64,000 bases of DNA, taken from Paraspadella gotoi. Taxonomy: Eukaryota; Animalia; Chaetognatha. Positions 1 through 64,000 of this stretch are shown in pieces. The stretch is taken from contig CM119270.1 in the NCBI GenBank assembly GCA_051294375.1, positions 9,864,016 to 9,928,015 on the forward strand, given 5' to 3'. The notes beneath the pieces are model-generated. The model was given only the letters and a program-made list of their open reading frames with translations. It made no database searches and was not told where the DNA came from. Each line of letters starts with the position of its first letter. Positions within the stretch are counted from its first letter, which is position 1. A program made the position numbers and the translations under genes.

Positions 1-705
1 ATAGTACCATTATAATATCCAAATTAAGTATATAGAAATGCATTAAGCTAATTTACATATTGCAGTAATATAATATGAAGATGAAATTCAAAAAAATTTT
101 TTTTAAATTCTAATAAAAATGGGAACTCAAAGGATTTTTTTATGAGAAGCTATATCTTAATTTTTAATACAAATAAAAATAAAATCTTTTACAAGCTGCG
201 ATTGGAAAAAATTGGAAAATTTCCATTGTAAACCAATTGTAACATTTTTGCTTATCTTTTTATTTATTTTTTAATTATATATATATTTTTTTTCAGGCGC
301 GGCCTTTTCTGAATCGTTTAAAAATCGAGTTCAGTCTCTCTCTGTCCTCTCTTTGTGTGCGTCCCTGTCTCTCTCTGTACGACTCTTGGTGATCGTTCGT
401 TTTTTGAAAATTCTTGATTATTTTTTTTCTTTCTAAAAAACATATATATTTGATCAGGCGCTGCTTTCTGAATCGTTTAAAAAATCTTAAAAGCAATAGA
501 AATCGAGCCAGCTTTCGATGGTAACCAAATATTAATGCGATGAATAACTAAATATGATGCGAATGAATAACCAGTTATAATTGATGCGATGATAATAAAA
601 TAACTGATGTGATGATATCAAATGATTGATGCGATGATAGTCATTCATTGATGTGATGATAATCATTCATTGATAGAATGATAATCATTCATTGATGCGA
701 TGATA
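1..705. mobile_element. Fragments of the repeat family at 59652-62338
   Basis: 1-~435 matches ~60004-60485 directly; ~478-705 is the reverse complement of ~62085-62338, including the ~22-bp TGATGCGATGATAGTCATTCAT minisatellite. Confidence 0.85.
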
Positions 706-706
706 T

Positions 707-1017
707 TATAAAGTAAAAAAGGCTATTTTTCGAGAACCTAATTTAAATGTCTGTCTATCAAGTCACAATGCCGGTGTAGAACGTACAAGTATTGTATTTA
801 ATTGTAGTGATCATGTCAATATACTCTTAACTAATCAAGCAAGTGAGCATTGACCGGAATCATCAGCAACTACTTTGTTTATTTTCATCCCCGCCGGCTC
901 CGCTTTCTCTGCAAACTGGCTAAGAGATAATTCTAACTTGCCTAGATACGAGAGTAAACAAACGGTTTCTAAGAGTCGGATTCGTCATTAGCAGCGCCTC
1001 GTCGACTATTCGGCACA
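707..1017 (-). repeat. 3' LTR of BEL element
   Basis: Matches 14428-14799 with many 1-bp indels and a ~60-nt internal deletion. Begins TGTGCCG on minus strand at 1017; AATAAA at 883-878. Outer end uncertain (701-707). Confidence 0.9.
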
Positions 1018-1025
1018 CTCCCCCC
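1018..1025 (-). promoter_or_regulatory. Polypurine tract of BEL element
   Basis: Minus strand GGGGGGAG immediately precedes TGTGCCG of the 3' LTR. Confidence 0.85.
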
Positions 1026-1305
1026 GGTCGACCCCTCGACCATAAGCACCGAATATTCGACCATGCGGAAGCCGGCTCTTCGCCCGTCGGCAATACAGCG
1101 CCTGTTGACGTCCGTTCATGACGACGAGGTGAACGAATTCGCGTCTGCTCCCCCATTTCCGGTCGGCCCCAAACCCTCGCTCTGCTGGTGAGTGTTCTCC
1201 ACGTAGCAGTCCTCTTCCGATTCGACATCTTCTTCCCGTTGCCTGCGCGTATGTCTGCTGTGCGGGCGCCTTCTGAAGTCGTCTCTTAGTTGACGCCTCG
1301 ACCTT

Positions 1306-1790
1306 TTATCGCAGCGTTTGTTTCGACTCCCCGTCTTCTCGAGGCGGCGCCCGGCGTCGTCTCCTTGACGAAGCCTGGGACTTCCGCTTCTCTGACCCGT
1401 CCTTTCGGTGTCTCGGCGTCTTTGGCGTCTTCTGCTTCCTTTTCTTGCTTAACGTGACGTTGCCCGTCGTCGCGACATCTGCGTCTCCACTTTTCGAGGC
1501 GGCGCCCGGCATCGTCTCTTGACGACGCCTGGGGCTTCCGCCGTACTTCAATGAAGACCGTCTCCTGATTTGCTCGTCGAGGATCGTGCCGCGATTTAGT
1601 CTTTCGTGCGTCGCCAGCTGCTGACTTTGATCTTTGTCTTTTTCTCTGCTTGACCGGAACCATGAACGTGCTTGCGTGTGTAAGTAATGGGAGTGTGCGT
1701 GCCATTCGAAACCGACCATCATGAGTTCTCGCCCGTAATCTCCTCCCCCTTTTTTGCACTCAAAAAAAGTTTGTTTGAAGGAATAATCTG
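1306..1790 (-). CDS. Accessory ORF J (basic, R/K-rich; possibly last exon of ORF I)
   Basis: Open frame 1306-1875; candidate acceptor TGGGCAG near 1788; start and phase unresolved. Confidence 0.3.
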
Positions 1791-1975
1791 CCCAAGGGTA
1801 ATTGATTTGATCAACATTTAAATTTATGAACAATGAGCAGTAAGTATATTTTAAACAATGACGTAACACAACCAACGAGATCTAAAGACTGTACCGTAAT
1901 TTTCTGGCCTCGTCACGCTCGACATGGCCCTCGTTCATAAGCAATAAATCGCGGAAAGTACTTTTGATTTCAGAG

Positions 1976-3250
1976 TTACATTTTTCGTTTTCTCGTGGCG
2001 TCCTTTGCCCATCCTGGGTAACCTTCGCGTCTTGGCGGTGGCGGTGGAGGTGGTGGAGACGCCGCTGGTTGAAGTCTTGGCAGCTTGTGTTTTCTGAATG
2101 GCGCCGCTTTTGGACGTGGCGGCGATTTTGTGAGCGATTCTTTTCCAGGTGGAGGATGAAACGTCGCTAGTCGTGAATTTTCCTCCGGAGATGGAGATCT
2201 CGGGTAAGGGCACGAGAGTTTCTCAACTTTGTCCTGAAGTTTCCCGTAGGCTTGAGCCCAGAGCCTCTCCGTGTTTGCGTGTCTTTTCTTCGCCTCCGTT
2301 CTCTCCGCTTCGAGTTTCACCTCCGCTTCGAGTCTCTTTTCTATCTCTTTTTTCAGGTCCTCCTTTAACTCCACTATCTGTCTCCTCAGCTCTGCCTTTT
2401 CAAACTCCGCTCTCATAATTTCTTGTGCCTTTCTCCTCTCCTTCATCTCCATCAGCTCCCATTCTCTTCCATCTAGCCTTGATTGTGTCGCGACATTCGA
2501 TGTTCCCTTTACATGATCTGCTTCGTCTTCCTTGGTCGTCGTTTCCTGCGGTTCCCCGTTTGTCGCTGAAGTTGTTTTCGTCTTCGCATATTTAACTGCC
2601 GGCGTTGTGTCATCAAATACTACGATGCGTGTTGATGTTGTTGACGTCGTCGTCGTCATTTTTTGTCTCGTTTCTTGACGTTCGTCATTTGTTGGAGTCG
2701 TTGGCGTTGAAACTCTTGCGTTTGTAGTCGGTCTCACCATTCTCGCCTTTTTCTTCATCGCCTCTTCGTCGGTTCCGTTTCTAATCATTTCGACGAGCTC
2801 TTCGAAGTCCTTTTCACTCCAACCTCTTTCTCTTGCCGCCCGTCTCCACCCTTTTTTAATTCTGTAGATCATAGTTTTCTTTTCTTTCGGTGCCACGAAT
2901 CCTACTTTGAAATATTTTTCATCGCCAGATCCGATTATTATTGGAATGTTAAAATCCTTTAACGCTTGGCGGTGCGGCGGTAGCTCGGTGCGCTTCAAGA
3001 ATTGTTTCACGAAGTCGTCGTCCTGTTCCGTTTTCTCCGTCTCGAGTGGCCCTGTCGCGACGATTTCGTTGATCGAAGTTGAACTGTCCACCGTGATTGT
3101 TTCTAGGCTGCCGCTCGCCAGGTCCCGGGCGAAAGGCATTGCGCCGTATACTTGTTCCTTCTCTTGATCCGTGGGCGTCCACCACATCGCGATTTCTTCG
3201 TCTTCCAAGATTCCAAAGGCGTTGGGTTCGAGCCCGGTTGGAGTGTCCAT
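1976..3250 (-). CDS. Accessory ORF I, ~424 aa: T-rich linker, long coiled coil, Pro-rich C-terminus
   Basis: 440-codon open frame; first ATG at 3250; TTTCAG acceptor at 3319-3314; E/K/R heptad segment (ELMEMKERRK...QDKVEKL); PPPPPPPP tail. Confidence 0.8.
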   Translation of the reverse strand: MDTPTGLEPNAFGILEDEEIAMWWTPTDQEKEQVYGAMPFARDLASGSLETITVDSSTSINEIVATGPLETEKTEQDDDFVKQFLKRTELPPHRQALKDFNIPIIIGSGDEKYFKVGFVAPKEKKTMIYRIKKGWRRAARERGWSEKDFEELVEMIRNGTDEEAMKKKARMVRPTTNARVSTPTTPTNDERQETRQKMTTTTSTTSTRIVVFDDTTPAVKYAKTKTTSATNGEPQETTTKEDEADHVKGTSNVATQSRLDGREWELMEMKERRKAQEIMRAEFEKAELRRQIVELKEDLKKEIEKRLEAEVKLEAERTEAKKRHANTERLWAQAYGKLQDKVEKLSCPYPRSPSPEENSRLATFHPPPGKESLTKSPPRPKAAPFRKHKLPRLQPAASPPPPPPPPRREGYPGWAKDATRKRKM

Positions 3251-3456
3251 CTTCTCCTGTTGTCGGTTTTTCACGTAAGTTTTATTTTGTATTTTCACGA
3301 ATTGTTTGTTTATCTGAAATTCCCTGTATAAATTTGTTCGAAAACAATAAACAATTGTGACTCAACGGACTTAATGAACAATTTAAATTTGTTTCACACG
3401 CAGAATTTATTTATCATGCATAGTTTGTAAATTTTCTTTGAACGGTGTCCATTTGT

Positions 3457-3813
3457 TTATTCGTTTTTCTCGTTCGCGAATAAGTATCTGATCCCTTCGA
3501 ACGCTCTTTCCTCTTCTTCCTTGCGTCTTCTTTCTTTTACTTCGGCTTCCAGTTGTCTGATGATGCGTCCCCAATCCGTTTGACGCATCCTCTCCAGATT
3601 CGCCTCCATTTCTGGGTTGTTATGGGCTTCGTCCGCGTAAATTTGCCATCCTTGGTCGTTTTCGCTTTCCTCAACTTGTTGTATGGTGATTGTCGGCCCG
3701 TCGAATTCGTATTGATGTGCTGGGCGTCCTATCTCCATCGTGTTCTCCAGTCCCGGCATGTCTTCGTCTTCTTCTTCTTCTTGTATCTCTATCGGCTCTT
3801 CATTCAGGCCCAT
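3457..3813 (-). CDS. Accessory ORF H, 118 aa acidic/helical protein
   Basis: ATG in AAAATG context, 25 nt after TTTCAG (3844-3839); flanked by AT-rich spacers. Confidence 0.75.
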   Translation of the reverse strand: MGLNEEPIEIQEEEEDEDMPGLENTMEIGRPAHQYEFDGPTITIQQVEESENDQGWQIYADEAHNNPEMEANLERMRQTDWGRIIRQLEAEVKERRRKEEEERAFEGIRYLFANEKNE

Positions 3814-3959
3814 TTTAGTTGAGTATTACTTTTTTTCACTGAAATAACTGGTAATGAAACCGTTTAAAAAAAACAAGTAAAAAAAAACAGAGACGTGACG
3901 TCAAAAAAAAACGAGCAGCGTTCATCGTCTTCCACGTCGTCCCCTTTCTTCTAGCCCTT

Positions 3960-4467
3960 TTATTGGCTCGCCGCGTTGTCGTTCATCGATTCTACCCACT
4001 GAAATGTATTCGTTTTAATTTTCTTTTCCTTTGTTCATTTAATTTTTTCTGACTTACTTCTTCTTCGTCCGACCAGTCCGATGGCCAATATGGCGAAGGG
4101 GTTGGCAGGTAGTATTCGTCGTCATCCTAATTAATTCTTTCTCCTTTCTTTATTTTTTGTTTATTAATTTATGTGTGTGTTTTGATCTTACTTCTTCGCT
4201 CGAGTCGGCGATTTTCCACATCTCCGACTCCATCTCTCGCCTTCCCGCCCCGAAGACTTCTTCTTCTTCGTCGTCGTCGTCGACGTCGACCGGGACCTCG
4301 GCGGCGTCGATGGTGTTGGCGTCGTCGTGAGTGGCGACGGAGTTGGCGTCGTCGCGAGTGGCGACGGTTGCCGGTGCCACGACGTTGGCGATGACGGCGC
4401 CGTCGGCGATGACGGCAACGGAAACGTCGACTTCGGCGTCGACGACGACTTTTACGACGATGGACAT
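3960..4467 (-). CDS. Accessory gene G, 3 exons (4467-4192, 4126-4058, 3998-3960), 127 aa acidic low-complexity protein
   Basis: Two phase-0 introns: GAA|GTAAGA..ATTAG (65 nt) and GAA|GTAAGT..TTTCAG (59 nt). Splicing joins three GC-richer blocks into one open frame ending WVESMNDNAASQ*. Confidence 0.7.
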
Positions 4468-4581
4468 TTTTTTTATTATAGTACTAAATCTGTGTTTTAA
4501 TTAAATGCATAAATTAAACAGTATTTAAAGAGTTAATGAATCAATCAGGAAAGAGAAAACTTTTTTCTAATTTTGCGATGG

Positions 4582-4812
4582 TCATTTGTTTTCTTTTTCT
4601 GGTTTCGCAGCGATCCGCATTTCTTGGAAATGTTCCTTTTTTCTCGTTTTGATCCTCATCTCAAGTTTTTCACTTTCTCGTAATTTTTTCGACATGATTA
4701 TTTTTGGTCTTTCCGGGTCTACTGAATTTGTCACCGCGACTTCTTTGACCAATATACCGTATTTTCCGAATGCGATTGCCATTTCTCTAATGTCCATTTT
4801 GTAATTTCTCAT
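4582..4812 (-). CDS. Accessory ORF F, 76 aa basic protein
   Basis: ATG-initiated ORF between AT-rich spacers; weaker acceptor candidates GTGTTAG (4867-4861) and TATTAG (4860-4855). Confidence 0.5.
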   Translation of the reverse strand: MRNYKMDIREMAIAFGKYGILVKEVAVTNSVDPERPKIIMSKKLRESEKLEMRIKTRKKEHFQEMRIAAKPEKENK

Positions 4813-4883
4813 TTCAACGAAACGTATTTATAATTTTATTTCAATGGTCGAATACTAATACTAACACACGTGTTAACATAATT

Positions 4884-5231
4884 TCATCCCATTATTGTGT
4901 CTCTCCCGCCGTCGTATCGTAGTAATTTGTCTTTCGTCGTCCTTGAAAACACTTTTCCCTCCGCCTCCATCACGTCGGCCCATCTTCTTAAGAATTCGAT
5001 TCTCCAGCTATACGCCTCATACTCTTCGTCGAGAGGTAATCCGAGAGCTATGTAGTTGAAGTATAATGTCTCTAACTCCTCTTTGTACGTTTCCATCATC
5101 TCCAGTGTGTCTTCCAGGTTGTCTGGGACATTCCTTTCCGCTCGTGTTCTCTCTCGGTCGCGGAAACTTTGCGGATTCTTCGTTTCGATTTTGGTAAGTT
5201 CAAGTTTCTCGTTTTTTTGTTTAAATGACAT
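4884..5231 (-). CDS. Accessory ORF E, 115 aa helical protein, paralogue of ORF D
   Basis: TTGCAG|GAAA-ATG (acceptor 5241-5236); ungapped similarity to ORF D. Confidence 0.75.
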   Translation of the reverse strand: MSFKQKNEKLELTKIETKNPQSFRDRERTRAERNVPDNLEDTLEMMETYKEELETLYFNYIALGLPLDEEYEAYSWRIEFLRRWADVMEAEGKVFSRTTKDKLLRYDGGRDTIMG

Positions 5232-5285
5232 TTTCCTGCAATTTAACGTAACACTAATTATTTTAAAGTTCATTGGACCATTTTT

Positions 5286-5567
5286 TCAATAAGTGTCTGG
5301 CTGGTTCTGGTATCTTTTTCCCTTAGTGTGGTTTCTCATTTCCCTTTGAAATTCGGAGAATATTCTCTCTTGCGCGTATCTGATTTCTATCCATCTTTCG
5401 AAATAGTCTTTCTGTTTTCTAAAGTCGGCTTTCAATTTCTCTTTCTTTTCCTGGTTTTGCCCGTTCTTTTCTATCTGGTCTCGATAGTAGTTCGCGTACG
5501 ATGCGGACATCCTCATGGCATCCTCGACCGATTGTGGCGTGTCGTCTGTTCCTAGGCACCACTCCAT
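5286..5567 (-). CDS. Accessory ORF D, ~93 aa helical protein (may be exon 2 of ORF C)
   Basis: TTTAG acceptor 5612-5608; ATG at 5567; ungapped similarity to ORF E. Confidence 0.7.
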   Translation of the reverse strand: MEWCLGTDDTPQSVEDAMRMSASYANYYRDQIEKNGQNQEKKEKLKADFRKQKDYFERWIEIRYAQERIFSEFQREMRNHTKGKRYQNQPDTY

Positions 5568-5635
5568 CGTCTTTTTTCGGAACTCTGCTATTATTCTTTC
5601 TTTTTCTCTAAATAAATCATGATTTAAACACAATT

Positions 5636-6064
5636 TTATTTATTTTTGCTGTACTTTAATTCTCTCTTTCGTAATGATTTTAATCTTATTTTTCTCTCGA
5701 GTTTTTTAATTTTTTCATTAGTTTCTTTTTCTTCTTTTTCTGTCCTTGTCAGAATTTCGACGTAAATTTTTGAGTTAACATACTTTTTCTCCGATTCGAG
5801 GATTTCTATTCCTTCCGCTTTTCTTTTCTGTAGTATCTTCTTCTTTTCTTTTGTCGTTTCTAATGCCGCTTCCGGATTATCCTTCTCCTTTTCCTCTTCA
5901 ATCACCTTTTTCTCATGTTCTTTGAGTTCGACTTCTGGTAGAATTAGTTCGCGGGTCAGATTAATTGACTCTTGGTATTCTCCTTCTGCCCACAGTTCTT
6001 GTCCTCGTTTCCATTTTTTGTCTAGTTCGTTTCGTTTGTCTCTGAATCCTTCTGCTAAATCCAT
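5636..6064 (-). CDS. Accessory ORF C, 142 aa K/E-rich coiled coil
   Basis: TTACAG|ATG: acceptor (6070-6065) directly abuts the start codon. Confidence 0.7.
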   Translation of the reverse strand: MDLAEGFRDKRNELDKKWKRGQELWAEGEYQESINLTRELILPEVELKEHEKKVIEEEKEKDNPEAALETTKEKKKILQKRKAEGIEILESEKKYVNSKIYVEILTRTEKEEKETNEKIKKLERKIRLKSLRKRELKYSKNK

Positions 6065-6136
6065 CTGTAATTTATCTTGAAAATTTAACAACAACACAAT
6101 AATTGATTTTTTGCGTTATTCTGTTTTTTTACATTT

Positions 6137-6469
6137 TTAATTCGACGATATTTTTGATTCCACCTCAGTTTTTCTTTTTTCTACTCGTTCTTTCATCCTT
6201 TCAAATGTTTCTTTTCTCTCATGGCAAACCTTTTTTGCTTTGTCTAGCGTCTTCAGGATCCGATTCAGCCTTTCGAGGTCCTTCTTTGTTTTTTCCGCTG
6301 CTTCGTCTGGTTTTTCACATGTCTTCGTTTCTTTTTCTTTCAGTTCTTTTTCTCGAAGTATTAACTCGAATGTTTCTTTTTTCCTTTTTTCTCCTTCTTC
6401 CATTTTTTCTAGTTTCTTCCATCTTTCGTCGATGTCGTTCCATTCGCTTGTATCATTCGTCGTCTCCAT
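6137..6469 (-). CDS. Accessory ORF B, 110 aa K/E-rich coiled coil (may be exon 2 of ORF A)
   Basis: TTCTTTCAG acceptor (AG at 6486-6485), ATG 15 nt downstream. Confidence 0.7.
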   Translation of the reverse strand: METTNDTSEWNDIDERWKKLEKMEEGEKRKKETFELILREKELKEKETKTCEKPDEAAEKTKKDLERLNRILKTLDKAKKVCHERKETFERMKERVEKRKTEVESKISSN

Positions 6470-6533
6470 GACGATTGAAGCTATCTGAAAGAACGACCAA
6501 ATACTAATTGTACTACTCCCTTTTTTATGAGTT

Positions 6534-6947
6534 TCAAACAAATAGTTTTCTATGGGCGAAATGGCGTCTCTGTGGGGCCCGTCTTTTTGGTTTCACGTCG
6601 CCGCTTTCCACCGTCTTCTTCGAGTCGTTTCCCTTTGATTCGGCGTCGTCCTTGTAGCTTTTATCGAATTCTTCCTCTGGGACTCTGAAAATCTTTTCGT
6701 AAATTGCGTCGTCGTCCTCTTCTTTGATGGGAGATGGAACATAAATTTTTCTAAGTTCTTTTGTTAGGTCCGATATTTGTTTCTTTCTTCTTTCCACTGT
6801 TTCGAGGATCAAGTTTATTTCCGTGACTGGCGAGTGATCCCATGTTTGAATCGCCTCTATTTCTTCCCACAAACTGTCGATCATCTTGTCGATTGACGAT
6901 TTTAATTGCCGTTGGAAACATGTCTTCACAGTTTCCTCCACGTTCAT
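6534..6947 (-). CDS. Accessory ORF A, 137 aa helical protein
   Basis: TTTAG acceptor 6972-6968; ATG in AAAATG context 20 nt downstream; ~150 nt after the pol stop. Confidence 0.7.
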   Translation of the reverse strand: MNVEETVKTCFQRQLKSSIDKMIDSLWEEIEAIQTWDHSPVTEINLILETVERRKKQISDLTKELRKIYVPSPIKEEDDDAIYEKIFRVPEEEFDKSYKDDAESKGNDSKKTVESGDVKPKRRAPQRRHFAHRKLFV

Positions 6948-7097
6948 TTTATCAAGCTTGTTTTTCTCTAAATTTAATGAACATTCAGTAAACATATTAA
7001 TCACAATTTCAATGAAAAGATTTTTTGGTAATTTGATTTCGCCATTAAATATTTGATTAGTTTTTTGCTTTAGCGTTTATTTGGTGCTTTTTATTTT

Positions 7098-10000
7098 TTA
7101 TTCTTCCAGCTCCAGCTGCACCAATGCTTTATGATGTCGTCGAAACGTCCTTCCGTCGGCAAGTCGAACGATCGCTTCCCTTTTTGTTGGTCCGTCGCCC
7201 TTCAGCTCGACGACTCGGCCGATCTTCCAATGGTCGCGAGGTGCATTCGGTTCGACGAGGAGGACGATTTGTCCCTCTTTCAGTGCCTCTGTCGACGTCC
7301 GCCACTTTGTGCGTTCCTGAAGAGATATAAGATATTCTGTGATCCACCTATGCCAAAACGCGTCGGCGATCTCTCTCACTTGTTTCCACGATGCCCTCAT
7401 ACTGTCTCCTTCTGACGCTGCATAAGGTAATATTGTTAGTGATGTTGATGTATACAAGTAAGGGTATAGCATGTTCATTGGCGATAATGCTATTTCACTT
7501 TTAGGATCGGATGATTCATGCGTTATCGGACGTCGATTCAGTATACCTGCGATTTCACTTAACACGGTTGCGAAGGTGTCGATGTCCAGCTCCTGAGGTA
7601 AGACGGCTGTGAGATGCTTCTTCGTTTCCTTAACCATGCGTTCCCAGATTCCGCCCCAGTGAGGTGCGTTGGGTGGTCCGAACGTCCACGTTATTCCCTT
7701 CTTTGCGATGCCTTCGCTGACCTTTTCATCTTCTTTGAGTTTTTGTAATTGTCTTTCGATTTCGTGATGTGCGCCGGTTAAATTGGTGCCGTTGTCGGAT
7801 ACTAATGTTCGTAAGCCTGGATATGAATTTTTAAATCGGATGAGTGCATTCAACATTGATTGTGCTGACATATCTTTTAGTATTTCAAACGTGATGGCTC
7901 TCGTCGTCAAGCATGTCAGTAATACCACGTTTTTCTTATTCAGTCCTCGGCCGGCGTGCTTTACCTGAAATGGTCCAAAGCAGTCGAGGCCGGTCACCTC
8001 GAACGGAATGGCTTGGTTTACTCTGAAGTCCGGCAACTCGCCCATCCTTTGCGGTTTCGTTGCTTTGAAGTTCTTTTGACATTCGACGCATCGGCGGACG
8101 ATCTTCTCGACGGCGAGGCGGCCTCCCATCAAGGTGAATTTTTGTCGTAACGAGTGGAATGTTGCACATGCCCCTGCGTGAAATAAAGTCACATGTTCAT
8201 ATCGAATTAATGAATTCACGTTTTCATCGTCTTTTGGTAAAATTATCGGGTGTTTGTTTTCGTAAGTCATTGTTTTGCTGTTGCCCAATCTTCCTCCCGT
8301 TCTCATCATCCCTTCCTCATCCACGAACGGATTCAATGACACTATTTTTGAGCTTCTATTTCTTAATTCTTTGTGTGCATTTGGTGACGTTACTCCCAAT
8401 TTTATCAGTTCAAATAACTCGTTTTCAAATCCCTTTCTCTGTATTGCTTTAATCAATCTTTTTTCAGCCTTTCTAAAATCTTCCCCTGTAATCCTTATCT
8501 TTTCTTTTTCAATCCTTTCCTTTCTCTTTTCTCGTCTTCTGTTTTCGATTAATGCTCTTATTGCTTTTGTAAAATATGCGATTCGACGTACTTTCTTTGC
8601 CCAATCACTGACCTTTTCTGTGATTCTGATCACCCAATCCTCTTTTTCCTCACCTAATTCCTTTTTTGGGTATTTCGTCGTGGCATTCGCGAAGACGAGT
8701 TCGATTGCACTGTATTGGCTGTCCTCATGAACGGCGGCAAGGTTTACCGTGTTTTCCTTTTTCTTTTTGATGCTTTCGAGGTCGTCGGTGATCGGCCATC
8801 TGTCCTTTGTGAGGCTTAGCCACTTAGGTCCGTTGTGAAACGTTGACCATTTTTCTTTGTCGTCCGCTTCGATTCCTCGGCTTGTGAGATCGGCCGGATT
8901 TTCTTGACTTGGCACGTACTTCCATTCGCTTGGCCTGGAAAGAAGACGAATTGTTTTTAATCTGAAATTTTCATACGTTTTAAATCTTTTATTCCAGTCT
9001 CTTATCCATCTGATTACAGTGACTGAGTCTGTTAACATTGTGATCTCGTCGAACTCTTCGCCCGACTCTCGAATCATTAAATCTCTCAGTTGTGCGGCCA
9101 ATCTCGCTGCATTTAATTCTAATCGCGGCATCGAATCTAAGTGATCGAGTTGATTGGATAAAATAATTTTTTCTTGCATTTTGATTGGTACTACGTGTGC
9201 TTTGGCATATAATAAGGTTACACGGCATTTATCCCCATCTTTATTTTCCTTCTTAATGTACAGTGCGGCTCCGTATCCATCCAATGACGCGTCGCAGAAC
9301 GCTATTAATTTAGTCCTTACGCTATCCAGCCCTACTATCGCCGTCCATCTTGGGATTCGAATCTTCTTCAAGTGTATCATCTTTTTTCTCCATTCGTCAA
9401 ATGTCGTGTGCAGTTCCTCTGGTAACTTGTCGTCCCAATCTAATCCGGCGGCGACGACCTTCTGCAGCGTAATCCTTCCCTTCAGCACTACTGGCGCGAC
9501 AAACCCGAGCGGGTCGAAAACTGATGCGACAAGCTTCAACATTTCTCTTCTCGTATTTACTTCTTTCTCCGATTTCTCAGTTACCCGGACAAAGAAAACA
9601 TCTTTTCTAGCGTTGTATCCTACCCCTAGCACCTTCGAGTCGTGCTGATCCAACGCCGGATCCTCCGGAAGTGCATTCTCGGCGATCCTCTCCAAGTCGT
9701 CCTCCAACTCTTCGTTCTTCTCTGTCTCACTCGTCTCCTCTTTCTTCTCCACCTCTTCGTCGCCGTCTTGTCTCGGATCGTCTAGCAGGATTCTCTCATC
9801 TGACGCCTGCCATTTTGTCAATTCGAATCCCCCTCTCTTCATTGCTTCAGTCATGTCCTTCCTCATCTTTCTTGCCTCTTTTATCCCGTCCAGTGCGTCC
9901 AAGTAGTCATCGACATATATTTTTAGGAAAAATGCGGATACGACCTCCGGCGGAAACTCCTTCAACTGGCTCAACTTCTTCCCATGATACTGGAGTACAA

Positions 10001-11294
10001 ACGTCGCTACACCCGGGCTCCCGGCTCCTCCAAACACGTGCACCAGCGGCTCGTGGATCTCCAGCGTCTTCATCGATTCATCCGTATACCAATGATAGCG
10101 AAACGCGGCCACGTCTTTGGGATGTAGCTCCACTTGATGAAAAAACCCTTTAATGTCCGCCGAGATCGTGTAACGTTTTCGACGGAACTTTAGTAACATG
10201 CCAACCAAAGGAGTGAGATTGTCTGGCCCCGGAATCAAATGATCATTCAGGCACGTCCCTTTCACCTTTGATGACGCATCCTGACATAAACGGAATTTGC
10301 CCGGCTTGTCCGCGCGAGTCACTACCAACAGCGGCGCAAAAAACTCCGGTTGACCCTTTGGAGGATGGTCGACGATCGCCTTCCTCGAGTGTCCCAATTT
10401 GATCGTCTCCTCCATCGTCTTGAATACTCCCTCTCGAACGACCGGATCTTTCCTCAATTTCGCCGCCAACTTTCTCGCTCTGTTCTCGGCACTCTTCGTC
10501 ACGTCGTCTGTAATGGTCTCGAAGAACTTCGCGGTCTTCTCCCTTCCCCGTATCCATGGTGACGGCGCTACATAGTGACCCGTCTCCTCGTTAAAGTATA
10601 TTTCCCCTTCCAACTGTTCGTACGCGTAATCGTCTTGTGCTGACGAGTGTTGTACTTCGGATGGATACAGCTCCGACCCCTTCAACAAAAAATCGTGGCG
10701 AAACATACTCGCAATTAGATATTCTAATTTCTCAGTCTCCGGCAGAGTCGAGCAGCAACTCAAATGATCCCCTCCTTCATTTTCGCTTGCCCCGACCAAT
10801 GTCCACCCAAACTTCGTCTTTAACGCCATTGGGTATCCCTCTGGCCCCGTCCTCGTCTCTCCGCCCATCCATGCGTGTGCAAGTCTTGTGTCGATGATCA
10901 TCTCCACCGAATCTTCGTCCAACTCATCAAACTTTACTCCTTCCATGTAATCGTAGTCCGTGATTTCGTGGTTTTTTGTCGGTCGGTCGGTCTCGGTCGT
11001 CAACACATCGCCGATTAGGACTTTTCTAAGTTCAGTAGTAAACGTGCCGTCTAAATTAGATATTTCAATGTCTGCGTAATCTCTCCATGCCCGTGTAATT
11101 TTGTTGTAAGTTGTTAGGTTTGTAAATTCTGCGTATGTCTTCAAGTCTAATTCTTGCGCTAATCGTGACGACACGGCCGAGCGGGTCGCCCCGCTATCTA
11201 GCATAGCGTACGTGGTTGCCGTTTTGTTATCGTTTTTTATCACTATTGGAACAATTGGCCTAAATGCTCCCGTAACCACGTACGCGGCAGCTAG
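7098..11294 (-). CDS. pol: BEL/Pao Pol: aspartic protease, RT, RNase H, DDE integrase, C-terminal domain
   Basis: MLDSGAT; SADIKGFFHQV, FGGAGSP, IYVDDYL; FCDAS, PRLELNAA, ENPADLTSRG; HAG..CVEC, GLDCFGP, SDNGTN, GGIWERMVK; FWHRWITEYL. Uninterrupted, in frame with gag. Confidence 0.97.
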   Translation of the reverse strand, partial: LAAAYVVTGAFRPIVPIVIKNDNKTATTYAMLDSGATRSAVSSRLAQELDLKTYAEFTNLTTYNKITRAWRDYADIEISNLDGTFTTELRKVLIGDVLTTETDRPTKNHEITDYDYMEGVKFDELDEDSVEMIIDTRLAHAWMGGETRTGPEGYPMALKTKFGWTLVGASENEGGDHLSCCSTLPETEKLEYLIASMFRHDFLLKGSELYPSEVQHSSAQDDYAYEQLEGEIYFNEETGHYVAPSPWIRGREKTAKFFETITDDVTKSAENRARKLAAKLRKDPVVREGVFKTMEETIKLGHSRKAIVDHPPKGQPEFFAPLLVVTRADKPGKFRLCQDASSKVKGTCLNDHLIPGPDNLTPLVGMLLKFRRKRYTISADIKGFFHQVELHPKDVAAFRYHWYTDESMKTLEIHEPLVHVFGGAGSPGVATFVLQYHGKKLSQLKEFPPEVVSAFFLKIYVDDYLDALDGIKEARKMRKDMTEAMKRGGFELTKWQASDERILLDDPRQDGDEEVEKKEETSETEKNEELEDDLERIAENALPEDPALDQHDSKVLGVGYNARKDVFFVRVTEKSEKEVNTRREMLKLVASVFDPLGFVAPVVLKGRITLQKVVAAGLDWDDKLPEELHTTFDEWRKKMIHLKKIRIPRWTAIVGLDSVRTKLIAFCDASLDGYGAALYIKKENKDGDKCRVTLLYAKAHVVPIKMQEKIILSNQLDHLDSMPRLELNAARLAAQLRDLMIRESGEEFDEITMLTDSVTVIRWIRDWNKRFKTYENFRLKTIRLLSRPSEWKYVPSQENPADLTSRGIEADDKEKWSTFHNGPKWLSLTKDRWPITDDLESIKKKKENTVNLAAVHEDSQYSAIELVFANATTKYPKKELGEEKEDWVIRITEKVSDWAKKVRRIAYFTKAIRALIENRRREKRKERIEKEKIRITGEDFRKAEKRLIKAIQRKGFENELFELIKLGVTSPNAHKELRNRSSKIVSLNPFVDEEGMMRTGGRLGNSKTMTYENKHPIILPKDDENVNSLIRYEHVTLFHAGACATFHSLRQKFTLMGGRLAVEKIVRRCVECQKNFKATKPQRMGELPDFRVNQAIPFEVTGLDCFGPFQVKHAGRGLNKKNVVLLTCLTTRAITFEILKDMSAQSMLNALIRFKNSYPGLRTLVSDNGTNLTGAHHEIERQLQKLKEDEKVSEGIAKKGITWTFGPPNAPHWGGIWERMVKETKKHLTAVLPQELDIDTFATVLSEIAGILNRRPITHESSDPKSEIALSPMNMLYPYLYTSTSLTILPYAASEGDSMRASWKQVREIADAFWHRWITEYLISLQERTKWRTSTEALKEGQIVLLVEPNAPRDHWKIGRVVELKGDGPTKREAIVRLADGRTFRRHHKALVQLELEE

Positions 11295-11297
11295 TCA
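11291..11297 (-). promoter_or_regulatory. Stop-codon readthrough motif UGA-CUAG at gag/pol junction
   Basis: Minus strand ACA TGA CTA GCT GCC GCG TAC GTG; pol continues in the same frame. Confidence 0.75.
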
Positions 11298-13721
11298 TGT
11301 CGTCGTCTCCTCCTTCACCGATCCCTCCCGGTGGAGCGAAGCGTGGTGACGCCTTCCGCATGTTTGGCATCCCATGAGGTTTGAGCATGATCTCGCCTGA
11401 TGACCCCTTCCGAAGCACAGCATGCACAGCCCTTTCTCTTTCATCCATGCCGACCTCGCTTCATCCCCCAGCTCCAGGAACTTCGAACATACTCCCGTGA
11501 AATGTGTCTTCTCACAGAACTCACACTTTGACCTTCTAGGACCTCTTGGGGCGTGGGTGTTCGGGTCCGAGTTCGGGTTCGGGTAAGTTTGTTTTGTCGT
11601 TGTTTCGGACTTTGTCGTTGCCGCTGCTCGAATCGCCACATTGTTACGGTGAAATCCGTACGTTCTCGCGCTTGGATTGTTGTTGTCACTCGTCTTTTCG
11701 TTGTTGTTGTTTACGTGATTTTGTTTCAATAGTAATCCTTTTCGTTCGCTGACCTTTGATAATTCCTTTATTAGTTCAATAAAGTCTCCAAATTCCATTT
11801 CAAGGTTCCCTTTTTCCCGATCCTTCCCTTTCAATATGGCCATCTCGTGTCTTATCATCTTTTTCGAAACCGGATCCGCGAGAAATGGCAGCTTTTTGGA
11901 AATGATCTCAGTGTATGTTTCTTGAGTTGAGAATGTGGCGGCTCGATTCGTTTCCTTGGCGCGAATGTGAAATTTCTCCATCTGGAGAATGAATGTACGC
12001 ACGCCGGCATGATCTTTATCGGACAATTTTGGACCTTTTAATAAGTCCTCTAGCATCTGTTGGGCGGTGAAATTCTTTCTACCGAATTCTATTGTCAATG
12101 CTGTTTTCACACGGACGATGGCCTCTGAGAAGTTCCCTGACGCCTCATGTTGTGAAACAATGATGCCAGCATCTCCATCAAAGTATTCGCGGAGTTCGGC
12201 CATAAGCATCTCATCCGTAACGCCAACGATATGGTTTAATGACTCGAATAGATTCATCTGTGACTCAAAATCCACTCGACGATCCTTTCCATTAAATTTA
12301 AGCTTAGGGCGTTTCTGTCTCATTAAGCTTAGTGCTTGTTGTTGTGTTTGAAGAATGCAGAGTTGTGTAAGAGCGTCCTCGCGTGATTTCTCGACTGGCG
12401 ATTTAATGTTTTCTCTTCCCTCCAGCTGCCGAGCGGGCGACGCGGTACGGGCACAGCAACAACTATCGCGGACGGGCGGCAACCTCGAGAACGATGGCGA
12501 CGCCTCAATCACGGGATTCCCACATCTCTCCGACGGTTCTCTCGTGAGAATTGATAAAGGTGCCGGCGGAGGTGACGGCGTTACTACGAGTGACGGCGGC
12601 GGCGGGCGCGGCGGAGGCGTCGGGCGCAACTGCGGCGGAGGACACGGCGGCGGCGTTACTGTAAACGACGGCGGCGGCGGGCACGGCGGCGGGACAAACG
12701 CGCGCGGAGATTCGGTGGTTACGGGCTTGACGTTAGGCCTCGACGGTCTCAGCGGCGGCGCGGCTGCGGCGTGGTTTTCCCTTTCCATCAGGATGCGTAC
12801 TGCTCGGCTAAATTCCTCTCCCGCCTTCCTTTTCATCTCTCGCAGCTTGTTCATTATCTCATTATCCGCTTGTCCCTCGTTGTTTGCCCTTTCACCCCCC
12901 CGTTCTCTCACCGTAGTGACGACGACCTTCGGTGCCGTGGTGGATAGTGGCTTCGCTTCCTCTTCGGCGGTGCGTTGACGGTTCTCTCGGGCGTGATCTT
13001 CACGGAGGTTCCGTCCGCTTCGGTGACTCCTCGCGGTCGACGTAGGAGCGGCTCCTGATTTGCACGAATACAGGTCCTCGTCAGTACTATTGTCGTTTGC
13101 ATTGTTTAAATGTTCTTTCGCCAATCTATTTTTTCTTTCCTCCTTCCTCTGATTATATCTTATTTCGTTCATGTTCTCTTCTAACTCTATTTTCTTTCTT
13201 TCTCTCTCTTTCTTACGGTATTCCATCTCGAGCATTCTTTCCTCCAGTTTCTTTCTTTCCCTCTCCTCCTCGATCTCAATCATTTTTTCTTCTAATTCTA
13301 ATTTCCTTTTTTCTGTCTCTTTCTTCCTCCTAATAGCCTCCATTTCTAATTTTTCGTTCTCCTCCTCATCCAGTTCGTTTACTAACCTTCGACGTTCGGC
13401 CTCACGTGATGATTTCGACGAATGTGAATTTACGGTAACATTTCTCCTTGACGACGCTACGCTGGTTCTCGACGACGCGGGCGATGCGGACGGCAACGTC
13501 GTACCATGTGGCGAAATCGGCGAGTCGGACGTCGCTTCCAGCCAGCTTCTTATGCGCGGTAACGGACTACTATGGTGTAAAGGTGGGTTGGGGTTTTTTG
13601 CGGGAGAAAACGGCGATCCCTCCAGTTCCTCGACGGTCTCTAGATCCTCAAATTCCTCCTCCCCCTCTTCCTCTTCCTCAGATTCCGATCTCGACTTCGA
13701 CGCGGCGCGCGGATCGCTCAT
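11295..13721 (-). CDS. gag: BEL/Pao Gag: coiled coil, Pro-rich repeats, capsid-like region, three Zn knuckles
   Basis: CEFCEKTHFTGVC, CMLCFGRGHQARSC, CQTCGRRHHASLH at C-terminus; first ATG at 13721. Confidence 0.93.
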   Translation of the reverse strand: MSDPRAASKSRSESEEEEEGEEEFEDLETVEELEGSPFSPAKNPNPPLHHSSPLPRIRSWLEATSDSPISPHGTTLPSASPASSRTSVASSRRNVTVNSHSSKSSREAERRRLVNELDEEENEKLEMEAIRRKKETEKRKLELEEKMIEIEEERERKKLEERMLEMEYRKKERERKKIELEENMNEIRYNQRKEERKNRLAKEHLNNANDNSTDEDLYSCKSGAAPTSTARSHRSGRNLREDHARENRQRTAEEEAKPLSTTAPKVVVTTVRERGGERANNEGQADNEIMNKLREMKRKAGEEFSRAVRILMERENHAAAAPPLRPSRPNVKPVTTESPRAFVPPPCPPPPSFTVTPPPCPPPQLRPTPPPRPPPPSLVVTPSPPPAPLSILTREPSERCGNPVIEASPSFSRLPPVRDSCCCARTASPARQLEGRENIKSPVEKSREDALTQLCILQTQQQALSLMRQKRPKLKFNGKDRRVDFESQMNLFESLNHIVGVTDEMLMAELREYFDGDAGIIVSQHEASGNFSEAIVRVKTALTIEFGRKNFTAQQMLEDLLKGPKLSDKDHAGVRTFILQMEKFHIRAKETNRAATFSTQETYTEIISKKLPFLADPVSKKMIRHEMAILKGKDREKGNLEMEFGDFIELIKELSKVSERKGLLLKQNHVNNNNEKTSDNNNPSARTYGFHRNNVAIRAAATTKSETTTKQTYPNPNSDPNTHAPRGPRRSKCEFCEKTHFTGVCSKFLELGDEARSAWMKEKGLCMLCFGRGHQARSCSNLMGCQTCGRRHHASLHREGSVKEETTT

Positions 13722-14074
13722 CAAAACAACAGGACAATGCCCTAACACATACGGTACGGAACTGCTTCAGACTCTCCATCTAATACATGGCGTACGCGGT
13801 CGGTTTCGAATATAGGGTGCAATGCAATGATTGTGACAGTTCATGAAACAACGCCCGAACGCGTTCACGGGCTCCATTAGCTTGTGCGCGGTTGGGCCGA
13901 GAGATTAGCCTTGGCTTTCTTGATACGCATCGAAAAACTTTCTAATTCATGTTTTAGATTTTACGAACGCCCGTACTCCACGTTCAGTTGCATTTTTGGA
14001 TCATTAAAATATTGTTTTTTTATCTGCCAAGGCCTCACTCATGCCATCTCGCTGGCGGCGTAGGGCCTGGTCAT

Positions 14075-14083
14075 ACTCACTTT
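14075..14083 (-). promoter_or_regulatory. Candidate major splice donor in BEL 5' leader
   Basis: AAA|GTGAGT between the 5' LTR and gag; motif match only. Confidence 0.35.
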
Positions 14084-14427
14084 GGCGTCGTTCGGGTGTT
14101 AACACGCCTCTTCTCCGTTCCTTCAATCCTTCCGGTCCTCGTCCTCGTCCTCGGCACGATTGCCGTGGTCGACGTACGTATCAGTGGATTGTCAACGTGT
14201 CGACCGGGTTTCCAAAAAACTGGCCCGAAAATTTTTTATTCCCAAAAAAATTTTCTCCTTCGCAAGAACCGTGTCCCCAGCGAAGCTCGAAAGCCCGACG
14301 ACGTACAAAACTATTCGCCAGGATATTAGAAATTTCAGCTGAAGTTCGGTAGAGACCAAAGGTCATCCTATTTCGCGCGCGCTCTCGGTTTTAGCCAATG
14401 TCCCACCCATTATTTTTTAGTTTTGAA

Positions 14428-14799
14428 TATAAAGTAAAAAGGCTATTTTCGAGAACCTAATTTAATGTCTGTCTATCAAGTCACAATGCCAGTGTTAGAC
14501 ACGTACAAGTATTGTATTTAATTGTAGTGACAGTTCAAAACCTTAACAGTGTCAATTGATGTAAATAAATCAATTATTATTTCAAGTGTATTTCATTAAA
14601 TACTTCACTAAATCAAGCAAGTGAGCATTGACCGCGAATCATCAGCAACTACTTTGTTTTATTTTCATCCCTCGCCGGCTCCGCTTCTCTCTGCAAACTG
14701 GCTAAGAGATAATTCTAACTTGCCTAGATACGAAGTAAACAACACGGTTTCTAAGAGTCGGATTCGTCATTAGCAGCGCCTCGTCGACTATTCGGCACA
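14428..14799 (-). repeat. 5' LTR of BEL element
   Basis: Longer copy of 707-1017; starts TGTGCCG (minus) at 14799; no recognisable tRNA PBS; inner end uncertain (~14399-14428). Confidence 0.9.
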
Positions 14800-14872
14800 C
14801 TATTCTATGATTGTTTCTACGTCGTTTCTCTACAGTCTTTATTTACAACTGTAGTTCACAAGCTTCGGCGTC

Positions 14873-17440
14873 TCAGCTTTCCATCTTGTGGAGTTTTAGT
14901 CGCCTTCTGTGGTACTTCAGGTTTTGGCCACCAATTGAGACAACAAACAGTGGATTTTCAGACAACAAAGTGATTTCCGTCTCTTTCGATGACCCTGTGC
15001 GGCCCGGAATAAATTCTCTTGACCTTGTTGGCAGCCGTGGTAGTTCCAGAGACGATCAAATCTCGTCTTGCCAGGACCAGATCTCCGACCTTGATTGTTT
15101 CCGGTCTCCTATACGGGTTATTCCGGGTCGATTTGTTGTACAGTTTTGTCCTTTGATCCGCGAGATCGGACCTGGCCTTTTCTTGCCTTTCGGCCCTCTT
15201 TTTGATGAAGTCGATGAGGTTTCTCTTGGTATAATCGTCTGCTGCCTCAACGATTCTTGGTCTGTGGCCGAATTGTACTTCGTGGGGAGACATTTCCGTC
15301 TTCCACCCGATTATCGGCGTGGCATTGAGTAACAACATGAGGTGGGGGAGTTGTTCAAGCCATTTGCTAGGTTTGTCTTCTACTGCTTTCCTTAATGCTT
15401 GTCGTATCCTGCCGATATCTCTTTCAGCCCTATTGCTGTCTTTTCTCCCCACTAAGACTCGTCTTCCTACAGTGTCGAGGAGGTCGAGAATCGACCTCAT
15501 TGCTTTTCCGTTCAGTTGCGTCGCTCCGTCGAAGTTGATTTCCATGTAGGATCCATGGTGTAAGAAGATGTTCTCGTCTAAGGCTTTAACGACGGTCTCT
15601 GCGTCAGCTCGGCGAAGGGGAATGGCCCATGTGTAAGCTGACGCATTATCTGATGCCACGAGGACGTAATTATAACCGGCAGCTGGAGGCATATGCATCA
15701 CATCTATACTGAGAGATTCCCAGGGTGAGATGGCCAGGTTAGGTGCAGAGGGGGTTTCGTTATGTCTTTGTGTGTCGGTTGCCTTTGCGCAGTTGTCGCA
15801 GTTTCTGACACACTTTGCTGCTGCGCTTGTTAGTCCTGGTGACGAGATATACTGCGCCGCTATGAAGGCTGTGCGGTCGCGTCCTGGGTGGCCGAAGTGT
15901 TTGTGGATCTTGTCCACAATCTCTTCGGCCCTATTTGGGGGAATGACAAACTTTATTGTTTGGTTTTGGTTTTTATATCCCCTGATGACGAGGATGCCGT
16001 TCTCTGTTACATCAAGATCCGTGAGGCTATTTGCTAAATATCTTTCTGTAAGGGTTTTTCGCTTCTCCATCTTCTTGTTGAGAAGCTCTTCTGCGGTCTG
16101 TCGGTCATGCTTTTGTAATTCTCCTATTACGATTTTAAACAATTCGTCTTCTCCTTGCCATGTTTTGACGATGGATGCCATAGGGAGTAATTTTTCATCC
16201 TTGACATGCGGTTGTGCTGATTCCTCAGCCACAGCGGCTTCGGTGATGTCAATGCCTGCTTCCAAGGTGCTGTCGACCATGGCTTCCATCTTGGCTCCCA
16301 GCCATGTTGTTTCCACCATCTCTATCGCGGAGCTTGTGGTTTCGTTTGGCTTCAGTTCGCCTCGTGCCTCCTTTCCTTTGTTTTCGAGTGTAATGTTAAT
16401 GAGGTCCTCGGGGAGACGGTCTGCCTGATGTCTGCTAGCAACTGAGTGTCTTGGCCTTCCACGTCGTTCCGGTTGTCGTAGGTCGGACACCTTGATTGTC
16501 TGGATTAGGTCGCCAGCAGGGTGATGCAGGGGGCGTTGGGGGGCCACATCGCTAATCAAGCTAACTTGGCCCGTTATTGTCCTGAAGATCTTTATTTTTC
16601 TCTTCCCATTCGGGCACCCATAGATTTTCTCATATTTGCACCCAGTTTGTTGCATGGATTCTTCCTCCATCATGATGATGGTGATGCTGCTCATCTCGCT
16701 AAGAAGTTCGAGCTCTGGATGACCTAGACTCCAATCCTTGGCCGAAATTGTTCTGATGAATGTGTCAGCATCCTTGGTTTTAGGTTTACCGTACAGTTTC
16801 TGGATATTTGGTTTTCTCTCTGTGAATTTTTGACGGACAAATTCGAAGAACCTTGATCTAAAGGTCTTGACATCTTCTTGGAGAGTTTGTGCCATGAGCG
16901 TTAGTGTTGGTGCATGACCTGTGATGAGGTCGAGGTGTTCTGGCGTTTGCTGCCCCTCGATCGGGTTCTCGGCGAAGCCTGCCTCGTAATTTCCTTCCAC
17001 ATCGAAGCCTGCAGGGAAGAAGGGGGTGTCTAGAGGGGTCACCTGCCCTTGATCCGTGAAGCGTGTGAGGAAGTCAGCTGGGTTATCCTCACTTTTTACG
17101 AGTATCACTTCCTTTGGCTGGCACTCTTGGCGGATTTCGGTGATCCACCTGAGGACGTTCGTGGGGAGAAGTTGCTGTTTATCGTGCTGCATGTCCATGA
17201 TCCTCTTAAAGTATTGAGAATCCGTGACAAGGGTTACTCTTCTGCCGCATGTGTAACCTTTGAATTTTCTAACCATCATGTTGAAGGCCAGAGTTTCAAG
17301 GATGTTAATGTGTTTAATTCTATACTCCTCCGGGAACGACTTGGAGTGGAATGATAACGGGTATTCTACGCCGTCGGCTGTTGCAGTGATAAGCCCGCCA
17401 TCGCACTGGTGCTGGCGTCGGCGTATATCCTATAGGATCC
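14873..17440 (-). pseudogene. pol: Gypsy pol 3' half: RNase H, OTU-like insert, AT-hook, integrase
   Basis: YADAS (frameshifted, ~17420), VTDSQ, NPADFLTR; HFGHPGRDRT..CDNC, PWESLSID, FDGATQL, AERDIGRIR, YSGPHRV. True C-terminus FVVSIGGQNLKYHRRRLKLHKMES* is shifted by a short tandem duplication at ~14940-14972. Confidence 0.9.
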
Positions 17441-17495
17441 GTTTTTTATCCTAGCATCGTTTAGAAAATTTAATCCGGGGGAGCTTTTAATTTCG

Positions 17496-20400
17496 TTATG
17501 AGAGTTTGCAGCATGGCGACATGTTTATCGGTAAGTTTAAAGTCTTTCTTGTCAAGGAGGGTGAGGCGTGAAGAGGTTGGGCAATGTAGGAAAAACGATG
17601 TGTGAAACATCTGTAGTAGTTGAGGGAGGCAAGCATCGCTCTTAATTCCTTTTGAGTTTTGAGCGATTTTAGCTTGACTTCGACTGCCTCGAGTTTTCCT
17701 TTCTGCGGCATGAGTTTACTCTTGGAGATGCTGAATCCCAAGATCTTTATATCCTCTTTGCGGAGGAGTACGCTCTTGGTCCACTTGAGGACGACATTTT
17801 CATCTCTGCATCTTTGGAGGAGGTCGCGGAGTCTCTGCGCCATGTCTTCAGGTGATTTGGCTGTTAAAATCAGGTCGTCAACGTACACTAAGAAGCTTTT
17901 GACGTCCGTTCCCAGGTCCTGGAAGATCTCGTCCAGAATTGCTTGCAGCACGTTGACGCTGTTGACTCCCCCCATTGGTAGCTTATTCATCCACCAATTG
18001 TGGCCAGCTCCGGCAAAAGTCGTGACGGGTTTACATCGTTCTGACAAGTTCACTTGGTGAAAGCAAGCGAGGATGTCTACGGAGCATTGGAGCTCATGAG
18101 GTTTATATTGTTCAAGGATCGACGTGATGGTCTGAGGTTCAGTGGCGTAAGTCGAGATGTTGTTATTTACAGATGAAAGGTCGCAGATGAGTCGCCACTG
18201 CTTTGCAAATGTTTCGTCGTTCATTTCATCTTGCCCCTCAGCTATGTGTCCTGGCTTTTTTATAAGGAAGGCGTTCGAATAGGCTTCGTTCCTTGTCCTG
18301 GAGACAATACCCGCCTTCTCATATACTTCCAGGTATCTTTTTAATGCTGCTTTTTTGACCGGTCCCTGATTTGCAAATTTTGGCTTGGGGAGATCCTCTT
18401 CAGTGAAGCCAAGGTCTACTCTGTAGTTAAGGAAGCCCTCTTTACAGTCGTTTATCGTTTCGCCGAATACGTCTCTGTATTCCCAGACAATTTCCCATAC
18501 TAGGTGAGCTTTTTGCTGTAGGCTGGGATCGACGTCCTTGAAGGGTTTGAGGAAGGCTTCCTTGCCCCTTGCATCATGCTTGTGCCGCCTATTTTGTCGA
18601 GCCTCTTCGACAGCTCGTATCTCCTCCTCTGAGGGCTTATGGTGGATAATTGTAGTGGCTGGGATATGATCTTTCCTTACTTTTCTAAGGAGAGGTCTTT
18701 CGCCTGATACATCAGCCTGGACAGGTTCAGCTGTTGCTTCTGTTACCAGGCCTAGATCCGTTTTTGCCTCATTCGTGATGAGAGGTCGTGCGTAGCCCCA
18801 GCTTCCAGGTTTGGCATCGATCTCGACGCCCTCTCGGAGCTGGTCTCCATCGACAATGTAAGCTGTGTTATCATTTGACGATTCGATAATCCATCTTGAA
18901 CCGGCAAGTGTTTTCCAGTAAGGCCTGCTAGAAGTGAGCTTTACTGTCCCATCAACATCTCGCTCGCCGTGTATTGGTAAGACTGTTTCCTCATCTAGGT
19001 TGCCTCTCGCGAGCCATCTGGCAGCTTTTAGGGCGTCATGCTTGTCCCTGAAGAGATGGGTGATTGGTTTCCCCATCATTGAGGCGATCTGTAGGTCCTC
19101 CCTTTGGGCGGAGGGTTGTACCACCCAGAGCTGTTCTGCAGGGCCTGGGTTGGTTACGGCGGTCCCTATAATGATGTCCTGATCGTCCTCATCAGCAGAG
19201 ACATAGAAAACCGTTTTTAAGACCCACTTTTGGAACATGACCCTGAGGTCAATCCTTTCGGTCAGCGTGATTGTTCCTGTTGCTGTTGACAGGCGAAGGG
19301 GTGGGCCATGGTAAATGTTGTTGCCCAGAGACCATTTGTTGACAAACTTTCTTGGGATGGTATTAACGGAGGCTCCAGTGTCATACAAGCAGCTTGCTGG
19401 TACTCCTGCAATGACCGCCGGGATATAACTATTTTTGCCAGAGTGACAAGTTTTTCCAGTGTCATCCCTTGGTTCTGGGCCTTGATCTCCGTTGATGATG
19501 TTTACTATCCGGTCGGGAAGGGGTGGCATCACCTTTTCATCCTTGGTGGTATCGGGTTTGGTTGCTGGTTGGAGGAAGTATTCTGGCTGATGACATTCCA
19601 GTTCCACCCGCCTGATTGTGGCCTCGTGCAGGGATTCCCCTGACTGTTCTCCTGCTATGATTTTGTATGTTGGGTTTCCCTTATCGCCAGTTGGTTGTAA
19701 TTTTCTGAGATTTGATCTTTCTCCTCTCCTGTCCGGGTTTGGCCTGTTTTTAGGCTTGATCATAACGGGTTGATGAGCGGGGGGAGGGGTTTCAGTGATT
19801 TNNNNNNNNNNGGGTGAGTTTTGGGCGGTGGGCATGGTGATTTTGGGATCTTTGTCCTTGCTTCGACCCGCCCTGCGCGCAAGTTTGGCGCATGCTCTCG
19901 ACCTGGTAATCCTGGCCTTCTTTTCGCCTGCGTCGACCTTAGTCCAATCCCTCCAGCCTAAATTGTGCAAAAACTTGTTTGTGAGGGCTATTTCTTTGGC
20001 GCTGAGTGGTCTGAGGAGCTTGTGCATCCGTGATGCTGTAGACTTGCCTCGGAGCTGGTGAGCAGTTTCGGCAAGGGCTTTTGTTTTTTGTCTGTCCGAT
20101 GAGCTGATGCCAATTGTTTCTACTTTCATGACTTTTTCTCCAAGTGACTGATAGTTGTTTTTTAGCTTGGCTTGTTGTACATCTCTCTTGACTTTGTTGG
20201 GTTTATTAATCACCCGGGTGTAAAAGTAACTGTTTTTGTTATCAAATTCATCGGCAGATTCGGTTTTAAGATTTTTGGCTAAGTCCACTAGATCGCGACG
20301 TCTCCCAAAACCTGGGCCCTTATTTTCCCTCTTGTCGTCGCGCCAATTTGGCCACTTCTCATTTTTCCGGTCGCGAGGCCTGTTTCCGGCCTTTCTTTCA

Positions 20401-21809
20401 TATGTGCGATCGGGGCTGTGTCGTTCGCAGTGGTCCTCGCGTTGATCGTCGCGGCATTTGTAGCGTCGTTCAGGTTGGTTGGGTCGGCTGCCTCTTTCAA
20501 GCTCCTGCTTTAACTCCCTCATCATTTCATTTATATTATTCATCTCCTGCAGCATGGAGCCCTGGTAGAAAGCGGTGGCGCTGCTGCTTGGATCCTTGTT
20601 GGTTTGGCCTTTTTGTACAAAGGCATTTACCAACTTTTCCCTGTCGTCCTCTGAGACAGTTTTTACAGTTTTTCGGACGGCGCCGTCGCTGGTCTTTTTC
20701 AGGTATCCGCGGAGCTTATATTCGATTGCTTTCCCCAATCGACGTGTTTCGCCTTTTTCGAGCAAGGTCGTCCACTCCAGGGTCTCGGAGGTGATGCCGG
20801 GTACGTACGGTTCCAAGGCTTCGACGAGCATCTGGGCAACGTAGTCCGGGATGGAGGCCCTGTCTTTTTNNNNNNNNNNNTCAAAGTTCTCTTTGGCCGC
20901 GTTGATGAGGGCTAGGCCATATTTGGCGTGGACGTGAGGGTCGACCTCAATCTTGGCTTCGGCGAGTGCTTCGGCAATGCTGACTGATGACCCCTCGCAT
21001 AACGCCCGGAGTCCCAGCCACATTGACTGATTTATAGGTTCAATGAACCTACTAGCGATTTTGTCGCGGGCGAGGAGGGCGCGTAGCTGCTGATCAACTT
21101 TGTCGGCCGCTGGAGAATCCTTGAATGCCTCGTAGAAGCTGCGCAAGAAGTCTACGGGTGATTCGTCATCCCGCCGCTTCTCGAGTTTGATGGGGTGTTC
21201 GCTGGGCATGTAAGGAGGGTTGCTTCGGCCACTTTCAGAGGGGACATCCTCCGGGAGCGGACAGCAACCTTTTTCAATTGGCTGTCCAGCATAGGGATCT
21301 CGGGGTTGTTGTTGTTTGGACAAGATGAGGTTTGGGTTGTGGTAGAGTGACGGGGGTGGGGGCGGAGAGTTTTGGGCGATCCCCACCAACCGGGCATCAA
21401 TGTCGCGATTTTTGCATTTTTCCCGGTATTCACGATCCTCCTTCATCATGTTGCGGGTTTCCATCATCATGTCCTTCATCATTTGGTGCAGTTCCCCTAG
21501 TTTGGATCCGAGTTGCACTTCGGTCTCGTCGAGGCGTTGGTTGATTTTAGCCTCGTTTTCGCTGAGCCGTTGATTTACTTGTTGGTAGTTTTTCTGTTGT
21601 TTTAAATTGTTGTCGTTCATTAGTTTTAAAATTTGACGGATGCATTCTGCTTGTTTGTTTTCTTCTAGGCATTGTTTCCGCAAGGCCCCTGAGACTTCGA
21701 AGGTTTGGAAGTCCAGGTTACGGTCAATGCTACCGTCTTCGCTTTCGGTAGTGCTTCCGGGCGCTGGTGGCGCTGCCGGCGCCGCCTTTCTCCTGACGGC
21801 AAAGTCCAT
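17496..21809 (-). CDS. Gypsy gag-protease-RT polyprotein (N gaps; frameshifted at end)
   Basis: LYDTGASVNTI protease; WRLICDLSSVN, VDILACFHQV, LPMGGVNS, VYVDDLIL, ILGFSIS, LNYYRCF RT motifs. Confidence 0.9.
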   Translation of the reverse strand: MDFAVRRKAAPAAPPAPGSTTESEDGSIDRNLDFQTFEVSGALRKQCLEENKQAECIRQILKLMNDNNLKQQKNYQQVNQRLSENEAKINQRLDETEVQLGSKLGELHQMMKDMMMETRNMMKEDREYREKCKNRDIDARLVGIAQNSPPPPPSLYHNPNLILSKQQQPRDPYAGQPIEKGCCPLPEDVPSESGRSNPPYMPSEHPIKLEKRRDDESPVDFLRSFYEAFKDSPAADKVDQQLRALLARDKIASRFIEPINQSMWLGLRALCEGSSVSIAEALAEAKIEVDPHVHAKYGLALINAAKENFXXXXXKDRASIPDYVAQMLVEALEPYVPGITSETLEWTTLLEKGETRRLGKAIEYKLRGYLKKTSDGAVRKTVKTVSEDDREKLVNAFVQKGQTNKDPSSSATAFYQGSMLQEMNNINEMMRELKQELERGSRPNQPERRYKCRDDQREDHCERHSPDRTYERKAGNRPRDRKNEKWPNWRDDKRENKGPGFGRRRDLVDLAKNLKTESADEFDNKNSYFYTRVINKPNKVKRDVQQAKLKNNYQSLGEKVMKVETIGISSSDRQKTKALAETAHQLRGKSTASRMHKLLRPLSAKEIALTNKFLHNLGWRDWTKVDAGEKKARITRSRACAKLARRAGRSKDKDPKITMPTAQNSPXXXXITETPPPAHQPVMIKPKNRPNPDRRGERSNLRKLQPTGDKGNPTYKIIAGEQSGESLHEATIRRVELECHQPEYFLQPATKPDTTKDEKVMPPLPDRIVNIINGDQGPEPRDDTGKTCHSGKNSYIPAVIAGVPASCLYDTGASVNTIPRKFVNKWSLGNNIYHGPPLRLSTATGTITLTERIDLRVMFQKWVLKTVFYVSADEDDQDIIIGTAVTNPGPAEQLWVVQPSAQREDLQIASMMGKPITHLFRDKHDALKAARWLARGNLDEETVLPIHGERDVDGTVKLTSSRPYWKTLAGSRWIIESSNDNTAYIVDGDQLREGVEIDAKPGSWGYARPLITNEAKTDLGLVTEATAEPVQADVSGERPLLRKVRKDHIPATTIIHHKPSEEEIRAVEEARQNRRHKHDARGKEAFLKPFKDVDPSLQQKAHLVWEIVWEYRDVFGETINDCKEGFLNYRVDLGFTEEDLPKPKFANQGPVKKAALKRYLEVYEKAGIVSRTRNEAYSNAFLIKKPGHIAEGQDEMNDETFAKQWRLICDLSSVNNNISTYATEPQTITSILEQYKPHELQCSVDILACFHQVNLSERCKPVTTFAGAGHNWWMNKLPMGGVNSVNVLQAILDEIFQDLGTDVKSFLVYVDDLILTAKSPEDMAQRLRDLLQRCRDENVVLKWTKSVLLRKEDIKILGFSISKSKLMPQKGKLEAVEVKLKSLKTQKELRAMLASLNYYRCFTHRFSYIAQPLHASPSLTRKTLNLPINMSPCCKLS

Positions 21810-21873
21810 CTTGACTGTCGGCGTGGTCGTGGTGGTAAGGGCTTGTCTCTTCTTATTGGAGTCGTGGTTTGTG

Positions 21874-21894
21874 TCGAATCCACTCCTGTCACCA
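21874..21894 (-). promoter_or_regulatory. Primer binding site, tRNA-Leu
   Basis: TGGTGACAGGAGTGGATTCGA resembles the complement of a eukaryotic tRNA-Leu 3' end (TGGTGTCAGGAGTGGGATTCGA), 65 nt upstream of the gag ATG. Confidence 0.8.
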
Positions 21895-22231
21895 CATTTA
21901 AGTAGTAGACAGGGATTTCAAACATGAAACCAAAGTGGATATTTATTTCACTAAGAACAAGCGCAAGACGGTGTCAGATTTGAGACAGAGTGAATCAAAG
22001 CAGAAACAGAGACTATTTATAAAGGGTAAGCAGACGAAGCCAGATTCTCTTCCGGAATCCTCCTCTTCCTCTTCTGGAACCTTCTTTTCCTCTTCCGGAA
22101 AGTATTGTTCCTTTTCTGGATTTGGCTTCCAATCCCATTCAAAATCATTCCAGAATCTTCTTCCTCTTCCGGAATCCTCTTCCTTAATCCTTTTCTCTGT
22201 TTCCGGTTTCTATTCATCTGTGATGGAGTAT
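21895..22231 (-). repeat. 5' LTR of Gypsy element
   Basis: TATAAATA and AATAAA on minus strand, directly followed by the PBS; both ends resemble 50413-50679. Confidence 0.7.
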
Positions 22232-22663
22232 ACGGTGTGAGAGATAAATGTTGCATAATAGGTCTAAGGTTATCATCAGAATGACCACAACAATTGCGAT
22301 TTTCGTCGCCAATGACTCACTTGGGAAAAACAGCATCTCTTGCTGGATGAATGGACTCCTTCTGCAGGAACACAAACGCGTCGTCCAGAGGGAGAACGGG
22401 TAAGGAAGTAGGCGGGCAAGGGAAAATAGACGGGAAAGTGGGAAGAAACGGAAAAGTGGAGGACGGAAAAAACGAGATGGTAGGAGAAGGCCTGGGTAAG
22501 GAAAAAGGAACTGAAGTCATGGGCAGATGCCCGATGGAAAGAGCACGTCTCCCGATGCAACGGATGTCGACGAAGTCGTCGTTGGTCGGGTGATGACGAT
22601 GCTATCCCTTGAAGAGACGACCGGCGCCGTTGACGTCACCGGAATGGGCGATCGAGGACGATC

Positions 22664-23119
22664 CTATTGAGAAAAAGCATCAGACATATCAATATCATGA
22701 TTCTCCAGGATATCACTCATCGTCTTGTCCATTACGTCACCCATTACCCAGTCATGGGTAGTTTTACACACTAACTTTATCTTCTGCCGGACTTCAGATT
22801 TCACTTTAACCAAATCCTCTCTTAAAGAAGCGATCATATCAACTCTGTCTTCCATCAACTTTTCCATTCTTTCTCTCTCTCTCTCTTTAGTCTTTCTCTC
22901 CACAAACATCTCTCTCATGCTGTCTACCGCCTTTTTCAAGATTTGGGTGTACTCCTCCTCTGTGAGGTGATCGATGTCGATCCTTCTGCACGCCGCGCAT
23001 CGATTCCTCGTCCCTCTAGATCGAGGAACGACTCTCCTCAATTCGTCCGCTGTCTGAATTGTGATGGTTTCCCACTCGCCAATCTGGCGGTCCAGACCCG
23101 ACGGCTCCCCTGATGCCAT
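22664..23119 (-). CDS. 151 aa ORF with CxxC and coiled coil, unknown function, probably truncated
   Basis: Pyrimidine tract plus TTTTAG|TC-ATG (acceptor 23127-23122); an S/T/P-rich frame continues past the TAG; donor AA|GTGAGT at 22320. Confidence 0.55.
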   Translation of the reverse strand: MASGEPSGLDRQIGEWETITIQTADELRRVVPRSRGTRNRCAACRRIDIDHLTEEEYTQILKKAVDSMREMFVERKTKERERERMEKLMEDRVDMIASLREDLVKVKSEVRQKIKLVCKTTHDWVMGDVMDKTMSDILENHDIDMSDAFSQ

Positions 23120-26069
23120 GACTAAAATAAAATTCTCAAGAAAAGGTAAGGTAAGATCTGCGATAGACCTTGGAAGAAATATGAAATGGTAACGAATTAT
23201 CCTGATCTTAATTAATTATCCTTGCTTCATAAAAAAAACCAGAACAATCTCACTTCAAATTCGATGTCCTTTTGTTGAACCGCAAAGGCACGAAAAAAAT
23301 TGGAAAAGATTGACGCAAAGCGTAATTTGGGATTTTCTCTCTTTTAATTTGTAGAAATTTAGGTAGCGAAGAACGAGTAAATCCTTTGGAGGCAAAAAAC
23401 TTTATTCGTAACCAGCGCTGAACACCAAGTGGAGGACGGAATTTTTAGTGAAAAGAATTCGATACCAAAGTAAAATGAACGAGAATTTATTTCAGTATAA
23501 CATCGAAGGGAAAATGCGCGCGAGAATAAAATAACAATGACTTTTATATGAACTACTTTGTTTACCAAAGTAGGAATGTGAAAGGGAATGGAATTTTAGG
23601 CCGAGAAATATTATTGACATTTTTGCAATTTACAGAATTCTTTTCTCACGAACTTCACTGTTTGTTCATTGTTTGTTTCGTATTTCTGCACCATGTCGAC
23701 TTTGATCGGCATGGGGGCGCCTTTGGACGGAGTCTCACTTTGTTTCTTTTGCGTTGACGTCCGTTCATGGGCTGGCGGGGAGGTCCGTGGGAGGCTTGTC
23801 CGTGTGACGGAAAGTCGGCCCGTTCCAGCCTCTCTCGCTAACACAAGTATTAACAACTTTGACCTTATTTAAATCTCAATATTTTTTGCCTTTTTTTCCC
23901 TTTTTTGGTGTATTTTAATATTTTTATTTCGTTATCGTTGCGTCACCATTTCACGATGTTACGGTGGATAACGTTATATTTCATCATATTTCGTTACGCC
24001 CCCGTAATATTGCGTTATATTGACTCATCGATATTTAGTTTCCCAGCCATCGATTTTTTTTCGATGCATCGTCGATGCATCGTCGATGGCTAAGGTCAGC
24101 CACGCCCCTTTTTCTCACGCGTACGAATTTTTTCCCCAAATTTTCCCACGTGTGTGAATGCACGCAATATCCGGTTTCGCCTGCGTGCGACGACACTTCC
24201 GGTTCGCGGCCGACGCTCGAATCGTGGGGACGGTTACGGGTTAAAGCTGCGAATTTCGGAGGTTGCGTCGGGCGTAGAGGAACTTGGTGAGGCGGACATT
24301 TCTGAGTTAAAGCAGCGTGTGCTTACGTTTTTTTCTTAATTTAATATTTGATCTAAGCATTTTTTAACATTATTTTTTTTTTTTTTGCTTTAGTTAAATA
24401 TTTATTTTTTAGGTTTTTAGTTATTTTGTGTGTTTGGTTTTCGGTAGGCTAACCTCAACTTTCAATCGATCGTACGGCTTCGATTATCTCCGGGAAAAGT
24501 GTTTATTACCATCATGCCTTTTTCCCCAGATTTTCGTGACTTTACGCTCGGGGGAAATTTGCGATTTTCCTCCGCTGGGGAAAATTTCTCCCCAAGCATT
24601 ACAAATTAACTACGCGTAGTTCTCCCTTTGTATTTTTTGGGACTTTTCGAAAAATTTTTTCTTTTTGTACGAACAGGTTCGTTCCTCTCCGTTCGTGCGG
24701 GGGGTACGACCAATTTTTCGATATGAATAATTTAGTATTTTTTAGAAAAAATATTTTTTTAAAATACTTTGTTCGTTTTTTAGGAAAATCAATATTTTTT
24801 CAATTTATTTAGTATTTAGGTTACTAACCCATTAAATTTCAAAGTTTTCTTTTAGTTTCTTTCAGATTCGTTTCCGTAGGACGTTGAGAAAAAGGTGAAA
24901 ATTGAGCCAAGGTCAAGGCTTCTTGGTTAAGCGAGAGGAGGACAAAACAACCAACGCTCGCCAAAGCGTGTTCTTCCCGACCAGAACAAGACGGAAGAAC
25001 AAAACCACTCTTCGGAGCGGTGTTGCCAACCACCCCACTGCTTAGGAGCGCCCCGATCTGTCCACATTTTTTGTATTTATTTAGCTTTGTATTTTTTGAT
25101 AGCTCAAGAGAAGATGGCGACAATATAGAGTAGGTAAGAATAATATAGATTATCTCTCTTTGATAGTTTATATTATTCATAATTTGCCCCTAACGTTTTT
25201 CAGCTTTTATAAAATTTTTTGCTTCGACTTTCGAATGTCTCTAGACGGACGGAGCTTCGGGAGCCGACTCTAAAATATTACAAATATTTAGGCCTTCGGA
25301 GTGACGGTCTCCTCTGTTCACGACTGTCTCCCTGCACGCCGCTTAGGCGGGCGACTTTCCTTTACGTATAGCCGGTTCCATTCAGAATTGGTTTGGAAAA
25401 GTCGTCGGGAGCTCCGAACATTTTTCCTAAATCGGTAACGATGAGTTGTTTGTTTGACCTTCGCCTCCTTCTTGGCGTCGAACAACTTTACCGAAAACCC
25501 TTTAAGTACTACCCTATCGAACGTTTACGACGCGGTTCTCTGATGGCAAGTAAATCGTTTCGTATTCGTTTGGTATATTGTACGCCCACTTTTTTGTGTT
25601 TTTCTCCCTTTAAATAAGTTAGCAGGGTGCTGGGTAGGGAGCCAGCGACGAGAAGGTTTATCATATTATTGCTTTGCTTACTTTTTGGCAGGGTTCGAGG
25701 GTCTCGCCCCATCCGTAGTCTTATAGCTTAGCCTTGCCAAAATACTTGATCTCGTTGCTTCGGCATTCGGATGCTTAAAGTAAGGGAAAACCAATAAAAT
25801 AACTTCCTTCAGCGCATTTTAGATTGATTACATTTTTAGAGTAATAGATTATTAGGTTTTCGTATTTTCGGGTTTTGTTTAGGTATTGATTTCGTTTTTA
25901 GGTCTAGTCTAATATTTTTTATTTTGCCAACCTACTACGACATAAGGTAGATAAGGAATGTTAATTATTTTTGCTTTACAGTGTATTTCACAGTTTCATT
26001 TCAAGAAGAAGAAGATTTACAAGATTCGACGGCGAAGATATTAGTACAATTCGATTATGTTTCAATTTA

Positions 26070-26640
26070 CTATTTTTTCCCGTAGGAGTAGTCTAAGTTT
26101 TTTTTTGTGTCGTAGTACGGTTGTAGGTCTCTAATATTTTTTGGTAAGGAGTCGAATATACGCAGATCTTCAAAGATTCGGTCTTCCGTATTGGGGTCCT
26201 CATTGAGAATCGTAGAGGGATGCTTGAAGAATGCCTGTGACATGACTGAAGATATGCTTGACGGTTCTCTAATGCGGCCACCTCCGGTAAGGAAAATTTG
26301 GATATTTGAGATTGTGTTATTCGCCTCAGGTTGTTCGTGACCATGAAAGGCACCTTTTCGCCTCGCCATGTTCGTTAGAAGATCGAAGGGTTGATATCGT
26401 TCTTAGCCGGTCCGATATTAACTTTGAGATCCCTTTCGTTCCTGCGGGGGGCGGAAAGTTGCATTTCGGTAAGCGTGTATATCGCTTTACCAAGATCGAC
26501 AACCTTATTATTTTTTCTTTCACCTTTTCGATTCTTTTGAATTCGATTTGGTTCGGCGGTGCCGTATTATCCTTATAATTCGGGCTTCCATTAATATTCA
26601 CGCTTCTTTCCTTTAGTTGGCTACTTTCGAAAGTCGCGGG
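26070..26640 (-). pseudogene. Frameshifted ORF remnant, unknown
   Basis: Three overlapping frames join into protein-like text (KRIEKVKEK/NKVVDLGKAIYTLTEMQL...DINP/FDLLTNMARRKG...DLQPYYDTKK). Confidence 0.3.
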
Positions 26641-27907
26641 TGTAATATATGTCGAGCTCGGAGATTGGGGTCAGTTGCAACCGGTCTTCGCGTCTTCGAC
26701 CTAAGTGAAAAATATCGGGTTTAAAGTCGGCCACCGGGGTCAGTTATAACCGACTTTAGATTTCGATAAAGGCCAATATTGTTTTGCTTTATTTTAGTTA
26801 TTTGGTTAGTAATATGCCCGAAGTTAGTTTACCGAAATTCTATTTTTTGTTAGTCAGTTAGATGTTATTTAGCTCCCAATGTCTCATTCCCCCCTGCCTT
26901 GTGTCAATTTATTTCTAGGATCTTTTATTGTGTCATTTTTTCAGTTAGCGTTTTTGTTTTTTAGAGTCAGAATGAAGTCCAGTTTTTTAGCGTTTTCGTT
27001 TTTTAGTATTACGGTTGTTTAACGGGTGTACTGAAACACGCCGTTCGAGTCAGGATTTACCTTTTTATTTCGCAGTCAGGTTTGGTACGCTTCAGTAACC
27101 GTAACACGGCGCTTCGCAACTACTCCGGGCTGATGAGCGGTATCTTCGGCTGTACACGTGACCCGTTCGTACGAATCGAACTTCGAAGCCTGTTTTTTGA
27201 GTCAGACAAGAGAATTTGATTATTACGGCTTAATTGTATTTTTCCATCTCGTACAATTTTAATCATAATTCGTGTCTTTGTACTCACTGTTTCGTCTTCA
27301 AACATCATGACTTGAAGTACAACCGCGTGTGGAAGAGAGCTTGCGCCGGTCAGTTGTCGTCTGCCGCCGTTGCTCGTCTATCCGTTTTGTCGGCTTTTGA
27401 GGAAGTCGGTTCCTGTTTTAATGGAATCGCAAAGTTTTATTTTAGGCTTAGCAAGTAAGTCCTGGGCGCATTTTTTGCATACTCAGCTTTAAAATTTTTT
27501 CCTTCTCTACTTTCCACCCCCCTGCGACCGGTTATATTGATGATTATTTCTAGACATGCTCGGGTATCCCAGTATGCTTCTTTGGCATACCTGAGATAGC
27601 GGGGGGTGTTACGAAATCATAATCAATATATCTCGAGGAAATCCAAGCTTCTTTCTCCCCGATGCTCTTTTATTTCTATTTTACTAACGCAAGGAAATTC
27701 TATTTCTCCGGCGATCACAGCGACATCTCTAGTTTCGAATTTGTATCATAGTATATATACTTATTATACTTAAGTACAGTTCTCCGAGAGGCAACGCATG
27801 GCTGATTCTGATTGGTTCCCGCGATTTCGATAGATTTCAGGCTCGATTTCTATCGACGTGTAACCTCTCAGATCTTGTTCAGTCTTGCAATGCGTTTTTA
27901 CTACTTT

Positions 27908-30900
27908 TTAGATATGTCGCTCCGCGCTTAAAAAAAAATCCGATAGTAGAAACGAAGCGGATTCTGATAATTTTGGTTCCTTGCAATTTTTGCACCAGTA
28001 GTAGGCAGTAAATATTACAAAACCATGGATGATTTCTGAAACTGCAGATTTTGGGCTATCCAACGCCCCGGAACAAAGAAAATCCATAAAGGTCTTGACT
28101 AAAAAATACTGAAAATAAACACGGCGTTTAGTCTGAATTCTTTTTAATTTTTTGTTATTTTGCGGCATTTACTGTATAAGTCAAACAAAATATACAGCGG
28201 TCATGCATTGATTCCGATTCAGTTGGGTTTAGCCTAACTTTCAAGCACATAACAAAAAAAATAAATTGACGTCATAGTAAGAAATAATAGCAATTAATCC
28301 AATTTTTTTTCTCAAAATTTGTTGTATTTTTTGTTTTCTACTGTTTTTGCCAAACATGCCCTTTAAAATTATAAAAATAAAGATTAGCTAATGAAACTAC
28401 AATGTCTTAGGTACATTTCGTTGCCGGAACAAAGAAAATTCATTGATATCATAGTATCAATATGGAGCCTTGAAATAACTCATTTTTTTGCAATTTACCC
28501 CTTTATTGATAAAAGCCTTGTATTATAATAAAAAAATAAAAACAACAATTTTACCATACAGCTACATGCATTAGTGTGTTATTAAAAGATTGTAGTGCTT
28601 TTTTTAATAAAAAAATGTTATATTAATATAGGTAATTGCATTATGCAAAGGTTTTAATTTGCACCTGAAGATGACAAAATTTAAAAATCTGATAATACAG
28701 TCTTTTAGCCCTATGTCAGTAGTTTTTAAATCAGCCGGAACAAAGTTTGAACTCCTATTTTTTCATATTTAAATCATATGTTTTTTAAGGTTCCTACATG
28801 AATTTTTAAATTTTTTTGTTTTCAACAAAAATGATAATTCATTATCCTTAGTAATTACATAAACATTTGAAGTATAGAAAATTTTTGTTTATATCAGAAA
28901 CAATAATTCAATCTTTTCTCTTTCAGAATCTATATTTATTTATTTTTTTAAATACGGCCAATTGTGTTTAATTTAATTTCAAAAGTTGTTATGCTTTGAC
29001 TAAGATTCCGATCCAGATTTAAAAAAAATCCTTGGAAACATTTGAAAAAAATTAAATGGAAAAGATGCCCCATAATTATGGCTTTAATATGATACCAGTC
29101 TCATCGTTCTATCATTTTTGGTTCAAAAGATATTTAAAAAAATCAATTTTTTATCACCAAGTAAGTCACTCGGCCGAAGCTAAAAATTTAAGTGGAACCA
29201 AAAAGAAAATTTAACGAACGCAGATTTGTTTTAAAATGGGCGTGGAAAATGACCATTTTTTGTAGATTATTTTTCAACGCGTGGGTTGATTGATTTGAAA
29301 TATTACATCAACAATATTGACATCATTTCCTATAGTAAATGTAAAAATATTTAAAATAACATTATAAACGACCAAGTAACTTGCCTATCTATACTTTCTT
29401 AGAACCAAATTCCTAAACTCGATCCCAAACCTTTTTTCATAATCTTTTTATATTTTTGGATAGAGAATGACTGGAATAATGTAAATCTTAAGTTACGTCT
29501 AAATTGGCCCATGGTTTAGAAAAAATCGACCAAAAACAAACAAAATTCCTCTCCCTTTTTTCAACATTTTCCCCTTTTAAGATTTTCGCCGATTCTGACT
29601 TCCTCTTACAACTTTAATTCCGCTAGTTAATTTTTTTTTCGAACAAAAGGAATCCATAACTTTCTATTATTTTATAATTTCTGGGTAAAAAAATATAATG
29701 AATTACATTAACATTGGGATATTATGAAAGTATAATGTTTGTGAAGCCTGTGAGAGTTAAATAATTAAAAAATTCGCCTATTTTATTATTGAAAAATGAC
29801 AGTAAAGTGAACAAGTTGAATGTATTCCGGCTCATTTCAGTAAACATCCCTGTTGTCTCGCATAAAATAATGTTTACCTTTTTGCTGGTGGAAAAGAAAG
29901 ATAAATACTTAGGCTGTGATGGGTGAATAATATTTTGTAGATTTTGTAAACATGCTTTGTAATATCAGACAAGCAAATATTTAAGTTAAATAAAAATTAA
30001 TTTTTTTATCCAAAAAACTTTAAAGTTTTACTAGAGTACAATTTAGCCTTTTTCCTTTCAGAATCACTAAAAAGAATTTAATTTTCATTTATTTTTATGG
30101 GGTTTCATTAGTTTTAAAATGCATTATAATTTTGACTTAGTTTGACACTCACCCTGTAAAGAGGTTTCAGCAAAAATAATTCTAATATTGTAACTTGTAT
30201 GTGCCCAATGATTATGGCTTCATTTTGGTACTATTGCCATCCCTGTATCTTTGTTCCTTCAAAAGATATCAGGGAAAAATCAGTTTTTTTCTCTCAACCT
30301 TCCTTTTAATTTCTTATTAAATAAAAATTTCATGTTGTCAAACCAGACCAATGGACTTTACCACGTTGGTTTAATATGAAGAGTTTGGTCAATAATGAAA
30401 AGAAAAATTTGGCAAGCTCTTGAGACAAGAGGCTTTCTAAATCTCATAATTCGAAGTAATATTTATAATGTTAACATACCCTAGCCCAGTTTACAATTTT
30501 CGAAAATCAAAATTTCCCGTTCATTTCTATAGTAAAAACAAGGCTTGAAAATTCTCCAGAGATGACTAGTGCATTTCCCCTGGCTTGTTTATATTAAATC
30601 TTTTATCAAATGGCCATAAGACGAATTTGGCTAGCTCTTAAGATATATATATATAAGTTTTTACAACTGTTTTTTATCCGAATTTCTGGCAATCTCGTTT
30701 GCAATTTGGGTAGTCAGATTTTAACGGAAATCTCTATTAGAAAAATGTTGAATTTTTTTTTAAGGGAGATTCTCGTCTACTTTTCTAAAGATAATTAAAA
30801 TCGCTTTTTAGATATCTCGGAAACTTCTTTTTTCTAAAGAAACTAGTGATCGCTGGATTGGTGGACTTTCCTTGTGATAGAGGCAACCATTCTACAAATT

Positions 30901-30948
30901 TGGCTTCAGAAACAAGTAAGATAGATTCTTTAAACTTTATATATATAT
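27908..30948 (-). mobile_element. Non-autonomous Helitron-like element, ~3 kb
   Basis: AT-rich, no ORF, no TIR or TSD, inserted in a T run. Minus strand starts TATATATATAAAG and ends GCGCGGAGCGACATATCTAA (CTRR). 27908-29391 has an inverted copy at 48759-50240. Confidence 0.65.
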
Positions 30949-31986
30949 TTGCTGAGTGTGTATTAAATGTTTTGTTATTCCTTGCCCAGGACTTCTAACA
31001 TCATCTCATCAACTTTAGATAGAAGTGCTGGGCTTCGACTTTGTCGTCAGTACCTCATATTGAGCGTCAGACCGGCGCCATCGTCTCGTCCGCGCCATCT
31101 TACTCGAATTCCTCTCGTTTTGATAGCGCAGGATCAGCTCAGTCAGTTAGTTGTCAAAGACAGCCACCTCTACGAACTTAGTTCAATACAACTAATAAAT
31201 GTTTTAATTAATTAATTAATTAATTAATTAATGTGAAAAAATGATGCAAGTTAAAAAAATCTTAAAAGCATAAAGATCGTCGCAATTGCATAAAAAGAGA
31301 GAGAGAGAGAGAGAGAGTGAGAGAGAGAGAGAGAAGGAGACATAAAATAAAATAGAGGATATTTGTTTGTTTTGATAAAATATAAACAAAACATATTTAA
31401 TAACTGTCCTAACCCAATTTTAAGGACATCGATGATGATAAGTTAAATATAAATTTAAAATTAATTATTACATTTTAAAATTAATTAATTAATTAATCGA
31501 TTAATTAATTAATTAATTATTGTAGGCAGATCCGACATTGTTTGCTCAAACTTGTTAAAATTTGTTTAGCTACTTGGCTTTATTTCGCAAACTAATTAAA
31601 TTATAAATTTTCTCAGTCCGTTTTTTCGTATTTTCTTGCGACAGAATATATCAATATAAACACTTAAACAGCATGTATTAAGCTCAACTTTTCATTCAAT
31701 AAAGTTCATTTTATAAGGCGCAAGCGTTCAAGTTCAAAAAATCTATAATACAGATCGGTATAAAACTCAGAAAGTTTAACACACAAATTAGGGGAAAAAT
31801 GTTTAAAACGTGGAGATTACTCATAATAATAAAAACAGAACATAAGATCAGAACAAAAGAGAAAAATAAACGTTAATTTTTTTTTTTTTTTTTGAAAGTG
31901 CACTTTAAGATTTGCAGCAACAGAGATGCAAACAAGTAATTATCAAAATAACTATCAACTAATTTGAAAGCAACAACAACACGCCC

Positions 31987-33915
31987 TCAAAAAGAACTCT
32001 CTCTTCGTCCCACGACGTCGGATACGTATCCCTGTCCGATCGGATAGCTCCTTTGTTCGATCGGATAGCTTCTTTGCCCGGTCACTCCTCTTCTTTCTAC
32101 TTCCTCCCGACGCCTCCGCCCGTCGGCGCGGTGTTGCTCCTCAGTGACGTGACCCACCGCTTCTCGGCTTGAAGAATCCGTGACAAAGGCCCGATTGTCC
32201 CACCCGCGATCGCTATCCCGCCTCGCTCCCCTGCCCGCCCTCTCTCCCCTTCCTGCCCTCTCTCCGCCGCTTCCTCTTTCTCTAAAGACTTCTTCCTCCG
32301 CCCCCCTTCCCCCCTCTGCTCCCTTGAAGCAGCAACAGGTTGTAAAGCAGCAAGTAAAGACGACGACGATGAAGACGACGTAAACGACGTTGAAGACGAC
32401 GACGACGGCGACGACGGACTCGGGGTGTCGTCGGAGGTGCAGGCGGACGGAGTCGTCGCGTGGTGACTCGGCGGTAGGGTGGCGAGGGGTGGTTCTTGAA
32501 AAGGGAGCGGGAAGAGGAAGAGTGGAATTTAAAATAAAAAAAAACATTAGATTACAATTAAAAAAACAAAATGCTATAGAAACCAACACATATCAGTCAT
32601 GTCATCCAATTCTCTGACATCAACTCACTGTGAATCGATTGTAACCATCAATTCTTCTGTCGTCGACACAAGTTTCTGCGTGGCTGACGCAGCCGAGGAA
32701 GCTGCCGCCGACGCTGCGAAAGCCGCCAAAGCTGAGGACGCAACCAAAGCCGACGTTGCAGACGCACCTGTCGACGCTCTCCCGTCGAAAGTCGGCGTCG
32801 GTGTCGTGACGAGGATTGATTTATTGCGAAAGGAATTGACGGTCGCTTCGTCGGCGCCACTCGTCGCTTTCGATTGGGGCGTGGCGACCGACGGCGTGGT
32901 TAATGAGGTTTCATTTTCTGTCGATATCGTCGTTGCGTTTTCGGCGTCAAAACCAGAGCCTTTGACGCTCGTGCCGTTGACGTCGTAGTCAACTAAAGTA
33001 GAGCTCGGCGTCGCGGTGGCGTTGAAAATGTTCTCCGAGGTGGCGCCGGTTAATTCCAAAGAAGACGACGGCGTCGTTTCCGTCGCCGAGGAAAAAGACG
33101 AAGAGACCAAAGGGCGAAACGTCGTCGCCATCGTCGTCGCTTTCATCGTCTCACCCGTCATCATCGCCAAAGTGTTTCCAGTCATTCCCAACCACGCCAT
33201 CGATCCTTTGTCGTCTCCGCCACGATCGAAACCCGCCATCGCCACGCCACGCCACTCCGCCACGAACAGCGCCACCGGCACAAACGTCAACAGCATCGTT
33301 GCAGTGGCGCAGTGAGTTCGATATCGACCTAAGTTCGTCTTCAATGCGTCAGAGAAACGAGCGTAGGCCAACCCTGTCGTCGAGAAAAGGTGGCAGCGGT
33401 TATGAGAAATTGAATGGTGAAGAATTTAAAAATGCTGATCGCCTCTTTCATTGCTAATTGCTGATCTTGGTATTTTATTTTATTAATTTTTAAACTTATT
33501 TATATCTTAAATAAAAATGTTACAACAACTATAAACCACGCAATTTAAAATCGACATGGATTAGCGCCTTGGCGACGCGACTTTCTTACCCGCGTGCGCC
33601 AACAAGATAGCGTTGTAGAGAAGGACAGCGGGATGGACGGCGGCCGACGCCAACGCCACCGGAAGTGGAAAAGGCGAGGAGAGAGAGAGAGGAGAAGACG
33701 ATCATGAAGGAGACGATGAGAGGAGAAGGGGAGGGAGAATCGTCGTCCAGAAAGACGGAGCTAAATTTAGAGTTAGCGAAGAAGTTGGACGCTGGCTCTA
33801 TTTCTTCCTCTTTCTCTTTCTCTCTTTTTTTCTTTCTTTCTTTTTCTTTTTCTTTTCTTTTTCTTTTTCTTTTCTTTTTCTTTTCTTTTCTTTTCTTTTT
33901 CTTTTTTTTTCTTTT

Positions 33916-33977
<62 letters not shown>

Positions 33978-36010
33978 ATCTTCCTCTCAAATGCAGTTCA
34001 TTTTTTCGTAATCCCTGTAATTCTGTCCACCTTAACCCTCTCTTTCTTTCTTCCTTTCTCTTCGGGTTTTTCGACACTTTTTATTTAAATTCACCAGCAA
34101 AAGACATTAAATCCTCATCCATCCTTGATTTTGTATCATAACACCCCCAACCCATTCCCGCCAATATTAGCTATTCCTATAATATAGACTTCTGTTCCAC
34201 CTTTCAGTCAACCACCCTTGCGCCACCTTCGACTCCTTACCCGAAACTGTAAGAGGCGTCATAAACGGCGACGACGAAACCGACGACGATCGCCGTCGCC
34301 TGGAGACCGGAAGTGATGTCATCGGCTACGACGACGAAGACGTGAAAGGCGAAGAGAGGTAGGGAGAAGAGGGCGAAGCTTGTCATGTGAAGGTAAGCTT
34401 GGTAGCGTTCGAGGCGGGGAAGCAAGTAGTGCTTACCCGTGGAGAGTAGCTGGAAGGGATCGAAAGGACGATAAAAGACTCGTCTTGTCTGCGGTAGCGA
34501 TCAGAAAAAAAAAATACAGGGGCTACGTATTTGAAAACTAAATTTGGCGTAAAAAAAGTAAAAAAAAAGATAAAATTACTTTTAGATTTTGAAATTTTTT
34601 TAATTAGTTTGTAATGACACTTCTTGATTTCTCAAAAATTTAATAATTAATTATTAGAATGGAGCACTGGGGTAGGGGAAGCCCCACTCAATGGGGTGAG
34701 TCAAAAATTTAGAATGCTTACATGCTCAAANNNNNNNNNNNNNNNNNNNNNNNNNCAAAAATTTTACATTTTGAAGTATACTTTCCAATGGACAAAACAT
34801 TTCTGCTTATCAGCAGATCCCGACTCTATAACTCACTTTGTCGGTCCGTCGGTCCGCCCCTCAATATTGTCGGGCTCACACTTATATCATGTCAGAACAT
34901 CGAATTATGATAAATTATGCAAAAAAAATTATGTCCGTCCGTCCGTCCGTGCTGTCCGTCCGTTCCGTCCGTCCGTTCCGTCCCCACCTTACAAAAAACA
35001 CCAATTACTCGTGATTGGATAGATGGATTTAAATGAAATTTTGTGTGAGGATAGGTAAGCGTGTGATTGAGCTGGATATGAAGTTTCGAGTGGAAATGAG
35101 TTTAAATGGAAAAAACAAAAAAAATATATTCACTATGATTGAACACCAATTGCTCATGAGTGGATGGGCTGATTGACCTGGAATTTTGTATGTGTGGGTA
35201 GGAAAGTGTGTGATCGAACAGGAAATCAAGTTCGATGGAATAGTTGAGTGGAAATGAGTTAAATGGAAAAAAACAAAAAACCTGCTTCTTTTTCCTTTAT
35301 ATTAAATGTATATGCAGGAGTGTATAATAAATCAAATAATTAATCAGTTATTAATCAATTAGTAAATAAATTAATCATATAATTAATTAATTAGTCAATC
35401 AATCCGTCCATCCGTCCCATCTTAGCAAAAAGCTCCATTAACTCGTGATTGGCTGGTTGGATTGGAATTAAATTTTGTCTGTGAGTAGGAAAGTGTGTGA
35501 TAGAGCTGGATATAAAGTTTCGATGGAATCGTGTGAGTGGAAATTAGTTAAATGGAAAAAACATAAGTCGAATTTACTAAATCTTTTTTTACTTATTTTA
35601 AACCAATAAATACTCTAATTAATCATAATGGATGGGATAGATTGAGTTGAAATTTTGTGTGTGGGTAGGAAAATGTTGTGACGAAGCTTGATATAAAGTT
35701 TCAGTGGAAACGTACCAGTGGAAATGAGTTTAAATGAAAAAAATATGAGTCACATTTACTTGAATCTTTTTATTTATTTTAACCCATGATAGATTGAGAT
35801 GAAATTTTGTGAGCCAGTAGGAAAGTGAGTGAAGAAGCTAGATATAAAGTTTTGACGGAATGCAAGTTGAAAAAATGATGCAAGTTGAAAAAATGATGCA
35901 AGGTAAAAAAAATCTTAAAAGCATAAGGATCGTCGCTATTGCATAAAAGAGAGAGAGAGAAAGAGAGAGTGAGAGAAAGAGAGAGGTGAGAGAGAGAGAG
36001 AGAGAGAGAT

Positions 36011-36052
<42 letters not shown>

Positions 36053-39000
36053 CATAAAATAAAAAAAATCTTAAAATTAGTCTCAAATCGAGCCAGAGCG
36101 CGACTATCAAAGAAAATTAATGAAAAAACCCTGGGAAAAAAAAACAATAGAATCAGGCGGATTAACGAATTATGATGTAATAGTGTAATTGATTGACTGG
36201 TAAATACTAATTAGCTTGTTCCGAAACGTTAACTGTTAACGGTTATCTAACGGTTATAAATAATTTTACTTAACCGTTAATGATTATTCATTCTTAACGC
36301 GTAAATTCGGGTTAATTTTTAAATGTGATTTTTCATTTTTGATATGGAAACTCTTTAAATTTAAAAAATAAAAAACTATTTTTTTTTTTCTGTTCTCCTT
36401 ATTCTCCTCTCTCCTTCTTCACCATATTTTTACCCCTCTCTCTTTTGCTCCAATTTTTCCCGTCTTTTTTCCTTTTTATTACTTCTGTTTCTATCCGCAT
36501 CTCTCTCCTTATTCTTTCTTCCCCTTATATCTCCTCCTGTTGCCTTCTTGTCTCATTCTCACTTTTCCCCTTTTCTTTTCCCCACTTTCTTTTTTCTTTT
36601 TTTCGCCCTTTGCTTTACTTCCTTTTTTTTGGCTCCTTCATGCAACAATATGTATTCAATCTTAGCTAAAAAACAATAATCTCCCTTATGATACCTCACT
36701 TCGAGAGCCAATATTTAGGTTTATTTTATATGAATTTTATCGGGTCCCTGGAGGATGATATCAATATTTCACTTGCAAAAAACCGTTTTTAAAATCCTCT
36801 TAAAATGGTTTCCTAGATTATTAGTCATTAAACGTTCAGCGCTTAATAATAATAAAAACCAAATAAAAGTTTTTTGGGGGTTGTCTGTCAGTTACTAGAG
36901 GCTTGGTCTCGGCGTTCACGATTTAATACATTGTATACATATGCGTTGCATATTGTTTTTCTTTATTCAAAGATTGTTACTCTGAAGCCGAATTGGAAAA
37001 CTTAATCTCATTCGTAATCCATAGTGGCATAATCTTCTACCGGCATCGCTAAATGTTACCGATCTTGGTCAAGTTGCCGTCGACGACAGCGCCCTGTTAT
37101 CGCCCACGGGATCGTCACCATGACGTAGCGTTGATGGTCTCCCTGATTGTCTGTTCGTACAGAATCGATGGACATGGACCGGCGTCTCATGTACTCGATT
37201 CCATTGGAAAAAATAATGCGAGAGGTCATTTGTTTATTTACCATATTTATGTTTATTACATATTCATTGTTTACTTTTCTATTTCCTGTTTCTTCATGAA
37301 TCACAAATTAATTTTTTTGGTTTTAATCATTTTTTAAATTATTCATTTATTTATTTCATTCCATTTAATCATCATTTAATTTTCATTTATTCGATTCAGT
37401 CATTTTATTTCACATGCATTCCATTCCAATGAATTGTATTCGATTCATTCATTTTTCATTCCAATCCTATAAATTCCCATCCCATTAATTGCCATTCATT
37501 CAATCGCATGCCACTCTATTCACATCCTTTCATGCCATTCATTCAATCCAAGCCAATCTTATTCACATCGCATTCATGCCATTCATTCAATCCAAAGCAA
37601 TCTATTCACATCCATTAATGCCATTCATTCATTCCAATGTGCAATCTGATTCACATCCATTCATGCCATTCATGTGCAATTCCATGCCAATCTATTCACA
37701 GTCCATTCATGCCTTCATTCAATCCATGCCAATCTATTCACATCCATTTCATGCCATTCAGTTCAATCCATGCCAATCTATTCACCTCCATCATGCCATC
37801 ATTCAAATCCAAGCCAATCTATTTCACATTTCCATTCATGGCCATTCATCAACCAAGCCAGAATCTATTCACATCCATTCATGCCAGTTCATTCAATTCC
37901 ATTTGCCAATCTATTGCACTCCATTCATGCCCATTCATTTCTAATTCCAAGCCAATCTATTCACATCATTCGATGCCATTCATTCAGATCCATGCAATCT
38001 ATTTCACATCCATTCATGCCATCAATTCATTCCAAGCCAATCTATTCACATTCATTCATGCCCCGATTCATTCAATCCAAGGCCAATCTATTACATCCAT
38101 TCATGCCATTCAGTTCAATCCAATGGCCAATTATTCACATCATTTCATGCCATTCATTTTCAATTCCAAGCCAATCTATTCACATTCCATTCATGGCCAT
38201 TTCATTCAATTTCCAAGGCCAATCTATTCACTCCATTCATGCCATTCATTCAATCCATGCCAATCTAGTTCACATCCATTCATTGGCCATTCATCAATCC
38301 ATGCCATATCTATGCACATCCATTCATGCCATTCATTCAAATCCATGGCCAATCTATTCACATCCATTCGATGCCATTCATTCAATCCAAGCCAATCATA
38401 TTCACATCCATTCATGGCCATTCATGTCATCCAAGCCAATTCTATTCACCGTCCTTCATGCCAGTTCAACCCATTCCTTAGTCATTTCCATTTCATGCCA
38501 TCCCTTCCATTGTCATTTCCATCCTCGCTCAATGTCGCGTTGTCTTAATCTCAAGTTTACGATCCTCGATGGAGGTATTAACTCAAATTGTCTGCGGGGC
38601 GCTCAACGGAAGCGTATAGGAGATTAAACCGTCAGAACTCTTGTGTGCCGCTTAAACTTGTAAAATTAGTAGAGGATGGTTTCCGGAGTCCATTTCCCAA
38701 ACTACTGATCAATATTTGAACGATGGGAAAGTCAACAAAAAGAGGCAAAGAGGAGAAGATATATTGCTCCTGCCGGGTAGACCGAAACGCGTTCTGAGAA
38801 TTAAACAAATAAGATCCACGGGGATTATTTCCTATTTATATATTGTATATATAATTATATTAATATATATAAAAGAGCAAAGAGTAGAAGATTAATTCTC
38901 GTCCAGTGTTAGGACCGAATACGCCGCTCTGAGAATTAAGTTTGTAATTTATTTCTGTAGATTGCTTTTTATTATAAGTATCGATGCCTGAATTTACTTG

Positions 39001-42000
39001 GAAAATCTATATAAATGATAACATTGTTTATTAATAGATGTAAATCTAAAATTGACAGCGGAAAATAAACCCAACAAAACAGCCGTTTTAATTTTTTCTA
39101 CCTCGCAGGTTTTAAAGTTAATATCAAATACTGCATAGAATTAACTTGTTCAAGTTTCAACACCAGGCAAGCACTTGATATTCGTGAATGGATTTAAAAA
39201 AAAATATTTCAGGATTTCACCGTTTGAATTTGATGATTTTGAGCGTGAGAGGCTGTTAGAACCGGGACGTAAACGTAGAGTTCCCTGTGAATCCGTATGA
39301 TATAATACGATCGTCAGTGAAAAAATTCCGGTTGGAAACCAGAAGTAAAATTGATCATTCGTTAAGGTATCACACGGCTACCGTCCGTTCGTTGAGTCGT
39401 GGCGTTCATTCTGTGGCTCGCGCGCGGTTGTAACGGTATTTTGGGTTTTCGGGTTCGCTTATAATCTTGCGTATTTGCGTTATTTTTTTTTTCTCGGGGC
39501 ATTATTTCTGCTGTGCAGTATTTAATGCTTGATATTGTATGCTTTCTGAGGTGAGGTATTAGGGGTGGTTGGTAAGTGACGGACTGCGTATTTTCGAATC
39601 GTCTAGCATTTGCTGGTATTGGGTTTATGGGTTTGGCGTTTTATCTCCAATTCCCGCTTGTGGCACACATGCGCCAGTTATTACTGTATTTTTTTCCGTT
39701 GTTTCATTTTCGATTTTTCAGCCGCCTTGTTAACGATAAGAGAACCGATGTTCGAAATGAATGTGAATTGGCAAACAGCGGCTCTCTTTTCCTGAGAGGT
39801 GGCCCGTTGTCTATTTATTCCATAATTCAATTATTGATTTTTAAAAATTAATTTTAAAAAGTATATTTAATCGTTTATTAACCAATTACTAACCTCTTAT
39901 TTCGTAAATTCTTTGACTTGAAATACTTAAGCCTAAACCTTTAATTTCTAACCTTAACTTCTGATACCTTTAAAAATATTTAGTCCCTAACCGAAATCTG
40001 CTAAGCCAATCCGCTACTGGGCTGAATTCCCTAACCTTAAAAATAACTTACTTAATCCTTTAACCTTAATCCTTAAACCTAATCCTTAACCTAATTTTTA
40101 ACCTTAATCCTTAACCTAATCCTTTAATCTAGTTTTTAACCTAAATCTATAACCTAATTTTTAAAACCTAATCCTTAACCTAATTCGCTTAACCTAATTC
40201 CTCACCTAATCCCATTTAATCTAATCGCTTAACCTTTATATATTTTATTTTAACCTTAGCCTAGATCCTAACTTAATCCTTATCTTAATCTGTTAAACTT
40301 AATCCTTAACGCTAATCCTTAAACATAATTTTAAAAGTTAACTTTATTTTCAAAAATTGTATATTCTTGAAGTTCTATAGAAATAAAAAGGGGCGCTTTG
40401 GATATAATGAAGGCGCCAACAGTTGATGTGGTTGAATCCAAAGTCCAAACACTGAAATACCTTTTGATAAGTTTGCCTTTTTATAGTATTTCTGTCTCTG
40501 CTCTCTCTCTCTCTCTCTTCTTCTCTCTCTCTCTCTCTTCTCTCTCTTCTCTCTCTCTCTCTCTCTTCTCTCTCGTCTCTGCTCTCTTCTCTCTCCATGA
40601 GTTTTATTTGTTTAGTGTGTCCTTTCACATGCTTTTCACATCTTTGTTACAGCCCGTTACAGTCGGTTAGAGCACCAGCGATCTTAATCCTTGTGTCGTG
40701 GGTTCGAGCCGCCACATTGTGCGCCACTCTACTGAGGGACTCTGGTGTTCTGAGAGCTGGGTTCTATATAGCGTCTTATCAAAACAGGACGATGGAAATG
40801 GAGCGTGTGAATTAAATGTATTTTCACAACTGCAGGTCTATACTTTATATCGAAAATGAATATTAATAAGGAGTCCAAAATAAAGGGAGAGATGACAGTG
40901 TCTGATGAGAGAGGAGACTGAACCGTGAAACGTTGAACCGCGGACACCCGAATCCCTGTGAGGAGGTATGAGGAGCGGGAGGAGTGGAAAAGATGAGATG
41001 AAGAGGGAGCTGTTAGACCCGCGTCGTCTACCGACCCGTCGCATTCTAGGGTATATATGACAATTTAAGTTGATAGTATCTACAACCAGAACTATATAGG
41101 CTTTTGTCGCCCTAAGTCATTAGTAAACGATTCTTTTCTGAGATTACAACCTAATACCGTTGCCTGTTACTCTAATCACGATGTTGGGTAAAGTTCTGTT
41201 TTAGAGATGACGTGCAGTGTATACGTACAGGTCGTACACTGTTCCTCGACAGATGTTGCGCATTAACGAAACAGGTGCGTCCTTTGTCGGTTTATGCTCG
41301 TTGGCAGTGCGCGGACCAAAAAATTTCATTACTTTCCTCATCCATATAATGGAGAATTCGGAGACCTTATACTATTTTTACGATTCGAGTCCGTCGGAGC
41401 AGAGAGAGTTGGACGAGGCGAGGAGAGTCAGGAAAGGGATGAGAGGCGAAAAAGAGAGAGACGAGAGAGAGAGAGATGAGAGAGATGAGATGAGAGAGAT
41501 GAGAGAGAGAGCATGACGAGAGAGACGAGGGAAGATGGGGAGGCGATGCGGAAAAGGAGGTGGAAAAAGTTAGAGAGAAAGAAGGGAGAAGAAGAGAGGC
41601 AGAGAGAGGAAAGAGGTGGGAAAAGGATGGAGAGGAGAGAATGAAAGAAGAGAGAGAGAGAGAGAGAGAGTGAGAGAGAGAGAGATGAGAGAGAGATGAG
41701 AATAAGAGCTAGATGAGAGAGAAGGTTTAAAAGAAAAAAAAAAGAGGGAGAATGGCAGTCGGAGGGTATGGAAAGATGGGAAAAATCTTGAATGTAATAA
41801 AAAAAGAAAAAAAGATTTTACTCTATGCGAAATCATGGAAATTGGGACAATGAGAGAGAGAGAGACAGATGATGCCCGAGTCGGGAGAGAGAGAGAGTGA
41901 GAGAGAGATTGAGAGATTGGAGAGATGAGAGCATGGATGAGGAGAGGAGAGAGAGAGGAGAAGAGAGAGAGCAGTTGAAAATGAGAAAGAGCGTTGAGTG

Positions 42001-42369
42001 AATAAGAATAAAGTAATAAAGAAAGAAAGTAATAAGTAGTCATGAAAACGTTTACATACGTATTGTAATAAACCACAAAAAATAAAAATTGAACCGAAAA
42101 AAAAAAAATGCCTCCTTTGCACTGCGATGAGATAATTCCTGATATTTAAGTGAACTTCCTTTGTTGTGACTCATCCAAGATTGAGATCACAGTTTATGAA
42201 ATGACGCGTCAAACTTGTTTCTCTCTCTCTCTCTCTCTCTTTCTCTCATCTCTCTCTCCTCTCTCTTCTCTCTCTTCTCTCTCTCTCTCTCTCATTTAGC
42301 GATTTAAGAAAGCGCGATTTAAGTTCGTCTCGATGGGCGCGCTTCTTTGTTATTTAAAGACTAAGGCCA

Positions 42370-42418
<49 letters not shown>

Positions 42419-45400
42419 GTCTCTTCTCTCTCTCTCTCTCTCTCTCCTCTTCTCTTCTCTTCTTCTTGTAATCGATCCGACGAATTTTTTTTGTTTGATT
42501 TTTGAAGGGGATTCACAAAAAGGGGGCGTTTAGAACTGAAGGATGTTCTTATTCCAATTCAACCGGACGTCGAAAAAAGGGAAAAACTTTTGTTGCAGGG
42601 CTGCTGTATGCCATAAGTGATGGATTTATGTATGATGATTGATGATGATGGATGATAATTTGATGATGATGTATGATGAATTGCATGGATGACGACTGGA
42701 CGACGATTACGCAGGATGAAAATCATGTCCAAACAGCTTTTCAGAGATGTTCATTTTTTTTTAAGCTTGATTAGCTCATTTTATTTTTAGACTTATTTTG
42801 GGGAACGTTTCCTCAATCTTCACGTTAAGATTTTTGTCCACGAACCTAGTTCCCAAAGCCTCTTCCACAACCCAGTTCCACAGACTCTTCCACAACCAAT
42901 TCCACAGACTTCTTTCCACAACCCAGTTCCTAAAGCCTTCTGTTCCACAAACCCCAGCTTCCACAGACTCTTCCACAACCCCATGTTCCACAGACTTCTT
43001 CTCACAACCCAGGTTCCAAAGCCTTCGTTTCCAAAACCCAGTTCACAGCTTTTTCCAATAACCAGTTCCAGGACTCTTCCACAACCGCATGTTCCACAGC
43101 CTCTTCCACAACCCAGTTTCCGACAGCCTCTTCCATCAACCCACCTGTTTCCACAGCTTTCTTCCACAACCCAGTGTCCACAGGCCTTCTTCCACAACGC
43201 TAGTTCTACAGCTTTCTTCCTCAACCCCCTTCACTCTGCCATCAACCAAAGGTTAAAAAATCCAAAATTCATCTTTCATCTTTACACAAACAACCGAGGG
43301 CCAGCGCTGCCTGCTCGATGTCGCGCCTTCTTTTGATGAAATTCGAGCTTAGGTAACTTCATTTTGTACTCGAAATCTTCACCTTTTTTTATCTCTTCAC
43401 TTTTTCACTTCTCTCCCTTTTCACTGTGTCAGTTTGTTCACGCTCTTTCGACTCTCTCTTCTCGACTCGGGGCTGTGATTGTGGAACGTAAGTCATCGGT
43501 GAACGTCAGCTTCCGATTCTCTTTCACGCGTAAGAAATAAGGAAAATTTCGTGAGCTTGAAAAAAAAAAAAATCTCGTTGACGGGATTAAAAAAAAAAAG
43601 GAAAAAAAAGGACGGGTTGATAAAAACCCGGGATGCTAAGAAGTTTTTTGTTTTCGGTTCTGTTTTTTTTCCTTCCACAAAATTTTGTTTTTGTGTGTGT
43701 GTTTTTTATTTGTATTTGTTTGTATTTTTAAGTCGCTTGGAGATTCAAGTTTTTGTAATCTGACGGATGTTGAGGAAGCAGAGTATTTTTTTAAGGGGTG
43801 AACCAAGCAACCATCGCAAATCGTACAGTTTAAAAGTAAGTGAAATTTTAGAGAAAAAATAATTTTGTATATTTTACTAGTGTCTTGCGGCAGATTAGTT
43901 GAATACTACAGTATTTTCTTTCATGTTGAGGTTTTGTGGTTGGGCTGGTGGTAGATATTAGCTAGAGACTGTTTTACGTGTACATTTTTAAAAAGACCCA
44001 CTAGCGTGATGGATTTCTGAGTGCGTCCAGTTTAGTTATTGATTGCATTTTTTTCACAATTTGTCATTTGGTCGTTGACACTTAGTCGTCGTCTCTTTTT
44101 AAAATTTAGGTATTGTACCAATAGGATAAATTGAGATGCTCCCTCTTTGCCGAAATTTTTATTTAACAAAGATTTGTACTGGGTAGTTCAAATCCTTAGT
44201 TCTCTAACTGTAAAAAAAGTTATTTTCTTGAATAACTTTGGAAAGAAAAGAGGTAGGAATGTGGGTGAGGTATCAAATTAAAGCCCTAATCATGGGACAC
44301 CTTTCTAAAATAGTTTTATTAAATTTTATCCATAAATCTTTACACAGCTTTTATTTAAATCGGAGTTAAAAGTATAACAGTTTTTTGCATTAAAAATTTC
44401 AATGAAGGCATGTGAAATTTTTTTTCTTCTTTCGTAATTTGAAAAAGGAAAGACTAAATTACATTTTGATAACCATTAAATCTTCTCTACTCTATAAATT
44501 TGCTTGTATTTTTTAGTTAAAGTAAAAAACAAGCAAAAATTTATGAAGTAGCTGGATAAAATGTTTTTTTAAATATGAAAAATGATAAATACAAAAATAT
44601 TTTCAGATTGATATAAACAGTCTGAACGTCTACCTTCTTGTCTGTGAAAAAAAAAATTGTCATTTTTCATTATCTACAACTGCAAACAAAAAGCTTGACA
44701 CGCTGCTTGTTTATGATAATAAAATTTTTAAAAATGACATTGCTGGCGACATATTTGACAAAGCAAGACNNNNNNNNNNNNNNNNNNNNNNNNNAAAATG
44801 TCCCGTGTGACCTTAAATTCGAACAATATATCGTTGGAAGACTTCATATTTGGCCGCGTCGCGAGTTACAGCGAGAGAGAAGAGAGAGAGATTTTTTTTT
44901 TTTTCTCTGAAAATAAAGAGACTAATTTGACAATTAAACAATAAGAAGATTTAAACGATTAAACGATGAGTATTGAGCAAGAAAATTGCACTAATGGCCT
45001 AAAAATAAAATTCACATACAATTAAGGATCATTGGCGGACATTGGCTAAATTGGAAAAGTAATTAGCTATATCAATGAAAATCCAATGAAGTGAATATTC
45101 AGCATTACACTAGGCCATTTGCCATTTTTTTTTAAAGTCATAGACAGAAAACTTGGCAAATGAAAAAAAAAAAGTAAATGACTATCATTAATCGGTACCA
45201 TAACATTTATACTAGGCCATTGCCTCTTTTTTTTTAAGTCATAGACAGAAACTTGTCAATTTTTTTTTTTTTTAAACCGATCAACTATAGAAAAGGCATA
45301 AGAGAGAGATCATGGTAAAAATCCTTTAGACATAGAGAGCCGCTAAATTTGATCAAGGAGACGGATGCGGAGATTTCTTGGGAGAACAGATCGGTGAGAG

Positions 45401-48400
45401 CAATCGTTAGAAAGGGTCGAAGAGAAGAATCGGGAGAAGGATCGTTTGCGGTTTCTGCATCGTAATATCCTTAATGTTATGAGTTGAATGCATCTTTGGC
45501 AATGTTTAGAATTCGTTTTTGTTATAATATTTGTAGTATTTTGGTGTTTTCATGTCCATTTTGTACTTTATCTTCCACATAGTTATAGTTTTAACTAAAA
45601 AAAATGGTAATTGTAAAAACTTCCGCAAACACGTCTCGTGCTTTCCGCTGTTCACAACAATTTTTTTTTCCTATTTTTTAAAAAAAATTGGGAGTGATTT
45701 CGCTCATGTGTTTCCTCATCCGTAGCCTTTAGCGATTTCTCCTCTTTACGATCGAATTCGTAGCAACCTAGAAGATCAATCTCCATCGACTCGATGAAAT
45801 CCTCGCAATCCTCTCCCTATTTATTCTCCCAGCTGGAGATTGACGATGTTTCGAATCGACCCCTTAGCGTCTTCTCTAACGAAAAAACAAACTCCATCGT
45901 CTGTCGCACCAACTTCATTGCCTGCTGCCGCAACTCTATCAAACTGCCGCGCCGACTTCGTCTTCTGCGCGACTCCTCGTTCTTCATATATTTCAACTTC
46001 TGATCTCACAACGAAAATTCTGAACGCAAAAGGAACAGTCGTGCTGATTCAAACTAAATGACAAAACTCAACCGGCCAACCAAAAGATCGTCGAGTGTAT
46101 CTTCTGTTTTATATTTCACGATTTATTTGTCATTTATTAAACATTTTACGTCAATTTGAGATTTTAGTTCAACCTACGGCCGACAAATCAAACCAGCGCA
46201 CCATCAAGGCATAGAAAAATAATAATAAATTTCATAATTTCAACAATTTTTGCTGAGGTTGAATTAATGTTTATACTAAGAAAACGGTTCTGTTTTCAAT
46301 CTCGTTTTTAATCACCGAATCCACAATCGTTCGTCTGAAACTTGTTTCTAATGACTTTCTGAAACTATGTTTTTTGCCTAATTTTCTCTTATTAAACATA
46401 CATTTTGGAACTCTAAGCGACTCATTTTTGGACGGGGGACGCCTTGAATGTTAGTTTCCCGCGTACGGAGAAGATAAATTTTCTTTTCTTCAAATGAGAA
46501 AGAGAAAGAGAGATAAGAGAGAGAGGGAAAAAATAAGAAAGAGAGATAAGTTGATTGATATGTCCGGTCAGGGGCTTTAATTATTTTCTTTTCTCGCTTA
46601 TTTATTCTTTGATATTGTTCATAAAATCTTAATGTATATGCTTTAAAATATATAAAATTTCAATTGCTTTAACTGAGAAACAACTTTTTATAAGTAAAAA
46701 ATAATAACCAAAACTAAAATTCCGATGGTCACGTGACCAATTCCCACCAATCACAGATCGCACTTGAATGAATTTTTAATTAATGTAAAAATCTGGCAGT
46801 GGATCCTGAATATTTTTTTGGAAATTATTACTGTGATATCAAATAAAACTACACTTAGGTAAAGGAATCACCGACAGGCAACATATTTTGGAAAATTATA
46901 TATGCATATGATCCGCCCTATATAATCAAGTTATGATAGCGATGATAGTCCATTCACTGCTGTGATGATAGTCATTCACTGATGCGATGATTGTCATTCA
47001 TTGATGCTTGATAGTCAATAAAACAAACAAATGCGTGTTATGAGTGAAAGAGAGAGAGAAGAGAGAGAGAAGAGAGAGAGAGAAAGAAAGAGAATAAATC
47101 CACGAAAATCTCGGATGAAAATATGGGATTTTGTATTGAAAAAAAGCGCGGAATAAATGGTAATAATAAACAGTTTTTAGAAGGAAAAAATAATCAGAAT
47201 TTTTAAAAAAACAAACGATCACGCAAGAGATCGGACAGATAGGGACAGACACACACAGAGAGACAGAGAAGAGAGAGACAGCCGCTGCAGAGAAAAAGAG
47301 AGAGAGAAAGACGATATATAATAAATAAAAGAGAGAGAAGAGAGAGAAGCTCTACAGCCCCTTTACTCGTTAAAGAATCAGCAGTTCTTATGGCGCCGGA
47401 CGTAGCGTGAGCTCTTCTCTACCCAAAGGACCCGGGTTCGCACCCTGTTCGCGGCATCGTTTTTTTACATTAGTGAGCCCACATTATGTCTAATTTTTTT
47501 GTAAAAAAAAAAGAGGAGAGAGAGAGAGATAGAGAGAGAAGAGAGAAAGAAGCTGGACAGACGCTGCAGAGCCGGAACTCGTTTTTAGACAAATCAGAAG
47601 AAGCAGTGACGGAGAAAAAGAGAGAGAGAGAGAGCGACATATAATTTAAAAGAAGAGAGAGAGAGCGACATATAATTAAAACGTTTTTGTTTTGTTAAAT
47701 AAAACATAAACAAATACGAATAGGATATGAAACATGAGAATTTTAAAGATCTTGATCTTAGAAGCCATATATGAAATTTCAACTCCCTATGATATCACAC
47801 TTTCAGAAAGCCATGATTGCAAAAAAAGCGTGACCGAAAGCTAAACCGAATCAAAATCTAGCCAGGACGGGCTTTGCTGAATATAAATTATAATTAATTA
47901 TTAAAATTAATTAATTAATTAATCTATTAATTAATTAATTAATTATCGTAGGCAGATCCGACATTGTTTGCTCAAACTTGTTTTAATATTAATTAATAAA
48001 TAGGAAAGGCCAAATTTTTTTTTGATAATTTTTAAAGTTTAAGACCAGATTCAGATAGCCCACACAAAGTATAATTCTTTCTATTTTCATGATAAGTGAG
48101 TCAAAAATAAGAAAAACTGTAAAAAATCATCATCATCATCATCTTTCGATGATTTTATCAGTTTTTTTTATATTTTCACATAGAAAACGTAAGAATTTTT
48201 AAAAGCTGTAATTATGTTTCTTGTTTAACTTTTTATGCTCTATCAGAATCCTTCAAAAAATTTTAAGATTTCAAAAAAACAATTTTATAATGTAAAACAA
48301 GAGACAAGTAATATTTAATGTATTAATCAAGACGTATAACGTAATTTTTTTTGGAAAAAGATTGCTTAAATATTTAGTCAAGACAACTAAAATTACTTTG

Positions 48401-51247
48401 TTAATAGTCGAAATTTTATATTATCTCTGGAGTATATATTATATTATATTATCCCTAACTGGGGAATATAAATTTTATTTGAGTGAACAAACAAGGATAT
48501 TAAGACGTGAGATAGTATGATTAAGGAGTACAAAAAATATTTTGCTTATATTGTTTGGGGAACAGTATCATTAATTACAATATATTTATAGTAATATCCT
48601 TATAAAATCATAAATTTTCAAAATTAGTTTTTTTTAAATTTTATTAAAGATTCTGATTTTTTATAAAAAGTTAGATCATAAAAAAATATGTTATTAAAAA
48701 TAGAAAAAAAAGGTCAAATTCTTCACTTTTTTACGCTTTGTAGAAGAAACTATTATATTAGATAGGCAAGTTACCTGGTCGTTTATAATGTTATTTTAAA
48801 GTATTTTTACATTTACTGATAGGAAATGATGTCAATATTGTTCATGTAAAATTTCAAATCAATCGACCCACGCGTTGAAAAATAATCTACAAAAAAAGGT
48901 CATTTTCCACGCCCAATTTTTAAATCAAATCTGCGTTCGTTATATTTTTCTTTTTGGTTCCACTTAAATTTTTAGCTTCGGCCGAGTGACTTAATTGGTA
49001 ATAAAAAAATTGATTTTCTTGGATAACTTTTAAACCAGAAATGATAGAACGATGAGACTGGTATCATATTAAGCCATAATTATGGGGCATCTTTTCCATA
49101 TAATTTTTCTCAAATGTTTCAAAGGATTTTTTTTTAAATCTGGATCGGAATCTTAGTCAAAAGTATAACAACTTTTGAAATTAAATTAAACACACTTGGC
49201 CGTATTTAAAAAAATAAATAAATATGGATTCTGAAAGAGAAAAGACTGAATTATGTTTCTTATATAAGCAAAAATTTTTATACTTCAAATGTTAATATAA
49301 TTACTAAGGATAATGAATTATCATTTTGTTGAAAACAAAAAAAATTAAAAATTCATGTTGGAACCTTAAAAAACATATGATTTAAATATGAAAATTTAGG
49401 AGTTCAAACTTTGTTCCGGCTGATTTAAAAACTACTGACATAGGGCTAAAAGACTGTATTATCAAATTTTTTAATTTTTGTCATCTTCAGGTGCAAATTA
49501 AAACCTTTGCATAATGCCCATTAGCTATATTAATAAAACAATTTTTTATTAAAAAAAAAGCACTACAATCTTTTAATAACACGCTAATGCATGTAGCTGT
49601 ATGGTAAAATTGTTTGTTTTTATTTTTTATTATAATACAAGGCTTTTATAAATAAAGGGGTAAATTGCAAAGAAAATGAGTGATTTCAAGGCTCCATATT
49701 GATACTATGATATCAATGAATTTTCTTTGTTCCGGCATCGAAATGTACCTAAGACATTGTAGTTTCATTAGCTAATCTTTATTTTTATAATTTTAAAGGG
49801 CATGTTTGGCAAAAACAGTAAGAAACAAAAATGACAACAAATTTTAGAAAAAAATTTGGATTAATTGCTATTATTTCTTACTATGACGTCAATTTATTTT
49901 TTCTGTTATGTGCTTCAAAGTTAGGCTAAACCCTACAGAATCGGAATCAGTGCATGACCGCTGTATACTTATTTGACTTATACAGTAAATAACCGCAAAA
50001 TAAAAAAAATTTAAAAAGATTTAGACTAAGCGCCGTGTTTATTTTCAGTATTTTTTAGTCAAGACCTTTATGGATTTTCTTTGTTCCGGCGGCGTTGGAT
50101 AGCCCAAACACTGCAGTTTCAGAAAATCCATGGTTTTGTAATATTTCTGCGCTACTGGTGCCAAAATTGCTAGGAACCAAAATTATCCGAACCGCTTCGT
50201 TCTTTCGGATTTCTTTTTAAGCGCGGAGCGACATATCTAATTATATGATGAAACTTTTTGGTAATTTTCGCAGCTTTTACCTAAAAATATCATGTAATAT
50301 ATTTTACAAAAGTTTTTCTGTTTTTTCCGACGAATCTGAAACTGTTCTTAAAATTTAAAAATATGATTTTGAAATTTTATAAGGATATTACTATAAAAAA
50401 ATTCAATTAATGATACTGTCATCGCAGATGGAATCAGAACCAAGAATGGAATCGGATCCGCGACTCGGATGAAATCTACCGAGGACTCTCATTGAAATGG
50501 ACCAATGAGAAGAGAGGCTTCCTGCCAAGGGTCGTGTCGATGATCCGTGTCGATGATCCGATTGTATTGTATAAATACTGGACCATTTTGTATTGAATCC
50601 ATTCTGCCTCAAATTCTGACACCGTCTTTCTTGTGACTTTTTTGAGAATAAAATCCACTTTGGTCCACTTAGTTAAATGTGGTGGCAGCAGTGAGATTCG
50701 AACCCACTCAATTTTTTTTTTGAAAAAGGGCTTAATTATTTTTTATTACATATACAAAGGCAGCAAAAAAACATTGTTCCATCGCTCAATTTTTTCATCA
50801 CTCCACCCAGGGTGGAGTCCACCTATTAATTATCCCGACTCTCCAACTGGACCCGACCCAGCAACCAACCTGGATCAGATGTAGCGCTTCGAAAACGATC
50901 GTGCCGTTTAGCGTCACCAACGCCGCCATCGGCAGAACAAACGGAAGTCGACGCGCCTTTCCTGTCGCCGATGGCGTTGAGGATTTTCGAGTAAAGACGA
51001 TGACGATGCCGGAGGCGACGACGCCGTGAACGACGACGACGAGGATGACGACGATGGCGACGACTCGTCGGGAGAGGGAGGAGGGAAAGAGAGGGGGGTA
51101 TGGGGATAAGGAGAGAGGGGAAGGAGAGGGAGACGAGACAGAAAGAGATGGACAGGAAAATAATTTTGAGGCGAGGAGAAGGTTGAGAAGGAAGAAGACG
51201 AGGTGAAGGATGAGGGAGAAGCAGCGGACGAGAGGCTTGAAACGCAT
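31987..51247 (-). CDS. Host multi-pass membrane protein, ~690 aa; predicted exons 51247-50870, 34488-34241, 33797-33590, 33373-32629, 32494-31987
   Basis: GT-AG sites with matching phases (CAG|GTTGGT..GCAG 0; GG|GTAAGG..ATAG 2; G|GTAAGA..ACAG 1; CA|GTGAGT..TTCAAG 2). Several hydrophobic helices, S/T-rich loop, last TM followed by Cys cluster. Exon 3 needs indel correction; linking exon 1 across 16 kb is inferred. Confidence 0.65.
37490..38470. repeat. Degenerate ~42-bp tandem satellite
   Basis: Unit ~GCCAATCTATTCACATCCATTCATGCCATTCATTCAATCCAT, more than 20 copies. Confidence 0.9.
40030..40330. repeat. Degenerate ~12-bp tandem repeat (TTAACCTAATCC)n
   Basis: Visible periodicity; contains TTAGG on the minus strand. 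Confidence 0.8.
40652..40726 (+). pseudogene. Degenerate tRNA-Lys(CTT)-derived sequence ending in CCA
   Basis: GCCCG..CAGTCGGTTAGAGCA..CTTAATC..GTCGTGGGTTCGAGCCGCCACATTGTGCGCCA follows the eukaryotic tRNA-Lys-CTT consensus with indels. Confidence 0.75.
42850..43230. repeat. ~25-bp minisatellite
   Basis: Unit ~TTCCACAACCCAGTTCCACAGACTC, roughly 14 degenerate copies. Confidence 0.85.
47390..47457 (+). mobile_element. tRNA-like SINE head fragment
   Basis: TGGCGCCGGACG (A-box-like) and GGGTTCGCACCC (B-box-like). Confidence 0.4.
48759..50240 (+). mobile_element. 5'-truncated second copy of the Helitron-like element
   Basis: Near-colinear reverse complement of 27908-29391, ending at the same ACATATCTAA terminus. 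Confidence 0.85.
50413..50707 (+). mobile_element. Isolated Gypsy-type LTR plus tRNA-Leu PBS, related to 21874-22231
   Basis: Shares ATACT..CATC.CAGATG.AAT, TATAAATA, CTCAAAT(T)CTGACACCGTCTT, AATAAA..ATCCACTTTGGT and TTAAATG|TGGTG with the Gypsy LTR; PBS 50680-50707. Confidence 0.75.
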
Positions 51248-51405
51248 CGTCGGTCGTCGAGGGATCAAAGGAGAGGAAAATGAAAGATGACCCAGTTGGG
51301 ATTGAATTATTAATTTCTCATGAAAATAAACATTAATATTTTGGAAAATCTCCCACGCCGATCAGTAGCGCTGATGCAAAGTCTTTGTCCCCTCCGGAGA
51401 TTTCG

Positions 51406-51458
<53 letters not shown>

Positions 51459-51810
51459 CGCTTGACTTGAGAAAGAGAACGGGAGATTGCGTGACAAAGC
51501 CAAAGATTTCGGAATCGGATATCGAGGAAGTTAAACTGGTTTTGGGTAACAATGAGAAAATTAGAAAGAAAGTCTGGAGAGGAAGAGAGAGAGAGAGAAC
51601 TGGTTTTAAGTAACGGCGGAAAAGTAAAAATCACAGTCGATTAGGAATATAACAAGTTTAAGCAAACAATGTCGGATCTGCCTACGATAATTAAGCGGTA
51701 ATAAGCTAATCCGATGATAAATCATGGTAATTTTTCTGACTCTCAATTTGTGATTATAACAAATCATAACAGACTTCTTAATAAATCTTTGAAAAATCTA
51801 TAAATCTATT

Positions 51811-51933
51811 GGCATAATTTGGTTAACATGCATAATTTAGTAAATTGTCGTAATTTGGTCAACTGGCATATTTTGGTCAACTGACATAATTTGCTCAACT
51901 TCAAAATTTGGTCAACCGGCATAATTTGGTCAA
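51811..51933. repeat. 18-bp minisatellite
   Basis: ~7 copies of GGCATAATTTGGTCAACT. Confidence 0.8.
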
Positions 51934-52000
51934 TCAATCAATCAATCAATCAATCAGAGAGAGATAGAGAGAAACTTTTAAAAATTGACAAAAATGTGTC

Positions 52001-52234
52001 TTGAAGAGACAGTAATTATTGTAATGTGATAGTGACAGAAGCATTCAATATAAGCAGTCCCTGAGCTTCGGATCAGGCTGTAACACCATGTTACAGGCGG
52101 GTTAAGCGGCCCGTCCCTTTTAACTGCTAGGACGGCCACCGGGCTAGAACCCTGGACCTTTGGGTTGGGAGGCGAATGACTTGCTTCCGGCACCAATGGC
52201 CGCTGACGAACGGTTGGTGGATTTTAGTCCACCA
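52001..52234 (-). mobile_element. tRNA-derived SINE-like repeat, copy 1
   Basis: Close match to 62544-62776; minus strand has B-box-like GGGTTCTAGCCC and starts with hairpin TGGTGGA-CTAAAA-TCCACCA. Confidence 0.75.
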
Positions 52235-55200
52235 CAGTCTTTTGGTTTTCAGTTTTAAACTCTTTACCACTCCTACAATTCCACCAAAAACTTATATCCA
52301 GCTTAATCTCATAGTTTCCACAAAATTTCATTTCAATTTATCTATCCAATTTTTAATCAATATAATAATTATGACTAATTATAAGTAAAAATGCTTCAAG
52401 TAAATATGACTTTTTTTTCCATTTAAACTCATTAACTAATTTGATCCAAAATGTTTGTTTTTAGCAGAGATGTGGAAGCGATCGATCTTTCGCCGGCGCT
52501 TCCCAAGACCCCTCCCGCTCCCGTTTTCGCGTGCAATCCTTACTTTTTTAGCCCGGATCGCTTTCGGTTTTGTTATTATTTATAAAAATATTCTCTTTAG
52601 ACATGTAATTCATTCAACAATCTTTTTTGTTAACAAATAACAAGTGAAATTTTTACTATGAAAACTTGTAAGATTTGTAAGATTGTAAGAATCGTTTGAG
52701 TGGAAATTACTTTAAATGAAAAAAACAAAAAAACCTGTTTCCCTATTTGCTTTTTTCTTTTTTATTAAATGTAAATACAAGCTGCATTAATTATTCAATT
52801 AATCAATTAATTAATCAATCAATCAATTAACTAATCAACTAATCAATCAAAAATTAATTAATCAATTAATTTATCAATCAACTAATTAATAAATTTATTT
52901 ATCAATGAATTATTAAAAAACCAATTAATTAATTAATCAATCAATTAATCAATCAATTAAACAATGTCAGTATTATCATTGTCGTCATCTCCAATGTCGT
53001 TGTTGCTTTGGTCCTTATCAGTGACCTGACAAAAAGACCTAAAAACTAACAGGCCTGATATGAATTTCATTTAATTGATCAATCAATAATTCAATTAATC
53101 ACGATGGTGATATCCTCGTCGTCATCATCATTATCATGGTCGCCATTTCTTTTGTCATAATGAAAAGACGAAAAAACAAACAAGTTTGAGCTAACAATGC
53201 CAAAACTGATCAGTTAATTAATTATTCAATCAATTAGTCAACAACAACTAGTATTTACATTGGCTGAGAAAAAGGTCAGCCATAACAAGGTCGGGTAAGA
53301 ACAGGTCATTCTTATTGACCACTACTGTACTACGGGTCACAAAGTACAAAGACTTCGTCGTCGTCTTTGTCATTGTATTCGTCGTCGTTGTCGTCTTTGT
53401 TAAAATCATTTGAGCTCCTAAATGTTCGATGTTAATCTTTTAATTAATCAATATGTAATTAATTAATTATTAATTACCGCTAATGATCATGGGCAGATCC
53501 GGCATTGTTTGCTAAAACTTGTTCATTAATAATTTTGATTTATTTATTTTATATATATTTTTTATTTGCTTTTTTGTTCAGTGCGAGAGGGGAAAAAAAA
53601 AAGAAGAGAAAGAGAGAGGGAGAGAGTTTGTTAGAGATATAAGTATGTATAAGCACAATATTATGCAATATTGCCAATAAAGCAGATCAATCTTTTTGGT
53701 TCAAACTTGTTTGTAACATGAAAAACCTTATGGATTTAAAAAAAAGTAGACTTAAATTTAAAGAAAAACAACAAAAATATAAGAAATAAAATTTTTAATT
53801 TTATTGAATTAAAAAAGCTTAATTTATATTTTAATTTAACTTATAACTACAGTTTTTTCAGATAAAAAAAATATTTTGTTCAGCTCAGATTTTATTTCAA
53901 TACATTAAAAAGAATAATTAAAAAATTAAATGTAATTTTTTTCATCGTGAATTTCCTTTCATTTCGTTATGTTTAAAATAATAAAAGTTTAAGATTGTTT
54001 TTAACAATGATTTACAAAGTATTAAAAATTGTTGTTGAAAGCAATTTCAAACTTCTTCTATTAGTAATTTTTTCATAGATTCTCGACCAAAGAGAAAGAG
54101 AGAACAAAAGAAAACCAAAAAAATAAAAGAAGAAAATAAGAAAAAGTGAATAAAAAAAATTAGAGAAAACAATTTTAAATGTTGAAATCAAGAAAGAGCA
54201 AGGGGTTGCAAAGATTTTAATACATTAAATACCTTTCATTTCTAACCAATAAAAACAAATGACCAGAAAGCGAACATGCAGGGTTATTATAGGTTCTGGT
54301 TTCAATCCTTCATTCTCAATTTTTCTATCGCTCCCGGTTTCGGGTTCTTCAAAAATCGGCCGCTTCCACAGTGTTCGCTTACGCTTTCCGGATCGCGTCC
54401 ACATCTCTGGTTTTTAGGACTTTTCGTCACTAACCACGACAAAAGCAATGACGACGATGTTGATTGATTGATTGATTGATTAAATGATTAATTAATTTAT
54501 AAATAAATTGATAGATTGAATAATTAATTAATAGATAAAAATGTATCGATTTAATAATTAATTGATTGATTAATTGACTTATTAATTAATTATTGATTAT
54601 TTAATTAATTAATACATCTTGCATTTACATTTAATATAAAATAAAATGAATCATAATCAATTAGTGAAACAGGTTTTTTGGTTTTCCATTTAAACTCATT
54701 TCCACTCAGACGATTCCATCGAAACTTTATTTCCAGCTTAATCACACACTTTTCAACCCACATACAAAATTTAAAGTCACATTAATTAATTTTTTAATTA
54801 ATTAATTAATTAATTAATTAATTAATTATTAGTAATCATAAATAATAAAGATTCAAGTAAATGTGACTTATGTTTTTTTCCATTTAAACTTATTTTCACT
54901 GGCACGATTCCGTCAAAACTTTATATCAAGCTTCTTCACACACTTTCCTACCCACACACAAAGTTTCAACTCAATCTATCCATCCAATTATGATTAATTA
55001 GAGTTATTATTGGTTAAAATAAGTAAAAAGATTTTAGTAAATGCGACTTATGTTTTTTTTCCATTTAAACTCATTTCCACTCGCACGATTCCATCGAAAC
55101 TTTATATCCAGCTTCATCAGACACTTTCCTACCCACACACAAAATTTCATTCCAATCCAACCACCCAATCACGAGTTATTGGAGCTTTTTTCTAAAGTGG

Positions 55201-55833
55201 AACGGACGGACTGACGGACGGACAGATAGACGGACGGACATCATTTTTTTGCATAATTTATCATAATTCGATGTTCTGACATGATGTAAGTGATTGCCCG
55301 ACAATATTGAGGGGGCGGACCGACGAACCGACAAAGCAGATCCGACTAAAAAACAAAATTGTAAGCCCCAGACAAAACTATATAAGAAAAAATCATGACG
55401 CCCGTCAGGCGAGATAAAAACAAGGAACCAACTGCAAAAGCAAAGAGTTTTTGGTCGTCATACCTCGCAAGGATGTAATAAATACTAGAAGAATACTAGT
55501 AGAATAAAAAAAACTAAGTACAATTAAATGAAGTACGAATGAAAATCAATATTCTTGCTCCTTGCAATGCTGAAACTACGCTGAGACAAACCGCATTGGT
55601 GTCACTTTTGATCTTGATGAACTTTAATTCAAAGTCTCACATTCTTTTAAATGTTTTTATCTTACTGTTTCAATCGATGAAAATCGGGTTTGAATCAGTT
55701 AACTATTAAGATTTTACCGGTTTTTCTCGTAAATCTCTCGAGCCCCCCCCAAAAAAATACTGAAGTGCGTAATATTTAAAAAGGAATGATACATATCAAA
55801 CAGTAAAGCAAACAACATCGAACGGATGCGAAC

Positions 55834-58800
55834 ATGCAAGTGACTCACTTCCTGATCTTCTTCTCTTTTCTTCTCTTATATCTTTGGTTTCGACGAAAGA
55901 ATCGGTCAAAATGCGACGTTCCCTTTGGAGACCGTGGCCACTGGTTTTACGGAAATTTGACGATTCCGGTATGCAATGTATATGTCAATGGAACCTTCCC
56001 AAATAAAACTTCATACATTTAGAAAACTTTCAATGGACTAAAATTTTCTAAAATGACTAGAAGCAGTAGTATTTATTTTTTAGATATTTATTTATAAATG
56101 AAAATGGGAATGTCAAAATTTTTTTTAACATTTTTTATTTTTAAAATCAGATTTAGATAGCTTATAAAAGTTGTCTCCACAAAGTCTACAAAAAGCAAAA
56201 TCATTATCATCATCATCATCCGATGATGTTAGCAGTTTTTTTCTAATTTTCAATAATAAGTTATCAAAGTTGTAATTACATTTTTTGCTTAACATTTTGA
56301 ACTGTATCAGAATCGATTAAAAAAAACTTTTTATACTATTTAGAAATATAATAATTTGAATTAGGGAATTACTCATGGTTCGAAACATTTTTGCAAAAAA
56401 ATATTTTAACATAATAATGAATACCGATAATGAATTTGTTTAATGCTGTTCCCATTAAAATTTGAATTTAGTCGGCTACCGCAAGTATATATGCGTCGAT
56501 AACGAGGACCAATCTTGTTTTATTTTATATTAATTTTGGAGAAAAGCAAAGTATGTTTATTATTTTATTATTTGAAGCTTACGTGTTTCGACTATTTTTA
56601 GTATCTTTCAGTTTCTTTCTTACTTTTTTAATTTAAAATTTTTTTTATCTAATAAGATGTGATATTTGTCAGTTGTCACGACATTATAATTTTCGAAGAT
56701 TCACTGTCATTCTCACTATGCGTGAATGATGCATTGCGCTTAACCAATTAGATATTGCACTTTTTTTTTCAAATTTGTCGAGGAGACTCAGTTCACCACT
56801 ATCGACGCAATTTTAAACCCCACCTCCCAAATTCTTTTCAGATCAAAGATTGGATGCCGCTTGCTCTAAAAATGAGGTCGAAATATGGACCTATTTTTAG
56901 ATTTCAATTCGTCCCCTTCATGCAGTGGCGGAGTCTCATTTTCGTTAATGACGTAAAAATGATTAAAGAGTTACTCAATGACAAAAACTTCGCGGGTCGT
57001 GACCCTCCCGAGGACGCGGGGATGATCATGATGACCCCCTCCAACAAAGGTGATGACGAAGAAATAGAAAGGAGATCAAATAAGTCTTCTTAGTCAATAG
57101 TCATCATCATCAGTTAATATATAAATAATATTTATTAAATATACTAATTCACGTCACTCGATGTTCAGGAATCGGTTTCCAGAGTTGGTCTCCCTCATGG
57201 AATAAGTTGCATCGTGTATCTCAATCAATTATGAATTCTTTTGGCATGGCAAAACTTTCTATGGAGAAAAAGGTAACAACATTCAATTAAAATAACTCCA
57301 ACGCCTTTGTCGCCCAGGGTGTGGGCCATATCCCATACTGACTTAGTTATCGTAAGACCGACACAGAACGGCCTAAGATTTTAGTAAAGTTAGAATATTT
57401 AGGCTAACTTTTATATTCAAAAGTTAAGGGTGGTAGGCTCGCGGACCCGCAGGGTTTAAATTTTAAACTTTAAAAATAGCATTGAAGTTAATTCCCAAAA
57501 TATGCAAAAAACTAAACAAGTTTGAGCAAACAATGTCGGATCTGCCCACGATCATTATCGGTAATTAAATAATTAATAATTAATTAATAATAATAAATAA
57601 TAATTAATTCAAGTTAATTAATTAATTAGTCAATTAATTAACTTGATCCAAAATGTTTGTTTTGATTGATTAATTGACTGATTAATTAATAATTGATTAA
57701 TTAATTGACTAATTGATTAATTAACTGATTAATTATTTGATTAATTTATACATCTTTATAAATCTTATAAAGAAGAAAAAGAAGAATAATCAATTAGTGA
57801 AACAGGTTTTTTTTCCCCATTTAAACTCATTTCCACTCAAACGATTCCAACGAAACTTAATTTCCAGCTTAATCACACACTTTCCAACCCACATACAAAA
57901 TTTCAGGACAATTGCCCCATCCAATTGGTGTTCAAATAATAAATTTAATTTCCAGCTTAATCACACACTTTCCAACCCACATACAAAATTTCAGGACAAT
58001 TGCCCCATCCAATTGGTGTTCAAATAATAAAATGTTTTTTTTTTTCCATTTAAACTCATTTTCACTCGGACGATTCCATCGAAACTTCATATCCCGTTCA
58101 ATCACACACTTCCCTCACCACGTACAAAATTTAATTCTACTCCATCCATCCAATAATGAGTTATTGGTATTTTTTGTTAAGATGGGACAGACGAACAGAC
58201 ATCTTTTTTTTTTTGTTTTTTTTTGCATAATTTATCATAATTCGATGTTCTGACATGAAATAAGTGAATGCCCAACAAGATTGGGGGGTCGGACCGACGG
58301 ACCGACAAAGTGAATTATAGAGTCGGGACCTGCTTATAAGCAGATCCGACTAAAAAAAAACATGACCTACCGGTCGACTAAAGAAAAACTTTACCCGCCC
58401 CCCAACTCTCCTCACCCTTCGTTAGATCCTTCAAGAAGCGGACGCACTCGTCGACGACATGCTGAAGACGGAAGGGCCCTTCAGTCCCTTCGACGTCATT
58501 CAAGTCGCCGTCGCCAACGTCATGACTATTTTGATCTTCAACGAGAGAAGCGAGATTCGCGGTTTATCACGGATTCACGAAGACATTTCCACTATCGGGG
58601 AAGGATTTTTAAGCTTAGCCGCTTCTCCCGTTTACATCTTTTATCCCGGGTAAAAAATATTTTGGGATAAGTAAGTAAGTGTTAAAAGTAAGTGTTAGTA
58701 AGTAAGTATGCCTGTGAGGATTCAAGATTATTACCGACGAGCTTTGCGGAAGTGCTCGGATCCTCACTGGCCTGCCTATCACCACAGGTGTGTCGTTGTC

Positions 58801-59413
58801 ACGCTTTGCCATTGAAGCAGTGAGCGGTGGAATCGTAACCGAGACGCACGACCGAGATGATTCGATAGCCTGCTCGGCCATTCGGAGCAGGGCGAAGGCA
58901 GTTCTAGAGTAATACAAATATCAGTCAAATTCATTTGGTCAGTTGGAAGAAGAAAAATTGGCGCAAACAATTAAACTTTAAACTTTACTCCGCGTAAACA
59001 TTGACACCCCCCATCAATTTTCCTTACCTATATAGTATTTTACATAACTTATAGTCATAATAGTTATATCGTCGATATTTTTAGATTGGTGCGCTGGTTT
59101 AGAACACCGACGGCCCAACGCGTCTACGAGGCCGACCAGTTCGTCAAAAACTACATCAAAGTCGCGATCCAAAGTCACGAGGAGACGTTGGACGCCGAAG
59201 ACGTCCGCGACTTTATTGACGGGTTCCTGCTCGAGCGTCGGAGAGACCCCGAGGCCGAGCATCTCTCCCTCGACAATCTCGTCGAGACCGTGCGCGACTT
59301 TTTCATGGCCGGGACCGACACCACCGCCGCCGCCATCGACTTCACCATCGCTCATCTTCTACATCGACCGGACGTTTTGAAAAAACTCAGGGCCGAGATC
59401 GACGCGGTTCTGG
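55834..59413 (+). CDS. Cytochrome P450, clan 2 (CYP2-like), exons 55834-55968, 56842-57049, 57169-57272, 58426-58649, 59085-59413; 3' exons not found in window
   Basis: N-terminal anchor, KYGPIF, FAGR, WNKLHR, FGMAKLSMEKKI, AVANV, RDFIDGFL, I-helix FFMAGTDTT, AEIDAVLG; all intron phases consistent. Confidence 0.95.
57515..58353. mobile_element. HINE-like element (~840 bp) in P450 intron 3; partial copies at ~31470-31556, 34800-35870, 47890-47982, 51650-51690, 53440-53523, 54400-55350
   Basis: Subterminal inverted repeat GTCGGATCTGC / GCAGATCCGAC, terminal palindrome AGTCGGGACCTGCTTATAAGCAGATCCGACT, (TTAA)n and (GGAC)n tracts, A-run flanks. Confidence 0.7.
58668..58892 (-). mobile_element. 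tRNA-derived SINE in P450 intron 4
   Basis: Minus strand TGGCCGAGCAGG (A box), GGTTACGATTCC (B box-like), (TTAC)n tail. Confidence 0.55.
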
Positions 59414-59651
59414 GTGAATAATTAGAGTGGAAAAAAAATATTTTGTGGCAAATAAATAATAAATAATTATTAATTTCGTTTTCGTCAACCTGGAGGCCAT
59501 TCTAGGTTTTCTCTGTGTTATGTACACTTTGTACAGTGTATCCCAATGGTACTATCGGTTAACTTTTACATATTCTCCGGTAGTGTGCTTTTAAATGTTA
59601 TTTCTGAGATAAAAATGTTAAAGCTTTTCCTTACCATTTATTATACATATA

Positions 59652-60384
59652 TTTTTATCGAGCCTTGACCGGCGAAGCCGGGTCAGGCTCTATAATGTTT
59701 TAGGGTTGCTTCTTTGTGACGTAGTCGTCGTCGTCCTCGTCGTCGTCGTCCGTCACGCTTTTTTGTATAAAAACTACTACGCTTTTATAGGTTTTGGCTG
59801 TGACTTACCGGTTTTTTTTAAATAAAAATTATTATGAATTATGATAAAGTTTTACAAAAGTGTGCGATCATAGTAAGTTAAAAATTTAGATATGGCTTTT
59901 CATCTTGAAATAGCTGTGATATTTCATATTACATTTGGATTTAAGTATTTTTTGTTTGAATTTCCACTTCATTATGATTTACTGCAATATGCAAATGAGA
60001 TTAAAGTACTCATTATAATATCCAAAATAGTATATAGAAATGCTTTAATCTAATTTACATATTGCAGTATATAATATTGAAGATGAAATTCAAAAATTTT
60101 TTTTTAAAAATATAATAAAAATGGGAACTCAAAATATCTTTTTAATGAGAAGCTATATCTTAATTTTAATACAAATAAAAATAAAATCTTTTACAAGCTG
60201 CGATTGGAAAAAATTGGAAAAATTTCCAATTGTAAAACAATTGTAACATATTTTGCCTTTCTTTTATTTCTTTAAATTATATATATATTTTTTTTCTTTT
60301 TTAAAAAACGAGTTCAGTCTCTGCAGTGACTGTACAGCGGCCTTCCAGCAGCTGTCCAGCTTTGTTTCTCTCTGTCTGTCTCTC

Positions 60385-60420
<36 letters not shown>

Positions 60421-62338
60421 CTGCTGTGCGATTTCTTGCGTGATCGTTCGTTTTTGAAAAATTCTGATTATTTTTTTCCTTCTAAAAACTTTTATTATCA
60501 CCATTATCCCAAATTTATATCCGAGATTTTCGTGGATTTATTTTAGAAAAAGTGAAGAATAACTCATACGTCAGAAATTTTACGCTTTCTCTCATCTCTC
60601 TCCGTCTCTAACATGATTGTTATTAAAGAAAGAAAAAAAATATAATAAGCAAATAGCATATTTAATACAGATTTATATTGCCAGAGAAATCTTTTCATAC
60701 TCTGTCCAATGTTGTTGATCGAAAACCTTAAATTTTTTTTCACAATTTGAATATGCCGGATTGTATGCTATATGCCGATCATTTTTTTACTGCCTATTTT
60801 TGCCGGTTTATGGTTTAACTACCAAACAATGTATCTATTTATCAAGTTCCATTAGTGAGGCAGTGATGAAGTTGAAATGTGTGTCCATTTTTCTTTGTTT
60901 CATATCGATTCAAGTATTTTTTGTTTGAATTTCCACTTCATTATAATTTACTGCAATATAGCTAATTAGATTATAGTACTTACTGCAATATCAAATTAGT
61001 ATATAGTAAACTATATTTTAATTTGGCGACGAGTAAACGAGTTCCGCCTATGCAGCGTCTGTTCAGCTTTCTTTCTCTCTCTCTCTCTTTCTCTTTCTGT
61101 CTCTTTCTCTCTTTACAATCTCTTGCGTGATCGTTCGTTTTTGAAAAAATTCTGATTATTTTTTTCCTTCTAAAAACTTTTATTATCGCCATTTATTCCG
61201 CGCTTTTTTTTTTCAATACAAAATCCCAAATTTATATCTGAGATTTTTGTGGATTTTTTTTGAGAAAATGTGAAGAATAACTTACTTGACCTGGATTTCG
61301 TGGCCGTTGCAGGGCAACGAGTAGACAATGTCAAGGAACATGACCTAAAAACGCGTTTTGATGGTAATGGAAACGTTACGTGTATAATAGGATCAACTTG
61401 ACCGAGATCACGCCGCCGTTGCGAGGCAACGGATAACCGATATAATTGGAAAGAATACGGTTTTTCTTTTATTTTTCTCTCTCTCTCTCTCCTCTCTGAT
61501 TATTTTTCCTTCTAAAAACTTTTATTATCACCATTTATTCCGCGCTTTTTTCTCTTTACCTGGATTCTCGCGTGGGCGTGCGAGGCAACGAGTAAACAAT
61601 GTCAAGGAACATGACCTAATAACGCGATAACGCGATATTATTATTATGTATTTGAAGTCAAAAATATCATAGTCGTTAACTGAGTATTTTCAACTATATA
61701 TTTGTTAATAGGGATTATAATTTTTCAATGTACAAAAAATTTTCTTATATGGCTTCTTCTCTCTCTCTCTCTTTCTCTCTCTTCATCTCTCTCTCTCTCA
61801 TCTCTTTCTTCTTTTTTTTTCTTTCTTAAAACATTTATTATCGGCCATTTATTCCGCCTTTTTCTCAATACAAAATCCCAAATTTACATCCGAGATTTTT
61901 GTGGATTTTTTTCCTAAAAATTCTGATATTCTTTATATAAACGAAAGAGACCTAATAATTCGTTTCGTTGGCGCGGGAAAACTTGTCCAGCCTCTCTCTC
62001 TTCTCTCTCCTCTCTCTCTTTCACTCAATACACGCCATTTGTTTGTTTTATTTACGATGCATGATTCATCGCGTCAATGAATACTATCATCGCATCAATG
62101 AATGACTATCATCGTATCAATGAATGATTATCATCATATCAATAAATGACTATCATCGCATCAATCATTTGATTATCATCACATCAGTCATTTTGTTATT
62201 CATCGCATCAATTATTGGTTATTCATCGGCTTCAATATTTGGTTATCATCGCATCAATATTGGTTTATCATCGCATCAATATTGGTTACCATCGAAAGAC
62301 GAAAGCGGCTCGATCCTTATGCTTTTAAGATTTTTTTA
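59652..62338 (+). mobile_element. Helentron-associated (HINE/DINE-like) non-autonomous element, ~2.7 kb
   Basis: T-run, ATCGAGCC plus hairpin GAGCCTTGACCGGC-GAA-GCCGGGTCAGGCTC and (GTC)n at left; inverted GGCTCGAT near right end; internal duplications. Confidence 0.6.
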
Positions 62339-62543
62339 ATTCAATTTTCATCAATTTTTCTTTGCTGAACATGCAATTTAAATGAGTCCTAATTTATCAC
62401 TTTTTTAATTTTTAGATAATTTGTTTTACTTTAAAATAGATTATATTTAAAAAAATATGTAAACAAATAATTTAAATAGATATAAATTATTTAAATTTTA
62501 ATTTGTATAAAATAAGTGCATTAATAAAAAGAAATAAACAAAA

Positions 62544-62776
62544 TTGAAGAGACAGTAATTATTGTTATGTGTTAGTGACAGAACCGTTCAATATAAGCAG
62601 TCCCTGAGCTTCGGATCAGGCTGAAACACCAAGTTACAGGGGGGTTAAAGGCCCCGTCCCTCTTAACTGCTAGGCGGCCACCGGGCTAGAACCCTGGACC
62701 TTTGGGTTGGGAGGCGAATGACTTGCCTCCGTCACCAATAGCCACTGATGAACAGTTGGTGGATTTTAGTCCACCA
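62544..62776 (-). mobile_element. tRNA-derived SINE-like repeat, copy 2
   Basis: Close match to 52001-52234 with the same boundaries. Confidence 0.75.
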
Positions 62777-63719
62777 TAAAATATTTAAAAAAATATAAAA
62801 ATTGATAAAAATATGCTATTTAATTTGATATTTAATTTTATTATTTGAAGTTGTGAGCGATTGTATCATTAAGCTAGAACAAAATGGTTGCTATTTATTC
62901 AATAAATTATTATCAAATCAATTCAAAAAGTAATATGAACAATAAGGCGTAGTGAAAGTTACATACAAAAATTCTAAAAGTCAATTATGAACAATATACC
63001 ATCAATGAATATTAATTTGTAAAAAAAATAATTTTATGTTTTTTAATTTTCGCAGTAGGCTATATTTATATAGAGTACAATCCTAATAAAATCAAAAAAA
63101 TTCAAAATAAGCTTTTCTTAATTTTGATTACAGATTTGAATTTTTCGTCAAAAGTTGATAAAAGAAAATATAAATCATTTTTAAAAATTCTTTCATCAAG
63201 TGGGTTAAAATTTAAAAAAATTATGTTTAATATATAAAAAGTTAATTTTCAGCTTAAAATATAACTTTTTTAATTTTTGACCTCCTTAATGAAGGAATTT
63301 TTCAAAAAGAGTTATATTTCTTTTTATCAACTTTTTATGACGAATCCAAATCTGCAAAATTTTTAAAAATTTTTTTTTGAAATTTTAATATTTATTGGTT
63401 TAGTACTAGTATAAATATGGCCTACTGCATAAATTGTAAAATTTATTATAAATTTTTTTATTACATAAATGTTCATTAGTATAATGTTGTTCGTTCCTCA
63501 CTTTTAGAATTTTAATTAAAGTTAAATTTAGAAATTTTACTACGCCTTAATGAACAAGGTTAGTAGATAATTTTAAAAATAATGATTACTGCATTATAAA
63601 AGCTTTGAAGCTAAAAATATGAGGTAGTTTCTTACTGTCCTGCATCTAAAGAAAAGATTTAACACATTATTTAATCAATATTATAAAAAAATAAAAATAT
63701 TTAAAAATCTATAATTTTG

Positions 63720-63941
63720 TGGATAAGGCGTGGGCTGAAGATGACTATCCGTAACTTCTATAACCCACTCTAACAGCTATGGAACGGGTCCTGGGCTTGG
63801 AACCATGCTTGAGGGTTTTCCACGCCCCGAAGGCGGCTTATGGCCGTCCTCACACTTCCCGCAAGGTAGGTACCGGGTTGGGATTGAACCAGGTACCTAA
63901 TGGTCATGAGCTGATGGCTTTACTCAATGAGCCACCGGGTC
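63720..63941 (-). mobile_element. tRNA-derived SINE
   Basis: Head GACCCGGTGGCTCATTGAGT..GCTCATGAC..GGTTCAATCCC on minus strand followed by a GC-rich body. Confidence 0.6.
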
Positions 63942-64000
63942 ACAATTGAAGTTGTCATGTTTAGAGGCGGGGTGAACTTTGCAATGCCCGACTACATGCC

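Follow-up and report, generated by a model that had tools for sequence, protein, structure and literature searches.

The window, meaning the whole stretch of 64,000 nucleotides analysed here, contains a BEL/Pao LTR retrotransposon of ∼14.1 kb on the minus strand, in which gag and pol are both open. The backbone of the element comprises the following features:

14424..14799, minus strand: 5′ LTR, ∼376 nt, TG...CA
14075..14081, minus strand: candidate major splice donor AAA/GTGAGT, last exon base 14081
11295..13721, minus strand: gag, an open frame of 808 aa with a triple Cys-His box
7098..11294, minus strand: pol, 1398 open codons past the gag stop, with protease, RT, RNase H region and integrase
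1018..1025, minus strand: polypurine tract GGGGGGAG, adjoining the 3′ LTR
701..1017, minus strand: 3′ LTR, ∼317 nt, TG...CA

The BEL/Pao identity proposed in the initial annotation is borne out by Pfam pol profiles, the triple Cys-His box, the LTR pair and the polypurine tract (PPT). Pol matches Peptidase_A17 (7e-35) and DUF5641 (9e-21) over the cut-off, as well as Integrase_H2C2 and RVT_1, carries the motifs xLDSG and YVDD, and has the order protease-RT-RNase H-integrase with Pao-specific profiles. The three Cys-His motifs of gag are found at residues 733, 766 and 785, and a triple box near the Gag end is given as a BEL/Pao feature in the available part of PMC554778. The gag terminator is TGA followed by CTA, with pol in frame with gag. 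The two LTRs are 81% alike with many indels, and many indels also separate the LTR region from RNA contigs; no target-site duplication was seen, the sequences flanking the two LTRs differ, and no tRNA could be matched as primer. A second, longer purine run is present at 1755-1739. An Rfam scan gave 0 hits and ARAGORN 0 tRNAs. A host gene was recognised as well, CYP2-like and of animal type.

Between the pol stop at 7098 and the start of the 3′ LTR at 1017 lies an array of reading frames, all on the minus strand:

6947-6534, minus strand: ORF A, 137 aa; ATG 6947, acceptor TTTAG at 6967 (unit 6534..6967)
6469-6137, minus strand: ORF B, 110 aa, E/K-rich; ATG 6469, acceptor TTTCAG at 6484
6064-5636, minus strand: ORF C, 142 aa, E/K-rich; ATG immediately 3′ of acceptor TTACAG (6064)
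5567-5286, minus strand: ORF D, 93 aa; ATG 5567, acceptor TTTAG at 5607
5231-4884, minus strand: ORF E, 115 aa; ATG 5231, acceptor TTGCAG at 5235
4797-4582, minus strand: ORF F, 71 aa, without a clear acceptor
4467-4150, minus strand: ORF G, unspliced form, 105 aa; ATG 4467, acceptor TTTAG at 4483
3813-3457, minus strand: ORF H, 118 aa and acidic; ATG 3813, with T-rich tracts before its acceptor TTTCAG at 3838
3250-1976, minus strand: ORF I, 424 aa; ATG 3250, acceptor TTTCAG at 3313
1722-1306, minus strand: frame J, 138 aa, doubtful; overlapping frame at 1705-1286

About ten sense ORFs had initially been counted between the pol stop and the PPT; frames A-I stand, and are likely genuine accessory genes of the element, but J is doubtful, which leaves nine. 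Depending on the setting, 9-11 sense ORFs cover 0.66-0.74 of positions 7097-1020, against 0.03-0.14 in shuffled sequences, a cover reached by 0/300 shuffles under every one of the 12 settings; antisense ORFs of at least 90 aa number 0 in the same region. The ORFs have a GC content of 34-57%, and the spacers between them, 54-336 nt in length, one of 21-39%. In codon usage the annotated frame scored top overall in A-F, H and I, which belonged to the training set, and in exon 2 of G, and the codon bias of the A-I frames is like that of gag and pol. The triplet AAA directly precedes the ATG at 5/9 ORF starts, compared to 5/79 internal Met codons. Frame J has neither an acceptor nor codon periodicity or bias; the window shows 22 gap letters within 1005-3149 relative to an RNA contig, so J is not judgeable from this copy. 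The gene count is possibly as low as four to six, provided that weak donors are used.

The expression evidence comes from run X1, treated as RNA because its joints are GT-AG; it is a single shallow, largely antisense run, available as contigs only, and no listed contig covers D with the C-D spacer (5342-5615) or the acceptor of A. Two other runs, X2 and X3, gave short low-complexity matches only. Of the words sampled from 1800-7300, X1 contains 70%, nearly identical in sequence, and its contigs differ from the window by 5 substitutions and 2 indels in 768 non-coding letters and, in coding sequence, by synonymous changes in A and I; within C, one contig of depth 3 lacks one base and has 4 substitutions. 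Contig depth is ∼16 downstream of 3887 versus 3-9 upstream, a measure unfit for ranking parts of the element. Five of the eight listed joints are antisense GT-AG introns, four of them in one transcript and the fifth within E (5036-5105):

7426..13374, plus strand: antisense transcript across pol and gag, spliced at four GT-AG introns, depth 45-58

Short introns of 59, 70 and 78 nt are confirmed in X1, and confirmed donors are loose (GTAATC, GTAATA, GTGAAT, GTCCTC).

The internal structure of G had been missed initially. It contains two GAA/GTAAG donors (4191 and 4057), with introns of 65 and 59 nt, while the unspliced form terminates at 4150. X1 holds a sense joint from 4057 to 3999 (depth 9), corresponding to the second intron, with the first intron retained. 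The best reading is that G is likely a three-exon gene:

3961..4483, minus strand: gene G; acceptor 4483, ATG 4467, predicted exons 4467-4192, 4126-4058 and 3998-3961

An Arg-rich alternative frame opens at the same acceptor, without an ATG and with the worst codon-usage score. That it encodes a Rev- or protamine-like protein is improbable, given the missing ATG, the contrary codon usage and an RNA contig that matches the window there gap-free.

Sequence comparison of the encoded proteins suggests that the array has partly grown from within. In pairwise BLASTP (36 pairs), the two top-scoring pairs are both adjacent ones, D/E (E = 0.004) and B/C (E = 0.005). The B/C score is reached by 2/2000 plain shuffles and 1/2000 block shuffles, and that of D/E by 66/2000 block shuffles; B also matches an E/K-rich gag segment with a similar z-score. 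B and C start at corresponding alignment positions. Both pairs are probable tandem duplicates. No Pfam family was found over the ORFs above cut-off, and weak rows under it, Ferritin for C and RXLR for D, were discarded. For A, B, C, F, G and H the comparison comprised a Pfam scan and an exact look-up only, and the look-up found 0 of 10 ORF sequences in the collection. For I, no homologs of residues 1-175 were found, and Atlas gave no usable match to residues 1-180; for E, none was found among 1.84 billion representatives, nor for a D+E alignment. Such blank homology searches do not prove novelty.

A predicted structure of E is a small helical hairpin protein (pLDDT 74), while that of I 1-179 is unusable (pLDDT 43); I has a Thr-rich middle, an E/K-rich helix and a Pro-rich tail. 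The E model has no match at E ≤ 0.001 in a viral fold library. PDB-wide (VIA), its top rows are short ribosomal chains, which I take to be uL29, at a level (Z 9.6, rmsd 2.1, 69 aligned) under that trusted for helical bundles; no L29 was found for E in Pfam or PDB sequences.

That the array lacks an env, as proposed initially, agrees with the absence of env Pfam matches, with at most 2 Cys per ORF and with low hydropathy. Over 19 residues this is ≤0.94 in the ORFs, with the exception of G (1.95, charges interspersed), and A-F, H and I are without a membrane helix. An N-myristoylation motif combined with a membrane helix in one short ORF (MDG1 sORF2/FAST-like) was found in none of the array ORFs; H has a Met-Gly start, yet is hydrophilic along its full length. 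Because the proteins are small, charged and without membrane anchors (E being predicted helical), their role would most likely be that of intracellular binding partners rather than of an envelope. They might help to export or package unspliced RNA, or counter host silencing.

I next consider how these frames may be expressed. The eight acceptors named in the initial annotation were all recovered, with sequence, coordinate and ATG distance as described (8/8). The broader statement that every ORF lies behind its own acceptor holds for these eight ORFs but not for F, with no clear acceptor, or J, with none. An acceptor-like motif occurs at most 70 nt from the ATG in 8/10 ORFs against 2.3 expected (P ∼1e-4 for a motif fitted post hoc; three other motifs gave P = 0.004-0.018), compared to 1/10 on the opposite strand and 67/388 matched host 70-mers. 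The final 214 nt of D contain no GT, as noted before, and an in-frame stop separates the acceptor of H (3838) from its ATG (3813). Since a D-E join through GT is thus impossible, H has this stop and AAA tends to precede the ATGs, the array is not a single multi-exon gene, in agreement with the earlier view.

The reading I favor, though tentatively and at somewhat short of an even chance, is that A-I are the element's own genes, and that splicing from the LTR leader yields a nested set of subgenomic mRNAs for them. The leader, with 14081 as its last base, would be linked to any acceptor that immediately precedes an ATG, and each spliced mRNA would serve for translation of its first ORF. The unspliced RNA would be both the genome and the message for gag, and pol would presumably arise through readthrough of TGA-CTA. 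Tandem duplication of acceptor-plus-ORF units may have enlarged the array at B/C and D/E, and the neighbours A-B and C-D may additionally join via weak donors. The donor AAA/GTGAGT, which the initial annotation had placed at 14080, matches the full GTGAGT consensus and is indeed the sole GTRAG between the 5′ LTR and gag, but no RNA joint was seen there: joints from 14081 to the eight acceptors, as predicted at the outset, are absent among the 8 listed for X1 (2 more at repeats and 42 loose ends being left out). Several observations speak against leader splicing. X1 contigs run unspliced through the acceptors of B, C, E, G, H and I, one of them, of 2.9 kb and depth 15.6, spanning H and I; this copy, rich in indels, has 7 upstream ATGs in its leader; and the stretch from acceptor to ATG is open in frame for all except H, as with internal exons.

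This last feature would be expected if the array consisted of fewer, multi-exon genes, with A-B-C-D forming one or two, G its three exons, H-I maybe joined, some four to six genes in total and ordinary introns as spacers. The A-B (GTTTGA, 55 nt) and C-D (GTACAG, 47 nt) pairs suggested initially can both be joined in frame, as can two that were missed, B-C (GAG/GTGGAA, 99 nt) and H-I (GAA/GTAAAA, 227 nt). Introns of such lengths sit well with the short ones confirmed in X1, as do weak donors with its loose ones, the 40 nt from the D acceptor to its ATG resemble C's E/K-rich protein, and G already behaves in this way. However, X1 contigs span the A-B spacer and the entire H-I spacer unspliced, and the ATGs lie 0-21 codons past the acceptors although Met makes up 2.4% of codons. 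The corresponding starts of B and C and the lack of a GT join for D-E also weigh against it, and a leader would still be required for the first exons. I regard this arrangement as unlikely, if a serious contender.

An operon-like mode, in which poly(A) signals near the stops direct cleavage of the element RNA and each acceptor receives a host spliced leader by trans-splicing, is also rather improbable. It would account for acceptors without strong upstream donors, for spacers of 54-250 nt and for the T-rich tracts before H; AATAAA overlaps 5/8 TAA stops examined, and ATTAAA a sixth, although such overlap arises easily in A-rich DNA. A short leader might be clipped as a contig tip, which would explain the missing joints, but no spliced leader or leader-like end was seen at the acceptors among the loose ends listed for X1 (14 of 29), and cleavage past pol would mean loss of genomic RNA unless inefficient.

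Internal promoters driving some or all accessory mRNAs, the AG motifs being partly incidental, have a precedent in the env of Oikopleura Tor3b/4b, as far as the accessible text of PMC4402516 goes, and would suit F, without an acceptor, and the depth step at 3887. This step equally fits 3′ bias or antisense RNA, the acceptors are enriched and spacers of 54-72 nt give scant room, making such promoters quite improbable. That the array is captured host DNA or non-functional cargo of this copy alone, as its single genomic copy, the lack of homologs and the low-depth contig that breaks C might suggest, is very improbable given nine open frames with gag/pol-like codon bias inside paired LTRs and the near-identical words in X1, a second sample; host-gene capture is further disfavoured because a conserved host gene should have matched Pfam.

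Related layouts are known elsewhere. Complex splicing of the lentivirus type uses one major donor and many acceptors. Shared with this design, at the level of sites, are a donor that precedes gag and small ORFs whose ATGs follow closely on an acceptor, but here no Rev-like factor was identified and the ORFs lie side by side, not overlapping. Described BEL/Pao elements encode, in the literature excerpts consulted, gag-pol and at most one env, large accessory sets being those of vertebrate complex retroviruses. BEL/Pao elements with env (Tas, Cer7, roo and mosquito elements with a chuvirus-like glycoprotein; excerpts of PMC554778, PMC3118150 and PMC13524379) belong to the same superfamily and likewise have extra coding capacity past pol. 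They carry one membrane glycoprotein and usually measure 4.2-10 kb (PMC3118150, in part), whereas this element has ∼14.1 kb, nine small soluble-looking frames and no env.

According to the portions available of PMC5512871, PMC5210030 and PMC2774666, the fish foamy-like endogenous retroviruses AciFLERV/AcERV and DrFV also have large genomes, several homolog-less accessory ORFs and a paralogous pair (acc1a/acc1b), but they are Retroviridae with env and at most five accessory genes, in contrast to an env-less BEL/Pao element with up to nine in one block. Leader-spliced third ORFs are described for Tor3a env (PMC4402516) and bdelloid rotifer ORF3s (PMC5408684); from the sections seen, these are invertebrate LTR elements with a separately expressed post-pol ORF (leader splicing or internal promoter), but Juno, Vesta, TelKA and Tor are of other LTR lineages, with one third ORF, often recognisable (GDSL, DEDDy, env), and not an array. 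Small accessory proteins of LTR retrotransposons are further exemplified by C. elegans Cer1 CERV, for RNA export, and Drosophila MDG1-group sORF1/sORF2, with sORF2 in cell-to-cell transfer (PMC10309623; bioRxiv 10.1101/2025.03.14.642691); as excerpted, those elements have one or two such proteins each, and sORF2 has a membrane helix, absent in A-F, H and I.

In a pol tree of 117 sequences (midpoint root), the window's pol falls within a 54-member group (FastTree support 1.0) that has no named member and in which pol is separate from gag; the tree was built without reference elements of Bel, Pao, Sinbad/Sailor, Suzu, Tas, Flow and Dan. A metagenome scan for relatives gave 79 loci, all of which (79/79) best match fused gag-pol relatives (P0055 and beyond), and hence none is from the window's pol clade. 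A comparable ORF array is absent in the 18 of these 79 with at least 2 kb past pol, where a maximum of three ORFs of at least 70 aa follow pol and a large part of the sequence there probably belongs to the flank. Viral and genome contigs scanned for related loci gave no match, and the array is known from one genomic copy alone. I consider it an even chance that the element represents an undescribed deep BEL/Pao lineage with an env-less, complex-retrovirus-like genome, pol made by stop readthrough, and 8 or 9 accessory proteins belonging to unknown families, a set enlarged by tandem duplication, each protein being made from its own subgenomic mRNA, possibly via the host spliced-leader machinery.

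If true, up to nine accessory genes in an invertebrate element without env would represent an independent origin of the complex-retrovirus design, and a source of small proteins of unknown families, likely targeting silencing or RNA handling by the host. A possible counter-move of the host is the spliced antisense RNA that spans the element.

The BEL/Pao element lies on the minus strand and measures ~14.1 kb from LTR to LTR, with the following main features:

14799-14424 (-), 5' LTR
13721-11295 (-), gag
11294-7098 (-), pol
1017-701 (-), 3' LTR, behind the GGGGGGAG tract

Since Gag carries a triple Cys-His box at its C-terminal end, and Peptidase_A17 and DUF5641 are found above the Pfam cut-off in pol, the element belongs, as judged from its sequence, to BEL/Pao by features defined in the consulted part of PMC554778, which bears out the initial annotation. 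The two LTRs match each other at 81% and differ by many indels; many single-base indels also separate the window from the contigs of X1 (a sequencing sample taken as RNA owing to its GT-AG joints) in 14051-14500; these stretches therefore either contain assembly errors or come from another copy. No target-site duplication is visible around the element in the window. The gag and pol genes are in the same frame, separated by a TGA followed by CTA (11292-11297, minus strand), which I take to be a readthrough context.

Beyond pol, sense ORFs (9-11) cover 66-74% of the bases in 7097-1020, versus 3-14% in global and 200-nt block dinucleotide shuffles, and the observed cover was reached by 0 of 300 shuffles in each of 12 settings. 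ORFs A to I, lettered from the pol end, have a G-rich first and a G-poor second codon position, as in gag and pol. Each taken alone, F (open in 140/2000 shuffles) and G (914/2000) could be chance. Ten accessory ORFs had been proposed, of which nine (A-I) are retained and J is left out: it lacks G-periodicity of codon positions (453/2000 shuffles), no acceptor-like site was found before it, it overlaps a second frame of equal weakness, and 22 gap letters separate the window from the X1 contig in this region. Most of A-I is very probably functional coding sequence of the element, and the genes may be fewer than the frames. The array is known from one genomic copy, and the architecture of the element is real and unusual. 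A 17-nt purine run at 1739-1755 (-), just before J, is longer than the PPT, lies 720 nt upstream of it, and could be an internal plus-strand primer.

The eight splice acceptors named in the initial annotation (minus strand; A 6967, B 6484, C 6064, D 5607, E 5235, G 4483, H 3838, I 3313) are all present in the sequence. A fitted acceptor motif occurs within 70 nt of 8 of the 10 ATGs, with 2.3 expected (P ~1e-4), and three other acceptor motifs gave P values of 0.004-0.018; the controls scored 1/10 on the opposite strand and 67/388 in matched host DNA.

HIV-type splicing offers a comparison for this arrangement. I tentatively favour cis-splicing from the leader for array expression, in which the candidate donor at 14081 would be joined to the acceptors of the accessory ORFs, because this is the single full-consensus donor between the LTR and gag, and because other invertebrate LTR elements express their third ORFs by leader splicing, according to the portions consulted of PMC4402516 and PMC5408684. 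That the array forms fewer, multi-exon genes instead of nine separate ones is less probable. Signs of exons would be a frame without stops between acceptor and ATG in 7 of the 8 cases, and weak in-frame donors for A-B (6540 to 6484), B-C (6164 to 6064), C-D (5655 to 5607) and H-I (3541 to 3313), including both cis-spliced pairs envisaged earlier (A-B and C-D); other features would be signs of separate starts, namely the short acceptor-to-ATG distance (0-21 codons, with Met at 2.4% of codons), AAA directly before 5/9 ORF ATGs versus 5/79 internal Met, an in-frame stop before the ATG of H, and the end of D, whose final 214 nt hold no GT, as had been observed. Spliced-leader trans-splicing onto the acceptors is about as probable as multi-exon genes. 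Expression probably mixes several of these modes, because introns are already present in G: it has two GAA|GTAAG donors, its introns measure 65 and 59 nt and are in phase 0, and its middle exon shows good codon usage only when read in the joined frame. Exactly at the G acceptor begins an Arg-rich frame of ~100 codons (4190-4483, -), which overlaps G in a different reading frame, lacks an ATG and scores poorly on codon usage.

X1, in which 70% of the sampled words are present, consists of contigs only and is not on record as RNA. Eight joints are listed on 500-15200, two further ones having been dropped at repeats: one sense GT-AG intron (4057-3999, depth 9), five antisense GT-AG introns (depth 58, 58, 45, 45 and 2) and two joints that, as aligned, are non-canonical. 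None of the eight starts at 14081, the junction that the initial annotation had singled out. Contigs span acceptors B, C, E, G, H and I unspliced, with at least 49 letters on each side (those of A and D are covered by none of the contigs listed), and also cross the first G intron unspliced. Given strandless contigs, plentiful antisense RNA and a depth of only ~3-9 over A-G, X1 neither supports nor excludes leader splicing. An unbroken 2.9-kb contig over H and I (depth 15.6) is a mild argument against frequent cis-splicing of this part in X1. Over 768 non-coding letters, 5 substitutions and 2 indels distinguish the long contigs from the window; over 3283 coding letters, the differences are one synonymous change in A, one in I and a cluster in C, the latter in a single depth-3 contig (4 substitutions, 1 non-synonymous and 3 unclassed, and a one-base loss); these numbers, from which brief matches of low identity (3525-3544, 6009-6025 and 7152) were excluded, are too small for a test.

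A spliced antisense RNA (7426-14270, +; depth 45-58) runs across pol and gag, with the following GT-AG introns in X1:

7427-7504 (+), first intron
7598-7943 (+), second intron
8134-12425 (+), third intron
13074-13373 (+), fourth intron

A fifth is probably present near 14174-14270 (+). The skipped pol stretch has depth 3-6, versus 45-58 for the antisense RNA, and ORFs in the joined chain are all at most 146 aa. This RNA may serve in regulation or as a precursor for silencing. The plus strand also has a strong acceptor-like run at ~7090-7116.

No array ORF matched a Pfam family above the cut-off, and no homologues were found for I (1-175), E or the D+E alignment. The proteins are all highly charged, with at most two Cys each and no clean membrane helix, in agreement with the proposed absence of a Cys-rich or TM env. 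These properties, together with the CERV and sORF1/2 precedents, suggest that they may be intracellular binding partners. A single-sequence prediction folds E as a helical hairpin (pLDDT 74), which in structure comparison comes closest to short ribosomal chains, at a Z of 9.6 that is too low to count for a helical protein. In BLASTP among the 36 A-I pairs, 8 of which are adjacent, the best two are both adjacent, D/E (E 0.004) and B/C (E 0.005). Block shuffles reached the score in 1/2000 cases for B/C, the more robust, and 66/2000 for D/E; B also matches an E/K-rich stretch of gag with a similar z-score. Paralogy within both pairs is probable, not certain.

An RT-RNase H search gave 161 relatives; of the first 54 matches, 7 lie on contigs of at least 10 kb. 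In a FastTree phylogeny (midpoint root) of the 117 sequences passing the length filter among the best 120 of these, the window pol groups with 53 others (support 1.0), all at most 1478 aa and lacking a source name. The printed ends of these proteins carry no gag, which suggests readthrough or separate frames throughout the clade; named insect, fish and echinoderm matches fall outside it and are mostly fused gag-pol proteins of 1,700-2,200 aa. Since the tree held no reference element of named clades, the label "undescribed clade" is not proven. The accessory array was found in none of 79 ordinary BEL/Pao loci, of which only 18 have at least 2 kb after pol. A depth-160 X1 contig of a related family matches the window at the pol end only (7096-7184), followed by unrelated sequence; relatives with other 3' regions are therefore abundant in X1.

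In the part of PMC3118150 consulted, BEL/Pao elements measure 4.2-10 kb, few having env, whereas the present one reaches ~14.1 kb. Fish foamy-like retroviruses have up to five accessory genes of unknown kind, according to the parts consulted of PMC5512871 and PMC5210030, in contrast to nine frames here. No report of a BEL/Pao accessory array was found in open-licence text, so a claim of no precedent is weak; long BEL/Pao elements may be listed in the supplements to PMC3118150 and PMC6238403.

Elsewhere in the window, a Gypsy-type element (14958-27900, -; rve and Integrase_H2C2 matches), for which no LTR pair was found, lies directly against the 5' LTR of the BEL/Pao element. Its 5' region is very long, and upstream of its gag it carries an additional ORF of 151 aa (23119-22664) with a CxxC motif, two bases behind a TTTTAG acceptor. 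An inverted 1.5-kb repeat pair (27908-29391 and 48759-50240; 93% alike, 19 kb apart) is probably a dispersed repeat or DNA transposon. A mucin-like Ser/Thr/Ala-rich ORF of 223 aa lies at 32625-33296 (-), a degenerate tandem array of a 44-nt unit at 37466-38630, and exons of a host CYP2-like cytochrome P450, which mark the host as an animal, at 58300-59360 (+), with CYP2C8 as best PDB sequence match (3e-11).
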